Of a stretch of 64,000 bases of DNA, positions 1 to 64,000 are shown one piece after another. The stretch comes from Macrostomum lignano (Eukaryota): positions 16,852-80,851 of the forward strand of contig NIVC01003718.1 of assembly GCA_002269645.1 (NCBI GenBank), read 5' to 3'. The notes under the pieces are model-generated. The model had not been told where the DNA came from. It ran no database searches and saw only the letters and a program-made list of their open reading frames with translations. How positions within the stretch are numbered: the stretch's first letter is position 1; each line of letters begins with the position of its first letter. A program made the position numbers and the translations under genes.

Positions 1-166
1 AATAACTATACATTTCACTCACAGTAGCAAAATGAGCGTTTTTGGCCTTTATAATGATAAAATTTATTTAAGTTTTTTGAAGCTGCAACGATCGCTTCTG
101 GCTCGTTTCTTTCTACAAGCAGACCAGGCCGATAAACAGTTTGGCTTTTCTCTTGCCCGCTTGTGG

Positions 167-410
167 TCTGACTTTGACCTCTTCCTTTACTGCTCTCTCA
201 TTGGCTGGGCTGGATTGGGCCTGCCCCCTAGGCGGAGTTTCGTCCGTCTGACTTCGCCCTCTCTCCTTACTGGTCTCTCATTGGCTGGGCTAGAGTGGGC
301 CTTGCCCCTAGGCTGAGTCTCGTCCGTCTGACTTTGACTTCTCTCCTTAACTGCTCTTTCATTGGCTGGGCTAGATTGGGCCTTGCGTAGGCTGAGGTTC
401 GTCCCTCTTG
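167..410. repeat. Three ~80-bp direct repeats, each with a CCAAT box
   Basis: Units start at 167, 247 and 327 (tctgactt...). ATTGG at 200, 280 and 361 reads AGCCAATGA on the minus strand. Confidence 0.8.
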
Positions 411-910
411 CGTTCACTTGTGCACGTCGAGTCAAATACTTATTGTTCATTCTCAACCCCATATGTCCCCGAGGCCGCAAAAATCCAAAAGAAAGGAAAT
501 TTTAGCTGCCACATTAAATTTAGGTGACACTGCGCAGAAAAACAACTGAAAAAGAGTAGACCCTCTACTTTTTCATAACTAACATAGCGTGTTGACATAC
601 CCAGTTATTCTAGTATCGGTGGTTAGTAGTGTGTTTTGATTTTTAGCGAGTTCACTGGCGAAATCGAAAAAAAAACAGATTTTATGGCGGGTAAGACGGG
701 GCAGCCGGTGAGGAGATGGTGAGGGAGGGCTAGACACGAATCAGAGATCTACGAATTAAAGAAATTTATTGTTTTATATATGCTTTAATCATGTGTGGAC
801 AAAGCAAAGGGGAGAGACCAAACAAGTTTCGAAAGGCTATAATTGTTATTTTCTAAGGTTTTCATTGGGCTAAATTAATTAGGTCAGCATAGATTACGAG
901 TTGAAAAAAT

Positions 911-3900
911 TCACTCAGTCGCTGTTAGCTCCAGAATGTCTTCGATCAAGAATTCAGCTTGGGCTTCAACGTCCAGGGCATCGGATTGGTCTTCGGTTGA
1001 TTCCTGTTGCTTCTGTTCCGGTGCGTCTTCGAGATTCTGATTCGCTTCATTTTTTACAGCTTCCGCTTCCGGTTCAGCAGGTTTCACTTCCGGTTCAGCT
1101 GGTTTCACTTCCGGTTCAGCTGGTTTCGCTTCCGGTTCGGCTGGTTTCGCTTCCGGTTCGGCTGGTTTCGCTTCCGGTTCAGTAGGTTTCGCTTCCGGTT
1201 CAGTAGGTTTCGCTTCCGGTTCAGCAGGTTTCACTTCCGGTTCGGCTGGTTTCGCTTCCGGTTCGGCTGGTTTCGCTTCCGGTTCAGTAGGTTTCGCTTC
1301 CGGTTCAGTAGGTTTCGCTTCCGGTTCAGCAGGTTTCACTTCCGGTTCGGCTGGTTTCGCTTCCGGTTCAGTAGGTTTCACTTCCGGTTCAGTAGGTTTC
1401 GCTTCCGGTTCAGTAGGTTTCGCTTCCGGTTCAGTAGGTTTCGCTTCCGGTTCGGCTGGTTTCGCTTCCGGTTCGGCTGGTTTCACTACCGGTTCGGCTG
1501 GTTTCACTACCGGTTCGGCTGGTTTCGCTTCCCGTTCGGCTGGTTTCGCTTCCGGTTCAGTAGGTTTCGTTTCGGGTTCAGCTGGTTTCGCTTCCGGTTC
1601 GGCTGGTTTCGCTTCCGGTTCGGCTGGTTTCGCTTCCGGTTCGGCTGGTTTCGCTTCCGGTTCAGCTGGTTTCGCTTCCGGTCCGACTGGTTTCGCTTCC
1701 GGTTCAGCTGGTTTCGCTTCCGGTTCCGATAGCTTGACTTCAGGTTCCGCCTTCTTGAATTCCTGTTCCGTCGCCACTGGCGGAGGTGGCGGCGCTTGTG
1801 GTTCGGGTGGCGGCACCTGTAGCTGAGGTGGCTGCACCTGCACCTGAGGTGGTTGCACCTGCGGCTGAGGTGGCTGCACCTGCACCTGAGGTGGCTGCAC
1901 CTGCACCTGAGGTGGCTGCACCTGCACCTGAGGTGGCTGCACCTGCACCTGAGGTAGCTGCACCTGCACCTGAGGTGGCTGCACCTGCACCTGAGGTGGC
2001 TGCACCTGCACCTGAGGTGGCTGCACCTGCACCTGAGGTGGCTGCACCTGCACCTGAGGTGGCTGCACCTGCACCTGAGGTGGCTGCACCTGCACCTGAG
2101 GTGGCTGCACCTGCACCTGAGGTGGCTGCACCTGCACCTGAGGTGGCTGCACCTGCGGCTGTGACGCCTGCACTTGTGGTGGCGGTTGAGACTGCGCCAC
2201 GCGCATCTGGTTTCCAGCATCTTCAGACACTATTTGCTGGTGCATCGCTACCTGCATCTGCTGAGGCTGGGGTTGCGATTTCTGCTGCTGTTGCAGCTGC
2301 TTGATAGGGGATTCTAGCTTTGGGACAACTTGCTGATTCTGAGCAGGCAGCTGCTGTGACGGTTGCACATGCTGTTCCTGTAGACGAACCTGCTGTTGTT
2401 GAGGATGCATTTGTTGCTTCTGAGGACGAATCTGCTGTTGCTGCTGAGGCTGCATCTGCTGTTGCTGCTGAGGCTGCATCTGCTGTTGCTGAGGCTGCAT
2501 CTGCTGTTGCTGCTGAGGCTGCATCTGCTGTTGCTGAGGACGAATCTGCTGTTGCTGCTGAGGCTGCATCTGCTGTTGCTGAGGCTGCATCTGCTGTTGC
2601 TGCTGAGGCTGCATCTGCTGTTGCTGAGGACGAATCTGCTGTTGCTGCTGAGGCTGCATCTGCTGTTGCTGCTGAGGCTGCATCTGCTGTTGCTGAGGAC
2701 AAATCTGCTGTTGCTGCTGAGGACGAATCTGCTGTTGCTGCTGAGGACGAATCTGCTGTTGCTGCTGAGGCTGCATCTGCTGTTGCTGAGGCTGCATCTG
2801 CTGTTGCTGCTGAGGACGAATCTGCTGTTGCTGCTGAGGACGAATCTGCTGTTGCTGAGGCTGCATCTGCTGTTGCTGAGGCTGCATCTGCTGTTGCTGC
2901 TGAGGACGAATCTGCTGTTGCTGCTGAGGCTGCATCTGCTGCTGCTGAGGCTGCATCTGCTGTTGCTGCTGAGGACGAATCTGCTGTTGCTGCTGAGGAC
3001 GAATCTGCTGTTGCTGCTGAGGACGAATCTGCTGTTGCTGAGGCTGCATCTGCTGTTGCCGCTGAGGACGAATCTGTTGTTGCTGCTGAGGCTGCATCTG
3101 CTGTTGCTGAGGCTGCATCTGCTGTTGCTGAGGCTGCATCTGCTGTTGCTGCTGAGGCTGCATCTGCTGTTGCTGAGGACGAATCTGCTGTTGCTGCTGA
3201 GGCTGCATCTGCTGTTGCTGAGGCTGCATCTGCTGTTGCTGAGGCTGCATCTGCTGTTGCTGCTGAGGCTGCATCTGCTGTTGCTGAGGACGAATCTGCT
3301 GTTGCTGCTGAGGCTGCATCTGCTGCTTCTGAGGCTGCTGCTGAGGCTGTTGCTGAGGCTGCTGCTGATGCTGTTGCTGAGGCTGCTGCTGAAGCTGTTG
3401 CTGATGCTGCGGAACCTGATTCTGCTGAGGTAGCCCGTGCTGCTGGGATTCCAACATTCCTGCGTAATGCCCTCCTCGCAGGTTGGCCTGCACGTTGGTG
3501 TACATCAGCTCCGCTTGCTCAACCTCGGGATCACGGAACAGCCTCGCCTTCAGATCGGACTCTGTGAAATGAAGTCGCCAGTAGTTGAACGCCAGCTTCT
3601 GCGATTAAAATATAAAAAGATGAAACATTTTCGTACCCCGTTCAACGCGCAGAATGTCGGTCACTGACGGCTTCGGTCTATTGATTTTGCTCTCCAGTTC
3701 CTCCGATCGTTCCACCTTGCGCAGCTCCAATAGTCGCTTGAAGTTGGACGCCTCTGTTAATAGGAAAACGAGGTTCTTTGCACTTTTTTGCAATTTGAGA
3801 GACGAACAAACACAGCTTTTCAGACGTATGATCATGACAAGCACATCTGCTTTTATGCAAGGGCTAAAACTTCTATGAATATCTTGCCAAAGTAAACCTG

Positions 3901-6900
3901 GGTCGGATTCCGTTAGAGCTTGTCATGCCATTCACGGCCACCGGAGGGCCATAACCCCAAGTGGTAATGTCAGGGCCGCTATGCACCCATGATGTGAGAC
4001 AAACTAACTCACTCAGTAGACACTCATTTTCATGCATTTCAGGACAGAGACTGAACAATATGATCCGAGCAACATCTCCCTGCAAGGCTGCTCACCCGGT
4101 TCCACGTGCTTCAGCTCAGGCCTAAAGTCTTCAACGGGCATGACTGTCAGAGTGGCTTCGGCGAAGATCTGGCCGAGAGGGTTGCGAGCGAGCACGCGCA
4201 ACCGAGTGTCGCCGATGTCCTTGCAGCGCAGGATCTCAAAGTAGTTGATCGAGCCATCGTGGTACACCTTGCAGTTCGAAGTCTGGAAGTTATTAAAATA
4301 TTCGTTTGCGAGTGAATGTGAAAACAAACGAAAAATGGTAAAATCTGGTAGATTTATGCGCTTGAAAAGCAGCAACATAAGCAGTGCACAGTCACTTCAA
4401 TTAAACAATAAGTTTTGCACCTGTTCTTACAGTAATTCTATACATTTTACATTTACAACATTGAGTACTATAAACGAAATTCAATTTGGGTAAGCAACTC
4501 TAACACTGAAGCACACGACTATTTGGGCGTTCTACAATTCATATCTGTGATAATAGTGCGAAAATACAATAAAGTCACCACTTAGCAAAGCGCTTTTCGC
4601 AGCTGATGGGGCAGGATGCATAATTAACAACAAAATTTGTCTAAATTTTCTTCCGTCGAACGCCTCTATTGAAGCTGAAGCTAGATTTTTTACAAAGCCG
4701 TGCGCTCCTTTTGCCGCTGCGACGCAAAAAAATCAATAGTTTATACTGACTACTAGCAGTAGATTACTCGAATGTGCACACTAATGCAATATAAGCAGCC
4801 TTACATCGCTTGTGTCAATGTTATTGCTGACACTTTCAGTTTCATTAACCTCGTCCGAGTCCTGTTAGGAAAAGTGGAGCTTGACAAGTTGGAAATGTAT
4901 TGTGTAAGTTTATATAAAAAAATTTTATTCACACGAGGTAAAATTTAAAAGCAAAGGGAAACAGAAAAGTAATTAACACGACTGTGCAATCAAATTGAGC
5001 TGATGGACTTCATCAACGGCACAACCGAGTTCAGTGACATCAAAATTGTGACAGTTTCTATCACGTCAAGACAATTGCATTGAAATCGAAACAGTTGCAT
5101 AAAAATCAAGACAGTTGCACCAATGTCAAGACAGTTGCACGAACGTCAAGACAGTTGCACCAATGTCAAGACAGTTGCACGAACGTCAAGACAGTTGCAC
5201 CAATGTCAAGACAGTTACACCAATGTCAAGACAGTTGCACCAATATCAAGACAGTTGCACCAATGTCACGACAGTTGCACGAACGTCATGACAGTTGCAC
5301 CATCAACGACACGACAGTTGCACCAACATCAAGCCAGTTGCATTAAAATGAAGACAGTTGCGCCAAAATCAAGACAGTTGCACCAACGTCAAGACAGCTG
5401 CACCAACATCAAGAAATTTGCACCGACATCAAGACCGCCACAACTTTAATCGAGCTATAAGTAACCACTTTCATCCAATAAAATTGTGACTGCGACCGTA
5501 GCTTAGAGACAGACACGGTGCCACGTGTTGGACACCTTTGCAGTCAAGACACAAGACATAAGACACAAGATAAATCGTCATCTTTACGAAACTAATGGTA
5601 CATAGTGAAAGATACAGCGGTTGCCATATTGTTTCAGATTCATCAAAGGTAAATAAGGCTGGTGATGCAGGTTAGGGTTATGGTACGGATTGTTGTTTGG
5701 TATTTCATAACGCGAACGATCATGTACATCATAGGTTTGTATTACGAGCAAAAATACATATGTAGTTTCAACTAGAAGAGCAAGACAGAAGTATCTTGTT
5801 GTGTCTCAAGCGATGAGTATAATGACAAGTAGCTATAGTATCATCTATTCAACGGTATGATAAAATCCAAGGGCTTACGGAAGCAATCATCTGCTCGTTA
5901 AGATACCAGGCCACTCGAGGCCTTGGCAAACCGCTGAGCTTCACCAGAAACTTTGCCGGATAGCCTTCGCATACGGTTACGGACTCCGGCATGATGTCGA
6001 AGTGAGGCTGAGACTGCGGCTCAACAAATTCGCGGAATTGAAACTCCTCGGGTCCGATCGGAGCCCTGGAGGTTGCGGGTGTTTCATTTAAAGTGAATTT
6101 CGAGCGCGTTTGTACAGAATTTACAGATCTTTACGAGGGGAGAAAGTCTATGCCACAGAAGAACTTTTACAATCTGAATGATTCCTACGTATTTAGACGC
6201 CAACCGAAGGACGTCCAGCAAATTTTTGGACTGTAAATTAGCCGCCCAGAAACTGTAACTCACTCTCTCCACTGTCGCTCAAGATCCTCTAGCCGTTGAA
6301 AGCCCTGTGCACCTCCGGGTAACTGCGTTCGCGTCACCACCGACTCGCTCGCGTGGCACAGTACGGCGACTCGGTTGCTTTCAACTGCGCCAGACCGATT
6401 GCGCACCACCGCCCAGTACTGGCCGGAGTCTTCGGCATAGCAGTGCCCGATCTGCAACCAGGCAAGACCCCTCTCGCAGTCGGTGTGCACCCGCGAGCCC
6501 AGCGTCACCGCTTGGCCGTCCTTCAACCAGTCGACGCTCAGGTTGCCGTCTCTGGCCGGCTCAATCTGCAGTTTTGTGAGTTTTAATTTTACCAATCTGT
6601 TTTTAGTAAAGAAAGTGAGTAAAATTTCTGTGTTTCTACTCGCGACGGTAGTCTAAGACCACGTGATAAGATGCTAAAATAAAACTATCATTAGAAGAGA
6701 TTCTACCATGGCTAAACGATAACCGAACGCTATACGCTCATTTTTCAACGCTTTGAAATCGTTATTCAAGGCTACTAAAGATACGAACACATTAATGAGC
6801 CAATGTCTGCCTCCAAAACCACAGACAAAATCTATCATTATACCATAGACGATACCATAGAACCATACCATACCATAGAACACAAAAACACCAACGATAC

Positions 6901-9900
6901 GACAGCTACTCGTAGGCATGCGTTCCTTACCGAATTCCAGCTCATTTCTAAGAAAATCGTCCTTTTTTGACACTGTCGCAAATCAAGGCGCGGAGGCAAG
7001 CAGTTTAGCCAATTACACTGACACCTGAGCATTCTCACAGGTTGTATAGTGGGCCTAAACTTCTTATCATCAGGCATGTGTACACTGTGCCTCTGTGGTC
7101 GGCCCCCATGTGGTATTACTGTAAATGCGTAAGTCAGATGAAAAGCACGTCACCGCGCTCCAAATCGACCCCGGGAATTTCGCACGATGCGTCACCGCTG
7201 CCAAAAAGTGTCAACGTCCCTTACTTAAGTAGTTGAATCCTCACCTGCAGCTGCAGACCCAATCGTTCGCCCTCCTTGAGCTCCGGCGGCTGCACCAGAC
7301 CCCTGACAATGACTGGCGGCGGTTGCTGCTGAGCATCAGCGCCAGGCATCGCGGCTCGTCCAGTCGCCATCTCCTCCTCCAGCTGCATCAGACTGCGGAT
7401 GCTGTGCTCCGCGTTGCCCGGCAACTGCGATGACGTCACCACGCCGGTGCCGCCGGGTTGGCAGACAAGTTGAGCAGCAGTGCTCTGTGCCTGGCCGTGC
7501 TCGCTCTCCAGCACGGCGCAGTACGTGCCGCTGTCCTCCGAGTTCACGTAGGCAAATTTTAGCCAAGCTAGCCCGAGTTCGAATCCTGCCGTGATTCGGG
7601 AGCCGAATTGGACCAGGACGCCGTCGCAAAACCAGTGCGCCTGCACCCGGTTACCGTTGCCGGGGTCGGCCCGGGCTGAGAACGCAGCAGGGGCCGCCGC
7701 CTCCGGCACCTGCAGCTGCGCTGGGCTTAGCGGGGCCAGGAAGCGTGGCGGGTCGGCGCGGCGAAGATCGGCGTCCATCCTGCGGGTGCGTGTTGCCAAT
7801 CGGGTGCACAAAATGTTATCTTTCACTCACCATCAGCAATTTTTTACTCATTATCTCTAGTATAGCTCATCGCTACACCCACCGATTGCTAATCGCTTCA
7901 CCCACCGATTGCTCATCGCTTCACCCACCGATTGCTCATCGCTACACCCACCGATTGCTCATCGCTGCACCCACCGATTGCTAATCGCTTCACCCACCGA
8001 TTGCTAATCGCTTCACCCACCGATTGCTAATCGCTTCACCCACCGATTGCTCATCGCTACACCCACCGATTGCTCATCGCTTCACCCACCGATTGCTCAT
8101 CGCTTCACCCACCGATTGCTCATCGCTTCACCCACCGATTGCTCATCGCTTCACCCACCGATTGCTCATCGCTTCATCCACCGATTGCTCATCGCTTCAC
8201 CCACCGATTGTTTATCGCTTCATCCACCGATTGCTCATCGCTTCACCCACCGATCGCTCGTCGCTTCACCCACCGATTGCTCATCGCTTCATCCACCGAT
8301 TGCTCATCGCTACACCCACCGATTGCTCATCGCTACACCCACCGATTGCTCATCGCTTCATCCACCGATTGCTCATCGCTACACCCACCGATTGCTCATC
8401 GCTTCACCCACCGATTGCTCATTGCTACACCCACCGATTGCTCATCGCTACACCCACCGATTGCTCATCGCTTCACCCACCTATTGCTCATCGCTACACC
8501 CACCGATCGCTCATCGCTACACCCACCGATCGCTCATCGCTACACCCACCGATCGCTCATCGCTACACCCACCGTTCATTCCCCAACCAGGGCACTCACG
8601 GTCTGAACTCTTCCCCGTACTCCTCCAGTCGTTGAATGTTCATCACCGAGCTCGCTGGCAGAGCAGATGCGGTCACCACCCCAGCAGAGCCAGAGCAGCT
8701 GTGAATGATTGTTTTTTTGAACGATTTGACTCAAGTATTCGATGTTACTGCCACTAACTCGACTCCACTCATGACTCACCTCAGCTGAGCCGTGTTGCTC
8801 TGAGCCGAGCCGTGTTTATTCGTTGCCAAGCAACAATAGAGGCCACTGTCCTCCGGGTAGCAATAGATCATCTCCAGTGCCGTGTAGCCTCTATCGTACA
8901 CTGCCCGAATTCTCGAGCCTAAAGTTACCGGGACTCCATTCTTATACCATTCCACCTGGATGTTTGAGTCCGCCGCCGGCGTCACTCGGGTCTCGAATCG
9001 TACGCTGGAGTTCTCTGCGACCACCGCGCTATCAATCTGGCGGACAAACTGAGGCGCCGATTGCGGGATTCGATCGTCATAGTCCTGGCGGGTGCTGCGG
9101 GCGCTCAGACGCTCGTCCAGACGGTCGATGTTGGCCACCATGGACTGCTCGGGCAACTGGGTGTCCGTCACAACGCCCTCCTCGGCTACGACCCTGGCAG
9201 TTTCGGTAAATTTGAGCATATTTTGAATTTCTCAGGCGTTGTGAAATCAGGGGTTTTCAGCTTGTGGATATTGGGGCCCAGGTTGTGAAAGTCAGACCTC
9301 GGCCTGGAACTCACGTCAGCGACATCGGGTTGCTCTGGTCCATACCGAAGCTGCTGCGCACCACGCAAGAGTACTCGCCGCTGTCCTCCGGGTAGGTGTG
9401 CAGGATGTCCAACGAAACGTAGCCACGTTCGAATGTCGTGTTCAATCGCGAGCCTGGGGGAGGGTCGAAGACAGACCGCCGGGTGCTTGACGGGCTGCTT
9501 ACACAATATTTAACACAACATGCGTAGGTAATGCAAGTTTTTTAAAGTCTGTCGAATATCCAATTCGAAAGTAAATCAGATGACATCAGATATGGTATTC
9601 TCTGACCACGGTCGGGTTAAGACACAAGTTCAGCAGTCATTGTCAGTCATTGTATCTTTTGTTTACTTGTCAGATGGTCTCTTCTAAATTCTATTTTGCA
9701 TCTTATAAAATAAAAAACTCCGGTCTCTCCATCCGGCCCTCAGGACGGTTGAAACATCACAATAGCAATCCTGCCATGCAGCTAAGGGTTTGTGTCTCTT
9801 CTCAGCTCCTTTCTCTCATCTCTCCTCTTTTCTCTCATCTCTCTTCCTCTATTCCCTCCTCTTTCCACTCTTATCTGGCCTAGAGCCATTCTGTGCACTA

Positions 9901-10437
9901 TTGAGAAAATTTTGCAAAATAAAAAAGGACAGGCATCGGCTCACCAGCATTGAGTGGCAGGCCGTCCTTGCACCACTCAGCCTGCATCGAGCTGTCATTC
10001 AACGGAGCCACTCGACAGTCGATTCTAACTGCGGCGCCTTCGCTTACGCTGGCAGACGGCCGCGGCTGGCGCACAAACCTGGGTGCCTCGCCAACTGCAC
10101 CTTGGCGATGCTGCTGCTGCTGCTGCTGCTGCTTCTCGTTGAAAGTAGCCGACCGACTGAGCTCGCCATTTATGTCGAATCCAGTTGGGGCCGGACTCAG
10201 CTGTTGCTGGTACTGCTGCGGCTGTTGCTGGTACTGCTGCGGCTGTTGCTGGTACTGCTGCGGCTGTTGCTGGTACTGCTGCGGCTGTTGCTGGTACTGC
10301 TGCGGCTGTTGCTGGTACTGCTGCAGCTGTTGCTGGTACTGCTGCGGCTGTTGCTGGTACTGCTGCGGCTGTTGCTGGTACTGCTGCGGCTGTTGCTGGT
10401 ACTGCTGCGGCTGTTGCTGGTACTGCGGTGACTCCAT
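911..10437 (-). CDS. Kettin/titin-like Ig-domain muscle protein, ~1707 aa, 5 Ig domains plus low-complexity tail
   Basis: Phase-consistent GT-AG exons: 10437-9945, 9453-9315, 9193-8780, 8698-8600, 7779-7245, 6565-6264, 6065-5879, 4282-4096, 3753-3637, 3561-911 (sum 5124 nt). Ig repeats carry kettin-type motifs GSR...GY/L..L.I...YPEDSG.Y.C and VVT.TQLP linkers. AATAAA on the minus strand at 770-765. Start codon uncertain (possible acceptor at 10495). Confidence 0.85.
1060..3420 (-). repeat. Coding tandem repeats of the kettin-like last exon: QQQQ(Q)MQP/IRP, PPQVQVQ (~15x), PAEPEAK (~30x)
   Basis: Visible in ORF 911..3505 and in the DNA as 21-bp and 24/27-bp periodicity. Confidence 0.95.
5075..5430. 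repeat. 20-bp intronic minisatellite (TCAAGACAGTTGCACCAATG)
   Basis: caag recurs at 5107, 5127 and 5147. Confidence 0.9.
7863..8575. repeat. 23-bp intronic minisatellite (CACCCACCGATTGCTCATCGCTT)
   Basis: Shadow ORFs are offset by 23 nt (8024, 8047, 8070). It fills most of intron 7780-8599. Confidence 0.95.
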
Positions 10438-11251
10438 GCTTGAATTGATGAAGCGCAACACCAATTTCCGGCGCAACTGTTGCTTCACGCGGATTCTGTT
10501 TTAGACCAGCTTGTCTACAGGTATACCCCGGGCAACACCCCTCCCTCAATCAGTTTCTGCCTTTCCTTTACAAAGTCTACCTGAACTGCACAGACAGCCA
10601 CGGCAGCCACATCCAGCGCCAAGGCACCATCAGCTTGATGTCATCGATCCTCGAAGCTCTGGACGCAGACTGGTGGGGGTTGGTTGGTGTTCGTTGCTTC
10701 CCTCTTCCCCCGCTGCTGGCTTTCCCTGCCCCATCCCTCAGAGCGAAGAACAGAGCCGGATTTCACTATAGACAGGACGCAACCAAACGCGGTTAGCGAA
10801 AGGTCGATCTATTGCCTGATCCTGCATGGCTGTTCTCCCTGTCCAGGCTAAAGTTCAGCGCCCGCGGAACACACGCGCAGCACACGACCCCACGTACACC
10901 ACCCCCAACCCGCCGACCGCCGATATCCCATTCAAACCTCTGGGATGGTCAGAACGGAAAGGCCAAGCGTAACTCCGCCTAAAAGCAGAGATGTTGCAGA
11001 TCCTTACGCGCAGCTCCAGCTCGCATTTGAACTTTGCATTCTTTTATTCTTGAACCGATGGCTTTTCTTGTCTATCAGGTGCTGCTTTGCCTCTTGGGGA
11101 CATCGTAAGGTTTTGTATGGCAAAAGTTCTCTGAAAAAATGATATTTTCGACTAGAAGGGCGAAAAGTTTCAACACCTTGTCCATAGAAATTTGAGTTTT
11201 GACCATGCATAATATAATACGCTCGTACTTGTACTAATATAATATATAATA

Positions 11252-11326
11252 GATTACACCTATTGTTGGGCAGACGTGCAACCGACAGCTCAGCCGCAGC
11301 TATTGCGCGGCGCATCTGAAGACTGC
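11252..11326 (-). mobile_element. 5'-truncated SINE fragment (3' end only)
   Basis: gtgcaaccgacagctcagccgcagctattgcgcggcgcatctgaag is nearly identical to 59405-59458 of the full SINE. Confidence 0.7.
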
Positions 11327-11419
11327 AATAAGGGATGCAGAATCAAGTGCATTGGAGCCCCCTACAGACTAAGAAGGTTAGTTAACAATATCCTACCTCT
11401 ATAGCTCTAGCACTCCGAG

Positions 11420-12735
11420 ATGTGATTCACAATGTGGAATCTATGATTCACGATGTGGGATCTGTTGTTCACAACGTAGAATCTTTCTTTCACAACGTGG
11501 CAGTTGTGATTCCCGATGTAGCATTTGTGATTAACTGTTTAGTATCTGTGATTCACACTGTAGTATCTGTGACTCACACGGTAGTATCTGTGATTCCCAC
11601 TGTAGTATATGTGATGCAAACTGTAGCATGTGTGATTCCCACCGTAGTATATGTGATTCCCACTGTAGAATGTTATTCCCACTGTAGTATCTGTGATTCA
11701 CATTGTAGTATCTGTGATTCCCACTGTACTATCTGTGATTCCCACTGTAGTATCTGTGATTCCCATTGTAGTATCTGTGATTCACACTGCAGTATCTGTG
11801 ATTCCCATTGTAGTATCTGTGATTCACACTGCAGTATCTGTGATTCCCATTGTAGTATCTGTGATTCCCACTGCAGTATCTGTGATTCCCACTGCAGTAT
11901 CTGTGATTCCCACTGCAGTATCTGTGATTCCCACTGCAGTATCTGTGATTCCCACTGCAGTATCTGTGATTCCCACTGCAGTATCTGTGATTCACATTGT
12001 AGTATCTGTGATTCCCACTGTACTATCTGTGATTCCCACTGTAGTATCTGTGATTCCCATTGTAGTATCTGTGATTCACACTGCAGTATCTGTGATTCCC
12101 ATTGTAGTATCTGTGATTCCCACTGCAGTATCTGTGATTCCCACTGCAGTATCTGTGATTCCCACTGTAGTATCTGTGATTCCCACTGCAGTATCTGTGA
12201 TTCCCACTGCAGTATCTGTGATTCACATTGTAGTATCTGTGATTCCCACTGTAGTATCTGTGATTCACACTTTAGTATCTGTGATTCCACTGTAGTATCT
12301 GTGATTCACACTGTAGTAACTGTGATTCACACTTTAGTATCTGTGATTCACACTTTAGTATCTGTGATTCACACTTTAGTATCTGTGATTCACACTGTAG
12401 TATCTGTGATTCACACTGTAGTATCTGTGATTCACACTTTAGTATCTGTGATTCACACTTTAGTATCTGTGATTCACACTGTAGTAACTGTGATTCACAC
12501 TTTAGTATCTGTGATTCGCACTGTAGTATCTGTGATTCACACTTTAGTATCTGTGATTCACACTGTAGTATCTGTGATTCACACTGTAGTAACTGTGATT
12601 CACACTGTAGTATCTGTGATTCACACTTTAGTATCTGTGATTCACACTTTAGTATCTGTGATTCACACTGTAGTATCTGTGATTCACACTGTAGTATCTG
12701 TGATTCACACTGTAGTATCTGTGATTCACACTTTG
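11420..12735. repeat. 21-bp minisatellite (CTGTAGTATCTGTGATTCCCA / ...CACA)
   Basis: 7-aa periodic shadow ORFs (CSICDSH). Two sub-domains: CCCA variants, then CACA variants. Confidence 0.95.
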
Positions 12736-13338
12736 GATCTAGGTTTCACACTTTATTCACGTAAAAATTTTGCTTAATAGCATATTTGTTATGATTAAAA
12801 ATTTTCACAAACGTCTTGCAATAAAAAATTTTTTTTTGCTTTCGTCAATCCTGAACAAGAAATTTTGATTGACAATCAGAAATTTCATTTCTGGTAACCT
12901 GTCTTCCCGGAAATTAACGAATTTCTGTGTCCGGAAGAGAGCCAGGAGGTCGGACCTCGGCTTGCAGTGTTGCCAGGAACAAAGGAGCAAAAATCTGACA
13001 ACTTGCATCGGAACAGCTGATAGAAAATTTCATAGTCTCATTCCGGGAAACCATCACGGTTTGCGTGTGAAAGTGACTAGATAAGGCAAAACTGCCAGTC
13101 TGTCGGTTACACCTGTCAACTTCAATTAATCAAACTGAGGATGGTAACTTTCCGCTTTGGTTATTCCTGTACCACTTTCTCTCTCCTCTCTCTCCGAGCG
13201 GTTGCCTGCAATTAGCCAAGCAAGCATTGCTCAGGTAAAAAGTAGATAAAAGTTGCCTAGAGAGGGACAGCCTGGATGCTATCCACTTTTTGGTGGTGGG
13301 TACAATATAAAACTGAAGCTGCTCAAAAAAAATACTCC

Positions 13339-13745
13339 GTGAATCTGTGAATCTCACTCTCTGTGAATCTCACTCTCTGTGAAGCTCTCTCTGTAAATCT
13401 CACTCTCTGTGAATCCCACTCTCTGTGAATCTCACTCTGTGATTCTCACTCTCTGTGATTCTTACTCTCTGTGAATCTCACTCTCTGTGAATCTCACTCT
13501 CTGTGAATCTCACTCCTATGTGAATCTCACTCTGTGAATATCACTCTCTGTGAATCTCTGAATCTCACTCTCTGTGAATCTCACTCTCTGTGAATCTCAC
13601 TCTGTGTGAATCTCACTCTCTGTGGATCTCACTCTCTGTGAATCTCACTCTCTGTGAATCTCACTCTGTGTGAATCTCACTCTCTGTGAATCTCACTCTC
13701 TGTGGATCTCACTCTCTGTGAATTTCACTCTGTGAATTTCACTCG
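13339..13745. repeat. 16-bp minisatellite (GTGAATCTCACTCTCT)
   Basis: aatc at 13561, 13577 and 13593. Confidence 0.9.
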
Positions 13746-13769
13746 TTAGAATTCATGTCACAGTTGAGG

Positions 13770-13980
13770 TCCCAGTATTTCCCAATTTCACTACTGATAT
13801 CCCAGTATTTCACAATCTCACTACTGATATCCCAGTATTTCACAATCTCACTACTGAGATCCCAGTATTTCACAATCTCACTACTGAGATCCCAGTATTT
13901 CACAATCTCACTACTGAGATCCCAGTATTTCACAATCTCACTACTGAGATCCCAGTATTTCACAATCTCACTACTGAGAA
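13770..13980. repeat. 30-bp minisatellite, ~7 copies (CCCAGTATTTCACAATCTCACTACTGAGAT)
   Basis: 10-aa periodic shadow ORFs on both strands. Confidence 0.95.
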
Positions 13981-14498
13981 TCTTCATTCCTCAAATCTCG
14001 TTCCGAAGTATTTCAATCCTCAAAATCTCGCTCTTGAGAATTGTAAACATCAAAATCCACTCCTGGAGAATATTTTTTGTTAAATCTCGTTTCTAAGAAT
14101 TGCAATCTTAAAAATATCACTCCTGAGACCCTAGCCATGTGTTCGAATCTCTAGTTAGTTCACCGCTCGGAGCTCGTTAGACACAGACTGTCCTTAGCCA
14201 ACCAACTCCCAGCCAGCATCCCAGAGTTTGAGTCGAAATTGCATCCAGCCAATACGACCGCTGCATCCCAAGGAAGGATGGGTTGACACTTGGGATAAAA
14301 CCGCGGCAATCTTCACCGAGAAGACGCTGCTTCTTCTCCTCTAAAGCCTGAAATCTTCTTGAAGACTTTCTGTTTGCAACTCTTGCAGCAAATCAATTTC
14401 AAGGTAAAAGCTTTGGTTCCTGTCATGCACTAATAGCAAGTGCATACAAAAGGTTGACTCATATACCCACCGAATTTTCAGGCAAAAACTGTCAAAGC

Positions 14499-15073
14499 AT
14501 GAAGGTCGCCGCTATGATCGCTTTCATTGCTGTAGCAGCGTTGGTCACTGTTCAGCTCACAGGTTTGTTATACACGATCGATTGTTACTCGTGTTAAAAT
14601 TGATTTGAATTTCTAAGAAACCAATCGGTTTCGTTGCATCTCAGACGCCTCCCTGGCCGAGGAGGGTCCGAACAGCCATCAGATGTTCCGCTTCAAGAAG
14701 GGATTTCACTTCTTCCGACTGCGCAAGTCTGCCGCCGCTGCCCAGGGCTGCATGATTAACGACAACGCCTTGGAAGGGATGGAGATGGTGGTTGTGAGTT
14801 AAAACTGCTTCATTTACCCTGTCAACCATTTATCAATCATAATGCAGCTTCTCGAGCGTCGTCAGAACTGTATCTATAAATCAAATTCTAAGGCTGTTTT
14901 AAAGGAACTGTCATGCCAGAGTTGTCAGACAGTAACTCTCCAGTAACTCAGTCAGTGCTAAACCGTAATCTTTCTTTTTCGTCGTTAATTTGCAGAAAGC
15001 GGCCCGTTCTGGAAAGCTGTGCAACCAGGACAAGCAGATGCTCAGGGTGTTCCTGGCCAGCTTGCTGCTGTGA
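14499..15073 (+). CDS. Secreted neuropeptide prohormone, 96 aa
   Basis: Exons 14499-14562, 14645-14793 and 14996-15073 splice in phase to MKVAAMIAFIAVAALVTVQLTDA-SLAEEGPNSHQMFRF-KK-GFHFFRL-RK-SAAAAQGCMINDNALEGMEMVVKAARSGKLCNQDKQMLRVFLASLLL*. Hydrophobic signal peptide, two dibasic sites, two Cys. Possible 5'UTR intron 14404-14481. AATAAA at 15284. Confidence 0.85.
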
Positions 15074-15494
15074 GCCGGATCCGGCGCCTACTCCTGAGGG
15101 ACCCGACTCAGTTATTAAATCATTCGGTTCTGCTGGGGTAACCATGACAGAATTGGCGCAGCCCAGCAAGACACGAATATAAAGGATTACCCTTACAATC
15201 AGTTAATACCATCTCGTGTGTCATGCTTTTAAATTGTTGACACAATTATAAACTAAACGATCATGTTTAACTAAGAGGCTTTGAATAAATCTGAAAGTCA
15301 GTAAATTTCACTAATCAGTTAATCGAGGTCGCGCGGATCCAAAAAACTGTTAATAATTGATTCAATTCCAAAAAAATCTGTTGTCTTAATATTCTTAGTT
15401 CTTTTGATAAATAGTTTGTTTTCAAAATCTATTAATTGTTAGAAAGCTTTCTATGAAAATTGTATTAATCAGACTATATTCTGAACTAAAGTTT

Positions 15495-15990
15495 AGACAG
15501 GCAGGTTCGGTGAAGACTGAAGCTTGGAAAGACAGGGTTTGTGAAGGCTGAAGCTTGGAAAGACAGACTGAAGATTTGAAAGACAGACTGAAGCTTAAAA
15601 AGACAGGATTTGTGAAGACTGAAGCTTTGAAAGACAGGATTTGTGAAGACTGAAGCTTTGAAAGACAGACTGAAGATTTGAAAGACAGACTGAAGCTTAA
15701 AAAGACAGGATTTGTGAAGACTGAAGCTTTAAAAGACAGACTGAATCTTTGAAAGACAGACTGAAGCTTAAAAAGACAGACTGAAGCTTAGAAAGACAGG
15801 ATTGGTGAAGACTGAAGCTTAGAAAGACAGGTTTGGTGAAGACTGAAGCTTAGAAAGACAGACTGAAGCTTAGAAAGACAGGATTGGTGAAGACTGAAGC
15901 TTAGAAAGACAGGTTTGGTGAAGACTGAAGCTTAGAAGGACAGACTGAAGCTTAGAAAGACAGGATTGGTGAAGACTGAAGCTTAGAAAG
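15495..15990. repeat. Mixed ~20/31-bp minisatellite (GAAGACTGAAGCTTAGAAAGACAG...)
   Basis: Recurrent gactgaagctt/gaaagacag modules. Confidence 0.85.
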
Positions 15991-16077
15991 TATTTATTTA
16001 ATTTTGAAGGCCTGTCGATATTGTTTAAACAATCTGATACTTGTTATGTCAGTCACACCCTCTTAATCTCTAATTAA

Positions 16078-17980
16078 CAGTAGGAATACCAAGCCATTTT
16101 TCCGCCCGTCGAACTACCAAGAGGGGGGGAAAAATTTCCCCCCCCCTGACAATTTTTTTTGCTGCGCCGGAACGGAGCAACGCAGGCACACGAAATTCAA
16201 GAACACGGGCTAACTTTTTGTTGCGCACCTTCTCAAACAAGAATCAAGTCGCCAGCCCTCCGGACCGTCGAGATATTCGACGATTCTTCCAGAAGGTCGG
16301 ATTTTTCCCATAAGCGCTAGTGTATTCAGTACACCCCTGTGCGCCAATTAGCACTGCGCCTCAGTGCAGCCTTGCCAAGTCTCCAAATTTCATCAGCACG
16401 TCGACCAAATGTGTCTGCATCAGCTCTGACTTCGTTGGTTACTGGCCTTCACCGAGACGGAGCTTCTAGACCTTCAACAGGTGGCACCAGGTGACTATGA
16501 ACACCTTGATGCGAATTTCTCGAGTTTCACCGATCAAGCCTCGACAGTAGGCAAGCCTCAACTGCCGGACACCCTCAGCTAGTCTCCTGAGCATTCCGTC
16601 ATCATCCCGACGCCGTCAACTCCTTCAACAGATGACACCAAGTGACTATGGACGTCCTTTTGCAACTATGTCAGGTCTTTCTTATTAAGCTTCAATAATG
16701 GGCAAACCTCAACCGACGGACATTGTCAGCTAGTCTCTCAAGCATTCCGTCATCATCCCGACGCCGTCGGCTCCTTCAACAGATGACACCAAGTGACTAT
16801 GGACACCCTGATGCGAATTTCTCTAGTTTCGCCGATCAAGCCTCGACAGTAGGCAAGCCTCAACTGCCGGACACCCTCAGCTAGTCTCCTGAGCATTCCG
16901 TCATCATCCCGACGCCGTCAACTCCTTCAACAGATGACACCAAGTGACTATGGACGTCTTTTTGCAACTATGTCAGGTCTTTCTTATTAAGCTTCAATAA
17001 TGGGCAAACCTCAACCGACGGACATTGTCAGCTAGTCTCTCGAGCATTCCGTCATCATCCCGACGCCGTCGGCTCCTTCAACAGATGACACCAAGTGACT
17101 ATGGACACCCTGATGCGAATTTCTCTAGTTTCGCCGATCAAGCCTCGACAGTTGGCAAGCCTCAACTTCTGAAAACCCTCAGCTAGTCTCTCGAGCATTC
17201 CGTCATCACACCGACACCGTCGGCACCTTCAACAGGTGGCACCAGGGGAGTAAGGACACCTGAGCGTGATTTTTCATCATGCTCTTAACATTTCTGAAGC
17301 TCTCAGATTTTTTAAGCACGAACATTGCTATAGTTAAGCTTGAACTCATGTTGCTGTATGTTTATATTATTATTACACATAATTTTATACATACGAGCTA
17401 CATAGCTACATACATATTTTATTCGAAAGATTTCCGGCCACGAATTTGTTGTGCATGTCATCAGAAAATTGAAGGATATTTGAGGATAATGAAAAACTTT
17501 GTCATTGTTCTAGGATTTCTTGCGAATGTACAGTAGTAGCTATCATGCTTTTGCGCTAATTTTCGTTTTTTTATTATAATACTAGTGGCTACCTTTACTT
17601 GATCCTTAGTTTCATTTGCGTGCCAGTAAATTCAATCGGTTTTTTTCATTTTTAAAAGCATAAACCTTTCTGCATAAAATTGGGTTCAATATTATAGTTG
17701 AATAAACTAAACAGCTTTTCGAATAAAATATGTATGTAGCTATGTAGCTCGTATGTATAAAAGTATGTGTAATAATAATATAAACATACAGCAACATGAG
17801 TTCAAGCTTAACTATAGCAATGTTCGTGCTTAAAAAATCTGAGAGCTTCAGAAATGTTAAGAGCATGATGAAAAATCACGCTCAGGTGTCCTTACTCCCA
17901 TGGTGCCACCTGTTGAAGGTGCCAACGGTGTCGGTGTGATGACGGAATGCTCGAGAGACTAGCTGAGGGTTTTCAGAAGT
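16078..17980. mobile_element. Foldback-like TTAA-flanked palindromic element, copy A (right arm runs into the gap)
   Basis: TTAA at 16074-16077, then CAGTAGGAATACCAAG. Five 151-bp units (starts 16473, 16624, 16775, 16926, 17077). Left arm ends ~17430 and the inverted arm starts ~17716. Mirror-image shadow ORFs 17279+ and 17612-. Same family as 59746-63478. Confidence 0.85.
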
Positions 17981-18827
17981 NNNNNNNNNNNNNNNNNNNN
18001 NNNNNNNNNNNNNNNNNNNNNNNNNNNNNNNNNNNNNNNNNNNNNNNNNNNNNNNNNNNNNNNNNNNNNNNNNNNNNNNNNNNNNNNNNNNNNNNNNNNN
18101 NNNNNNNNNNNNNNNNNNNNNNNNNNNNNNNNNNNNNNNNNNNNNNNNNNNNNNNNNNNNNNNNNNNNNNNNNNNNNNNNNNNNNNNNNNNNNNNNNNNN
18201 NNNNNNNNNNNNNNNNNNNNNNNNNNNNNNNNNNNNNNNNNNNNNNNNNNNNNNNNNNNNNNNNNNNNNNNNNNNNNNNNNNNNNNNNNNNNNNNNNNNN
18301 NNNNNNNNNNNNNNNNNNNNNNNNNNNNNNNNNNNNNNNNNNNNNNNNNNNNNNNNNNNNNNNNNNNNNNNNNNNNNNNNNNNNNNNNNNNNNNNNNNNN
18401 NNNNNNNNNNNNNNNNNNNNNNNNNNNNNNNNNNNNNNNNNNNNNNNNNNNNNNNNNNNNNNNNNNNNNNNNNNNNNNNNNNNNNNNNNNNNNNNNNNNN
18501 NNNNNNNNNNNNNNNNNNNNNNNNNNNNNNNNNNNNNNNNNNNNNNNNNNNNNNNNNNNNNNNNNNNNNNNNNNNNNNNNNNNNNNNNNNNNNNNNNNNN
18601 NNNNNNNNNNNNNNNNNNNNNNNNNNNNNNNNNNNNNNNNNNNNNNNNNNNNNNNNNNNNNNNNNNNNNNNNNNNNNNNNNNNNNNNNNNNNNNNNNNNN
18701 NNNNNNNNNNNNNNNNNNNNNNNNNNNNNNNNNNNNNNNNNNNNNNNNNNNNNNNNNNNNNNNNNNNNNNNNNNNNNNNNNNNNNNNNNNNNNNNNNNNN
18801 NNNNNNNNNNNNNNNNNNNNNNNNNNN
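17981..18827. other. Assembly gap (847 N)
   Basis: Run of n. Confidence 1.
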
Positions 18828-19288
18828 TTGGCTAGGGTTTGGCTAGGGTTTGGTTAGGGTTTGGCTAGGGTTTGCTAGGGTTTGGTTAGGTTTGGTTAGG
18901 GTTTGGTTAGGGTTTGGATAGGTTTCGGTTAGGGTTTGGTTAGGGTTCGGTTAGGTTTTGGTTAGGGTTCGGTTAGGGTTTGGTTAGGGTTTGGTTAGGG
19001 TTTGGTTAGGGTTTGGTTAGGGTTTGGTTAGGATTTGGTTAGGATTTAGTTAGAGTTTGGTTAGGGTTTGGTTAGGGTTCGGTTAGGGTTTGGTTAGGGT
19101 TTGGTTAGGGTTTGGTTAGGGTTAGGGTTAAGGTTTGGTTAGGGTTTGGTTAGGGTTTGGTTAGGGTTTGGTTAGGGTTTTGTTAGGATTTGGTTAGGAT
19201 TTAGTTAGAGTTTGGTTAGGGTTTGGTTAGGGTTTGGTTAGGGTTTTGTTAGGGTTTGGTTAGGGTTTGGTTAGGGTTTGGTTAGGGT
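18828..19288 (+). repeat. Telomere-like 11-bp array (TTAGGGTTTGG)n, ~40 units
   Basis: Read directly. Contains TTAGGG in most units, with degenerate variants. Confidence 0.95.
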
Positions 19289-20019
19289 CAAACTGGGCCA
19301 GTTAACAGCCGGAGACTCTATAGTTTTTTACTATTAAAGACCCCTTCAGCTTAGTTTTGAAAGAAATACTTTTTTATATTAATGAATTTTTTTCAAATTT
19401 ATTGATGAAAAACTGCAATGCAGGCAAAATAAGAATATTCATATTTTTTCTGGCAAATTTATGGCCTAAAATTTATTATCCTCACTGGGTAAGGTAATAT
19501 GATTATAACTCATGACAGACGATTCGCCACTATGAAATATGCTCATATCTAAGCTCTAGTTAGTTTTTCTTTTTGCATAAAAGACATGCACGGCGATCCA
19601 ACATTAGCCTAATAATTGCTTGACCAAATTCAATGAAGTCCTGAGTTGAACTCAAGCTTGTTTGCGAATGTGCTTTTCAAGGAAAAACAGAGAGGGTTAT
19701 TATAATAGCTGGCTAATCGAAATTCAGCAGGTAAAAACGGATTAAGAGAAATTTTTATTTTTAGATGAATTGTCGGCTAATGCATTTCGCTTCCGTACCT
19801 GACAGAACCAAAAGGACTGTAGACCTCTGCTGGTGCTAATGCACTCCCATGAGAGCCAGTTATTTGCACGGGTAGTGCCATGCATTACAGCTGCAAGGAA
19901 AATACGACAGGGTCAAAATAAGACTTTGAACAGTTAGAAGAAAGGTTTGGGGACTTCTGCGTGTCTTCTAAGGGAAGTTGCCAGGATTTTTGAGGGGTAC
20001 CAGGCCGGGCTTTTGCACC

Positions 20020-20520
20020 AGAGGCTTCAGCACCAGGGCGCCAGCACCAGGGGTGCCAGCACCAGGGGCGCCAGCACCAGGGGCGCCAGCACCAGGGGCG
20101 CCAGCACCAGGGGCGCCAGCACCAGGGGCGCCAGCACCAGGGGCGCCAGCACCAGGGGCGCCAGCACCAGGGGCGCCAGCACCAGGGGCGCCAGCACCAG
20201 AGGCGCCAGCACCAGGGCGCTAGCACCAGGGGCTCCAGCAACAGGGGCACCAGCAACAGGGGCGCCAGCAACAGGCCGTTTAGCATTATGGCCGGGGGCT
20301 TTAGCACCCAGAGGCTTTAGGTTTAGCACGTAGAGGCTTTAGGTTTAGCACCCAGAGGCTTTAGTTTTAGCACCCAGAGATTTTAGGTTTAGCACCATAG
20401 GGGGCTTTTGGGTAGCACTAGGGGCTTTGGGTTTAGCACCAGGGGCTTTGGGTTTAGCACTAGGGGCTTTGGGTTTAACACCAGGGGCTTTAGCACCTGC
20501 AGCTAGGGGGCGCCAGCACC
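20020..20520. repeat. GC-rich 15-bp (GGGGCGCCAGCACCA) and related ~21-bp repeats
   Basis: 5-aa periodic shadow ORFs on both strands. Confidence 0.9.
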
Positions 20521-21472
20521 AGGGGCTGAGCCCAGCTTTTCTCCAATCGGCAAGCAATAAAAGTTTAGATTTAAATTGCACCCTTTGCAGCAGCTTTTGA
20601 CACTCAATCAATAACGCAGCTGGTGATGCATGGTGGCGTTTTTAAATAAAAGGGTGCCTTTCAATTAATGTTATGCTCTCCAGTACTTCCTTGTACACGT
20701 ATAATTAGAGGATCTAGCTCGATCTTCTCTCCCAAGAAAACTAGTTTTATTTACCAACTGGATGATATTCGAGACCTAAAATATAAACTGCAGTATTCTG
20801 AATGAATTTACATGTAAAATTAAAGGTAATACTGTGCTGTGCTATTTTATATTCCTTTCTTGGGTTGGTTCCTCTAGCTTGAAATTTGATATTCAGACAG
20901 AACACTTAATTCACCCGCATGATGGAACTTAATTTCCTACAACTGAGTAATGGTATAGTCCATGATCTTTTCATCGGTATTTAAAGCGCCGTGTTGAATT
21001 ATAAAAGTTTAAAGTAGATTCTTAAACTTCCAGCTTTTGAAAAATTAGTAGTTTTATCAGGCTTGGAAGTCTAAACTTTGTGAAGCTATTAGTAGGAGCT
21101 ACATGTACATTTAAATACGACACATAGAAATTTACATCTATGATCTATATGATTCCACATCGCTCGCAATTGATAAAATTTTGAGCTTATACTGTCTCAT
21201 ATATTTAATGAAAAAGCTAACTCTAGTTTGTTCTATTTTAATTTCTACGCAAGTATGCACTTTTGTTAAAGTGAGTCTTAAGGAGCAAAATTAAATGGGT
21301 AAAGTTCCTTCGAAACAATGTAAATAGTATTTTTAGACTTCACTGATTTCACTCTACTCTACTCCATTTCATCCATCACAGTTAATCGATATGAAACTGT
21401 CGATATAGTAAGCGGTTATCCATATGATATCTAAAAGTATTTGACGATGTATTATTAGCACAATCATTCCCG

Positions 21473-24413
21473 ATCTACCAATAATAGATATGGTGGCCAA
21501 TACAGTTAGTGTAAGAGAGACCAAGATGGCCACAACATTGAATCTCTATTATATATATTTGGTATTTGATTTCTCTCTACCAATAATTAGCAACTTAATA
21601 GCTATTGTTACAATAATTATTATGCTTATTCAATCATATTCATAAATGCTATCTTACTAAAACAATAATATTAGATTTGAAACTAATTACCTATAACATA
21701 ATACAAAAACTTTATTCTTTTTCTGTTTGTGCCAATTTATTTCCTATCATTACATCTATAAAATCTATCACTATCAGTTTATCAAGAAACCATTGCTAGT
21801 GCCTAGTGGTAACAGTATACAAAAATTGGGATAAATATGCAACAAGGCTACTTGCTTTATTTAGTATTATATATCTATATAGGTCAGGCTACAATAAAAT
21901 CTAAAGCCAAATGGAATGGTTATAATGTAAACTACCCACTCTAATTAATCCTATTACTAATAGGAGATAAGTGAAATATATAGATCTAATTATTTATTTT
22001 TATATTTAGAGCTATGGCCCTACACTCTGGATCATGTAATATATGCCCGAAAATTTAGACCTGCATTGGCCTTGCATGCCAAAAGTAGGCATGCACAGTT
22101 GGCATTCATCACTGCTAAGAAAATAAACCTGGCATGCACTTTATTGAATCACACAGAAGAGTTATTGTAAAGAAGAAAAAGGTGAAAAAAGTTTATTTTA
22201 AGCATAAATTTCACACTTTCTGGGTTTTAAGCTTGTAAAAAGGCATTTAAACAAAGTTTTGTGCATATCATTTTTCCACTATAAATAGTGTCGCCTAAAA
22301 AGCAGAAAATTAACCAAATTACAGGTCTGTTATGCAATGAAAAAAGGTCATTTATTGTTGCAACATTGGTGGAGTTTTAAGAATAGGTATACACTCAATA
22401 TTTTTGGCATGCATTCATTTGTAACTATTGATTTTTGTTTAGGTATGCACCCAGCATGATCCAGACTATGGCTATGGCCATCTTGGTATATGGCCATCTT
22501 GTTCATGTGCCATAAATACAATATACTTATATACAAGTTATATTATACTGCTAGCTAATACTAGTGCTAGCAGTAGCAATATTAGTGCTAATGCTTAGTT
22601 TAGATTCTAAATTGGAAATAGGCCTATCTTGCATTATTACTACTTATTAAGTTCTAAACTTAGGTCCATGGTAATATAAAAGCCAATCCCTACCCCAAAG
22701 GCTAAGCCAAAGCAAGGCATTAAGAATATCATATATTAATACAATTATGAATTATGAAAATTTAAGTCTAGGCTACTAGCTATATACATATATCAGTGTT
22801 AATGATCATATTATTTATATAGTTTGGATCATATAATGCTTTTAAGCTAAAAGAAAATTTAGCTTTTCTTGTAAACATCATTATGACTTATTTTTCCCAT
22901 TTATCTATTGTTGTTATACTAAAGAAATATTCAAATAGGCATATTCAAAGTTTATATCAACTCTAGGCTCAAGTCCTAAAAAGCACTATAATTAGCTTGC
23001 TAGGCTTCATTCCTTAGAACACTTAATTGTAAGCCTTGTAGCCTTGACTAGCCTTGTTAAACTAAGGCTAGGGCCTAATATAATTAATTTAATATATGAT
23101 CTAGACTAGATATAAACTAGGCTTATGCCAACTAGCTAGGCCAAAAACTATTTAGAAGTAGGACATATTAAATCTTTTAAAATATTTAATATTTCAGTTT
23201 TTAGACAATTTTTTATAATATAAGATATAATTGAAATTTTGATATTTTAGTCTTTATTCATTTTGTAAGAGACCCTACTCCTGAATCAATGATGGTTATA
23301 GGGGGGAGGTGCAGAGGGTGCCCTCCCATAGAGTTAAATTTAAAAAAAAATTAGATGGAAAATACCCTAGTATACATATACATAATATACATATATATTT
23401 ACCTTAATAATCTATGCCCCTATTCAAAATTTTCTATAATTTAACCTATCCCAAATCTTATATATTTGCCAGAATTTCAGTATTTCAGTTTAGATGTGAA
23501 AAAATAGTTGGCATGCCATAAAGTATCTAGCATATGGAATAATCTGCCAGAAAATTGTGCCATAGAGCCAGTATATAGCATAGCTATATAGTGTATAGGC
23601 CTAGCTTGTGGTGGATTTAGGAAGGGGGCAAGAGAGTGGCTGCCTTCTCTCTTGTGGCTAGCAATGATAGTGCCCCCTTTTCCTTTGCCCATAAAAAGCT
23701 CCTCACCACCCTTAGTTTGCTTAGTATAGTACCCTTCTAGTTTATTATGGGGCTATAATATTCTAATGTATATTATAGTGACCTTACTCAGTAAAAATAT
23801 GCCTCCCATTTTTTATTTCCAAATCTGCCTCTATTATTAAACACTTTCTTAGTATAGACCTAGGACCTTTCAATAGAAAAGTATAATCATTATGACTATT
23901 GCATTCACAATATACTAAATCTTCAATATAATTATACTAAATTACTAAAAAGATATGAGAATGATTTTTTGTTTTTAAAAATCAAACTTAAATAAAGTAA
24001 GTTCTTAATTTATGATGCACAATTTATTGAACTGTTTTAAGTTTAAGAGTAAGAGAAAGCATAATGGAATTATTTAAATAGTAATTATAAACTAATGAAA
24101 ACTATAAGACATATGCTAGATATTTTAGTATAAAATTTCCATTCTTTTTATCAATACTCAGTTAATATATCTAATAAAATCTCAATATTGCTTCTAGTCA
24201 GACTTGTAATATGTTGAAATTTATTGGTTTTAAGATTTTCTAGATCAAACTTCAAAAAATATTATCAATGCTATTTTAATGTTATGTCAAATTAGACTAA
24301 CAATCTCACTTTTGTTTTTCATGATAAAATTGCATAAAATGATCATCATAAATGCTAATATTGTTTATATGATGTTTTCTTCAATTGTTGCATTGACCTC
24401 TGGTGAAACACTT
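21473..24413. other. AT-rich block almost devoid of CpG (decayed DNA)
   Basis: Manual scan found only two CG dinucleotides (22048, 22292) in ~2.9 kb, while GC, TG, CA and TA are common. Confidence 0.8.
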
Positions 24414-24719
24414 CGTCTCACTATTGTAAGTTTAAATTTGCAAATTTAGTCTTTACACTTGTGCACTGTGAATCTTGTTGTATAATGTTCTGTTAATATT
24501 TCAGTTTCATATTTTGTTAGTGATTATTAGTTTGTTTTTTTTAAATATTTTATGAAATTATGAGTGTCCCATCTGTAGACAGCCACTATTATCTAGCTTT
24601 TGCTCAAATTCATGTCCACCAAAATTTACAAACCTAGTTTTGCTTCTCGTACACTAAAGTACCCAAGAAAAGATCCTAAAGGAAGATGTCATTCAATATT
24701 TTTTCTACCTGAAGATACC

Positions 24720-25025
24720 GCCTACCTCTACCTGAAGGTGTCCCTGAAGATATCCCCTACCTGAAGATATCCCCTACCTGAAGATATCCCCTACCTGAAG
24801 ATATCCCCTACCTGAAGATATCCCCTTTCTAAAGATATCCCCTTTCTGAAGATGTCCCCTACCTGAAAATATCCCCTACCTGAAAATATCCCCTGCCTGA
24901 AGATATCCCCTACCTAAAGATGTCCCCTACCTGAAGATATCCCCTACCTGAAGATATCCCTACCTGAAGATGTCCCCTTCCTGAAGATGTCCCTTTCTGA
25001 AGATATCACTTACCTGGGGATGTCC
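24720..25025. repeat. 17-bp minisatellite (CTGAAGATATCCCCTAC)
   Basis: ctgaag at 24744, 24761 and 24778. Confidence 0.9.
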
Positions 25026-25181
25026 CTAAAGACCTTCCGCTAAAAGCAAAGGCTGATGTGCACTCTGAAAACTCTGTCATTTTCAGTCCCCTATATATAC
25101 CCACCCTCCTACTAAAATGCTGTAATGATTACTCGCATTTTAACTGATTTCAAATTGGCGCCCAAAATTTGCATTGGTCAG

Positions 25182-28100
25182 GCCGACAGAGAGCTTAACG
25201 GTACTTTAGTTGGCCTGTGTAACGCTGAGACAGCAAGGTTTGGCCCAACTGAAGATTTCTATTCTATTACTGTGAGTAGTGCTGTGGTATTTGAAATTTG
25301 CTTTCGTATTAAACACTTATTAGATGACGAGGCATCAGTGTGTATAAATACTGTCATAGTTACTCTCGCCGTTTACCCTAATTGACCAATGTTATTTTGT
25401 TGAAGGGCGTGGTGGTCAACGCTGCTCCAATTAACGGCTGCGAGCCGCTGCAGCCACCGCCTTATCCGCGCAACGATTCGCTGGTTTGGATCGCCCTTCT
25501 AGCCAGAGATTCAGGCGCCAGCGGCTGCTACTTTGATAGGAAAATTCTCAACGCACAGAAGGCCGGATTTGGAGCTGCTCTCATTTATAACTATGAGAAC
25601 ACTATAAACGCTATGCAGGCCTCTAGTCGTGAGTTGTTCTTATTCCATTTAATTTAGTTTTATTCGTTGCTATAGAAACTAATATTAATGATGCTTGTGT
25701 TGCTAAGCAATTCGAGTCGAGGCTGTGGGTAAGGAATTATTATTTAGTATTGGTGCGTTCGTTGCTATGGTAAATAGCATCGTAGCTGTTAGTTGCTAGG
25801 GCGACTATTTCCAGTGATTTGGTTTCTAGGGGACTGCTGTCAGTGCTTTGGTTGCTAGAGCGAATATTGCCTGTTTTTTGGTTGCTAGGGAGAATGTTGT
25901 CGGTTGGTTGCTAGGGCGAATGTTGTCGGTTGGTGCTAGGGAAAGTGTTGTCGGTTGGTTGCTAGGGAGAATGTTGTCGGTTGGTTGCTAGGGCGAGTGT
26001 TGTCGGTTGGTTGCTAGGGCGAATGTTGTCGGTTGGTTGCTAGGGCGAATGTTGTCGGTTGGTTGCTAGGGAGAATGTTGTCGTTTGGTTGTTATAGAGA
26101 GTGTTGTCGGTTGGTTGCTAGGGCGAATGTTGTTGGTTGGTTGCTAGGGAGAATTGCCAGTGTTTTTGTAGCTCGTAGTGTCAGTGGTTTAGTTGCTAGG
26201 GTAAATAGTGTCATTGGTTTGGTTGTTAGGGGGAAATGTATCGATGCTGTGGTTCCTAAGGAGAAAGAGTGCCAGTGCATTGGTCGCTAATGAGACTGGT
26301 ATCTCTGTTTGTGTTGCCATGTGAAGCAGAGCCTCTTGATACGTCTTATTGAATTGCCGAAAAATATTCCAGTTGGCAGCAAAGTGCTCATCCCTGCTGC
26401 CATGGTAACGCGCTCCTGTGGCACGCTTCTGCAAGAGAAGTTTGTCTACAGTCCAGAGCGGGATTCCCGGTTCAATGTGGCATTTCGCGAGTACTTCAGC
26501 TTCGATTTCAACGTCTACGTGATCTCCTTTGTGGCTATTATCTGCACCAGCTTCATTCTGTTCGCTCTGCTCTGGGTGAGTCTATTATCTGCACCAGCTT
26601 CATTCTGTTCGCTCTGCTCTGGGTGAGTCTATTATCTGCACCAGCTTCATTCTGTTCGCTCTGCTCTGGGTGAGTCTATTATCTGCACCAGCTTCATTCT
26701 GTTCGCTCTGCTCTGGGTGAGTCTATTATCTGCACCAGCTTCATTCTGTTCGCTCTGCTCTGGGTGAGTCTATTATCTGCACCGGCTTCATTCTGTTCGC
26801 TCTGCTCTGGGTGAGTCTACATGCAAAAATGGCACATTAACAAGAAAAAAATGCAAATTGACAAGCAAAAATGGCACATCAACAAGAAAAAATGCAAATT
26901 GACAAGCAAAAATAGCACATCAACAAGAAAAAAATGCAAATTGACAAGCAAAAATGGTTTGAGAGCTTGAGAATTTCGCCTACAAACTTGCAGACTGGCT
27001 GGCTTATTCATTATACAACAATATCTACAAGCAAAAAATGGCACATCTGCAAACAAAAGTGGCACATCTACATACATGCGCAAAGTCGGCCGAGTCGGCC
27101 GATTCGGCCGACCGATTTGGCGGCCAACCAAAGAAGTCGCAAAAATGCCCACCCGAAAAAAACACCCCAAGTAGTAGTACTAAGTAGCTGACGAGGCATT
27201 TTGGCTTAACAAGACAGTCATAGTTACTCTTGCCGTTTACCCAAAGTTGCGTTAATTTTGCTCTAGGGTTTTTTACATGTAAGTCACATTTTTGGCCAAA
27301 AACTAAGTCGCACGGCCGACCGAATTTTGGAGGATGCGCATGTATGCACATCTACAAGCAAAAATGGCACATCTGCACATCTACAAGCAAAAATGGCATA
27401 TCAGAACCCAAAACTGGCAAATTCACAATCAAAATTGACCCACCTTCTGAATTGCTGAATTCCGCTAGGCATTCCGCTGGATTCGCGACCGGCGCATCAG
27501 ACAGCGAAGCCGTCTGTCTCGGTCCAGTTTGAAAAAGCTTAAAGTGAAAAAGTTTGATAAGGGTGAGCAGTTTTATTTTTAATATTGGTTCAACAGCTTC
27601 ATTACTGTTCTCTGTTGTCTGTAGTTCATTATAATCATTGGCCGAATTCCTATTATAACAACACATTGGCTGGCAGGCACTGATCCCTACGAGTGCTGCG
27701 CAATCTGTCTGGAAGACTTTGAGCCTGGCGACAAGCTCAGAATTCTGCCGTGCAACCATGGTGAGTAACTCGTTTGGATTGAGACATTTGGGACAGTGGG
27801 ATCTGCGACTTCAGGAGGTTCAAGATATGAGAGTTAGGGTGAGATATGAGAGTTAGGGAGAGATATGAGATATAGAGTGAGATATGAGACTTCGAGAGAG
27901 ATATGAGACTTCGAATGAGATATGAGACTTCGAGTGAGATATGAGACTTCGAGTGAGAAATGAGACTTCGAGTGAGATATGAGATTAAAGGTGATATATG
28001 AGTCTAAGGGTGAGAATATGAGACCTAAAAATGGATGATTCGACTTTTTCTCGAGAATCAAGCGCGCGTTAGCCACTATGGCCACCCGCCCGGACACCCG

Positions 28101-29418
28101 CAGCCTACCACATGAAGTGCATCGATCCCTGGCTACTGAAGAATCGCAGCTGCTGCCCAGTCTGCAAGCGTCGCGTTTTCCCGCGTCAACCCGGCGAAGC
28201 CGCCGAAGAAGGCGACTCCGACGTCGAGTCCGGCGCCGGCGCCAATTCCAATGGCGCCGAGTCGATCGGCGGGACGTCGGGCGCGGGCGCCGTTGGAGCC
28301 GCAGCCCCTGTTGCCGCCGTCGCTGGCGCGGAGACCGGAAACGCCGGAAACGCCGGAAGCAGCGGTGGGCGAGCGGACGGCGAGCGAACGCCACTGCTGT
28401 CGTCGTCCAACTCTTCGAGCGTCGCTAGCGGAGGCAGCTTCGGCGCGGTCGGCTCAAGCGGCGCCCGGGCAGCTTTCGACAATCCGGGTAGGCTGTTAGA
28501 CTATTGGGTCATTGTCTCCGGTTTTGGGTCATTGTACTCGGTTTTGGGTCATTGTCCCCGGTTTTGGGTCATTTTCCCAGTTTTTGGGTCATTGTACTCG
28601 GTTTTGGGTCATTGTCCCCGGTTTTGGGTCATTGCCCTCGGTTTAGGGTCATTGTCCCCGGTTTTGGGTCATTGTCCTCGGTTTTGGGTTATTGTCCTCG
28701 GTTTTGGGTCATTGGGCCAGCCTCCTAGAATGTCAGTTACTGGGCCAGCCTCCCAGAGTGTCAGTTGCTGGGCCAGCCTCCCAGAGGGTCGGTTGCTGGG
28801 CCAGCCTCCCAGAGTGTCAGTTGCTGGGCCAGCCTCTCAGAGTGTCAGTTGCTGGGCCAGCCTCCCAGAGTGTCAGTTGCTGGGCCAGCCTCCCAGAGTG
28901 TCAGTTGCTGGGCCAGCCTCCCAGAGTGTCAGTTGCTGGGCCAGCCTCCCAGAGTGTCAGTTGCTGGGCCAGCCTCCCAGAGTGTCAGTTGCTGGGCCAG
29001 CCTCTCAGAGTGTCAGTTGCTGGGCCAGCCTCCCAGAGTGTCAGTTGCTGGGCCAGCCTCCCAGAGTGTCAGTTGCTGGGCCAGCCTCTCAGGCCGTTGC
29101 CTTCATGATTTCACAATTATTAAATCTCACTGATCAGCTCTACACCTGCAAGACGAACTGGCATCGGCTCTGGCTGACACCGCATCCGCGATTCCTGATG
29201 ATGTGACCCGCTCTGAGCAGCAACAGCATAGCAACGGCGGTTCCAGTTTGAGCAGCTGCAGCAGCAGCAGCACCGTTTCAGTCACTTCTCTGACCACCAG
29301 CGCTGATGGTCAGGTTGAAGAAGACGGCCATCATCAACAATCTGTCGAAGTGCTGGCCGAGGTGTGCGTTCATCAACCTGACGAAGCCGGCTCCAAGAAT
29401 GAGAACCCGCGAGTGTGA
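25182..29418 (+). CDS. RNF13: PA-TM-RING-H2 E3 ubiquitin ligase (RNF13/RNF167/godzilla type), 5'-incomplete model
   Basis: In-phase exons 25182-25271, 25406-25628, 26373-26575, 27469-27562, 27677-27760, 28104-28487, 29138-29418. PA domain (ARFG; C.F..KILNAQKAG..AALIYN), TM segment, [63 protein letters not shown] at 29648. Signal-peptide exon not found. Confidence 0.9.
25780..26230. repeat. 26-bp intronic minisatellite (TTGCTAGGGCGAATGTTGTCGGTTGG)
   Basis: gcta at 25987, 26013 and 26039. Confidence 0.85.
26535..26816 (+). repeat. 47-bp tandem repeat x6 made of the exon 3' end plus the splice donor
   Basis: TGG|GTGAGT at 26576, 26623, 26670, 26717, 26764 and 26811. Confidence 0.95.
27826..28025. 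repeat. 19-bp intronic minisatellite (GAGATATGAGACTTCGAGT)
   Basis: atatgag at 27901, 27920 and 27939. Confidence 0.85.
28505..28712. repeat. 20-bp intronic minisatellite (GTTTTGGGTCATTGTCCCCG)
   Basis: Direct 20-bp periodicity. Confidence 0.9.
28713..29092. repeat. 28-bp intronic minisatellite (TGGGCCAGCCTCCCAGAGTGTCAGTTGC)
   Basis: cctccc at 28861 and 28889. Confidence 0.95.
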
Positions 29419-29689
29419 TCGGCTCCTCTGATATATAATAAATAAGAGATGCTATGACTAACTTTCATGCGCACCGTATACTACTGCGGCTAATGTTTCA
29501 TATTTTCTATTGTTGTTGCTGTAATTAAGCAGAGTTTGCGTAGATTTTATGTAATAGTATGAGTAATACGAGTTAGTCGAATCTATTTTTGTTATTGATT
29601 TTTTTTTCAGAAGCAAACAGAATTGTCTTGCTGTTTATTTATAACTCAATAAATCTTTGTAGGACTCTAAGATCTAATGATCCTAAAGT

Positions 29690-30000
29690 CTTGATAACTG
29701 CTAATCCTATGATTAAATAATCCTATGATCCAAAAATCCCATAATCCAAAAATCCCATGATCAAATAATCTCATGATCAAATAATCCTATGATAAAAAAT
29801 CCCATGATTCGAAAATCCCATGATAAAATATCCCATGATCAAATAATCCCATGATCCAAAAGTCCCACGATAAAAAATCCCATGATCAAATAATCCCATT
29901 AACAAAAAGTCTCATAATCATATAATCCCATGGTAAAAAATCCCATGATCAAATAATCACATGATTCAAAAATCCCATGTTCACAATGACCCAGGATCCC
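29690..30000. repeat. Degenerate ~17-bp repeat (AAATAATCCCATGATC)
   Basis: Recurrent aatcccatgat. Confidence 0.75.
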
Positions 30001-31149
30001 GTTATCCTAAGATTAAGATGCCTTTTAATCCCATGACCGAATGATCATGTATGATTCAAAGATTCGACGAAAGGATTTTATTGCATGTGTATAATGCCTT
30101 CTCTGATCTCAAGACGAAGACAGTGTGGCAACCGATTACAATTTGTTTTTTTTTCTTTAACCCTACTCACAGTAGTATCAACAAGTTTTTGTTGAATTTC
30201 TCGCCACTTAAATTAACTTACATACCATCAGTCAGTGTACACAATTTGTTTATGTTTTTATTACTGCGCTTTCTAAGAAAAACTATTTTAACTCGTAATT
30301 AATTCATCAAAACATTCTCTCTTTTATTGTTTTGTGCGTGCGTTTAAATTTGTTTAATTTTTTTTTTTGTTTATACATCTGCTCCAATTAATTGTCTATA
30401 AATTTGTCTTTATTTTTGCTTGATCCGCGAGTGTGCTGTTTGAATTGCAATATGTGTAAAAATAATTAGTGCGTCATTGCGTCATTCAATATCAATCTAC
30501 AAGTAGAGCCATTACTAGAGTTGTAATATTCTCTATTACAAAAATGATTTCATTTCGTTGTGTCTTAATATTTTCTTGTATTTTTTACATTTTATTTTGC
30601 GTTTTTGGTAAGAAGCTTTAAAAATTTTATTACATACAGTATCTTAAATAGCCAGTTGATTTCAAGTTAGTGGCACAATGATTTTTAAGTTGTCAAGAGA
30701 ATTTTATGGCTCACGCCATCTTGATGCAATTCTAATAAAGCAATTATTACTCATATTTCCTAATAAAAAACTGTATTTTATCGAGTTTTGTATTGTGCAG
30801 AAGAGCTAGTTAGCTTACATTTCGGCTGCAAAGTCTCCCACTGTGCCCCATACGCACCATTTCGCTTTAGTTTGGGAGTTTTTCAATTTGTAAAATAACT
30901 CAATTATTTTTTGTTAACTGAGTGCTCGCTTCAACAATTTTATAAGCAAATAAAAGGAAATATTGATTGATTGATTGATTACCTTACTCGGAAAGAATAT
31001 TCAGATTTTATAAAATTTGTTTATTTAAAAAACAACGCTCGATTTGTTATATTTTTGTCTTGCATTTTTTGCTTGATTGTGATTGACCATTAACTGTCAT
31101 AAAAATTGCTGACGATTTTTTCCTATAAGTATTGTTCACAGATTTCGAG

Positions 31150-34100
31150 AGGTCTTCTAAACTTTTCTAAGAATCGCACACAGTATGCTATCAGTTTCCC
31201 GCAATATTGTAACAATCGCACACAATATCCTAAGAATCGCCCATAATATCCTGAGAATCGCCCAAAATATCCTAATAATCGTATAAGATATCCTGAGAAT
31301 CGCACACAATATCCTGAGAATCGCCCAAAATATCCTAATAATCGTATAAGATATCCTAAGAATAGCACACAATATCCTGAGAATCGCACACAATATCCTA
31401 AGAATCGCACACAATATCCTAAGAATCGCACACAATATCCTAAGAATCGCACACAATATCCTAAGAATCGCACACAATATCCTAAGAATCGGACACAATA
31501 TCCTAAGAATCGGACACAATATCCTAAGAATCGGACACAATATCCTAAGAATCGGACACAATATCCTAAGAATCGGACACAATATCCTAAGAATCGGACA
31601 CAATATCCTAAGAATCGCACACAATATCATAAGAATCGCACACAATATCCTAAGAATCGGACACAATATCCTAAGAATCGGACACAATATCCTAAGAATC
31701 GGACACAATATCCTAAGAATCGCACACAATATCCTAAGAATCGGACACAATATCCTAAGAATCGCACACAATATCCTAAGAATCGTATAAGATATCCTGA
31801 GAATCGCACACAATATCCTGAGAATCGCCCAAAATATCCTAATAATCGTATAAGATATCCTAAGAATAGCACACAATATCCTGAGAATCGCACAAAATAT
31901 CCTAAAAATCGCACACAATATCCTAAGAATCGCACACAATATCCTAAGAATCGCACACAATATCCTAAGAATCGACACAATATCCTAAGAATCGCACACA
32001 ATATCCTAAGAATCGGACACAATATCCTAAGAATCGGACACAATATCCTAAGAATCGCATACAATATCCTAAGAATCGCACACAATATCCTAAGAATCGG
32101 ACACAATATCCTAAGAATCGGACACAATATCCTAAGAATCGGACACAATATCCTAAGAATCGGACACAATATCCTAAGAATCGCACACAATATCCTAAGA
32201 ATCGCATACAATATGCTGAGAATCGCACACAATATCCTAAGAATCGTCCACAATATGCTGAGAGTTGCACACAATATCCTAAGAATCGCCCACAATATCA
32301 TAAGAATCGGACACAATATCCTAAGAATCGGACACAATATCCTAAAAATCGGACACAATATCCTAAAAATCGCACACAATATCCTAAGAATCGCACACAA
32401 TATCCTAAGAATCGCACATAATATCATATGAATCGCACACAATATCCTAAGAATCGGACACAATATCCTAAGAATCGGACACAATATCCTAAGAATCGGA
32501 CACAATATCCTAAGAATCGCACACAATATCCTAAGAATCGCATACAATATGCTGAGAATCGCACACAATATCCTAAGAATCGTCCACAATATGCTGAGAG
32601 TTGCACACAATATCCTAAGAATCGGACACAATATCCTAAGAATCGGACACAATATCCTAAGAATCGGACACAATATCCTAAAAATCGGACACAATATCCT
32701 AAAAATCGCACACAATATCCTAAGAATCGCACACAATATCCTAAGAATCGCACACAATATCATATGAATCGCACACAATATCCTAAGAATCGCACACAAT
32801 ATCCTAAGAATCGGACACAATATCCTAAGAATCGGACACAATATCCTAAGAATCGCACACAATATCCTAAGAATCGCATACAATATGCTGAGAATCGCAC
32901 ACAATATCCTAAGAATCGTCCACAATATGCTGAGAGTTGCACACAATATCCTAAGAATCGGACACAATATCCTAAGAATCGCACACAATATCCTAAGAAT
33001 CGTATAAGATATCCTGAGAATCGCACACAATATCCTGAGAATCGCCCAAAATATCCTAATAATCGTATAAGATATCCTAAGAATAGCACACAATATCCTA
33101 AGAATCGCACAAAATATCCTAAAAATCGCACACAATATCCTAAGAATCGCACACAATATCCTAAGAATCGCACACAATATCCTAAGAATCGGACACAATA
33201 TCCTAAGAATCGCACACAATATCCTAAGAATCGGACACAATATCCTAAGAATCGGACACAATATCCTAAGAATCGCATACAATATCCTAAGAATCGCACA
33301 CAATATCCTAAGAATCGGACACAATATCCTAAGAATCGGACACAATATCCTAAGAATCGAACACAATATCCTAAGAATCGGACACAATATCCTAAGAATC
33401 GCACACAATATCCTAAGAATCGCATACAATATGCTGAGAATCGCACACAATATCCTAAGAATCGTCCACAATATGCTGAGAGTTGCACACAATATCCTAA
33501 GAATCGCCCACAATATCATAAGAATCGGACACAATATCCTAAGAATCGGACACAATATCCTAAAAATCGCACACAATATCCTAAGAATCGCACACAATAT
33601 CCTAAGAATCGCACATAATATCATATGAATCGCACACAATATCCTAAGAATCGGACACAATATCCTAAGAATCGGACACAATATCCTAAGAATCGGACAC
33701 AATATCCTAAGAATCGCACACAATATCCTAAGAATCGCATACAATATGCTGAGAATCGCACACAATATCCTAAGAATCGTCCACAATATGCTGAGAGTTG
33801 CACACAATATCCTAAGAATCGCCCACAATATCATAAGAATCGCACACAATATCCTAAGAATCGCACACAATATCCTAAGAATCGCACACAATATCCTAAG
33901 AATCGCACACAATATCCTAAGAATCGGACACAATATCCTAAGAATCGGACACAATATCCTAAGAATCGGACACAATATCCTAAGAATCGGACACAATATC
34001 CTAAGAATCGGACACAATATCCTAAGAATCGGACACAATATCCTAAGAATCGCACACAATATCATAAGAATCGCACACAATATCCTAAGAATCGCACACA

Positions 34101-34960
34101 ATATCCTAAGAATCGGACACAATATCCTAAGAATCGCACACAATATCATAAGAATCGCACACAATATCCTAAGAATCGCACACAATATCATAAGAATCGC
34201 ACACAATATCCTAAGAATCGGACACAATATCCTAAGAATCAGACACAATATCCTAAGAATCGCACACAATATCATAAGAATCGCACACAATATCCTAAGA
34301 ATCGCACACAATATCATAAGAATCGCACACAATATCCTAAGAATCGCATACAATATCCTAAGAATCGGACACAATATCCTAAAAATCGGACACAATATCC
34401 TAAAAATCGGACACAATATCCTAAGAATCGCACACAATATCCTAAGAATCGCATACAATATCCTAAGAATCGTCCACAATATGCTGAGAGTTGCACACAA
34501 TATCCTAAGAATCGCCCACAATATCATAAGAATCGGACACAATATGCTGAGAGTTGCACACAATATCCTAAGAATCGCCCACAATATCATAAGAATCGGA
34601 CACAATATGCTGAGAGTTGCACACAATATCCTAAGAATCGCACACAATATCCTAAGAATCGGACACAATATCCTAAGAATTGGACACAATATCCTAAGAA
34701 TCGCATACAATATCCTAAGAATCGTCCACAATATGCTGAGAGTTGCACACAATATCCTAAGAATCGCCCACAATATCATAAGAATCGGACACAATATGCT
34801 GAGAGTTGCACACAATATCCTAAGAATCGCCCACAATATCATAAGAATCGGACACAATATCCTAAGAATCGGACACAATATCCTAAGAATCGCACACAAT
34901 ATCCTAAGAATCGCACATAATATCATATGAATCGCACACAATATCCTAAGGATCACATAC
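31150..34960. repeat. 3.8-kb 21-bp minisatellite (TAAGAATCGCACACAATATCC), ~180 units with higher-order structure
   Basis: 7-aa periodic shadow ORFs. Variant cassettes recur (ataatatcatatgaatc near 32418, 33615, 34917). Confidence 0.97.
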
Positions 34961-36072
34961 AATCTTCTTTAAAAGAATCTCATAATTTCTTGTCTTAGCT
35001 AAAGTTTTACTGGTTAGGTAATACTTTCCAGACTCGTATATATAAACCTTAGTAGCTTAATTTGCTACTCTATAGCAGCTGGGTGAGCTGGAGACAATCT
35101 TTACTCATGGTAGGCTGCCTTACAAGATGACTAACCACGGAGAACTCCGATTAACTTGCGGGTGCTTGCAACGAATGCTGTGACCAGTGGAGTTACACAA
35201 GATCGCCTACATAAAAAGAGTATCATCTTGCATTTTTAATCACGGCCGTGGCTGGAATATCGCAACCCTAATATAGGCTTTGGTGAGGATCGGGCCAAAT
35301 CATAATTTGAAGATAGCCGGAAGTGGCCGCCGAGTTGCTGCTGTTTCTGACTCTGCGGGGGTTGGTGGACAGCTAGAGAAGAGGTGGGTTCGTTTCCGCA
35401 GTCTCTCTTCTAGTTGAAGTCAGAGGGAAAGAAAGCCTCGCTCACTTGTTATGAAGAAGATTCTGTCTCTCTCTCCGTTCGCGAAATTGGCTTCGACTCG
35501 GCTTAATCCCGCGCCTCACCTCGGATAATACAGCCCGAGCGAAGGGATCGGCCCGTGAGCGATCCTCTCTCCGCTCTCCTCTCCTGAAATGGATTTTTTT
35601 ATTTTTATTGAAGACGGCCTCTCCAGCTTAATTGGGTAGGTCAGCAGAGAGAAGGAGAGAGCGCGCGCCCCTGCGCTAAGGACGGTTATCAATTACCGTC
35701 CTATATGCTGCATGCCTTTCTAAGGACTTCGGCTCAGAGACTTGAGTCCTTATCCTTGCCAATATCTCTAGGCTCAGTGTGAAGAATGCCGGCCAAACCC
35801 CTTCATCCTCCCCTGATTTTCTCTCCGTGTGCGTCTGGGTGTCTGGCCAGTCATAGAGAGAAGCTTTCAAGTTTGCCTGCAGAATGATATATTATGATGG
35901 AGAACTGATGTTTTGCATCTTTGAAGCAGAGCCTGTCGTACGTTCAGTACTTATCTGTTGGCCTCTGTCCCTCATGGCCGGATCAATTAATAAACCTGCG
36001 TCTTGGCCGTCCTCCAGAAGCTTCTCTTAGTCTTAAGTGGGCTAGTTCCAGCTGCTGCAGCCTGCCAGAAAG

Positions 36073-36075
<3 letters not shown>

Positions 36076-36117
<42 letters not shown>
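36076..36117. repeat. (CA)n microsatellite
   Basis: Read directly. Confidence 0.95.
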
Positions 36118-36119
<2 letters not shown>

Positions 36120-37319
36120 CACTCTAGTAGCCCTATACTCATTTCTCTTTCCCTACTCCTTGAGTCCCCCCTTCGTCCGCCGCTATAGCTGGATGCTGAT
36201 TGTCGGTCGAACTGTCATCTGTCTGTCCGTCTGTCTGTCTTTCTCTCTCTCCTTCCGTTTCTTGCAACTCGTCTGTGTCGCCGTGAGCGAGCGGACTGGC
36301 TAGCTACGAGTATATTTATAGAAATAGTTCGACTCTCATCTTTCGCTTTTCTCTTCGGTAGTGTTTTTTATTTATATAATTCAGCGGTTTTTCTATTAAC
36401 TTCTGCACGCTCTATCGCATTATTGCGTAGCGGAGAGCGGCGCCGCTTGGACAAGCTGGTTTTAAAGCGCGGCTGTTGGGGTTGCTGGCTTTTGTTGGGG
36501 GGTTGGCTTTTGGAGCCTCGCGCTCAGACAGTTCAATGTACGTCTAGGACCAATGTACATTTAAACTAAGTCGTCTAATGCAGGTTTCCCTCTGCTTGTT
36601 GGCTCGGTGTTGAGGTTGGTTGGAGCGCCAATGTACGTTGACGCGGACTGACCAGATAAACTATCATACGAGCGTAGAACTTATCGCATAAGAACTTGAA
36701 TAACTGCGAGTGAAGCTAATTGTATTTTACTCGCCAGCAAGGGGCCCACCGCCCAAGGAGGGTGGTCACGACTGGCATGCCATTGGCTGATACTGCGTGT
36801 GTAATTCTCTCCCTTCGACTGCAGATTGAGTGCAGTCTGTGCCAGGGAGTAGTAGTCGCAGACAGCTGAGAGCAGAGGGGGGCAGAGCTCTCTAGACCTC
36901 GACCTCGCAGTTGGCCAGCCAGTCTCACGCAGAGTTTTCTTTCTTTTCTCTCTTCCGAGCTGGCGCGTGTGCCGCCCCTCCCTCTATCTACTCTTCCTCT
37001 TTCTCCTGCCTCTCCTTGGCCCTCTTTCTCTGCCTCTGGCGTCAATTTTTTTTGCTTTTGCTTGGCACTGGCGTGTTGCCTTTTTTTCTAAACAGGCGCG
37101 AGCGCTCACGCACCCCAAAAAGAGAGACACAATAATTCTGGGTGACGAACGAAGAAAACGAGTCGAGGTATAGGTGTCTCCAAAGTCGAAAAAAGTAATT
37201 AAGTCACGAAGAAAACGGACTCGGACTAGTAACGGCGAAAGTAGGATTATAACGCGATCCGGAGTCTCCCCTAAATTCTAGAGCCAGACAGGCGAGGTCT
37301 TGCTAATACTTGTTCATCC

Positions 37320-38986
37320 ATGGAAGACGATCAGCCATGCGAGGAGGAGCTGAAGCTCGTCGCCGAGATTAAAGAGATGAAGGCTCGAATTCGCACCGCT
37401 CGCAAGGAGGCCGCCGATGCCGATTACGTGACGGAGACTGAGAACTTGCCGCCGCTGGGTCGGCTTAAGTTCAAAGTGCGCAAAGAACTTCACGGCCATT
37501 TGGCTAAGCTGACCGACCTTCACTGGGGCAAGAACTCCGACACCTTGGTCACTGCTGGCCAGGATGGTAAACTGTTTGTCTGGGACGTTTACAAGTGCAT
37601 GAAGCAGAACGCTGTGTTCCTGAACACCGCCTGGGTCATGGCGGTCAGCTTCAGTCCGGACAACACCCGGGTAGCCAGCGGCGGCCTCGACAACATCCTG
37701 TCAATCCACAACCTGGAGGAGCCCGAAGGTGGCACGCCGATTGAGCTGTCTGGCCACGATGGCTACATCGCGTCTATTCGATTCACGGACGCCTCACACT
37801 GCGTCACGTCATCCGGTGACAAGTCCTGCGCGTTGTGGGACCTGCAGGTGACTATTCGCTAAATAACCAGTTCCAGTAGTACTTTAAAGAGCCATAAAAG
37901 CTGGGTATTACATATATATAGCATTGCATTAAAATACTTGAAAGTCGCCAATTTGCTAGCAAATTCTCATCACTTTGATGCCTCTTGTTCATTTGACTGG
38001 GAAACTTTCTTTTGACTACTGTATAATCTAACTATGATTAACTCGCCTGCATGGCAGGCTTCGAATCTGAACCCAATTGTTGGCTATGCGCTGAGCCAAA
38101 TTAGGCTGGCTTCCAAATTGATTTGATTTTCTACAGAGTAGAGAGATCTTCTGTATTTTTGATCGATAGAAACTTAATTTTGGACTGAAGTTGAGTTGAG
38201 AATTTAAAATCAGTAAGACTCTCTATCGAGAGGGGCTTTCATCCAAAATCTGACCTTATAGTTAGTGACTCGCCGTTTAGCTTGTGACTTATCTGCGTTT
38301 GAAAACTGATTGTCAGAGGCTACAAATTCTGGTTACATTGCCGCATAGATGGCGCCACTGTACATGAACGGCTACTGTAACTAACAGACAAATATTTGCT
38401 CCGCCGTTATCTGCAAAGCATCTGCTGCAGTATTTTTGCAAAGCACTTGGCCACTCATCCTCATTAACAGGCGGGAAAGATTGTTCACCAATTCCTTGGC
38501 CACGAGAACGACGTGAACGCGCTGGCTTTAGCCAGCCACTCGCAGCATTTTGCCAGCGCCTCGAGCGACAAGACAGCCAAACTGTGGGACCTACGGGAGC
38601 AGCACTGCCGCGCCACCTACTGGGGCCACGAGCTCGACGTCAATGGCGTTGATTATTTCCCCCAGTGCGACTACGCGTTCGCCACTTCGTCGGACGATGG
38701 CAGCTGCCGCATGTGGGACATTCGAGCCGATCAGATGCTAGCCAACCTTGGCGACGACTTCATCCAGTGCGGCAGCACGTGCGTCGCTGTCTCGCGCAGC
38801 GGTCGCCTAGTGATGGCTGGCTACGACGACTACAACTGTCACGTGTGGGACCTGCTGCTGGAGGAGCGAATCGGCATCATGCTCGGCCACGACAACCGCA
38901 TCTCCTGCATCGGCGTCAGTCCCAATGGGATCGCGGTTGCCACAGGCGCCTGGGACAACAACAGCTTTATCTGGACGGCCAAGTAG
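37320..38986 (+). CDS. Divergent heterotrimeric G-protein beta subunit (Gbeta1-4 class), 347 aa
   Basis: Exons 37320-37847 and 38471-38986 (phase 0). N-terminal coiled coil IRTARKEAADA, GHLAK, QDGKL, WVM, GGLDN, SSGDKSCALWD, AGYDDYNCHVWD, GHDNRISC and ATGAWD match Gbeta WD40 repeats. GHLAK rather than GHGNK argues against Gbeta5. Confidence 0.93.
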
Positions 38987-40247
38987 TTCTCTGACCATTG
39001 CGCGTTTGGCCTACTTCATTTTAATTTCCGTGTTTCACTTTCTTAATCATATTTTGGTGTGGGGCAGCCTACTACGAGCTATTTGTATTAAAGCAGTTCA
39101 CCCGACCCCGCTAAGCTTGTCAATCAAAAGCTCAGAAGCTCGGACCATAAGCTCGAATCGTTGTAACTCCGATCTCGGCGTATACTTTAAGCCGAAAACA
39201 GAAACCTGATGCATGCGGTTTAGGCGTACGAGTACTAATAAGTCACCAACCAGAATCCTTCAATTTCAAAAAAGTGTAATATGCTGGCTAAAAGCAGTCA
39301 TACACAACTCATCTCTTTCCATTTCACTGTGTCTTGTTGCTCATAAATCTTCTCAACCGATTGTTAAATCCATGTAATTTCCTAATGCAAATTATTGCAC
39401 GTTTTTTCTATAAGAATATTGAGGTTCTTGAATGTTTCGATGTTGTTTTGTTATTTTCGTACATGTACGCCAGTAAAAATGTTCTGTGTAGTCAAATGAC
39501 TCGCTAAACGACACTTTTATCGAAGTATAGCGTCCATCATTGCAGTTTTAGTCCCCCAAAAAACTATGAATTTTCCCTAACTGTTTACCATTCCGTCTCT
39601 AGAACAATTTTCAATACGAAACGTTTTTTTTTTCTCGTGGATCGAGTACCTTTATCTTCGGATTGGAGTGTATCGACCTTGAACTCGTAATAGCTATAGT
39701 ATTTATTTACTGTCATGAAGTTTTTTCTGACTTTGTTGCGTCTCGACATTCGATATTTTTATGCTCGTTCGCGGAAGTCAGTTGGCTAATATATTTGTTT
39801 TTTCTGCTTTAACGGCCTAACACTCCAGTGTGCATATTTCTACTGTAATATCGATGTTTGCTCGAGTTATCGCACAAGAATTATCGTTCTGCACAAGCAG
39901 TTTATGAACAGTCAGTTAGCTATAGTTGAATTCCGGGGTATGGGAGATGTGAAGTTTGATGATTTATAGGCATCCATGATAGTTCCATCGCGTACCATCG
40001 TCCCTATCGTACACACTGGACCAAGCCAAAGAGCGCTATAAGAGTAGCAAAACTGCAGTCGCCTTCGCTATTTACACAACCATTTTTTTAACTGCCGACT
40101 CCTGTGAAATTGATCGAACAGGGTAACACTTTTTAAGCCATTTGCACTGCTTTTTTAGAACTCATTATTTCAGCCATGATATCGTTAACAGATTAAATAT
40201 ACATGGGAATGAGAACAAGCTCATTGTTGTCGGAGACAAGCTTTCGA

Positions 40248-40460
<213 letters not shown>

Positions 40461-41087
40461 TGGCTAAAAAAGTAAGTATTTTTGTTCTCACATGCTAGCA
40501 ATGAACAATTTAACACTTTGCACACAAAAATGACCCAAAGAAAAATATTAACTATCTTTGAAAGCGCTCTACAAGACGGATCGCATCAACTATACCTAAA
40601 ACGAGCCCTTCCAGTCTTCAGTCTTCATCGCGCCCCCTGCTGCTGCCATCGCTCTCGAGTTTCTACCTTTTCCGCTACAGTAGGCAGCTGTCTATATTAT
40701 ACATTTCGTACCCAGTCAATCAACCGTAAGTGACATTCGCAAGCTGGGTATGCTGTGCGGAATTAATGCTTAAAAAACCCAATAACAGAAAAATGCTATG
40801 GAAACTTAGATAAGCATCACCTGGCCACATTCCTACTGCAACCTACTGCCGCGCCTATACACATGAATCCGCATATCCGACCAAAGAACATTGTTACAGG
40901 ATCAATCAGAACCTCTTATAGCAGAAATGTAAGCCTATTAATGGACAAGCAAATATTCGTTAAAAACCGATCTAACAGGAGGGACAGGTCATTAACTAAC
41001 CTTTTCGGATGGTCCTGCTTGTAACACCAATGTTATCCTTTCATTAGCAGAGCGCAGCCCGCGGTTCTGAAACTAACATTCGAACAG

Positions 41088-41095
41088 TATAAAAA
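41088..41095 (+). promoter_or_regulatory. Candidate TATA box of the bHLH gene
   Basis: TATAAAAA ~90 nt upstream of the ATG at 41179. Confidence 0.35.
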
Positions 41096-41178
41096 GGATT
41101 TATAAATTTTCTGCTCCCGGGGCAGATTTCCGATTTAATGTTGTTTGCTAAATCCTACAACTATATTGGCTGACAGCC

Positions 41179-41502
41179 ATGACAAAGAAGCGACCGCAGA
41201 ACGCGACTCGGGAGCGAGACCGACTTCGAACTCTGCAGCTGGCTTTCAAAGCGTTGCAGGCCGCACTTCCCAGCGTTCCGGGCGGTACGAAACTGTCTAA
41301 GCTGGACATCCTGCTGCTGGCCCGGACCTACATCTGCCACCTGTTGTACGTGCTCGGTCGCATCGGGCGGGAGCAGTACATGCGGAGCCAGCTATGCCAC
41401 AGTAGCAAGGTGAGAAATGAGAGCGAACTATATACCGTTTTGCGATCTAGCTTGCCTAAGGATAATGTTTATTAATAATCAATGCAGGAGTGGATGAGCT
41501 GA
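41179..41502 (+). CDS. TCF24: TCF23/TCF24-type bHLH transcription factor, ~81 aa
   Basis: [48 protein letters not shown] matches the TCF23/24 bHLH. Donor AAG|GTGAGA at 41410 and acceptor to GAGTGGATGAGCTGA (41488-41502; EWMS*, cf. KWPM after the conserved intron). Confidence 0.8.
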
Positions 41503-43379
41503 AGTAACAGTGAGCAATGAACACAGCATATGTACGCACAGAGCCCACATTAGCGACTGAAGTGAAGAGAGAGGTCAGATGGTTGTCATTCAGTCAAAGA
41601 TGTCAACCAGCTCTAGACACCTCTGGATGTACGCTTGAGTATAGTTCACCTACTAAATGCACTTCTGCTGGGTGATGTCATTCATCGAGCTAGGCCCCTA
41701 CCGAATAGTCCGATGAGATTCAAAATTCGAATCAAGGTCCACACTGGGCCATTCTTGCTCCTTCTATGTCATGTCTGTCTAAGTCTGTCTAAGTCTGTCT
41801 TTAGTGCTTGAGTGCTTGGTTTGCTATCTATGAGCAAACTAGGTCCCAGTTTTGGCAAAAATTGAATGCACTTTTCGGAGATTAGTCGTAGGTAGTAAAG
41901 AAGTGAAGAAGATAGTAGGAGCAGCCGACGGAAATAACGACATCAAACGTCGAAAACTTTACCTGTCTCTTTAGGTATAGTACTACCTGAGGCAGGTAGC
42001 CTATAGTACAACCTACCTGAACTTGCTTCTGTATACTTTCTCATGCTTTCCTGCCCTGCCCAGAGTTACGAGCGTAGTTCTTCGTCTCGTTAGATTTGAT
42101 TGCATGCATTTCACTTGTACACTGAAACAGTGAGATGCATTCGCTAATGCACAGTTATTGTACCCTATTTAGGTGTTAATGGATATGAATGAATGATGGC
42201 TATCCAAAAATGAAGTTTTTCGATTATAAAAACACTGGCATACATAAAAAATTCCCCAAACCTTTGCAACAGCAAACTAAAAAGGTTATACTCGGTTTTC
42301 TTAGAAAGGAACTGGAGGTTCGTAAGGAACTTATCTAAGGCAGGCTCTGTTCCAACGAGGTAAAACACTGGCCTCAAATATTCTCCTTAATCATCATCAT
42401 CATTGGGAAAACGTTCTAAGTCCACTGGAACCAAATCAGGTAAATAGCGCGGTTGAGCAAGAACTTCCCCATTCCAGGATTTCAGGAGTTCGTCTTCCTC
42501 TTTTCTGGCACAGTCCACAGGCGCGCTATTATCGCGAAAGGATTGTCCCTCTCTCCAGCAAACCCCTCATTTTATCTCCTACATTTTGGACAGGCCGTGT
42601 AGCATTTATCGAATAGGCGAATCCAATTGACACTCAAAACACGCGTATAGAAGTCTTGGACTCATTTTAGTCTTATTTGATGTCCTTATAGTGTCAGAGT
42701 GCTAATTAACCTGTATCCAAACTCAAATTTTAGAAGTGGCCCCTGAGAGAGCGTCTTTATCTCCTGGCTAGCAAGGGTACAGCTGACGAAGTTCCAGGAC
42801 AGAGTTCTCGGACGAGTTCCAGTCAAAATGACAGCTGATTAAAACAAATGATGATATTATATAAGCTATAATTAAAGTTGTCAAGAATTTTTTCTGAGTG
42901 AAAATTCTATTATTGTTATACACTTACAAATTATTCGTACATTTCTGTTGATAGTAGTATATGAGCTGCAAAATTCTTTGCGTGTGCTCCTAAAGTTGTG
43001 TTCTTATTCAGAAAACAAATGAATCGTTAAAATTAAACAACTGACCCAAATTTCATGCAGCAACATCAATTTGTTGTCAAAATTCGTATTTGCGACTTTA
43101 TTCTTTCTTTCTATTCCGAGTAGGTCATGCAGTAATTTGTCAGTTTTTGTTTCGACTAAATTAGTCCATGATCACCCTTTGTAGCACTACTATTCGAAAA
43201 AAACATACTTTTCAGCTGAGTAGTGCCATTTGAAGTTGCAGTAAAAGTGACTCCAGCATTGAAGAGTTCTTTACTGGCTCTGTGTGTTCTGATACGTTCT
43301 TATCCGGTTTTATGTCTATGGTAGAAATACAACCCATCATGATCTTGGAAAGACAATCTTAGGGATTTAACTTGTTCAT

Positions 43380-46379
43380 ACCTCACTCTGAACGACGGAT
43401 CCTCCGGGTGGCGCCGGGGACCGTGAGGTTCAACTGCATCGAGCCCCAGCCGTACCACAGGGCATGCTTCGGGTCGGGACGCTGAACTGCCGCACTCTCA
43501 AGGCTGCTTGGCGTAGAGGGGTGCTAGCGAAGCTGGCGTACGACCTGAGCTGCGACATCATCTCGCTGCAGGAGGTGTCTATCAAGGCCGACCCGGGACT
43601 TCATTGTGAGGACTTGGGCGCCGGGTGGACCCTCTACTATACTTCTGCGGACCAGCGAGGCCGTGGAGGAGTTGGAGCGCTGATCGGGCCGAGGCTGCAG
43701 CAGAGCTGTCGCTGCGTCTCCCTGTCCCCCCGGTTGCTTCGGATCGACGTCCGGCTACGCGGTCGGAATGCTCGCCTGTTCTGCGCGTACGCGCCCCCTG
43801 CCACACGCCCTGACGAGGCTCAAGAGTTTTTCGAGCAGCTCTCAGTGCAGGTAGAGGCGACGGCGCAGCGTGACACAGCGGTCGCCCTCGGAGACCTGAA
43901 CGCAGTCCTGCGTAGGTCCGAGAGGTCGCTGTTCGTGACGCCACGCGGGAACAACAACACCGAGGCACTGGAGGACTTCCTGGAGAGGCAGGACATGGTG
44001 TCGGCCAACACCCGCTTCCGCAAGCCACTGAGCGGTCTCGCAACCTTCGTGGGCTGCAAGCGGAGGCGACGGAACGCGCGTGGCAGGAACGCAACCCGGA
44101 GACAAGCACAGCTCGACCACGTGCTCGTGCGTTTCCGTGAGCGTCGTCGCGCCGTCAACTGCCGCACCATCACGCCGCTGGCTCTGCGGTCCGATCACCG
44201 GCTCCTCATCTGCGACCTCAACCTTCGCGATCCGCTCTACCGTCCGCCGAAGCGGCCACCGCGGCGCTACTACCGCGCGCTCAGAGCCACCGATACGCAG
44301 CGTCGCTTTGCTAGCGCCTTTAACACCGCGCTGGGCGACAAGCGTGGAAGTGCCGAGTATGCGGAAGTGTGCGCTGCAGTCAGAACCGCCGCGGAGCAAG
44401 CAGTCCCGATGATGCAGCCGGCTCAACGTGGGCAGCCGGTCTGGCAGGACGACCCCGCGATTCAGGCAGCGAGGGAAGATCTGGAGAAGCTCCGCTTGAG
44501 CAGGCGACCAACCCGCGAGGCAGAGGCAGCTCTGGCAGCTGTCTACCTGCAGCGCCAACAAGCGGCTGTCGATGACGCCATTCAGGCTGTCTCTGCCGCT
44601 GGGCCCGATGCCAGAGGGCGCGTGGCCTGGTCCGCCATCAACGCTCTGACGGGACGAAAGCGGCGCAATCCGCTGAACCTGGCTGGTGACACGCCGGACG
44701 AGCGTAGGAACGAGCTGCGCGAGTTCTTCGCCGCCATCGTCAACGCGCCGCCACCCCCGCTGCCAGACAGTCTGACGCTGCCGCCGGAGACGCCGCTGCC
44801 GGCAGAGGAGAGTTTCAGCGTAGCCCCAGTCAACGCAGCCGACGTTGTCAAGCTCGCCCAGCAGTCACCGGGCGGGAAAGCGCTGGGTCCGGACGAGGTG
44901 CCCATCGAGGCGCTGCGCATCCCCTGTGTGGCCGCTGAGGTCGCCAGAGTGATGAACCGCGTGCTCTTCGGTGAGGCGGCGCCCAACGAATGGACCACGG
45001 CGCACATCGTCGCTGTTCCAAAGAAGCCGGGCACCACTAGGCTTGAAGACCATCGAGGCATCTGCCTTCAGTCCTGTGCAGCGAAGCTGTTCAACCGGAT
45101 GCTGCTTTCGCGGTTGCAGCCCGTGCTGGATCCGTACCTGCGCCCAGAGCAGAACGGGTTCCGGCCCCATCGCGGCACAGTGGCGCAGATCCTGGCTCTT
45201 CGCCGAGTCATCGAGGAGGCGCGGATTCGTCAGTCGATACTGATTTTAATCTTTATTGATTTCAAGAAGGCATTCGACTCGGTTGTCAGAGCCGTGCTTC
45301 CAATGGTGCTCCGCGCGTACAACGTGCCTGAGCAGCTGATCTCCGCCGTCATGGCGATGTACCGTGATACGACAGCTGCTGTGACAACACCGGACGGCCT
45401 ATCGGACTCCTTTGAGACATCCTCCGGAGTGCTTCAGGGAGATACGCTGGCGCCGTTTCTGTTCGTCCTGGTGCTTGACTGGGTGCTGCGGACTGCTCTT
45501 CCTACCGACGACGACGGTTTTCTGCTGCAGCGACGCGTGGGTCGACGTCAACCGGAGAAGCGGCTCAGCGTGCTTGGCTACGCCGACGACCTCGCCCTGC
45601 TGTCCTCGACCGTCGAGGGCGCCCAACGGCAGCTGGACAGGCTGGTTGCCGTTGCGGCGAGTGTCGGCCTGGTGGTCAACACGCAGAAGACCGTTGTGCT
45701 CTGCGTGCCGGACGACATCGAGGCTGCAATATTTTGCCGAGGCGCTGACGGGCAGGCGACCGAACTCCCGCGATGTCAGCAGTTCGTCTACCTCGGCGGT
45801 CTGGTTCCAGACGCTCGCGAGGACCTGCGACGCCGCCGCGGGCTTGCCTGGGCTGCCTTTCGTTCTGTGAGGGCAGTCCTGCAGTCCGAGGCCCTACCGG
45901 ACCGCCAGAGGACGGCGCTGTTCCAGGCGGTAATCGAGACCGTCCTGCTGTACAACGCCGAGACCTGGACGCTGACGGACTCACTCGAACAGCAAGTCGA
46001 TGCGGCGCACGCTGGTCTGCTGCGCGCCGCCTTCAACATCGGCGTCGAGCGAGTCACCAACGCGGCACTCTATCGCCGCGCTGGCCTGCCACGTCCAAGT
46101 GATCTACTGCGCCGTCGGCGACTCCAGCTCGCAGGCCATCTCATCCGCGCCGAGTCGTACTGCCCACAGCCGGTGCAGGAGGTGCTGCTGCTCACGCTGC
46201 AGGCACCCTACCGGCGAGGTCAAGCGCGAACTCGGCGTTATGTCGACTGTCTGCTGGCTGACGCCGGCGCCCCGGACACTGCCGGTGGCGCGGCCTTTGT
46301 TCGCGCCCAAGCCATGAAGCGCGCCCTGTGACGCTGACTTTTACCATCATGACAGCGTATTTTGTTGTTGTTGTTGTTG
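43380..46379 (+). mobile_element. Full-length RTE-clade non-LTR retrotransposon
   Basis: GC-rich block in AT-rich flanks, single ORF, short UTRs, (GTT)n tail at ~46363-46379. 5' boundary approximate and target-site duplication not clearly identified. Confidence 0.88.
43464..46331 (+). CDS. APE endonuclease + reverse transcriptase, 955 aa, uninterrupted
   Basis: TLNCRT, LQEV, GDLNA, LDHVL, SDH (APE); QNGFR, FIDFKKAFDSV, GVLQGDTLAPFLF, YADD, YLG (RT); LYNAETWTLT and RLQLAGHLIR (RTE-type C-terminus). Confidence 0.95.
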   Translation: MLRVGTLNCRTLKAAWRRGVLAKLAYDLSCDIISLQEVSIKADPGLHCEDLGAGWTLYYTSADQRGRGGVGALIGPRLQQSCRCVSLSPRLLRIDVRLRGRNARLFCAYAPPATRPDEAQEFFEQLSVQVEATAQRDTAVALGDLNAVLRRSERSLFVTPRGNNNTEALEDFLERQDMVSANTRFRKPLSGLATFVGCKRRRRNARGRNATRRQAQLDHVLVRFRERRRAVNCRTITPLALRSDHRLLICDLNLRDPLYRPPKRPPRRYYRALRATDTQRRFASAFNTALGDKRGSAEYAEVCAAVRTAAEQAVPMMQPAQRGQPVWQDDPAIQAAREDLEKLRLSRRPTREAEAALAAVYLQRQQAAVDDAIQAVSAAGPDARGRVAWSAINALTGRKRRNPLNLAGDTPDERRNELREFFAAIVNAPPPPLPDSLTLPPETPLPAEESFSVAPVNAADVVKLAQQSPGGKALGPDEVPIEALRIPCVAAEVARVMNRVLFGEAAPNEWTTAHIVAVPKKPGTTRLEDHRGICLQSCAAKLFNRMLLSRLQPVLDPYLRPEQNGFRPHRGTVAQILALRRVIEEARIRQSILILIFIDFKKAFDSVVRAVLPMVLRAYNVPEQLISAVMAMYRDTTAAVTTPDGLSDSFETSSGVLQGDTLAPFLFVLVLDWVLRTALPTDDDGFLLQRRVGRRQPEKRLSVLGYADDLALLSSTVEGAQRQLDRLVAVAASVGLVVNTQKTVVLCVPDDIEAAIFCRGADGQATELPRCQQFVYLGGLVPDAREDLRRRRGLAWAAFRSVRAVLQSEALPDRQRTALFQAVIETVLLYNAETWTLTDSLEQQVDAAHAGLLRAAFNIGVERVTNAALYRRAGLPRPSDLLRRRRLQLAGHLIRAESYCPQPVQEVLLLTLQAPYRRGQARTRRYVDCLLADAGAPDTAGGAAFVRAQAMKRAL

Positions 46380-46534
46380 AATGACATATATGACACCTAA
46401 TCGTCTATGTAAAAATCCAAGTCTTCTTCTGAACTCTCTCTTCAAAAACTTATTTACGGCTGTCAGTTAGCGATATTAACTTCAATTAATTAAATTTTAT
46501 TCCATTGGATCTGCATAAATAAAAATAATCAAGC

Positions 46535-48216
46535 ATGACCGAAGGGACAAGCACTCAGCCAAAGACTGTGGTTGGTGTTGGCAATGACACGACAAGCTCC
46601 GATAGCAACGCCTCTCTCGGAAAGCAGCTCCACGTGACTGGATCAGAGTTTGTCAGCGCTCTGAAGGACGCGATGGTCGAGATCGATGCCAGCATGAAGC
46701 ACCGCGAGGAGATCCAATCGATCGCTAGCTTCCTAGTCGCATTTCACAGTACAGACTCGACAGCTTTCCTCAGCGAAGACCAGCTCAGCCAGTTGACCTT
46801 CACTTTTCGAATCGAATCAGTTGAGCAAACTCAAAGCTGTCTGCTAAAAATTTTTCGCTTTAGCTCGTCGAATGTTGCCCAGACTAAGCGTTATCGTTAC
46901 TATCATTTGGTGCCTACTGAGGCCTTTGTCTCGTACTTATGCAGTCGAACCTACTACCGGCAGATGAGTGCGTATTCTACTGAATCGACGCCATTCAAAT
47001 TTCCCATTCGGGAAAGCGGAACTACGAGTAAGAGCAAAGAATTCTGGTCTTCTATGAAGCATCAATTTGTCGCCGACGAGGAAGGTACGCTCGTACACGT
47101 AAATACTACTTCAAGTATGATTTTCGAAAGTCGAATTCGGAATTTTATTGTAAAACTTTGATTCAATTTTAGGTGGCTAATTGTGCAGTGGTATAACTTT
47201 TTAATGCCAGTTTAAGTCGACTAAGTACATAAGTAGCGAGTGAAGAAATAAATAAGGCCTAGAACACTGCAGTGGTTCACTTCGGAAGTATCCATAAGGT
47301 TTTTTTGATGTTGGGTTAATCAGTGAAGAGATTATTGCTGCTTGATTATAGATATTTGCGGTGCGTCTGGAATTAACTACGATTGTAACAAATATACGAT
47401 ATTGCATATGTATAGCGTCTATTAGAGTCAAATTAAATAAGTATTAATATAGCTAATGCTTAATACTAATAATTGAGCTATGATTATGAAGAATACGTTG
47501 TCTATGCTCAGAAATATTTCGCTGAGGAAGTTCGAAGTTCGAAAAAAAGAAAAAAATATTTTTACGTACAATGGAATACTGACTTCATAGAAAGCAGAGA
47601 TGTACAGAAAGGTCTGGAAATGCATGCTAGAAAGGACGTTAAAATTTAGCATAACAATTGGCGCTGCTGAATATAGAAAGGCGCTACACATGTAGATAAT
47701 TCGATCTTTTGGACACTTAGGGTCTTTTGAATCTTTTGAAAACATTTCTTTAGTGAGTGACGTATCATAACATGTTTTAATCCGCGTTAAAATTTCTCTT
47801 CTACTTGTAGAAGATCAGCAGGACAAGGTGTGGACAAAACAGGAACTGATCTTGTCCAACTTTCTACATTTCCTAGTGAACATGTTCGCCCGCACCATTC
47901 CCGGGAATCTGCTCTATGGCATCGAAAATGCCTCGTGCAAAGGCGATTTCTTTTTCTGCATCAAATTCCTGCAAGAGACACTGCTAGCCAACCCCATGGA
48001 TTTGAGGAGAATCTACGAACGCATCTGGGACCAGTTCCAGCGGCTGAGTCGCGACCCTGGAAATCTTGCCAGAGTGAACGAGCCGGGTTCATCGACAAGG
48101 ACACATTTTTGAAGGTTTGCAGCGACTGCATCCTGTGGACTAAAATCGAGGACAAATCCAAAGCTGCTGGTCGAGACAGCCATGTCCCCTATCTCAAGTT
48201 ACTGTACTTTTCTTGA
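46535..48216 (+). CDS. Hypothetical protein, 2 exons, with a probable 1-nt frameshift near 48085
   Basis: Exons 46535-47084 (GAAG|GTAC) and from 47811 (gtag|AA GAT) join in phase. As written it stops at 48112. Adding one G in GAGCCGGGTTC extends it through GFIDKDTFLKVCSDCILW to the stop at 48216. No family recognised. Confidence 0.6.
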
Positions 48217-49192
48217 CTGTACTCTTTTTGATAGATAGTCTTAACTTCGTTATTCAACAATTTTATTCGTCGGAGGACATGGTTCAAACTAAAGCTTCTT
48301 TTCACTTCTTGTTCGCCCTAGTTCACTTATTAATCTGCTAATCTTCAGAGCTAGCGACTTGCAACTAGCTGAGACTATATTCTGCAGAACGTTTGGATCT
48401 ATCATTGTCAGTACGGCTTCTTGTACTCGGACTACGTGTTACAATTCCATCGACCCAATGCAGAGAAAATCGTCTAAATACGTTTAATAGCTACGTCACA
48501 ATTAGTGACACATTTATCACTCAATTTGATACGTTTGGGTATAGGAGGTTTGAAGCTTAGCAACTGTAAGTGGTCGATAGCTAGTTAGTAAGAAATTCGA
48601 TAGCCAGATACCTGGATTGAATGGGACAACTGTTAGTCTGGTACATGTAGATTTGACCAATTCAAAAATGCTAATTTACAGTTGCTCCCAAAGGAGAGTC
48701 AAACAGACTTTTTCCTTTTGGTTCCAATGTCGTGTAGAATTTTGCAGAGCAAAGTGATGATACGAAGCAGGCATCCTCTGTAAGCTCTCTTGCGGGCTTT
48801 CTTCCTTGACAAACAATTCGGATCCTAGTGAATGCTAAAACACAACACATTTCAATGGAAATTTCCGCTACAACGCAGCCATCACTGCAATCAAAATTGA
48901 TGCAAGGAAATCTACTTGAGTTCAGGCACGAGTCACTAAAATCAACCTTTCAGTGAATTGAATCACAGTCTAAATCTTCTCAACTGTGACCAGAAGGATT
49001 CTTTAATTATGAAGCTTTCTTAGAAATTGGAAACCGAAAAACTTAAGTTAATAGCCCGCCGGCATAAACTGTAGTCAGCCTGCACTTTCCCAATTCAGGC
49101 AAATTGTGGTCACGTGTTCTGGAATAACTTCCTCTCAATGAGCATAGAACTGAAAGCAATCTGACATCTGAGAGCAGCTGTCTATCAACACC

Positions 49193-49271
49193 TGGCCTTG
49201 GGCAGGGACTTTTCTATGTAGCATCTTCTCTCTATCTATGATGCTATTAGAGAAGTCCCTGCCTTGGGGCA
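49193..49271 (+). ncRNA. Candidate pre-miRNA hairpin
   Basis: 49201-49225 pairs with 49240-49263 (24 bp including 2 G-U, one bulged U, 14-nt loop), with an imperfect lower stem. Confidence 0.45.
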
Positions 49272-50063
49272 AGAGCCTGCTAAGGTAACAATAACAATCA
49301 GTTATACAGCTTTTTGTCGCTAGCATGTAGTTTGCTAATTTTTTCCTGACTGACGGCTCACTCCGCGCTACAGTCTGCGGGATGAATTATTACAAACCCT
49401 CTACTAAGCCCTAGAGAGCTCACTATTGAATGTTTAACAATCGAGTGGAGGATCTAGGGACAATTTTTTACTTGCTCCTGCATCCGCTATCTTACCTCAT
49501 TTTCACTGTCTTTTTTCCGTGACAATATAGCTAGATATTCCGCCGACTCTTGTTTCTCCATCCTCCCAGAGATAATTGTTATGCAGCTGAGAAAAGTGTG
49601 ATGAGTCTCCGCATAACCACCTACTAGCTACATGTCGCATAGTCCCAGAACTGTAGCCTGCCATATAGCTGAAGATGCAGCAGACACTTACCGTCTGACT
49701 GGAGCAGGCGTAGGCGAACTGCTGGTTATATAGTGATTATCCTAGCTAGCAGTAGATTTTTACGACTTCTGACTCCGCCGCTGTGTACTGCGTATACATA
49801 TATGGCTTAATTAATTGCTTCTAACAGTAAATGGTTTAATTATTAAGCATACAGCTGAGTTGATGAAGCCTCTCGGTTTGGTACAGTAGAAAAGGGAGAT
49901 TCAATAAGATGCTGAGAGGATTGTAACTATGTTTACTTGGGCCTGCACTTTGCCTAGCTATAGTATTGTACCTTATCTTGTATTCAAGACATCGTTGGTA
50001 TCTAGAGCAAGCTCGAAGAGCTTGGTTTAATAAGGGAGTAGAACCTGCGCTTCGGGCTGTGTT

Positions 50064-50722
50064 TTGGCCTTTGACCTCTGCTCCAGGTCGTAGTTTTTGC
50101 CTTTGACCTCTGCTTCAGGTCGTAGTTTTTGCCTTTGACCTCTGCTTCAGGTCGTAGTTTTTGCCTTTGACCTCTGCTCCAGGTCGTAGTTTTGGCCTTT
50201 GGCCTCTGCTCCAGGTCGTAGTTTTGGCCTTTGACCTCTGCTCCAGGTCGTAGTTTTGGCCTTTGACCTCTGCTCCAGGTCGTAGTTTTAGCCTTTGGCT
50301 TCTGCTCCAGGTCGTAGGTTTTGCCTTTGACCTCTGCTTCAGGTCGCAGCGTAGTTTTAGCCTTTGACCCCTGCTCCAGGTCGTAGGTTTTGCCTTTGAC
50401 CTCTGCTCCAGGTCGTAGTTTTAGCCTTTGACCCCTGCTCCAGGTCGTAGTTTTTGTCTTCGACCTCTGCTCCAGGTCGTAGTTTTTGTCTTCGACCTCT
50501 GCTCCAGGTCGTAGTTTTTGCCTTTGACCTCTGCTTCAGGTCGTAGTTTTTGCCTTTGAATTCTGCTCCAGGTCGTAGTTTTTGCTTTTGACCTCAGCTC
50601 CAGGTCGTAGTTTTTTACTTTGACCTCTGCTCCAGGTCGTAGTGTGGCTCTTGACCTCTGCTCCAGGTCGTAGTTTTGGCCTTTGACCCCTGCTCCAGGT
50701 CGCAGTTTTGGCCTTTGACCCC
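50064..50722. repeat. 32-bp minisatellite, ~20 copies (GCCTTTGACCTCTGCTCCAGGTCGTAGTTTTT)
   Basis: tgacc at 50072, 50104 and 50136. Confidence 0.92.
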
Positions 50723-51447
50723 TGCTAAAAGCAGTTAGGAGCTGCTGTATATTCTGGCAATCCATCGGAGTGCTATTTGAGCAAGACGTTTTGCATTACA
50801 CGAACGCACTTATTTTTGCAAGTACCCTTTAGATAAATTTCTCGCAAATCGTTCAGTTATCACGCGCCCTCTCTCAAATCTACATGGTGAAGTGAACTGG
50901 GGTCTTGTGTAGCTCACATAAACACACGCATGCATAGCCTTGCTTTCTACATCATAGCTAGAATGTACACCCTTAAATCTGTACCGTATTGTGAGCTACA
51001 ACGAGCACAGCTGTGCAGCAAAGTTGAGTTCCAGTGTTCCAGTCGTTTTGTTTGCATCCGAAATTCCTACTTACTGAGCAATAGAGAGAGAGGAGGGAGA
51101 GAGAGGCGAAGCCAGAAAAGATGTCTGGCTGACATTGTCAATATTGTTGCTCTGTTCGAAAGGAAGAGAAGAGCTCAAAGATAGAAAGGACAGTCTGCAA
51201 GCCGCAGTGTCTGGCGCGTGCGTCTTGTGGCACTTGCAGAAAATGAGATTATTTAATAAGAGATGAGCCTGGAACAGGCGGAGGGGTTGCAGAGCAAGAG
51301 AGAGAAAAGCTACATGGGAAATTCTGAAGGCATAATTCAATACGCTAAACTGTAAAGCTGTCTAGGAAGTCGGCATCAACGATGAGTGAGTACTGTCTAA
51401 CTTGGGATCTTATGGACCCGTGCCTAAATAATTCGGGTACAAAAGGC

Positions 51448-52023
<576 letters not shown>

Positions 52024-52600
52024 CATGTGTATGCTGTTGTCCCACAAGTACTCCCAATTCTTTGACCATTTAACTATTCGAGCGCTATCCAACTCCGCTC
52101 CACTCGTTTCCGATTGCTCTCCGGAAAATACTAAACTGTTGCCGAACGCGGAGCGCTTATACATTGAAAAATCGATGTTTGAAAAAAGTGTGAGCACTGA
52201 AGTAAAAACAATTTTATATACTTTATTAAGCTTCCTAGCTAGTATTTATTCTGTTTCCGCTTTGGACAGGGTGGGTTAGATGTTACTCGCAAGTGAGGAG
52301 ATATACATGTACAGCTTAGGGACTAAACTAGAGCGAGGGACTGCATGCTAGTCATGTCTGACTGGAATTACGACTATGATAGCTATGACAGCTACTCAGA
52401 GCTGCCACTGGAGGGCCAGTGCATTGTTCTGGATGGCTATCATTGTTCGGCATGTGAGTTCACCAGCTTTCCTTTTTTGGACGTCAGTGTGTTGTAGAAC
52501 GTGAAACCGGCTTTGAGTTTTGGTATCGTTGATTATTCAATTGGTAGCTTTATTACAACATTAATTAGTAGATTAATGTTGGTAGATTATACACCTGGTT

Positions 52601-53022
52601 TCATGTTTGTCATAAGCTTCACCTGTTGATGTTGGTCATGAGCTTAATGTTGGTCATAAGCTTCATGTTGGTCATGAGCTTCATGTTGGTCATAAGCTTA
52701 ATTTTAGTCATAAGCTTAACGTTGGTCATGAGCTTCATGTTGGTCATAAACTTAACGTTGGTCATGAGCTTCATGTTAGTCATGAGCTTCATGTCGGTTA
52801 TAAGCTTAATGTTGGTCATGAGCTTTATGTTGATCATAAGCTTCATGTTGGTCATGAGCTTCATGTTGGTCATAAGCTTCATGTTGGTCATAAGCTTCAT
52901 GTTGGTTATTAGATTCATGTTGGTCATAAGCTTCATGTTGGTCATAAGCTTCGTGTTGGTTATTAGCTTCATGTTGGTCATAAGCTTCATGCTGGTCATA
53001 GGCTTCATATTGGTCATGAGCT
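52601..53022. repeat. 18-bp minisatellite (TCATGTTGGTCATAAGCT)
   Basis: 6-aa periodic shadow ORFs. Confidence 0.9.
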
Positions 53023-53638
53023 AACATGGGTCATAAACGGATGATACGCAATCGCTTCGACATCGTTAAATGAATTTCTGTTTGCACTCGCAATGCTTTA
53101 ACAGATGCATTTAAGATCGCAGTCTGACAGAATTCAATGAACAGCTTCACATATTTTCACAAAGCGAATTGCGCCTATTTTCCGGGAAAGCAGATTATCA
53201 CGCGAACGTGCCTGTGCACTTTTTAGTCAGTAGGCTGTTTTTCTGGCATTCCGCTAAGGGCATCGATGGCAGCAATGCATCCGCGCTATGCTCAGCCAGC
53301 TAAGTGTATTCCCAGTGCTCAACTGTCTCTCCTTCTCCTTCTGCTCCGAGCAAATGCTCACCTTACCAAGGGCTCTCGCTTCTCCTCCCCTCTCCTCTCT
53401 GTTTTCTCCCTTCGGAGTGGCAGTGCCCTGGAACCAATCGCTTGAGCCTAATGCGGCCTCTAATTTAGCCACCGAAAGCTGCATGCGTGATTATTATCTG
53501 ACATGCACTACTGCCGACTGAAATCGTTTCCAAGACGCAGATAGGCAGGATAACGCTCCCCACGGTATATGCAGTTGAATATTTGCCGGAAGGTAGCCGA
53601 GCAGTGGTGATGTAGCCAGCGACCAGGAAGTCAATTCG

Positions 53639-55234
53639 ATGGCTGTTTATGGCAGCTCGCTGCCCACCAGCCTGCGAGCCCTGATCTCTTGTTGCTACGG
53701 CGATCGGGACGCCAGCGAAGTCAGCTTTACGGCCGTTGGAAAAAACTGGCACCCGCTGACCCCGTCTGGTTGGCGAGAGCTGCGCCGACAACGACCGCCA
53801 AGGACGCGGCGGCGATGCCGCAGCAGCAGCGGCGGCGCTTTTGGCAGCGGCAGCGACGGAGGCGTCAGCGACGACGAACTGTCGATGAGCAGCTGTGATG
53901 GCGGCGGCTGCGGTGAGGGAAAGTTTCCATTGACCACCGGATTTGAGATCAGACGTTCTGATAGTCATACAGGTCGACTGTTGTTTGGATGTGTCCAAAG
54001 ACCTTAAGTGATCCAACTCATAAGCTAATATACCTACGACCCTATTTACTCTGGCAGCTTGTACTTCGAAGTATTTCAGACGGCAGTCTGCGACGAGTGG
54101 AGCAAATTAAGCGGAAAGCTACTCACTCAGTGGCAGGGCGCTGGGACACTCGAACCTCGAGAAATCCCCCCGACTACTCATTACCTTCCTAACGCTTAAT
54201 TAAGTGACGAGCCCAGAAATGCTGAAAAAATACTAAAGAGGGGCAAGAAGCAGAGGAGCAGACTGTCGAGAGTCGCATTGATAGGCATGGCAGTCAGAAT
54301 GTACGGCTATACAATGACCTATTGCACCGTCATAATATTTTCAAAGCGCATATAGAAGTTATGATTCTAATTTCTCCGCATTTAAGAACAATCGAATAGC
54401 ACCCTATACCCAGACTGTTTAGCTGCCAGTGCCAATTGCTAGGTGTCAAGTCACGCGGGCTCATCGCATGCCCCCCCCCCCTACCAATCTTGCAGGTGCC
54501 GCGGCTGCGGCAGCCGCTGCCGAGGATGCCGAGAGTCTGGACGGCGGATCTGGCGGCTTATTCGACTCCGTGGACGCCGATCGTACCCGGCGTCGACGCT
54601 CAAAGCCGACCGGTTCGGTTGCCGCGGTGTCGTCGAGTGCGTCGCCGTCGGCAGGCTCTGAGCATCAGAGACGGCTGAGGCAGCTGCGGAGGTACTGAAT
54701 GAGCGTCTGAGATTAGCGATTGTTGAAATGAACTTGAGATTAGCTGTATGTAGGATATAGATATATAGATTAATGATCCAGTGCTATCAGAACTTAAAAC
54801 TACTACCTCGAGGCTAATTTATCTGTTTATCTAATTTATCTAATACATAATTTATCTGTAATATATTTCACTGATGGCATTCGTGAATAACTTCCACACT
54901 ACAGACAACAGCAGCTAGCGGGAGCCTCAGCCACACCAACTACTAGTCCCTCGTCGCGTCGCTCCGCCGCCGGTGCCTCATCGCGTCTGTCGGCCACGGA
55001 CGAAGAAGCCGCCTCCGGTCTCGGCGGCAGCCCGCGCTCAACCGCCAGGACACAGCAACGGCAGCCGAAGTCGCCGCTATCGACGCGGTCGAACGCGAGC
55101 GCCAATAAAAGCGCTGGTCGTCGCAGCGGCGGCGCTGGCCGATCTGGCGGCGGCAGCGTCATTGAATCGATGCCGACACCGTCGCAGGTGTCCGGACACC
55201 ATAGTCATTCTCGACGTTCTGCAGAAGCTGCGGC

Positions 55235-55265
<31 letters not shown>

Positions 55266-58200
55266 GCGGCGGCAGCAGCGGAGGCGACTGATGTAGCTGA
55301 CCCAATGCTAGGCGCTGATTTTCAAAGCCGTCAATTAGCCGACGGTCTGCAAATCGAAGACTTCACCGACGGACCCCTGGACGAAAGCATCCTAGAAGCC
55401 TACGGAGTTGTTCGGGGCGGTCAGGAAGTGAGGAAACAGACATTTTTTCTGTTACATACAGACGTTAATTTCAGAGGAAGTCTTTATTTACAATAAGTTT
55501 GTGTAAGAAGAGCACCACCTCCTGTGCTGACTTCTGACCACATACAAGCACGCAGATACTGTACGCAGGCATACACACACAGGTGCACAGTGGTCCTGAC
55601 TTTCTAATCGAAAAGTATGTACACTCTCTGTGCCTTGGGGCTGGCCCGATCATGGGTGTTGAATCGCACGCCAACCCCCCAACAGACTAGCTTATTGTGC
55701 ATACAAGCCCCTAATAAATGCAGTGGCCTGAATGAACGGAATTGAACCCGGGGGTCTGAGCTGCTCTGCCCATCCTACTCCGCAGGAAGTCAAAGGCCCA
55801 GTAGAGAAGGTCAGCAAAGTTCGCAAACTCGGAACGCTGGAGTCGTCTGTTAAATACGACAGCTCCCAGAAAATTGTAACCGTGAAGATCATCCAGACTC
55901 ACGAGCTTCCCCGACCGGGCACGTACGACTTTGGCGGCAAGCTGGGTACGAACCTGAAGTGGAACTCCATCCAAGTGACGCTCGCTCTGCTGCCGGAGAA
56001 AAAGCAGAGAAACAAGACAACGATTGCCAAGGGAGACAATCCGCAGTTTGATGAGACTTTCATGTTCACCAACATCTCTTCGGGTAAAGTTGAATATTGA
56101 GTTTTGATAGTGCGGTCTTGTCTTGATTTTCATCATTGATTTTTCTTAGTGTCTTAGTAAGCATTTGACCATTTCCGCCGGGTTTAAAATGGCTACTCAT
56201 AGTTGTTCGGCCGTGTCAGAAACTTGCCGTTCAGTAATTTACTTTGAATAAACTTCGCTTGTAGTTACTGAGGAGCTCAGCCGCAAAGAGCTTAGTCCTT
56301 GGGAAGCTTCATCCTTTGTCCAGGAGGAGCTTAATCCTTAGTTACGTTTGTTAAAATTCGTACGAGGTGTATATGAAGTATACGAGTTGTGTAATACACG
56401 AGGTGTGGACTACAAAAAACGGAGTTCGACTAAAACTTATCTACAGTAGTGTAAGTCTTCTTAAAGCATAGCTACCCAGCTTTCATATGAGGCAGACTAA
56501 AGTCCAAGCATCTATGTTTTCATAATTTTTTAAATCATTAGTTGGGAGGTCGAAGTGCAAAGTGCTTTGAGAGGCTGATGTTGAGGAAGCGCGGCGTGTT
56601 CGATGTGAACAATTGGAGAACGATGCATGCTGGCTGCATCGTGATAGTGCCACAGTGCAAAAGGCGATTCCAGTGAAGCAGATTTTGCTAAAGTCAGGTT
56701 GCAGCAGAGTTGGGACCTCGTGTTGCTCACCCAATATTGGCACCGTGCGGTTTTTTGGCTCTTCTCCAAGGTGAAACAAGTCCTCAAATGAACAAGATTT
56801 GAAGACTTAGAGTCCATCAATCAGAGAATTACACGGGTGCTTGCTAATACGAGCTAAGCGGCATCACAAAGGAAGGCTTCCAGAGTTGAATCATTAGCTG
56901 ACACCAACGATTGAAATTTTTGAAATTTAAAGCAAGTTCTTGTTTCTTTTTAATGACACTTTTCGCAGCATTAACTTCTGTGGCTCATATTCTAGCAGGT
57001 TTTCCAATATAAAATCACAAATATAAGACTAAATTATTAATTGCCTGACCCATCGGATTTGCAGTGGAATTCGGTCGACTTGGCATCCGTTTTCGCGCCT
57101 ACGGCTGTCAGCACAAGCGTCGCAAACTGCTCATGGCTGAGAACATTCTGGCGCTGGCGTCGTTGGCGTCGCCGAAGAACGAGACAATTCTTCATCTGCC
57201 ATTGGAGCTTCGGGCTGGAGACTATGCTAGACGGGTGAGGCATCCCAGCTGGTTGTTTGTACTAAAGTCGAATTTTGTTTCAGGCGCAAAGCGTAGCATC
57301 AAGGTGTGGAAATACCCGTTCCGACATGCTGCCACCTCTTGACATGCGCTCTATGATGTAGTTTAGAGTCCACCGACTAAAGTTGGGTCAAAAAACTTTT
57401 ACATCAAGTCGTGAGTCTCTTTGATGTATCATTTGATACCAGCACCAAGTCACAAAGTGGTGCATAACATTAAACAATTCAAGTAGCCACCTAGAAAAGT
57501 TCCTATCCTCAGAGGTGAACACTTCAAACTCGATACCGAGGACTTTCTTTCGCTTTTACCATGTTTGGTTTCACAGATGTTTTCCGTGCAATGGTGCAAG
57601 ATGGAGTCATTTACAATCTCATTGCCGATTGCTTCCATTCATCCTCACAGGGTTCTGAAGATGCCAAAGATGACGCTGACGAGTTGCAAGTGGACGGTTG
57701 GACGTCGTTAGGAGTCACCGGATTTCCGGAATTATTTGTTGGTATAACGTACAACGCCTCAACTGGTCAGCTAGCTACCGAGATTATCAAGGGCAGCTCG
57801 TTTAAGCTTCCTGGAATGTCCAGAACACCTGGTGAGTACGAATTTAAGATTCATTAATTTCGAATAACATGACTACTTTTGATTAACAAAATATGCCTCA
57901 TCATTTAAAACAATACAACTCATAATTTACTTCAGAAACGTACGTTAAAATATCTCTAATGGCGTCGAATGGTCACGTGCTATTCAAATCGAAGACAACT
58001 TCATCTGAGGGCACTCAGAACCCGATGTGGAAGGAGAACTTTGTATTTCCAGTCAACAAATTTCAGCTTACTGACATGACCATTATGGTGGCCGTGTACG
58101 CTAAAAAGACTATGAATAGACGAGAAATCATTGGTTGGTTCTCTATCGGTAAGTTAAAGTAATTTTTTATGTATACTATCACTAAATATAGATATTTAGA

Positions 58201-58677
58201 ACTGTCCCCAAAGTGACCCATCAGCAAAGCGACCCGTCACCAAAGTGACCCGTCACCAAAGCGACCCGTCACTAAAGTAACCCGTCACCAAAATGACCCG
58301 TCACCAAAGTGACCCGTCACCAAAATGACCCGTCACCAAAATGACTCGTCACTTGACGTCAGCTTTGTTGACTGCAAAACCAACTGCACTGTTACAATGT
58401 ATCCTACTTTCGTTCCAAAAAGGCTGCAACAACAGCGGAGAAGAGGAGCTGGCCCATTGGCAGGTCACCAAAGTGACCCGTCACCAAAGACCCGTCTCAC
58501 CAAAATGACCCGTCACCAAAGTGAGTCACCAAAATGGTCACCAAAATGACTCACTTGACGTCAGGCATGCGCACTGTTACAATGTATCCTACAAAAAGGC
58601 TGCAACAACAGCGGAGAAGAGGAGCTGATTGGCAGGACATGAAAGACGCTCACGGCGAGCCGGTAACACTGACCTGA
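53639..58677 (+). CDS. SYT14: Synaptotagmin-14/16-like tandem C2 protein
   Basis: In-phase exons 53639-53912, 54496-54691, 54905-55427, 55786-56083, 57065-57234, 57651-57831, 57936-58148, 58423-58463 and possibly 58636-58677. C2A (LLPEKKQRNKT..AKGDNPQFDETF), C2B (PELFVGITYNASTGQL..EIIKGSSF; TYVKISL; KENFVF; IGWFSIG; NNSGEEELAHW) resemble Syt14/16. N-terminus and last exon uncertain. Confidence 0.82.
58205..58550. repeat. 16-bp self-complementary minisatellite (GACCCGTCACCAAAGT) in two blocks around a duplicated exon
   Basis: gaccc at 58215, 58231 and 58247. Blocks ~58205-58350 and 58464-58550. Contains GTCAC/GTGAC inverted halves. Confidence 0.85.
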
Positions 58678-59386
58678 AATCCTAAACGAAGTACAATATT
58701 ATTCAAAGAAACTCTTTTGTGGAACAAGGGAAATAATTACTGGCATCTTTCGCCGTGTTCAACTGCAGCAATCGGTGCTCACCGGACGCGCACCCTCCTG
58801 TTCAGGAGACCTCGTTAACACTCTCTTTTCTTTTCCCGAAGCCGCTCTGTATTATTACTCAAATTTTTATTATGATTACGTAATATTTTAATGCTATAAT
58901 CTCTGATTGTCATGCATGTATTCGTTTTGGGTGAATATTTTTCCAAAGCTGTTATAATTTGGCTTGAAGCCGACAGTTCATTGTGGTATTATGCTGATTG
59001 CCAATCTAATTTAACCTTCTTAAATTATTCCTCATTGGCACTGCAACACAGTTGCCGGCAGTAAATGTCAGAGTTAAATTGTTTGTTCGACTGTATCAAC
59101 GGTTAAAATATAAATTTATCTATCCACGAAAAATATTTATTTACATTGTCATATGCGAAGACTAAAACGATAATATTTATGATTGTAAACAGTTCCGCCT
59201 GGCTCAAAGAAATTATCTAAGAAGACTAGAAGCGTTTTATAAATGGAAAAAATTATTATCGTGGATAATGAACTTCATACTCGCGCAGTAGAGTCAACTG
59301 CATATGCATTAAGATTTAAACAAAATTCAAATTGACAGAAAGCCAATACTTTTAGTTAAACTACCGCACTAGTAACATTAATAATT

Positions 59387-59651
59387 GATTACATCTGCCC
59401 AATGGCCAGATGTGCAACCGACAGCTCAGCCGAAGCTATTGCGCGGCGCATCTGAAGGCTGCGTACGGCTGTTCAGTCTAAGGAGTGGAGGGGAGCTAAT
59501 GCTGGCACCCATTTTACAGGTGAGTGAATTGAAGCAATGCAGAGTTAAGTGTCTTGCTCAATGACACAAATTGTTCCAAGTGGGATCGGGAATCGAACCC
59601 CCAACTATTCAGTCGTGAGTCGGGCGCTCTAACCACTAGGCTACAACTCCC
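59387..59651 (-). mobile_element. tRNA-derived SINE with CORE/Meta-like central domain
   Basis: Minus strand: GGGAGTTGTAGCCTAGTGGTTAGAGCG (A box)...GGTTCGATTCC (B box), then TGTGTCATTGAGCAAGACACTTAACTCTG...CACCTGTAAAATGGG. The 3' end has an ACATCTG/CAGATGT stem followed by TGTAAT. A second partial copy lies at 11252. Confidence 0.8.
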
Positions 59652-59745
59652 TACACTAGATCATACAAAATAAGAACTAGCACTTTTACTGCAAGTAGAA
59701 AGATGCGATTTTTAAAAGTAAATTTCAAGAGAAACATTAAATTAA

Positions 59746-62700
59746 CAGTAGAACTACCAAGGGGGGGGGAAAAATTTCCCCCCCCCTGACAATTTTTTTT
59801 GCTGCGCCGGAACGGAGCAACGCAGACACACAAAATTCAAGAACACGGGCTAACTTTTTGTTGCGCACCTTCTCAAACAAGAATCAAGTCGCCAGCCCTC
59901 CGGACCGTCGAGATATTCGACGATTCTGCCAGAAGGTCGGATTTTTCCCATAAGCGCTAGTGTATTCAGTACACCCCTGTGCGCCAATCAGCACTGCGCC
60001 TCAGTGCAGCCTTGCCAAGTCTCCAAATTTCATCAGCACGTCGACCACATGTGTCTGCATCAGCTCTGACTTCGTTGGTCACTAGCCTTCACCCAGGCGG
60101 AGCTTCTGGACCTTCAACAGGTGGCACCAAGTGACTATGGACACTCTGATACGAATTTCTCGAGTTTCGCTGATCAAGCCTCGACAGTGGGCATACCTCA
60201 ACTGCTAGGTATCCTCAGCTAGTCTCTCGAGCCTTCCATCATCACCCCGACGCCGTCGGCACCTTCAACGGATTACACCAGGTGACTATGAACACCCTGA
60301 TGCAAATTTCTCTAGTTTCGCTGATCAAGCCTTGCCAATGGGCAAGCCTCAACCGCGAAACATCTTCAGCTAGTCTCTCAAGCATTCAGTCATCACCCCG
60401 ACGCCGTCGGCACCTTCAACAGATGACACCAGGCGACTATGAACTTTGATGCGAATTTCTCTAGTTTCGCTGATCAAGCCTCGACAGTGAGCAAGCCTCA
60501 ACTTCTGGACACCCTCAGCTAGTCTCTCAAGCATTCCGTCATCATCCCGACGCCGTCGGCACCTTCAACAGGTGGCACCAGGTGACTATGAACACCTTGA
60601 TGCGAACTTCTCGAGTTTCACCGATCAAGCCTCGACAGTAGGCAAGCCTCAACTGCCGGACACCCTCAGCTAGTCTCTCAAGCATTCCGTCATCATCCCG
60701 ACGCCGTCGGCACCTTCAACAGGTGGCACCAGGTGACTATGAACACCTTGATGCGAACTTCTCGAGTTTCACCGATCAAGCCTCGACAGTAGGCAAGCCT
60801 CAACTGCCGGATACCCTCAGCTAGTCTCTCAAGCATTCAGTCATCACTCGGACGCCGTCGGCACCTTCAACAGATGACACCAGGTGACTATGAACACCTT
60901 GATGCGAACTTCTCGAGTTTCACCGATCAAGCCTCGACAGTAGGCAAGCCTCAACTGCCGGATACCCTCAGCTAGTCTCTCAAGCATTCCGTCATCATCC
61001 CGACGCCGTCGGCACCTTCAACAGGTGGCACCAGGTGACTATGAACACCTTGATGCGAACTTCTCGAGTGAAGTGACGGTTCATTGGTTTGCTAGCATGG
61101 GTAACTGTGTGCGGTTTTTTGCTTAACTTTATTCTGCTAACTCAGTCACTTTGCAATTCAGTGCAATTCAGTGTACATCGTTGCTCTAGCCTTGCCTCGC
61201 CCCTTAAGTCCCTCCACTTGCTCAATCATGCAGTGCATCAATATAGTTCAATACTCCACTTCAATATTTTCAATAGTCGCAATATTTAAACCATTGCTCT
61301 CGATCTGTGTCTCGTCAAGCAACTTAGACTATTCTACTACTGCAAATATATCGCAAGAATTTATACTCGTTCAAACAACATTCGATTCCTGACTTTCGCG
61401 TCACGTCATCGAGTTTCACCGATCAAGCCTCGACAGTGGGCAAGCCTCAACTGCTGGACATCCTCAGCTAGTCTCTCAAGCATTCCGTCATCATCCGGAC
61501 GCCGTCGGCTCTTTCAACAGATGACACCAGGGGAGTAAGGACACCTGAGCGTGATTTTTCATCATGCTCTTAACATTTCTGAAGCTCTCAAAATTTTTCA
61601 AGCACGGACATTGCTATAGTTCAGCTTGAACTCATGTTGCTGTATATTTATATTATTATTACACATACTTTTATGCATACGAGCTACATACATATTTTAT
61701 TCGAAAAGCTGTTTAGTTTATTCAGCTATAATATTGAACCCAATGCAGAAAGGGTTATGCTTTTAAAAAGCCAGTAAATTCAGTCGGTTTTTTCATTTTT
61801 TAATGATTCAGAAATGTTAAGAGCATGATGAAAAATCACGCTCACGTGTCATTACTCCCCTGGTGCCACCTGTTGAAGGTGCCGACGGCGTCGGGGTGAT
61901 GACGGAATGCTTGACTGACTAGCTGAGGATGTCCGGCAGTTGAGGCTTGCCTACTGTCGAGGCTTGATCGGTGAAACTCGAGAAGTTCGCATCAAGGTGT
62001 TCATAGTCACCTGGTGCCACCTGTTGAAGGTGCCGACGGCGTCGGGGTGATGACTGAATGCTTGAGAGACTAGCTGAAGATGTTTCGCGGTTGAGGCTTG
62101 CCCATTGGCAAGGCTTGATCAGCGAAACTAGAGAAATTTGCATCAGGGTGTTCATAGTCACCTGGTGTAATCCGTTGAAGGTGCCGACGGCGTCGGGATG
62201 ATGACGGAATGCTTGAGAGACTAGCTGAGGGTATCCGGCAGTTGAGGCTTGCCTACTGTCGAGGCTTGATCGGTGAAACTCGAGAAGTTCGCATCAAGGT
62301 GTTCATAGTCACCTGGTGTCATCTGTTGAAGGTGCCGACGGCGTCCGAGTGATGACTGAATGCTTGAGAGACTAGCTGAGGGTATCCGGCAGTTGAGGCT
62401 TGCCTACTGTCGAGGCTTGATCGGTGAAACTCGAGAAGTTCGCATCAAGGTGTTCATAGTCACCTGGTGCCACCTGTTGAAGGTGCCGACGGCGTCGGGA
62501 TGATGACGGAATGCTTGAGAGACTAGCTGAGGGTGTCCGGCAGTTGAGGCTTGCCTACTGTCGAGGCTTGATCGGTGAAACTCGAGAAGTTCGCATCAAG
62601 GTGTTCATAGTCACCTGGTGCCACCTGTTGAAGGTGCCGACGGCGTCGGGATGATGACGGAATGCTTGAGAGACTAGCTGAGGGTGTCCAGAAGTTGAGG

Positions 62701-63478
62701 CTTGCTCACTGTCGAGGCTTGATCAGCGAAACTAGAGAAATTCGCATCAAAGTTCATAGTCGCCTGGTGTCATCTGTTGAAGGTGCCGACGGCGTCGGGG
62801 TGATGACTGAATGCTTGAGAGACTAGCTGAAGATGTTTCGCGGTTGAGGCTTGCCCATTGGCAAGGCTTGATCAGCGAAACTAGAGAAATTTGCATCAGG
62901 GTGTTCATAGTCACCTGGTGTAATCCGTTGAAGGTGCCGACGGCGTCGGGGTGATGATGGAAGGCTCGAGAGACTAGCTGAGGATACCTAGCAGTTGAGG
63001 TATGCCCACTGTCGAGGCTTGATCAGCGAAACTCGAGAAATTCGTATCAGAGTGTCCATAGTCACTTGGTGCCACCTGTTGAAGGTCCAGAAGCTCCGCC
63101 TGGGTGAAGGCTAGTGACCAACGAAGTCAGAGCTGATGCAGACACATGTGGTCGACGTGCTGATGAAATTTGGAGACTTGGCAAGGCTGCACTGAGGCGC
63201 AGTGCTGATTGGCGCACAGGGGTGTACTGAATACACTAGCGCTTATGGGAAAAATCCGACCTTCTGGCAGAATCGTCGAATATCTCGACGGTCCGGAGGG
63301 CTGGCGACTTGATTCTTGTTTGAGAAGGTGCGCAACAAAAAGTTAGCCCGTGTTCTTGAATTTTGTGTGTCTGCGTTGCTCCGTTCCGGCGCAGCAAAAA
63401 AATTGTCAGGGGGGGGGGGGAAATTTCCCCCCCCCTTGGTAGTTCGACGGGCGGAAAAATGGCTTGGTATTCCTACTG
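59746..63478. mobile_element. Complete foldback-like non-autonomous DNA transposon, copy B (3733 bp, TTAA flanks, ~1.7-kb inverted arms of 151-bp units)
   Basis: TTAA|CAGTAG at 59742-59751 and CTACTG|TTAA at 63473-63482. Left arm ~59746-61590, right arm ~61808-63478. No transposase ORF. Confidence 0.9.
61069..61408. mobile_element. 340-bp TG...CA insertion, probable solo LTR
   Basis: TCGAG duplicated at 61064-61068 and 61409-61413. Ends TGAAGTGACG...CGTCACGTCA (imperfect 10-bp inverted repeat). Interrupts one 151-bp unit. Confidence 0.75.
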
Positions 63479-63507
63479 TTAATACAACTATTATCACAGA
63501 AGTCAAC

Positions 63508-63966
63508 TCATGAGGTCTCATAGTCTGCATTTCGACAGAGCTTACTTTCTCCGTTCCAGAGTCCACCGGCCCCACTGATGGCTCTGCCGGTGCCAGACAG
63601 GGTCCGGCGTCTTACCGGAGCGGAGGCGGGCACTTTTGAGTTTGCCAACAGCGAACCGCGTCGCAGAGGGTGCACAGAAAACAGAGCTGAACTGCCGAGA
63701 TCGTACACCCCGACTGGCTGAAGGATCGCTGTCTCAGTCTCTGTCGCAGACAGCGAAGGTGACGAAGGTGCCGAGACGCCTCGACCGCCGCTGCCACCAA
63801 CGCTTTGCTGCCGACCGCCGGAGGTTCGCCTCCAGCGGAGTTGCTGACAAGCCCGACTGTTCTCAGCTGTCATGGCGTCAGATCGGACGCTGTCCAAGCG
63901 AATGCTGGCCATGGCGCTGTTGAGCACTCGCTCCAGCTCGCTCATTTCAGCATCCCTGGCACCAGG
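63508..63966 (-). CDS. Probable last coding exon of a gene extending beyond the window (Ser/Gly/Arg-rich, no domain recognised)
   Basis: Acceptor ...ctactcaacag|CCTGGT at 63966, open to TGA at 63508. GC-rich, coding-like composition. Confidence 0.6.
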   Translation of the reverse strand, partial: PGARDAEMSELERVLNSAMASIRLDSVRSDAMTAENSRACQQLRWRRTSGGRQQSVGGSGGRGVSAPSSPSLSATETETAILQPVGVYDLGSSALFSVHPLRRGSLLANSKVPASAPVRRRTLSGTGRAISGAGGLWNGESKLCRNADYETS

Positions 63967-64000
63967 CTGTTGAGTAGTTGACAAAATTTTCAGCGTTCGG

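Follow-up and report, generated by a model that had tools for sequence, protein, structure and literature searches.

A three-exon gene of Macrostomum lignano very probably encodes an FRL-peptide prohormone related to GnRH-like precursors

The gene and its predicted precursor

The window analysed here is a 64-kb stretch (64,000 nucleotides) of the Macrostomum lignano genome. On its plus strand, between positions 14499 and 15073, direct reading of the sequence gives three exons, which GT-AG splicing joins into a coding sequence of 291 nt (96 codons and a stop); without splicing, stop codons are met in all frames. The 96-aa product, MKVAAMIAFIAVAALVTVQLTDASLAEEGPNSHQMFRFKKGFHFFRLRKSAAAAQGCMINDNALEGMEMVVKAARSGKLCNQDKQMLRVFLASLLL, comprises, in order, a signal peptide, SLAEEGPNSHQMFRF-KK, GFHFFRL-RK and a 47-aa tail with two cysteines. 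The first-pass annotation had proposed three short exons splicing in phase to a 96-aa prohormone at this place, and this proved exact to the base. The features of the locus are as follows.

14481..14498 (+), 5′ untranslated segment, between the splice acceptor ttttcag (14474-14480) and the ATG; identical in all three genomic copies
14499..14562 (+), exon 1, 64 nt, ATG at 14499, 3′ end ...CTCACAG/gtttgt; Met1-Thr21 and the first base of Asp22
14563..14644 (+), intron 1, 82 nt, GT...AG, phase 1, 3′ end ...tctcag
14645..14793 (+), exon 2, 149 nt, 3′ end ...GTGGTT/gtgagt
14645..14649 (+), end of the signal peptide, Asp22-Ala23, with predicted cleavage at TDA/S (-3/-1 rule: Thr at -3, Ala at -1)
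14650..14694 (+), predicted peptide 1, SLAEEGPNSHQMFRF, 15 aa, free C-terminus, M 1748.794, from the sequence
14695..14700 (+), predicted dibasic cleavage site Lys39-Lys40; Lys39 is invariant in family alignments
14701..14721 (+), predicted peptide 2, GFHFFRL, 7 aa, free C-terminus, M 922.481 (MH+ 923.489); the family's signature heptapeptide
14722..14727 (+), predicted dibasic cleavage site Arg48-Lys49; in Smed spp-19, GYHFFRL likewise precedes an RK
14728..14793 (+), N-terminal portion of the associated peptide, Ser50-Val71; Cys57 (14749-14751), an invariant residue, lies here
14794..14995 (+), intron 2, 202 nt, GTGAGT...TTGCAG, phase 0
14996..15073 (+), exon 3, Lys72-Leu96, TGA stop at 15071-15073
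15114..15119 (+), ATTAAA, first candidate polyadenylation signal, conserved in the three copies
15284..15289 (+), AATAAA, second candidate polyadenylation signal, conserved in the three copies

The acceptor before 14481 would be joined either to a cis-spliced 5′ exon or to a spliced leader; trans-splicing affects 38.8% of M. lignano genes (PMC5730564). A 619-aa UniProt model, A0A1I8GY11, joins a 5′ exon at 10743-10791 to 14481, and by tblastn the rest of this model is the plus-strand translation of exons of a minus-strand Ig-domain gene. The model is fused or mis-stranded, so the 5′ end of the gene was not based on it.

The n- and h-regions of the signal peptide come from exon 1 (MK followed by VAAMIAFIAVAALVTV); the hydrophobic core spans 16 residues (mean Kyte-Doolittle hydropathy 2.77 over residues 3-18), and QLTDA/S comes next. 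Exon 3 carries the invariant Cys80 (15020-15022; ...KLC), Asp83 and the family motif LC..D[KR]..L...L. In an AlphaFold2 model (mean pLDDT 65), residues 2-24 form a helix, and the tail is folded as helix 61-76, a turn and helix 81-95 at a pLDDT of about 78. Neither short peptide is followed by a Gly amidation donor, ...MFRF running directly into KK. Membership of the FMRFamide-like/RFamide peptides was considered and rejected, as the -RF-Gly-basic motif is absent and the orthologous planarian peptide has a free-acid mass.

The precursor would be matured in several steps. The signal peptide would be cut off behind Ala23, after which a prohormone convertase would cleave at Lys39-Lys40 and Arg48-Lys49 and a carboxypeptidase would remove the basic residues. 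As convertase sites, KK and RK are weaker than KR and RR. The expected products are SLAEEGPNSHQMFRF and GFHFFRL, both non-amidated, and the 47-aa peptide, predicted to form a helical hairpin probably closed by a Cys57-Cys80 disulfide (calculated M 5006.51 with this one bond). The short peptides would then be released by neurons and act on a receptor. Processing, lack of amidation and neuronal expression in M. lignano are extrapolated here from planarian orthologues. Which form of peptide 1 would be bioactive is uncertain, since its C-terminus is -FRF where the family has -FRL, and no basic site precedes it.

Genomic copies and existing annotation

The first-pass annotation called this gene hidden, which holds for a prokaryote-style list of open reading frames only: GenBank already lists exactly this protein under PAA50095.1 and PAA92253.1, "hypothetical protein BOX15_Mlig024884g2/g3" (assembly Mlig_3_7, contig NIVC01003718.1), and a third M. 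lignano copy is PAA71544.1. RNA-seq and transcriptome mapping underlie the M. lignano annotation (PMC5730564). Reading frames and splice sites are intact in all three Mlig_3_7 copies. Two of them, L001 and L002, are identical at 291 of 291 coding positions and differ at 80 of 1449 aligned non-coding sites (about 5.5-6%). Copy g1 carries A14V, A26V and A52D as well as two synonymous changes, which spare the FRL peptide cores (HQMFRF and GFHFFRL), the dibasic sites and the cysteines. Coding-sequence identity among the three copies is at least 98%. This copy is a mosaic, identical over 600 of 600 upstream positions and then with 6 differences in the coding sequence, a pattern showing that the copies exchange sequence; the coding identity of L001 and L002 could thus stem in part from gene conversion instead of selection.

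Pfam scans of the protein and of its UniProt twin returned no family, even at E = 10. Two names in UniProt, "CBP domain-containing protein" and "Venom peptide", were also followed as leads and dropped, because near-identical copies or paralogues are named GMC_OxRdtase_N, BofC_C, ERp29 and phosphagen kinase, and we regard such mutually unrelated automatic labels as uninformative. Several of these labels sit on over-long old gene models.

A member of the flatworm FRL-containing prohormones

Profile searches matched the protein to Schmidtea mediterranea grh-1 (6e-31) and spp-19 (6e-23), to spp-18 and to the schistosome npp-28 proteins, while BLASTP gave 1e-11 against spp-19 and 6e-21 against the M. 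lignano paralogue Mlig008027. An HMM built exclusively from flatworm homologues outside Macrostomum scored it at 43.0 bits (E 2.9e-6 at Z = 1.84e9), and with the same model 1000 shuffled versions of its mature part reached 10.5 bits at most, which places the match far above chance. All organism-identified matches in a search of 1.84 billion proteins were flatworm sequences. Across the family K39, F45, R46, L47, C57, C80 and D83 are invariant columns, F45, R46 and L47 being unchanged in 13 members. KK-GFHFFRL-RK (14695-14727) has the form [GA][YF]H[FY]FRL between dibasic sites with no Gly donor, and the tail has the two cysteines and the LC..D[KR] motif of the FRL-containing family.

The introns point the same way. 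The phase-1 intron lies at the homologous position in Mlig024884 (the gene described here), Mlig008027, Mlig034597, Mlig013730 and Schistosoma npp-28, and intron 2, upstream of the second cysteine, has its exact position (V|K/R-A-A...LC, the bar marking the intron) and phase 0 in three M. lignano paralogues and falls within one residue of it in Schistosoma npp-28. Taken together, we assign Mlig024884, with a probability of about 0.87, to the FRL-containing family as a three-exon secretory prohormone gene that is a paralogue of GnRH-like precursors without the GnRH peptide. The gene and the peptide family are already in public data, and the result is mostly a confirmation, with a new member added.

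The closest described counterpart is Smed-spp-19 (E3T7U8). It shares the order of signal peptide, ...HQ[IM]FR[LF], dibasic site, G[YF]HFFRL, RK and a two-Cys tail ending ...LASLL; it too is without a GnRH-like peptide, and its products are non-amidated. Identity is 31% over 90 residues, and the relationship may reflect orthology or independent origin; a neighbour-joining tree of the family rests on about 60 aligned positions, too few to settle orthology. In Smed-spp-19 a KR upstream of the first peptide gives KHIGHQIFRL, whereas the first peptide of Mlig024884, a homologue of planarian KHIGHQIFRL and YHTGHQMFRL, starts directly behind the signal peptide and has -FRF, not -FRL, at its C-terminus. 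The heptapeptide has Phe in place of Tyr, and a four-residue Ala-rich insertion ahead of the first cysteine also distinguishes the two proteins. Schistosoma npp-28 (Smp_043650) and Smed-spp-18 likewise have [AG]YHFFRL between dibasic sites and a two-Cys tail, and npp-28 shares intron phases 1 and 0; both, however, lack an HQxFRL-type first peptide and have shorter tails (29-33% identity over the shared region).

The planarian relatives are processed in the manner predicted here. In S. mediterranea, GYHFFRL (tandem MS; 938.48) and KHIGHQIFRL (1247.73) were detected at free-acid masses, cleaved at KR, KK or RK, and cleavage at the RK after GYHFFRL of spp-19 was seen by MS. These data agree with two expectations of the first-pass annotation: a secretory prohormone with dibasic-flanked peptides, for which the signal peptide and the KK and RK sites can be read in the sequence, and non-amidated short peptides. 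Its mention of planarian -HFFRL peptides was also correct (GYHFFRL in Smed spp-18 and spp-19, AYHFFRL in Schistosoma npp-28). Its suggestion of a possibly uncharacterised signalling system does not hold as regards the peptides, the family having been in planarian peptidomics since 2010. Planarian spp-18 is expressed in the cephalic ganglia, and spp-18 and spp-19 label discrete COE-dependent neuron populations (PMC4214590). Neither gene is listed in the planarian pc2(RNAi) table, so this table does not bear directly on which convertase acts.

Within M. lignano, the paralogues Mlig013730, Mlig034597 and Mlig016149/021558 share the architecture of Mlig024884 at 43-47% identity over the shared region, and the introns agree at both loci that were read, those of Mlig013730 and Mlig034597. 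Mlig034597 also has GFHFFRL and a first peptide ending in -RF. The first peptides of the GnRH-less paralogues differ (…GHSGHQIFRL, …SRHEPVRF, AGYESFRL), and Mlig016149 has lost its second cysteine. There are at least 4 GnRH-less gene clusters in M. lignano, and conserved equivalents occur in lineages ranging from Macrostomorpha to trematodes and cestodes.

Relation to GnRH-like precursors and alternative readings

Mlig008027 reads QQFHFSHGVNGWKPG-KR-GLAEEGHAGHQIFRL-KK-GYHFFRL-KK followed by the Cys tail. It is 47% identical to Mlig024884 over 70 residues, shares its LAEEG spacer, and likewise has three exons with phase-1 and phase-0 introns at matching places; its GnRH-type peptide, however, is split by intron 1, and this module is absent from Mlig024884. 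In Smed grh-1, Mlig008027 and Stylochoplana pusilla GnRH-2 alike, a GnRH/corazonin-type peptide of the form Q.[YFM]HFS..W.PG, followed by -KR, comes after the signal peptide and ahead of the FRL peptides with their Cys tail, and the associated-peptide region of all three is homologous to that of Mlig024884. Judged by sequence, this shows paralogy to GnRH-like precursors, not membership among them. The gene would have originated as a paralogue of a GnRH-like precursor that kept the "GnRH-associated" peptides and lost the GnRH-like one, which implies that FRL peptides can be made without GnRH.

Could Mlig024884 still be a bona fide GnRH/corazonin-type precursor, with GFHFFRL (or HQMFRF) as a divergent GnRH-like peptide? 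Its layout of signal peptide, short peptide and Cys-containing associated peptide is that of GnRH/AKH/corazonin precursors, and its homology to Smed grh-1 and Mlig008027 would fit. In flatworms, however, true GnRH-type peptides (QSYHFSNDWLPG, QQFHFSHGVNGWKPG, QNMHFSNGWQPG) form a module of their own, N-terminal to the FRL peptides, and no pGlu-...-W-x-P-Gly peptide stands behind the signal peptide of Mlig024884; SLAEEGPNS... is there instead, its SLAEEG aligning with the residues behind the GnRH-KR site of Mlig008027. A regex search of all six frames of the window found no Q.[YF]HF[ST]..W motif (nor any FRL-type peptide beyond the known site), and the candidate peptides have neither an N-terminal Gln nor a Gly amidation donor. 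We therefore consider this reading extremely improbable. The link to GnRH-type precursors drawn by the first-pass annotation stands at the level of the precursor, but GFHFFRL is not the counterpart of the YHF peptides; in the precursors Smed grh-1, Mlig008027 and Stylochoplana GnRH-2, its place is the GnRH-associated region. That the gene is instead a decaying, functionless GnRH-like duplicate, its active peptide lost and its copies kept only through recent duplication of the M. lignano genome, is also very unlikely. The missing GnRH module would be expected, redundancy in the genome is high, 180 Mb belonging to blocks of 95% identity or more (PMC5730564), and in UniProt copy A0A1I8F7C4 the RL-RK site is destroyed by a compensated frameshift. 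This frameshift is probably an assembly error, as its source is the older, indel-prone ML2-based proteome, and the intact copies without coding differences between L001 and L002, the GnRH-less equivalents kept as far as trematodes and cestodes, and the MS-detected planarian peptides all argue against decay. The peptide block is under selective constraint: against Mlig008027, Nei-Gojobori dN/dS is about 0.19 in this block, which speaks against decay, and a nearly neutral 0.84 in the tail, which would fit it; the figures come from 25 and 40 codons, respectively, with dS near saturation.

Some antimicrobial peptides are cationic and rich in Phe and His, as is FRFKKGFHFFRLRK, and the precursor might have a non-neuronal role, yielding for instance a cationic aromatic peptide for host defence or the secretion of a gland. 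The automatic name "Venom peptide" of one copy and the additional planarian spp-18 signal in unidentified sub-epidermal cells could be taken in this sense. The dibasic sites would, however, chop the cationic stretch into exactly those pieces that planarian MS finds, orthologues mark neurons, and the automatic names contradict one another while Pfam finds no domain, so that a non-neuronal role has very little probability. A secretory prohormone of the FRL-containing family, paralogous to GnRH-like precursors, is the reading we retain.

A broader proposal is that the FRL peptides (HQxFR[LF] and G[YF]HFFRL) constitute a hormone system specific to flatworms, with a receptor of its own, that arose in the "associated peptide" region of the GnRH-like precursor and was uncoupled from GnRH in Macrostomum independently of planarians and parasites. 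We put this forward tentatively, as possible but rather doubtful. Uncoupling might have proceeded through at least 4 gene duplications with the GnRH module deleted each time, or through one such event followed by further duplication. M. lignano paralogues are 43-48% identical among themselves and 21-38% identical to planarian or parasite members, which is compatible with lineage-specific expansion, the sequences being too short for proof. If the proposal is true, the gene is a snapshot of a hormone-precursor spacer turning into a new hormone gene family.

Literature searches found no receptor for any FRL peptide, and no description of the M. lignano gene beyond the related Collins et al. 2010 and Cowles et al. 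2014 (a mention in Koziol et al. 2016 is possible); a 2026 review mentions unpublished polyclad GnRH/corazonin receptors. Since the peptides are conserved across flatworms and no match outside them was found, their receptor is a reasonable candidate for study in basic flatworm neuroendocrinology. With this analysis, a "hypothetical protein" of GenBank, of which a transgenic flatworm model has three copies, receives an annotation at the level of function. It also makes visible, within one species with a tractable genome, that the spp-18, spp-19 and npp-28 peptides probably derive from relatives of GnRH-like precursors without the GnRH peptide. The family covers free-living and parasitic flatworms, among them schistosomes, liver and lung flukes and tapeworms.

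Mlig024884 and its place in the FRL-containing family

Mlig024884 is a spliced, annotated gene that encodes a secretory precursor of the flatworm FRL-containing family. Read unspliced, it is interrupted by stop codons in all frames; its parts are as follows.

Exon 1, + strand, from the ATG at 14499, 64 nt, ending CTCACAG, then gtttgt
Intron 1, + strand, 82 nt, ending tctcag
Exon 2, 14645-14793, + strand, 149 nt, ending GTGGTT, then gtgagt
Intron 2, + strand, 202 nt, ending ttgcag
Exon 3, 14996-15073, + strand, 78 nt, with TGA at the end

The spliced coding sequence (291 nt) gives MKVAAMIAFIAVAALVTVQLTDA/SLAEEGPNSHQMFRF-KK-GFHFFRL-RK-SAAAAQGCMINDNALEGMEMVVKAARSGKLCNQDKQMLRVFLASLLL, where the slash marks the predicted signal cleavage. 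Residues 3-18 are strongly hydrophobic (mean Kyte-Doolittle 2.77), and the predicted cleavage, TDA/S, satisfies the -3/-1 rule. The coordinates, phases, two short peptides and 47-residue two-Cys tail proposed in the first-pass annotation all match the sequence at 14499-15073 (+), and no Gly precedes the basic pairs, as it had said. AlphaFold2, run with a family alignment, models a signal helix followed by disorder over both short peptides, and then a helix-turn-helix (residues 61-95, pLDDT ~78) with Cys80 in the turn and Cys57 immediately ahead of the first helix.

A protein search with the 96-residue product retrieved a single cluster, from Macrostomum lignano. Exact matching showed the identical protein under PAA50095.1 and PAA92253.1 ('hypothetical protein BOX15_Mlig024884g3/g2'), and PAA71544.1 (g1), a third copy, differs at 3 residues. 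Window positions 8499-21073 match NIVC01003718.1 (GCA_002269645.1, Mlig_3_7) exactly. Because Mlig_3_7 was annotated in GenBank with RNA-seq data and a de novo transcriptome that had been mapped (Wudarski et al. 2017, PMC5730564), the splice junctions have transcript support through that annotation. The gene, described as hidden at first pass, is in the public record; it is missing just from an ORF list of bacterial style.

Two UniRef entries touch the locus. A0A1I8GY11, an older 619-aa model, joins the prohormone coding sequence to a plus-strand translation of minus-strand immunoglobulin-gene exons (4088-10793 and 14481-15070, +, junction 10791 to 14481); it is a mis-stranded or fused model, and its GMC_OxRdtase_N domain name is meaningless here. 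A0A1I8F7C4, a 95% identical copy, has GFHFFDCASAAAAA where 14716-14733 encodes GFHFFRLRKSAAAA, a difference equivalent to losing one base and gaining another 11 nt away, which would abolish the RL-RK site; the entry comes from the older proteome, and the frameshift probably reflects an indel error in that assembly and not a real allele.

GYHFFRL was confirmed by tandem MS from Schmidtea mediterranea spp-18 and spp-19, which were classed with grh-1 ('gonadotropin releasing hormone like-1') as 'FRL-containing', and AYHFFRL is a predicted peptide of Schistosoma npp-28 (Collins et al. 2010, PMC2953531). The planarian -HFFRL peptides mentioned in the first-pass annotation are thus confirmed, while its 'possibly uncharacterised signalling system' belongs to a peptide family known from planarian peptidomics since 2010. 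The precursors are arranged as follows.

S. mediterranea spp-19 (Table S5, Collins et al. 2010, PMC2953531): ...KR-KHIGHQIFRL-KR-GYHFFRL-RK-DEKC...NLCGSDKSFLAELASLL
S. mediterranea grh-1: signal peptide - QSYHFSNDWLPG-KR - YHTGHQMFRL-KK - GFHYFRL-KK - two-Cys tail
M. lignano Mlig008027 (GnRH-like precursor): ...CAFA/QQFHFSHGVNGWKPG-KR-GLAEEGHAGHQIFRL-KK-GYHFFRL-KK-DQEC...SLCPADRQVISAFVQNL
Stylochoplana pusilla 'gonadotropin-releasing hormone-2': QNMHFSNGWQPG-KR...-THDFFRV-RR-VYHFFRL-RK-...C...C
M. lignano Mlig024884: signal peptide - SLAEEGPNSHQMFRF-KK - GFHFFRL-RK - two-Cys tail

Mlig024884 shares the module order of spp-19; in both, RK follows the heptapeptide and the tail ends in ...LASLL. 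Pairwise BLASTP against spp-19 gave 1e-11, and a profile of six family members retrieved S. mediterranea grh-1, spp-19 and spp-18 and many schistosome proteins (1e-19 to 1e-31). An HMM built from 14 non-Macrostomum sequences only scored the product at 43.0 bits (E 2.9e-6, scaled to a 1.84-billion-sequence database) and at 36.0 bits with the signal peptide removed; the top score among 1000 shuffles was 10.5 bits. The original prohormone inference is correct. K39, F45, R46, L47, C57, C80 and D83 are invariant over 13 family members.

A 13-member profile run on 1.84 billion representative proteins yielded 20 hits with E <= 1e-3, among them one weak match (925 aa, 11 matched stretches, E 1.5e-4). 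Every organism-identified match comes from a flatworm: five gene clusters of M. lignano (008027 with GnRH; 024884, 013730, 034597 and 016149/021558 without), the polyclad S. pusilla, Schmidtea, Schistosoma, Heterobilharzia, Trichobilharzia, Fasciola, Fasciolopsis, Opisthorchis, Paragonimus, Calicophoron, and the cestodes Spirometra and Sparganum. Identity to the Mlig024884 product over the common region is 43-48% for the M. lignano paralogues and 21-38% for planarian, polyclad and parasite members. The paralogues cluster loosely in a neighbour-joining tree of ~60 positions, which hints at a lineage-specific expansion; so short an alignment does not separate orthology to spp-19 from independent loss of the GnRH module.

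Relation to GnRH-like precursors

Mlig024884 is a GnRH-less paralogue of a GnRH-like precursor. Its product is 47% identical to that of Mlig008027 over 70 residues (6e-21), with an LAEEG spacer in both. Coding exons measure 97, 152 and 72 nt in Mlig008027 and 64, 149 and 78 nt in Mlig024884; both have a phase-1 intron after exon 1 and a phase-0 intron at the identical site (DIV/KSAQSGSLC versus MVV/KAARSGKLC). These two introns also occur in Mlig034597, Mlig013730 and one Schistosoma npp-28 locus, the phase-0 site being V/R-A-A in the first two and at most 1 aligned residue away in npp-28. In Mlig008027 intron 1 splits the GnRH-like peptide (QQFHFSHGVNG/WKPGKR), whereas in Mlig024884 exon 1 ends with the signal peptide, exon 2 opens (D)AS-LAEEG, and the GnRH module is absent; no GnRH-like motif was found anywhere in the window. 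GFHFFRL is therefore not a divergent GnRH; both it and the first short peptide come from the GnRH-associated region. The likeness to GnRH/AKH/corazonin precursors noted at first pass thus reflects a real relationship, but the FHF/YHF correspondence is not its reason.

Mlig008027 lies at 4106-4877 of the extracted NIVC01000001.1 segment. Its GnRH-like peptide, QQFHFSHGVNGWKPG, is unusually long (15 residues versus 12 in planarian and polyclad members). The end of its exon 1, GGAGTTAACG/GTAA, recurs inside intron 1 as ...cag/GAGTTAACG/gtaaaac (~4330-4345, AG/GT-flanked), which may represent either a duplication of the donor region or a micro-exon of 9 nt.

Selective constraint and alternative explanations

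The M. lignano DV1 genome is redundant and recently duplicated (PMC5730564), and Mlig024884 is present in three genomic copies. The window copy and that on NIVC01000059.1 show no difference in their 291 coding bases, where ~16 would be expected at the 5.5% divergence of aligned non-coding sequence (80/1449: upstream 36/599, intron 1 1/82, intron 2 5/191, downstream 38/577). The g1 copy carries A14V in the signal peptide, A26V in the first predicted peptide (its residue 3) and A52D in the tail, besides two synonymous changes; neither A26V nor A52D falls within the conserved FRL cores, and no change affects HQMFRF, GFHFFRL, a basic pair or a cysteine. Its upstream sequence is identical at 600/600 positions, and this mosaic identity indicates that copies exchange sequence, so that gene conversion may add to the coding identity. 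In a comparison with Mlig008027, Nei-Gojobori dN/dS comes to 0.19 in the peptide block (25 codons) and 0.84 in the tail (40 codons), as would be expected for a neuropeptide precursor, although with few codons and dS near 1.

These data bear on what else the gene might be. A true GnRH precursor is excluded, since the GnRH peptide is missing. That it is a decaying duplicate is argued against by the intact ORFs of all three copies, the constraint on the peptide block and the conservation of GnRH-less genes across the flatworm phylum. A non-neuronal secreted or antimicrobial peptide is suggested only by peptide composition and an automatic 'Venom peptide' label; sister copies, however, bear unrelated automatic labels that contradict it, and Pfam finds no match in the product.

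Explicit placement in the FRL family, the intron structure common to its members, the relation to Mlig008027 as a GnRH-less gene and the tally of five or more M. lignano gene clusters are new; the annotation as hypothetical protein and the peptide family itself were already known. The literature search, which did not extend to Koziol et al. 2016, brought up no paper that names the M. lignano members.

Proposed processing and surroundings of the locus

By analogy with the planarian orthologues, the signal peptide would be cleaved and a convertase would cut at KK and RK; planarian MS places cuts at KR.GYHFFRL.KK and KR.GYHFFRL.RK (Collins et al. 2010, PMC2953531). Trimming of basic residues would then release non-amidated SLAEEGPNSHQMFRF, GFHFFRL and a disulfide-bonded associated peptide. 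On recomputation, the observed masses of planarian KHIGHQIFRL (1247.73) and GYHFFRL (938.48) are those of free acids, and therefore lend support, by analogy, to the non-amidated products proposed at first pass. The planarian pc2(RNAi) table has no entry for spp-18/spp-19 peptides. Expression may likewise be neuronal: spp-18 is expressed in planarian cephalic ganglia (Collins et al. 2010, PMC2953531), and spp-18 and spp-19 in discrete COE-dependent neurons (Cowles et al. 2014, PMC4214590). Without the GnRH module, cells could secrete FRL peptides independently of GnRH. No deorphanised receptor for these peptides was found in the literature. The FRL peptides may form an independent flatworm-specific hormone system, derived from the GnRH-associated region and repeatedly uncoupled from GnRH.

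The rest of the window holds the following features.

911-10488, - strand: large gene, head-to-head with the prohormone gene, ~4 kb distant
17981-18827: assembly gap (N run), adjoining the next array
18828-19288: 11-nt unit TTGGTTAGGGT x 42, with a TTAGGG telomere-type motif inside the unit
37320-38986, + strand, two long exons: heterotrimeric G-protein beta-subunit gene
43464-46331, + strand: 955-aa uninterrupted ORF
55732-56100, + strand: ORF segment with a C2 domain match (1.7e-5)
11421-12732, 13344-13979, 15510-15990, 31167-34963 and elsewhere: minisatellite arrays (TRF)
16471-17244 and 60110-61069 (+ orientation), 61859-63086 (inverted): 151-bp tandem repeat family

The minus-strand neighbour encodes immunoglobulin I-set domains (ORFs 8776-9219 and 6260-6595; Pfam 2e-14 and 6e-8), contains very long repeat exons of Gln/Pro-rich and PEAKPAE type (for example an 864-aa ORF, 911-3505), and resembles a titin/PEVK-type muscle protein. 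The G-protein beta WD40 matches (37320-37862, 6.6e-47; 38513-38986, 1.9e-54) jointly span positions 6-339 of the 340 in the model. The 955-aa ORF combines endonuclease/exonuclease/phosphatase and reverse transcriptase domains and is therefore a non-LTR retrotransposon ORF2, in a block of 64.6% G+C versus ~42-46% around it. The C2 segment probably belongs, as an exon, to a gene of synaptotagmin or C2 type. Minisatellites are dense (43 TRF rows with score >= 200; one of them, 31167-34963, has a 21-nt unit x ~181 over 3.8 kb), flank the prohormone gene on either side and account for most long spurious ORFs in the ORF list.
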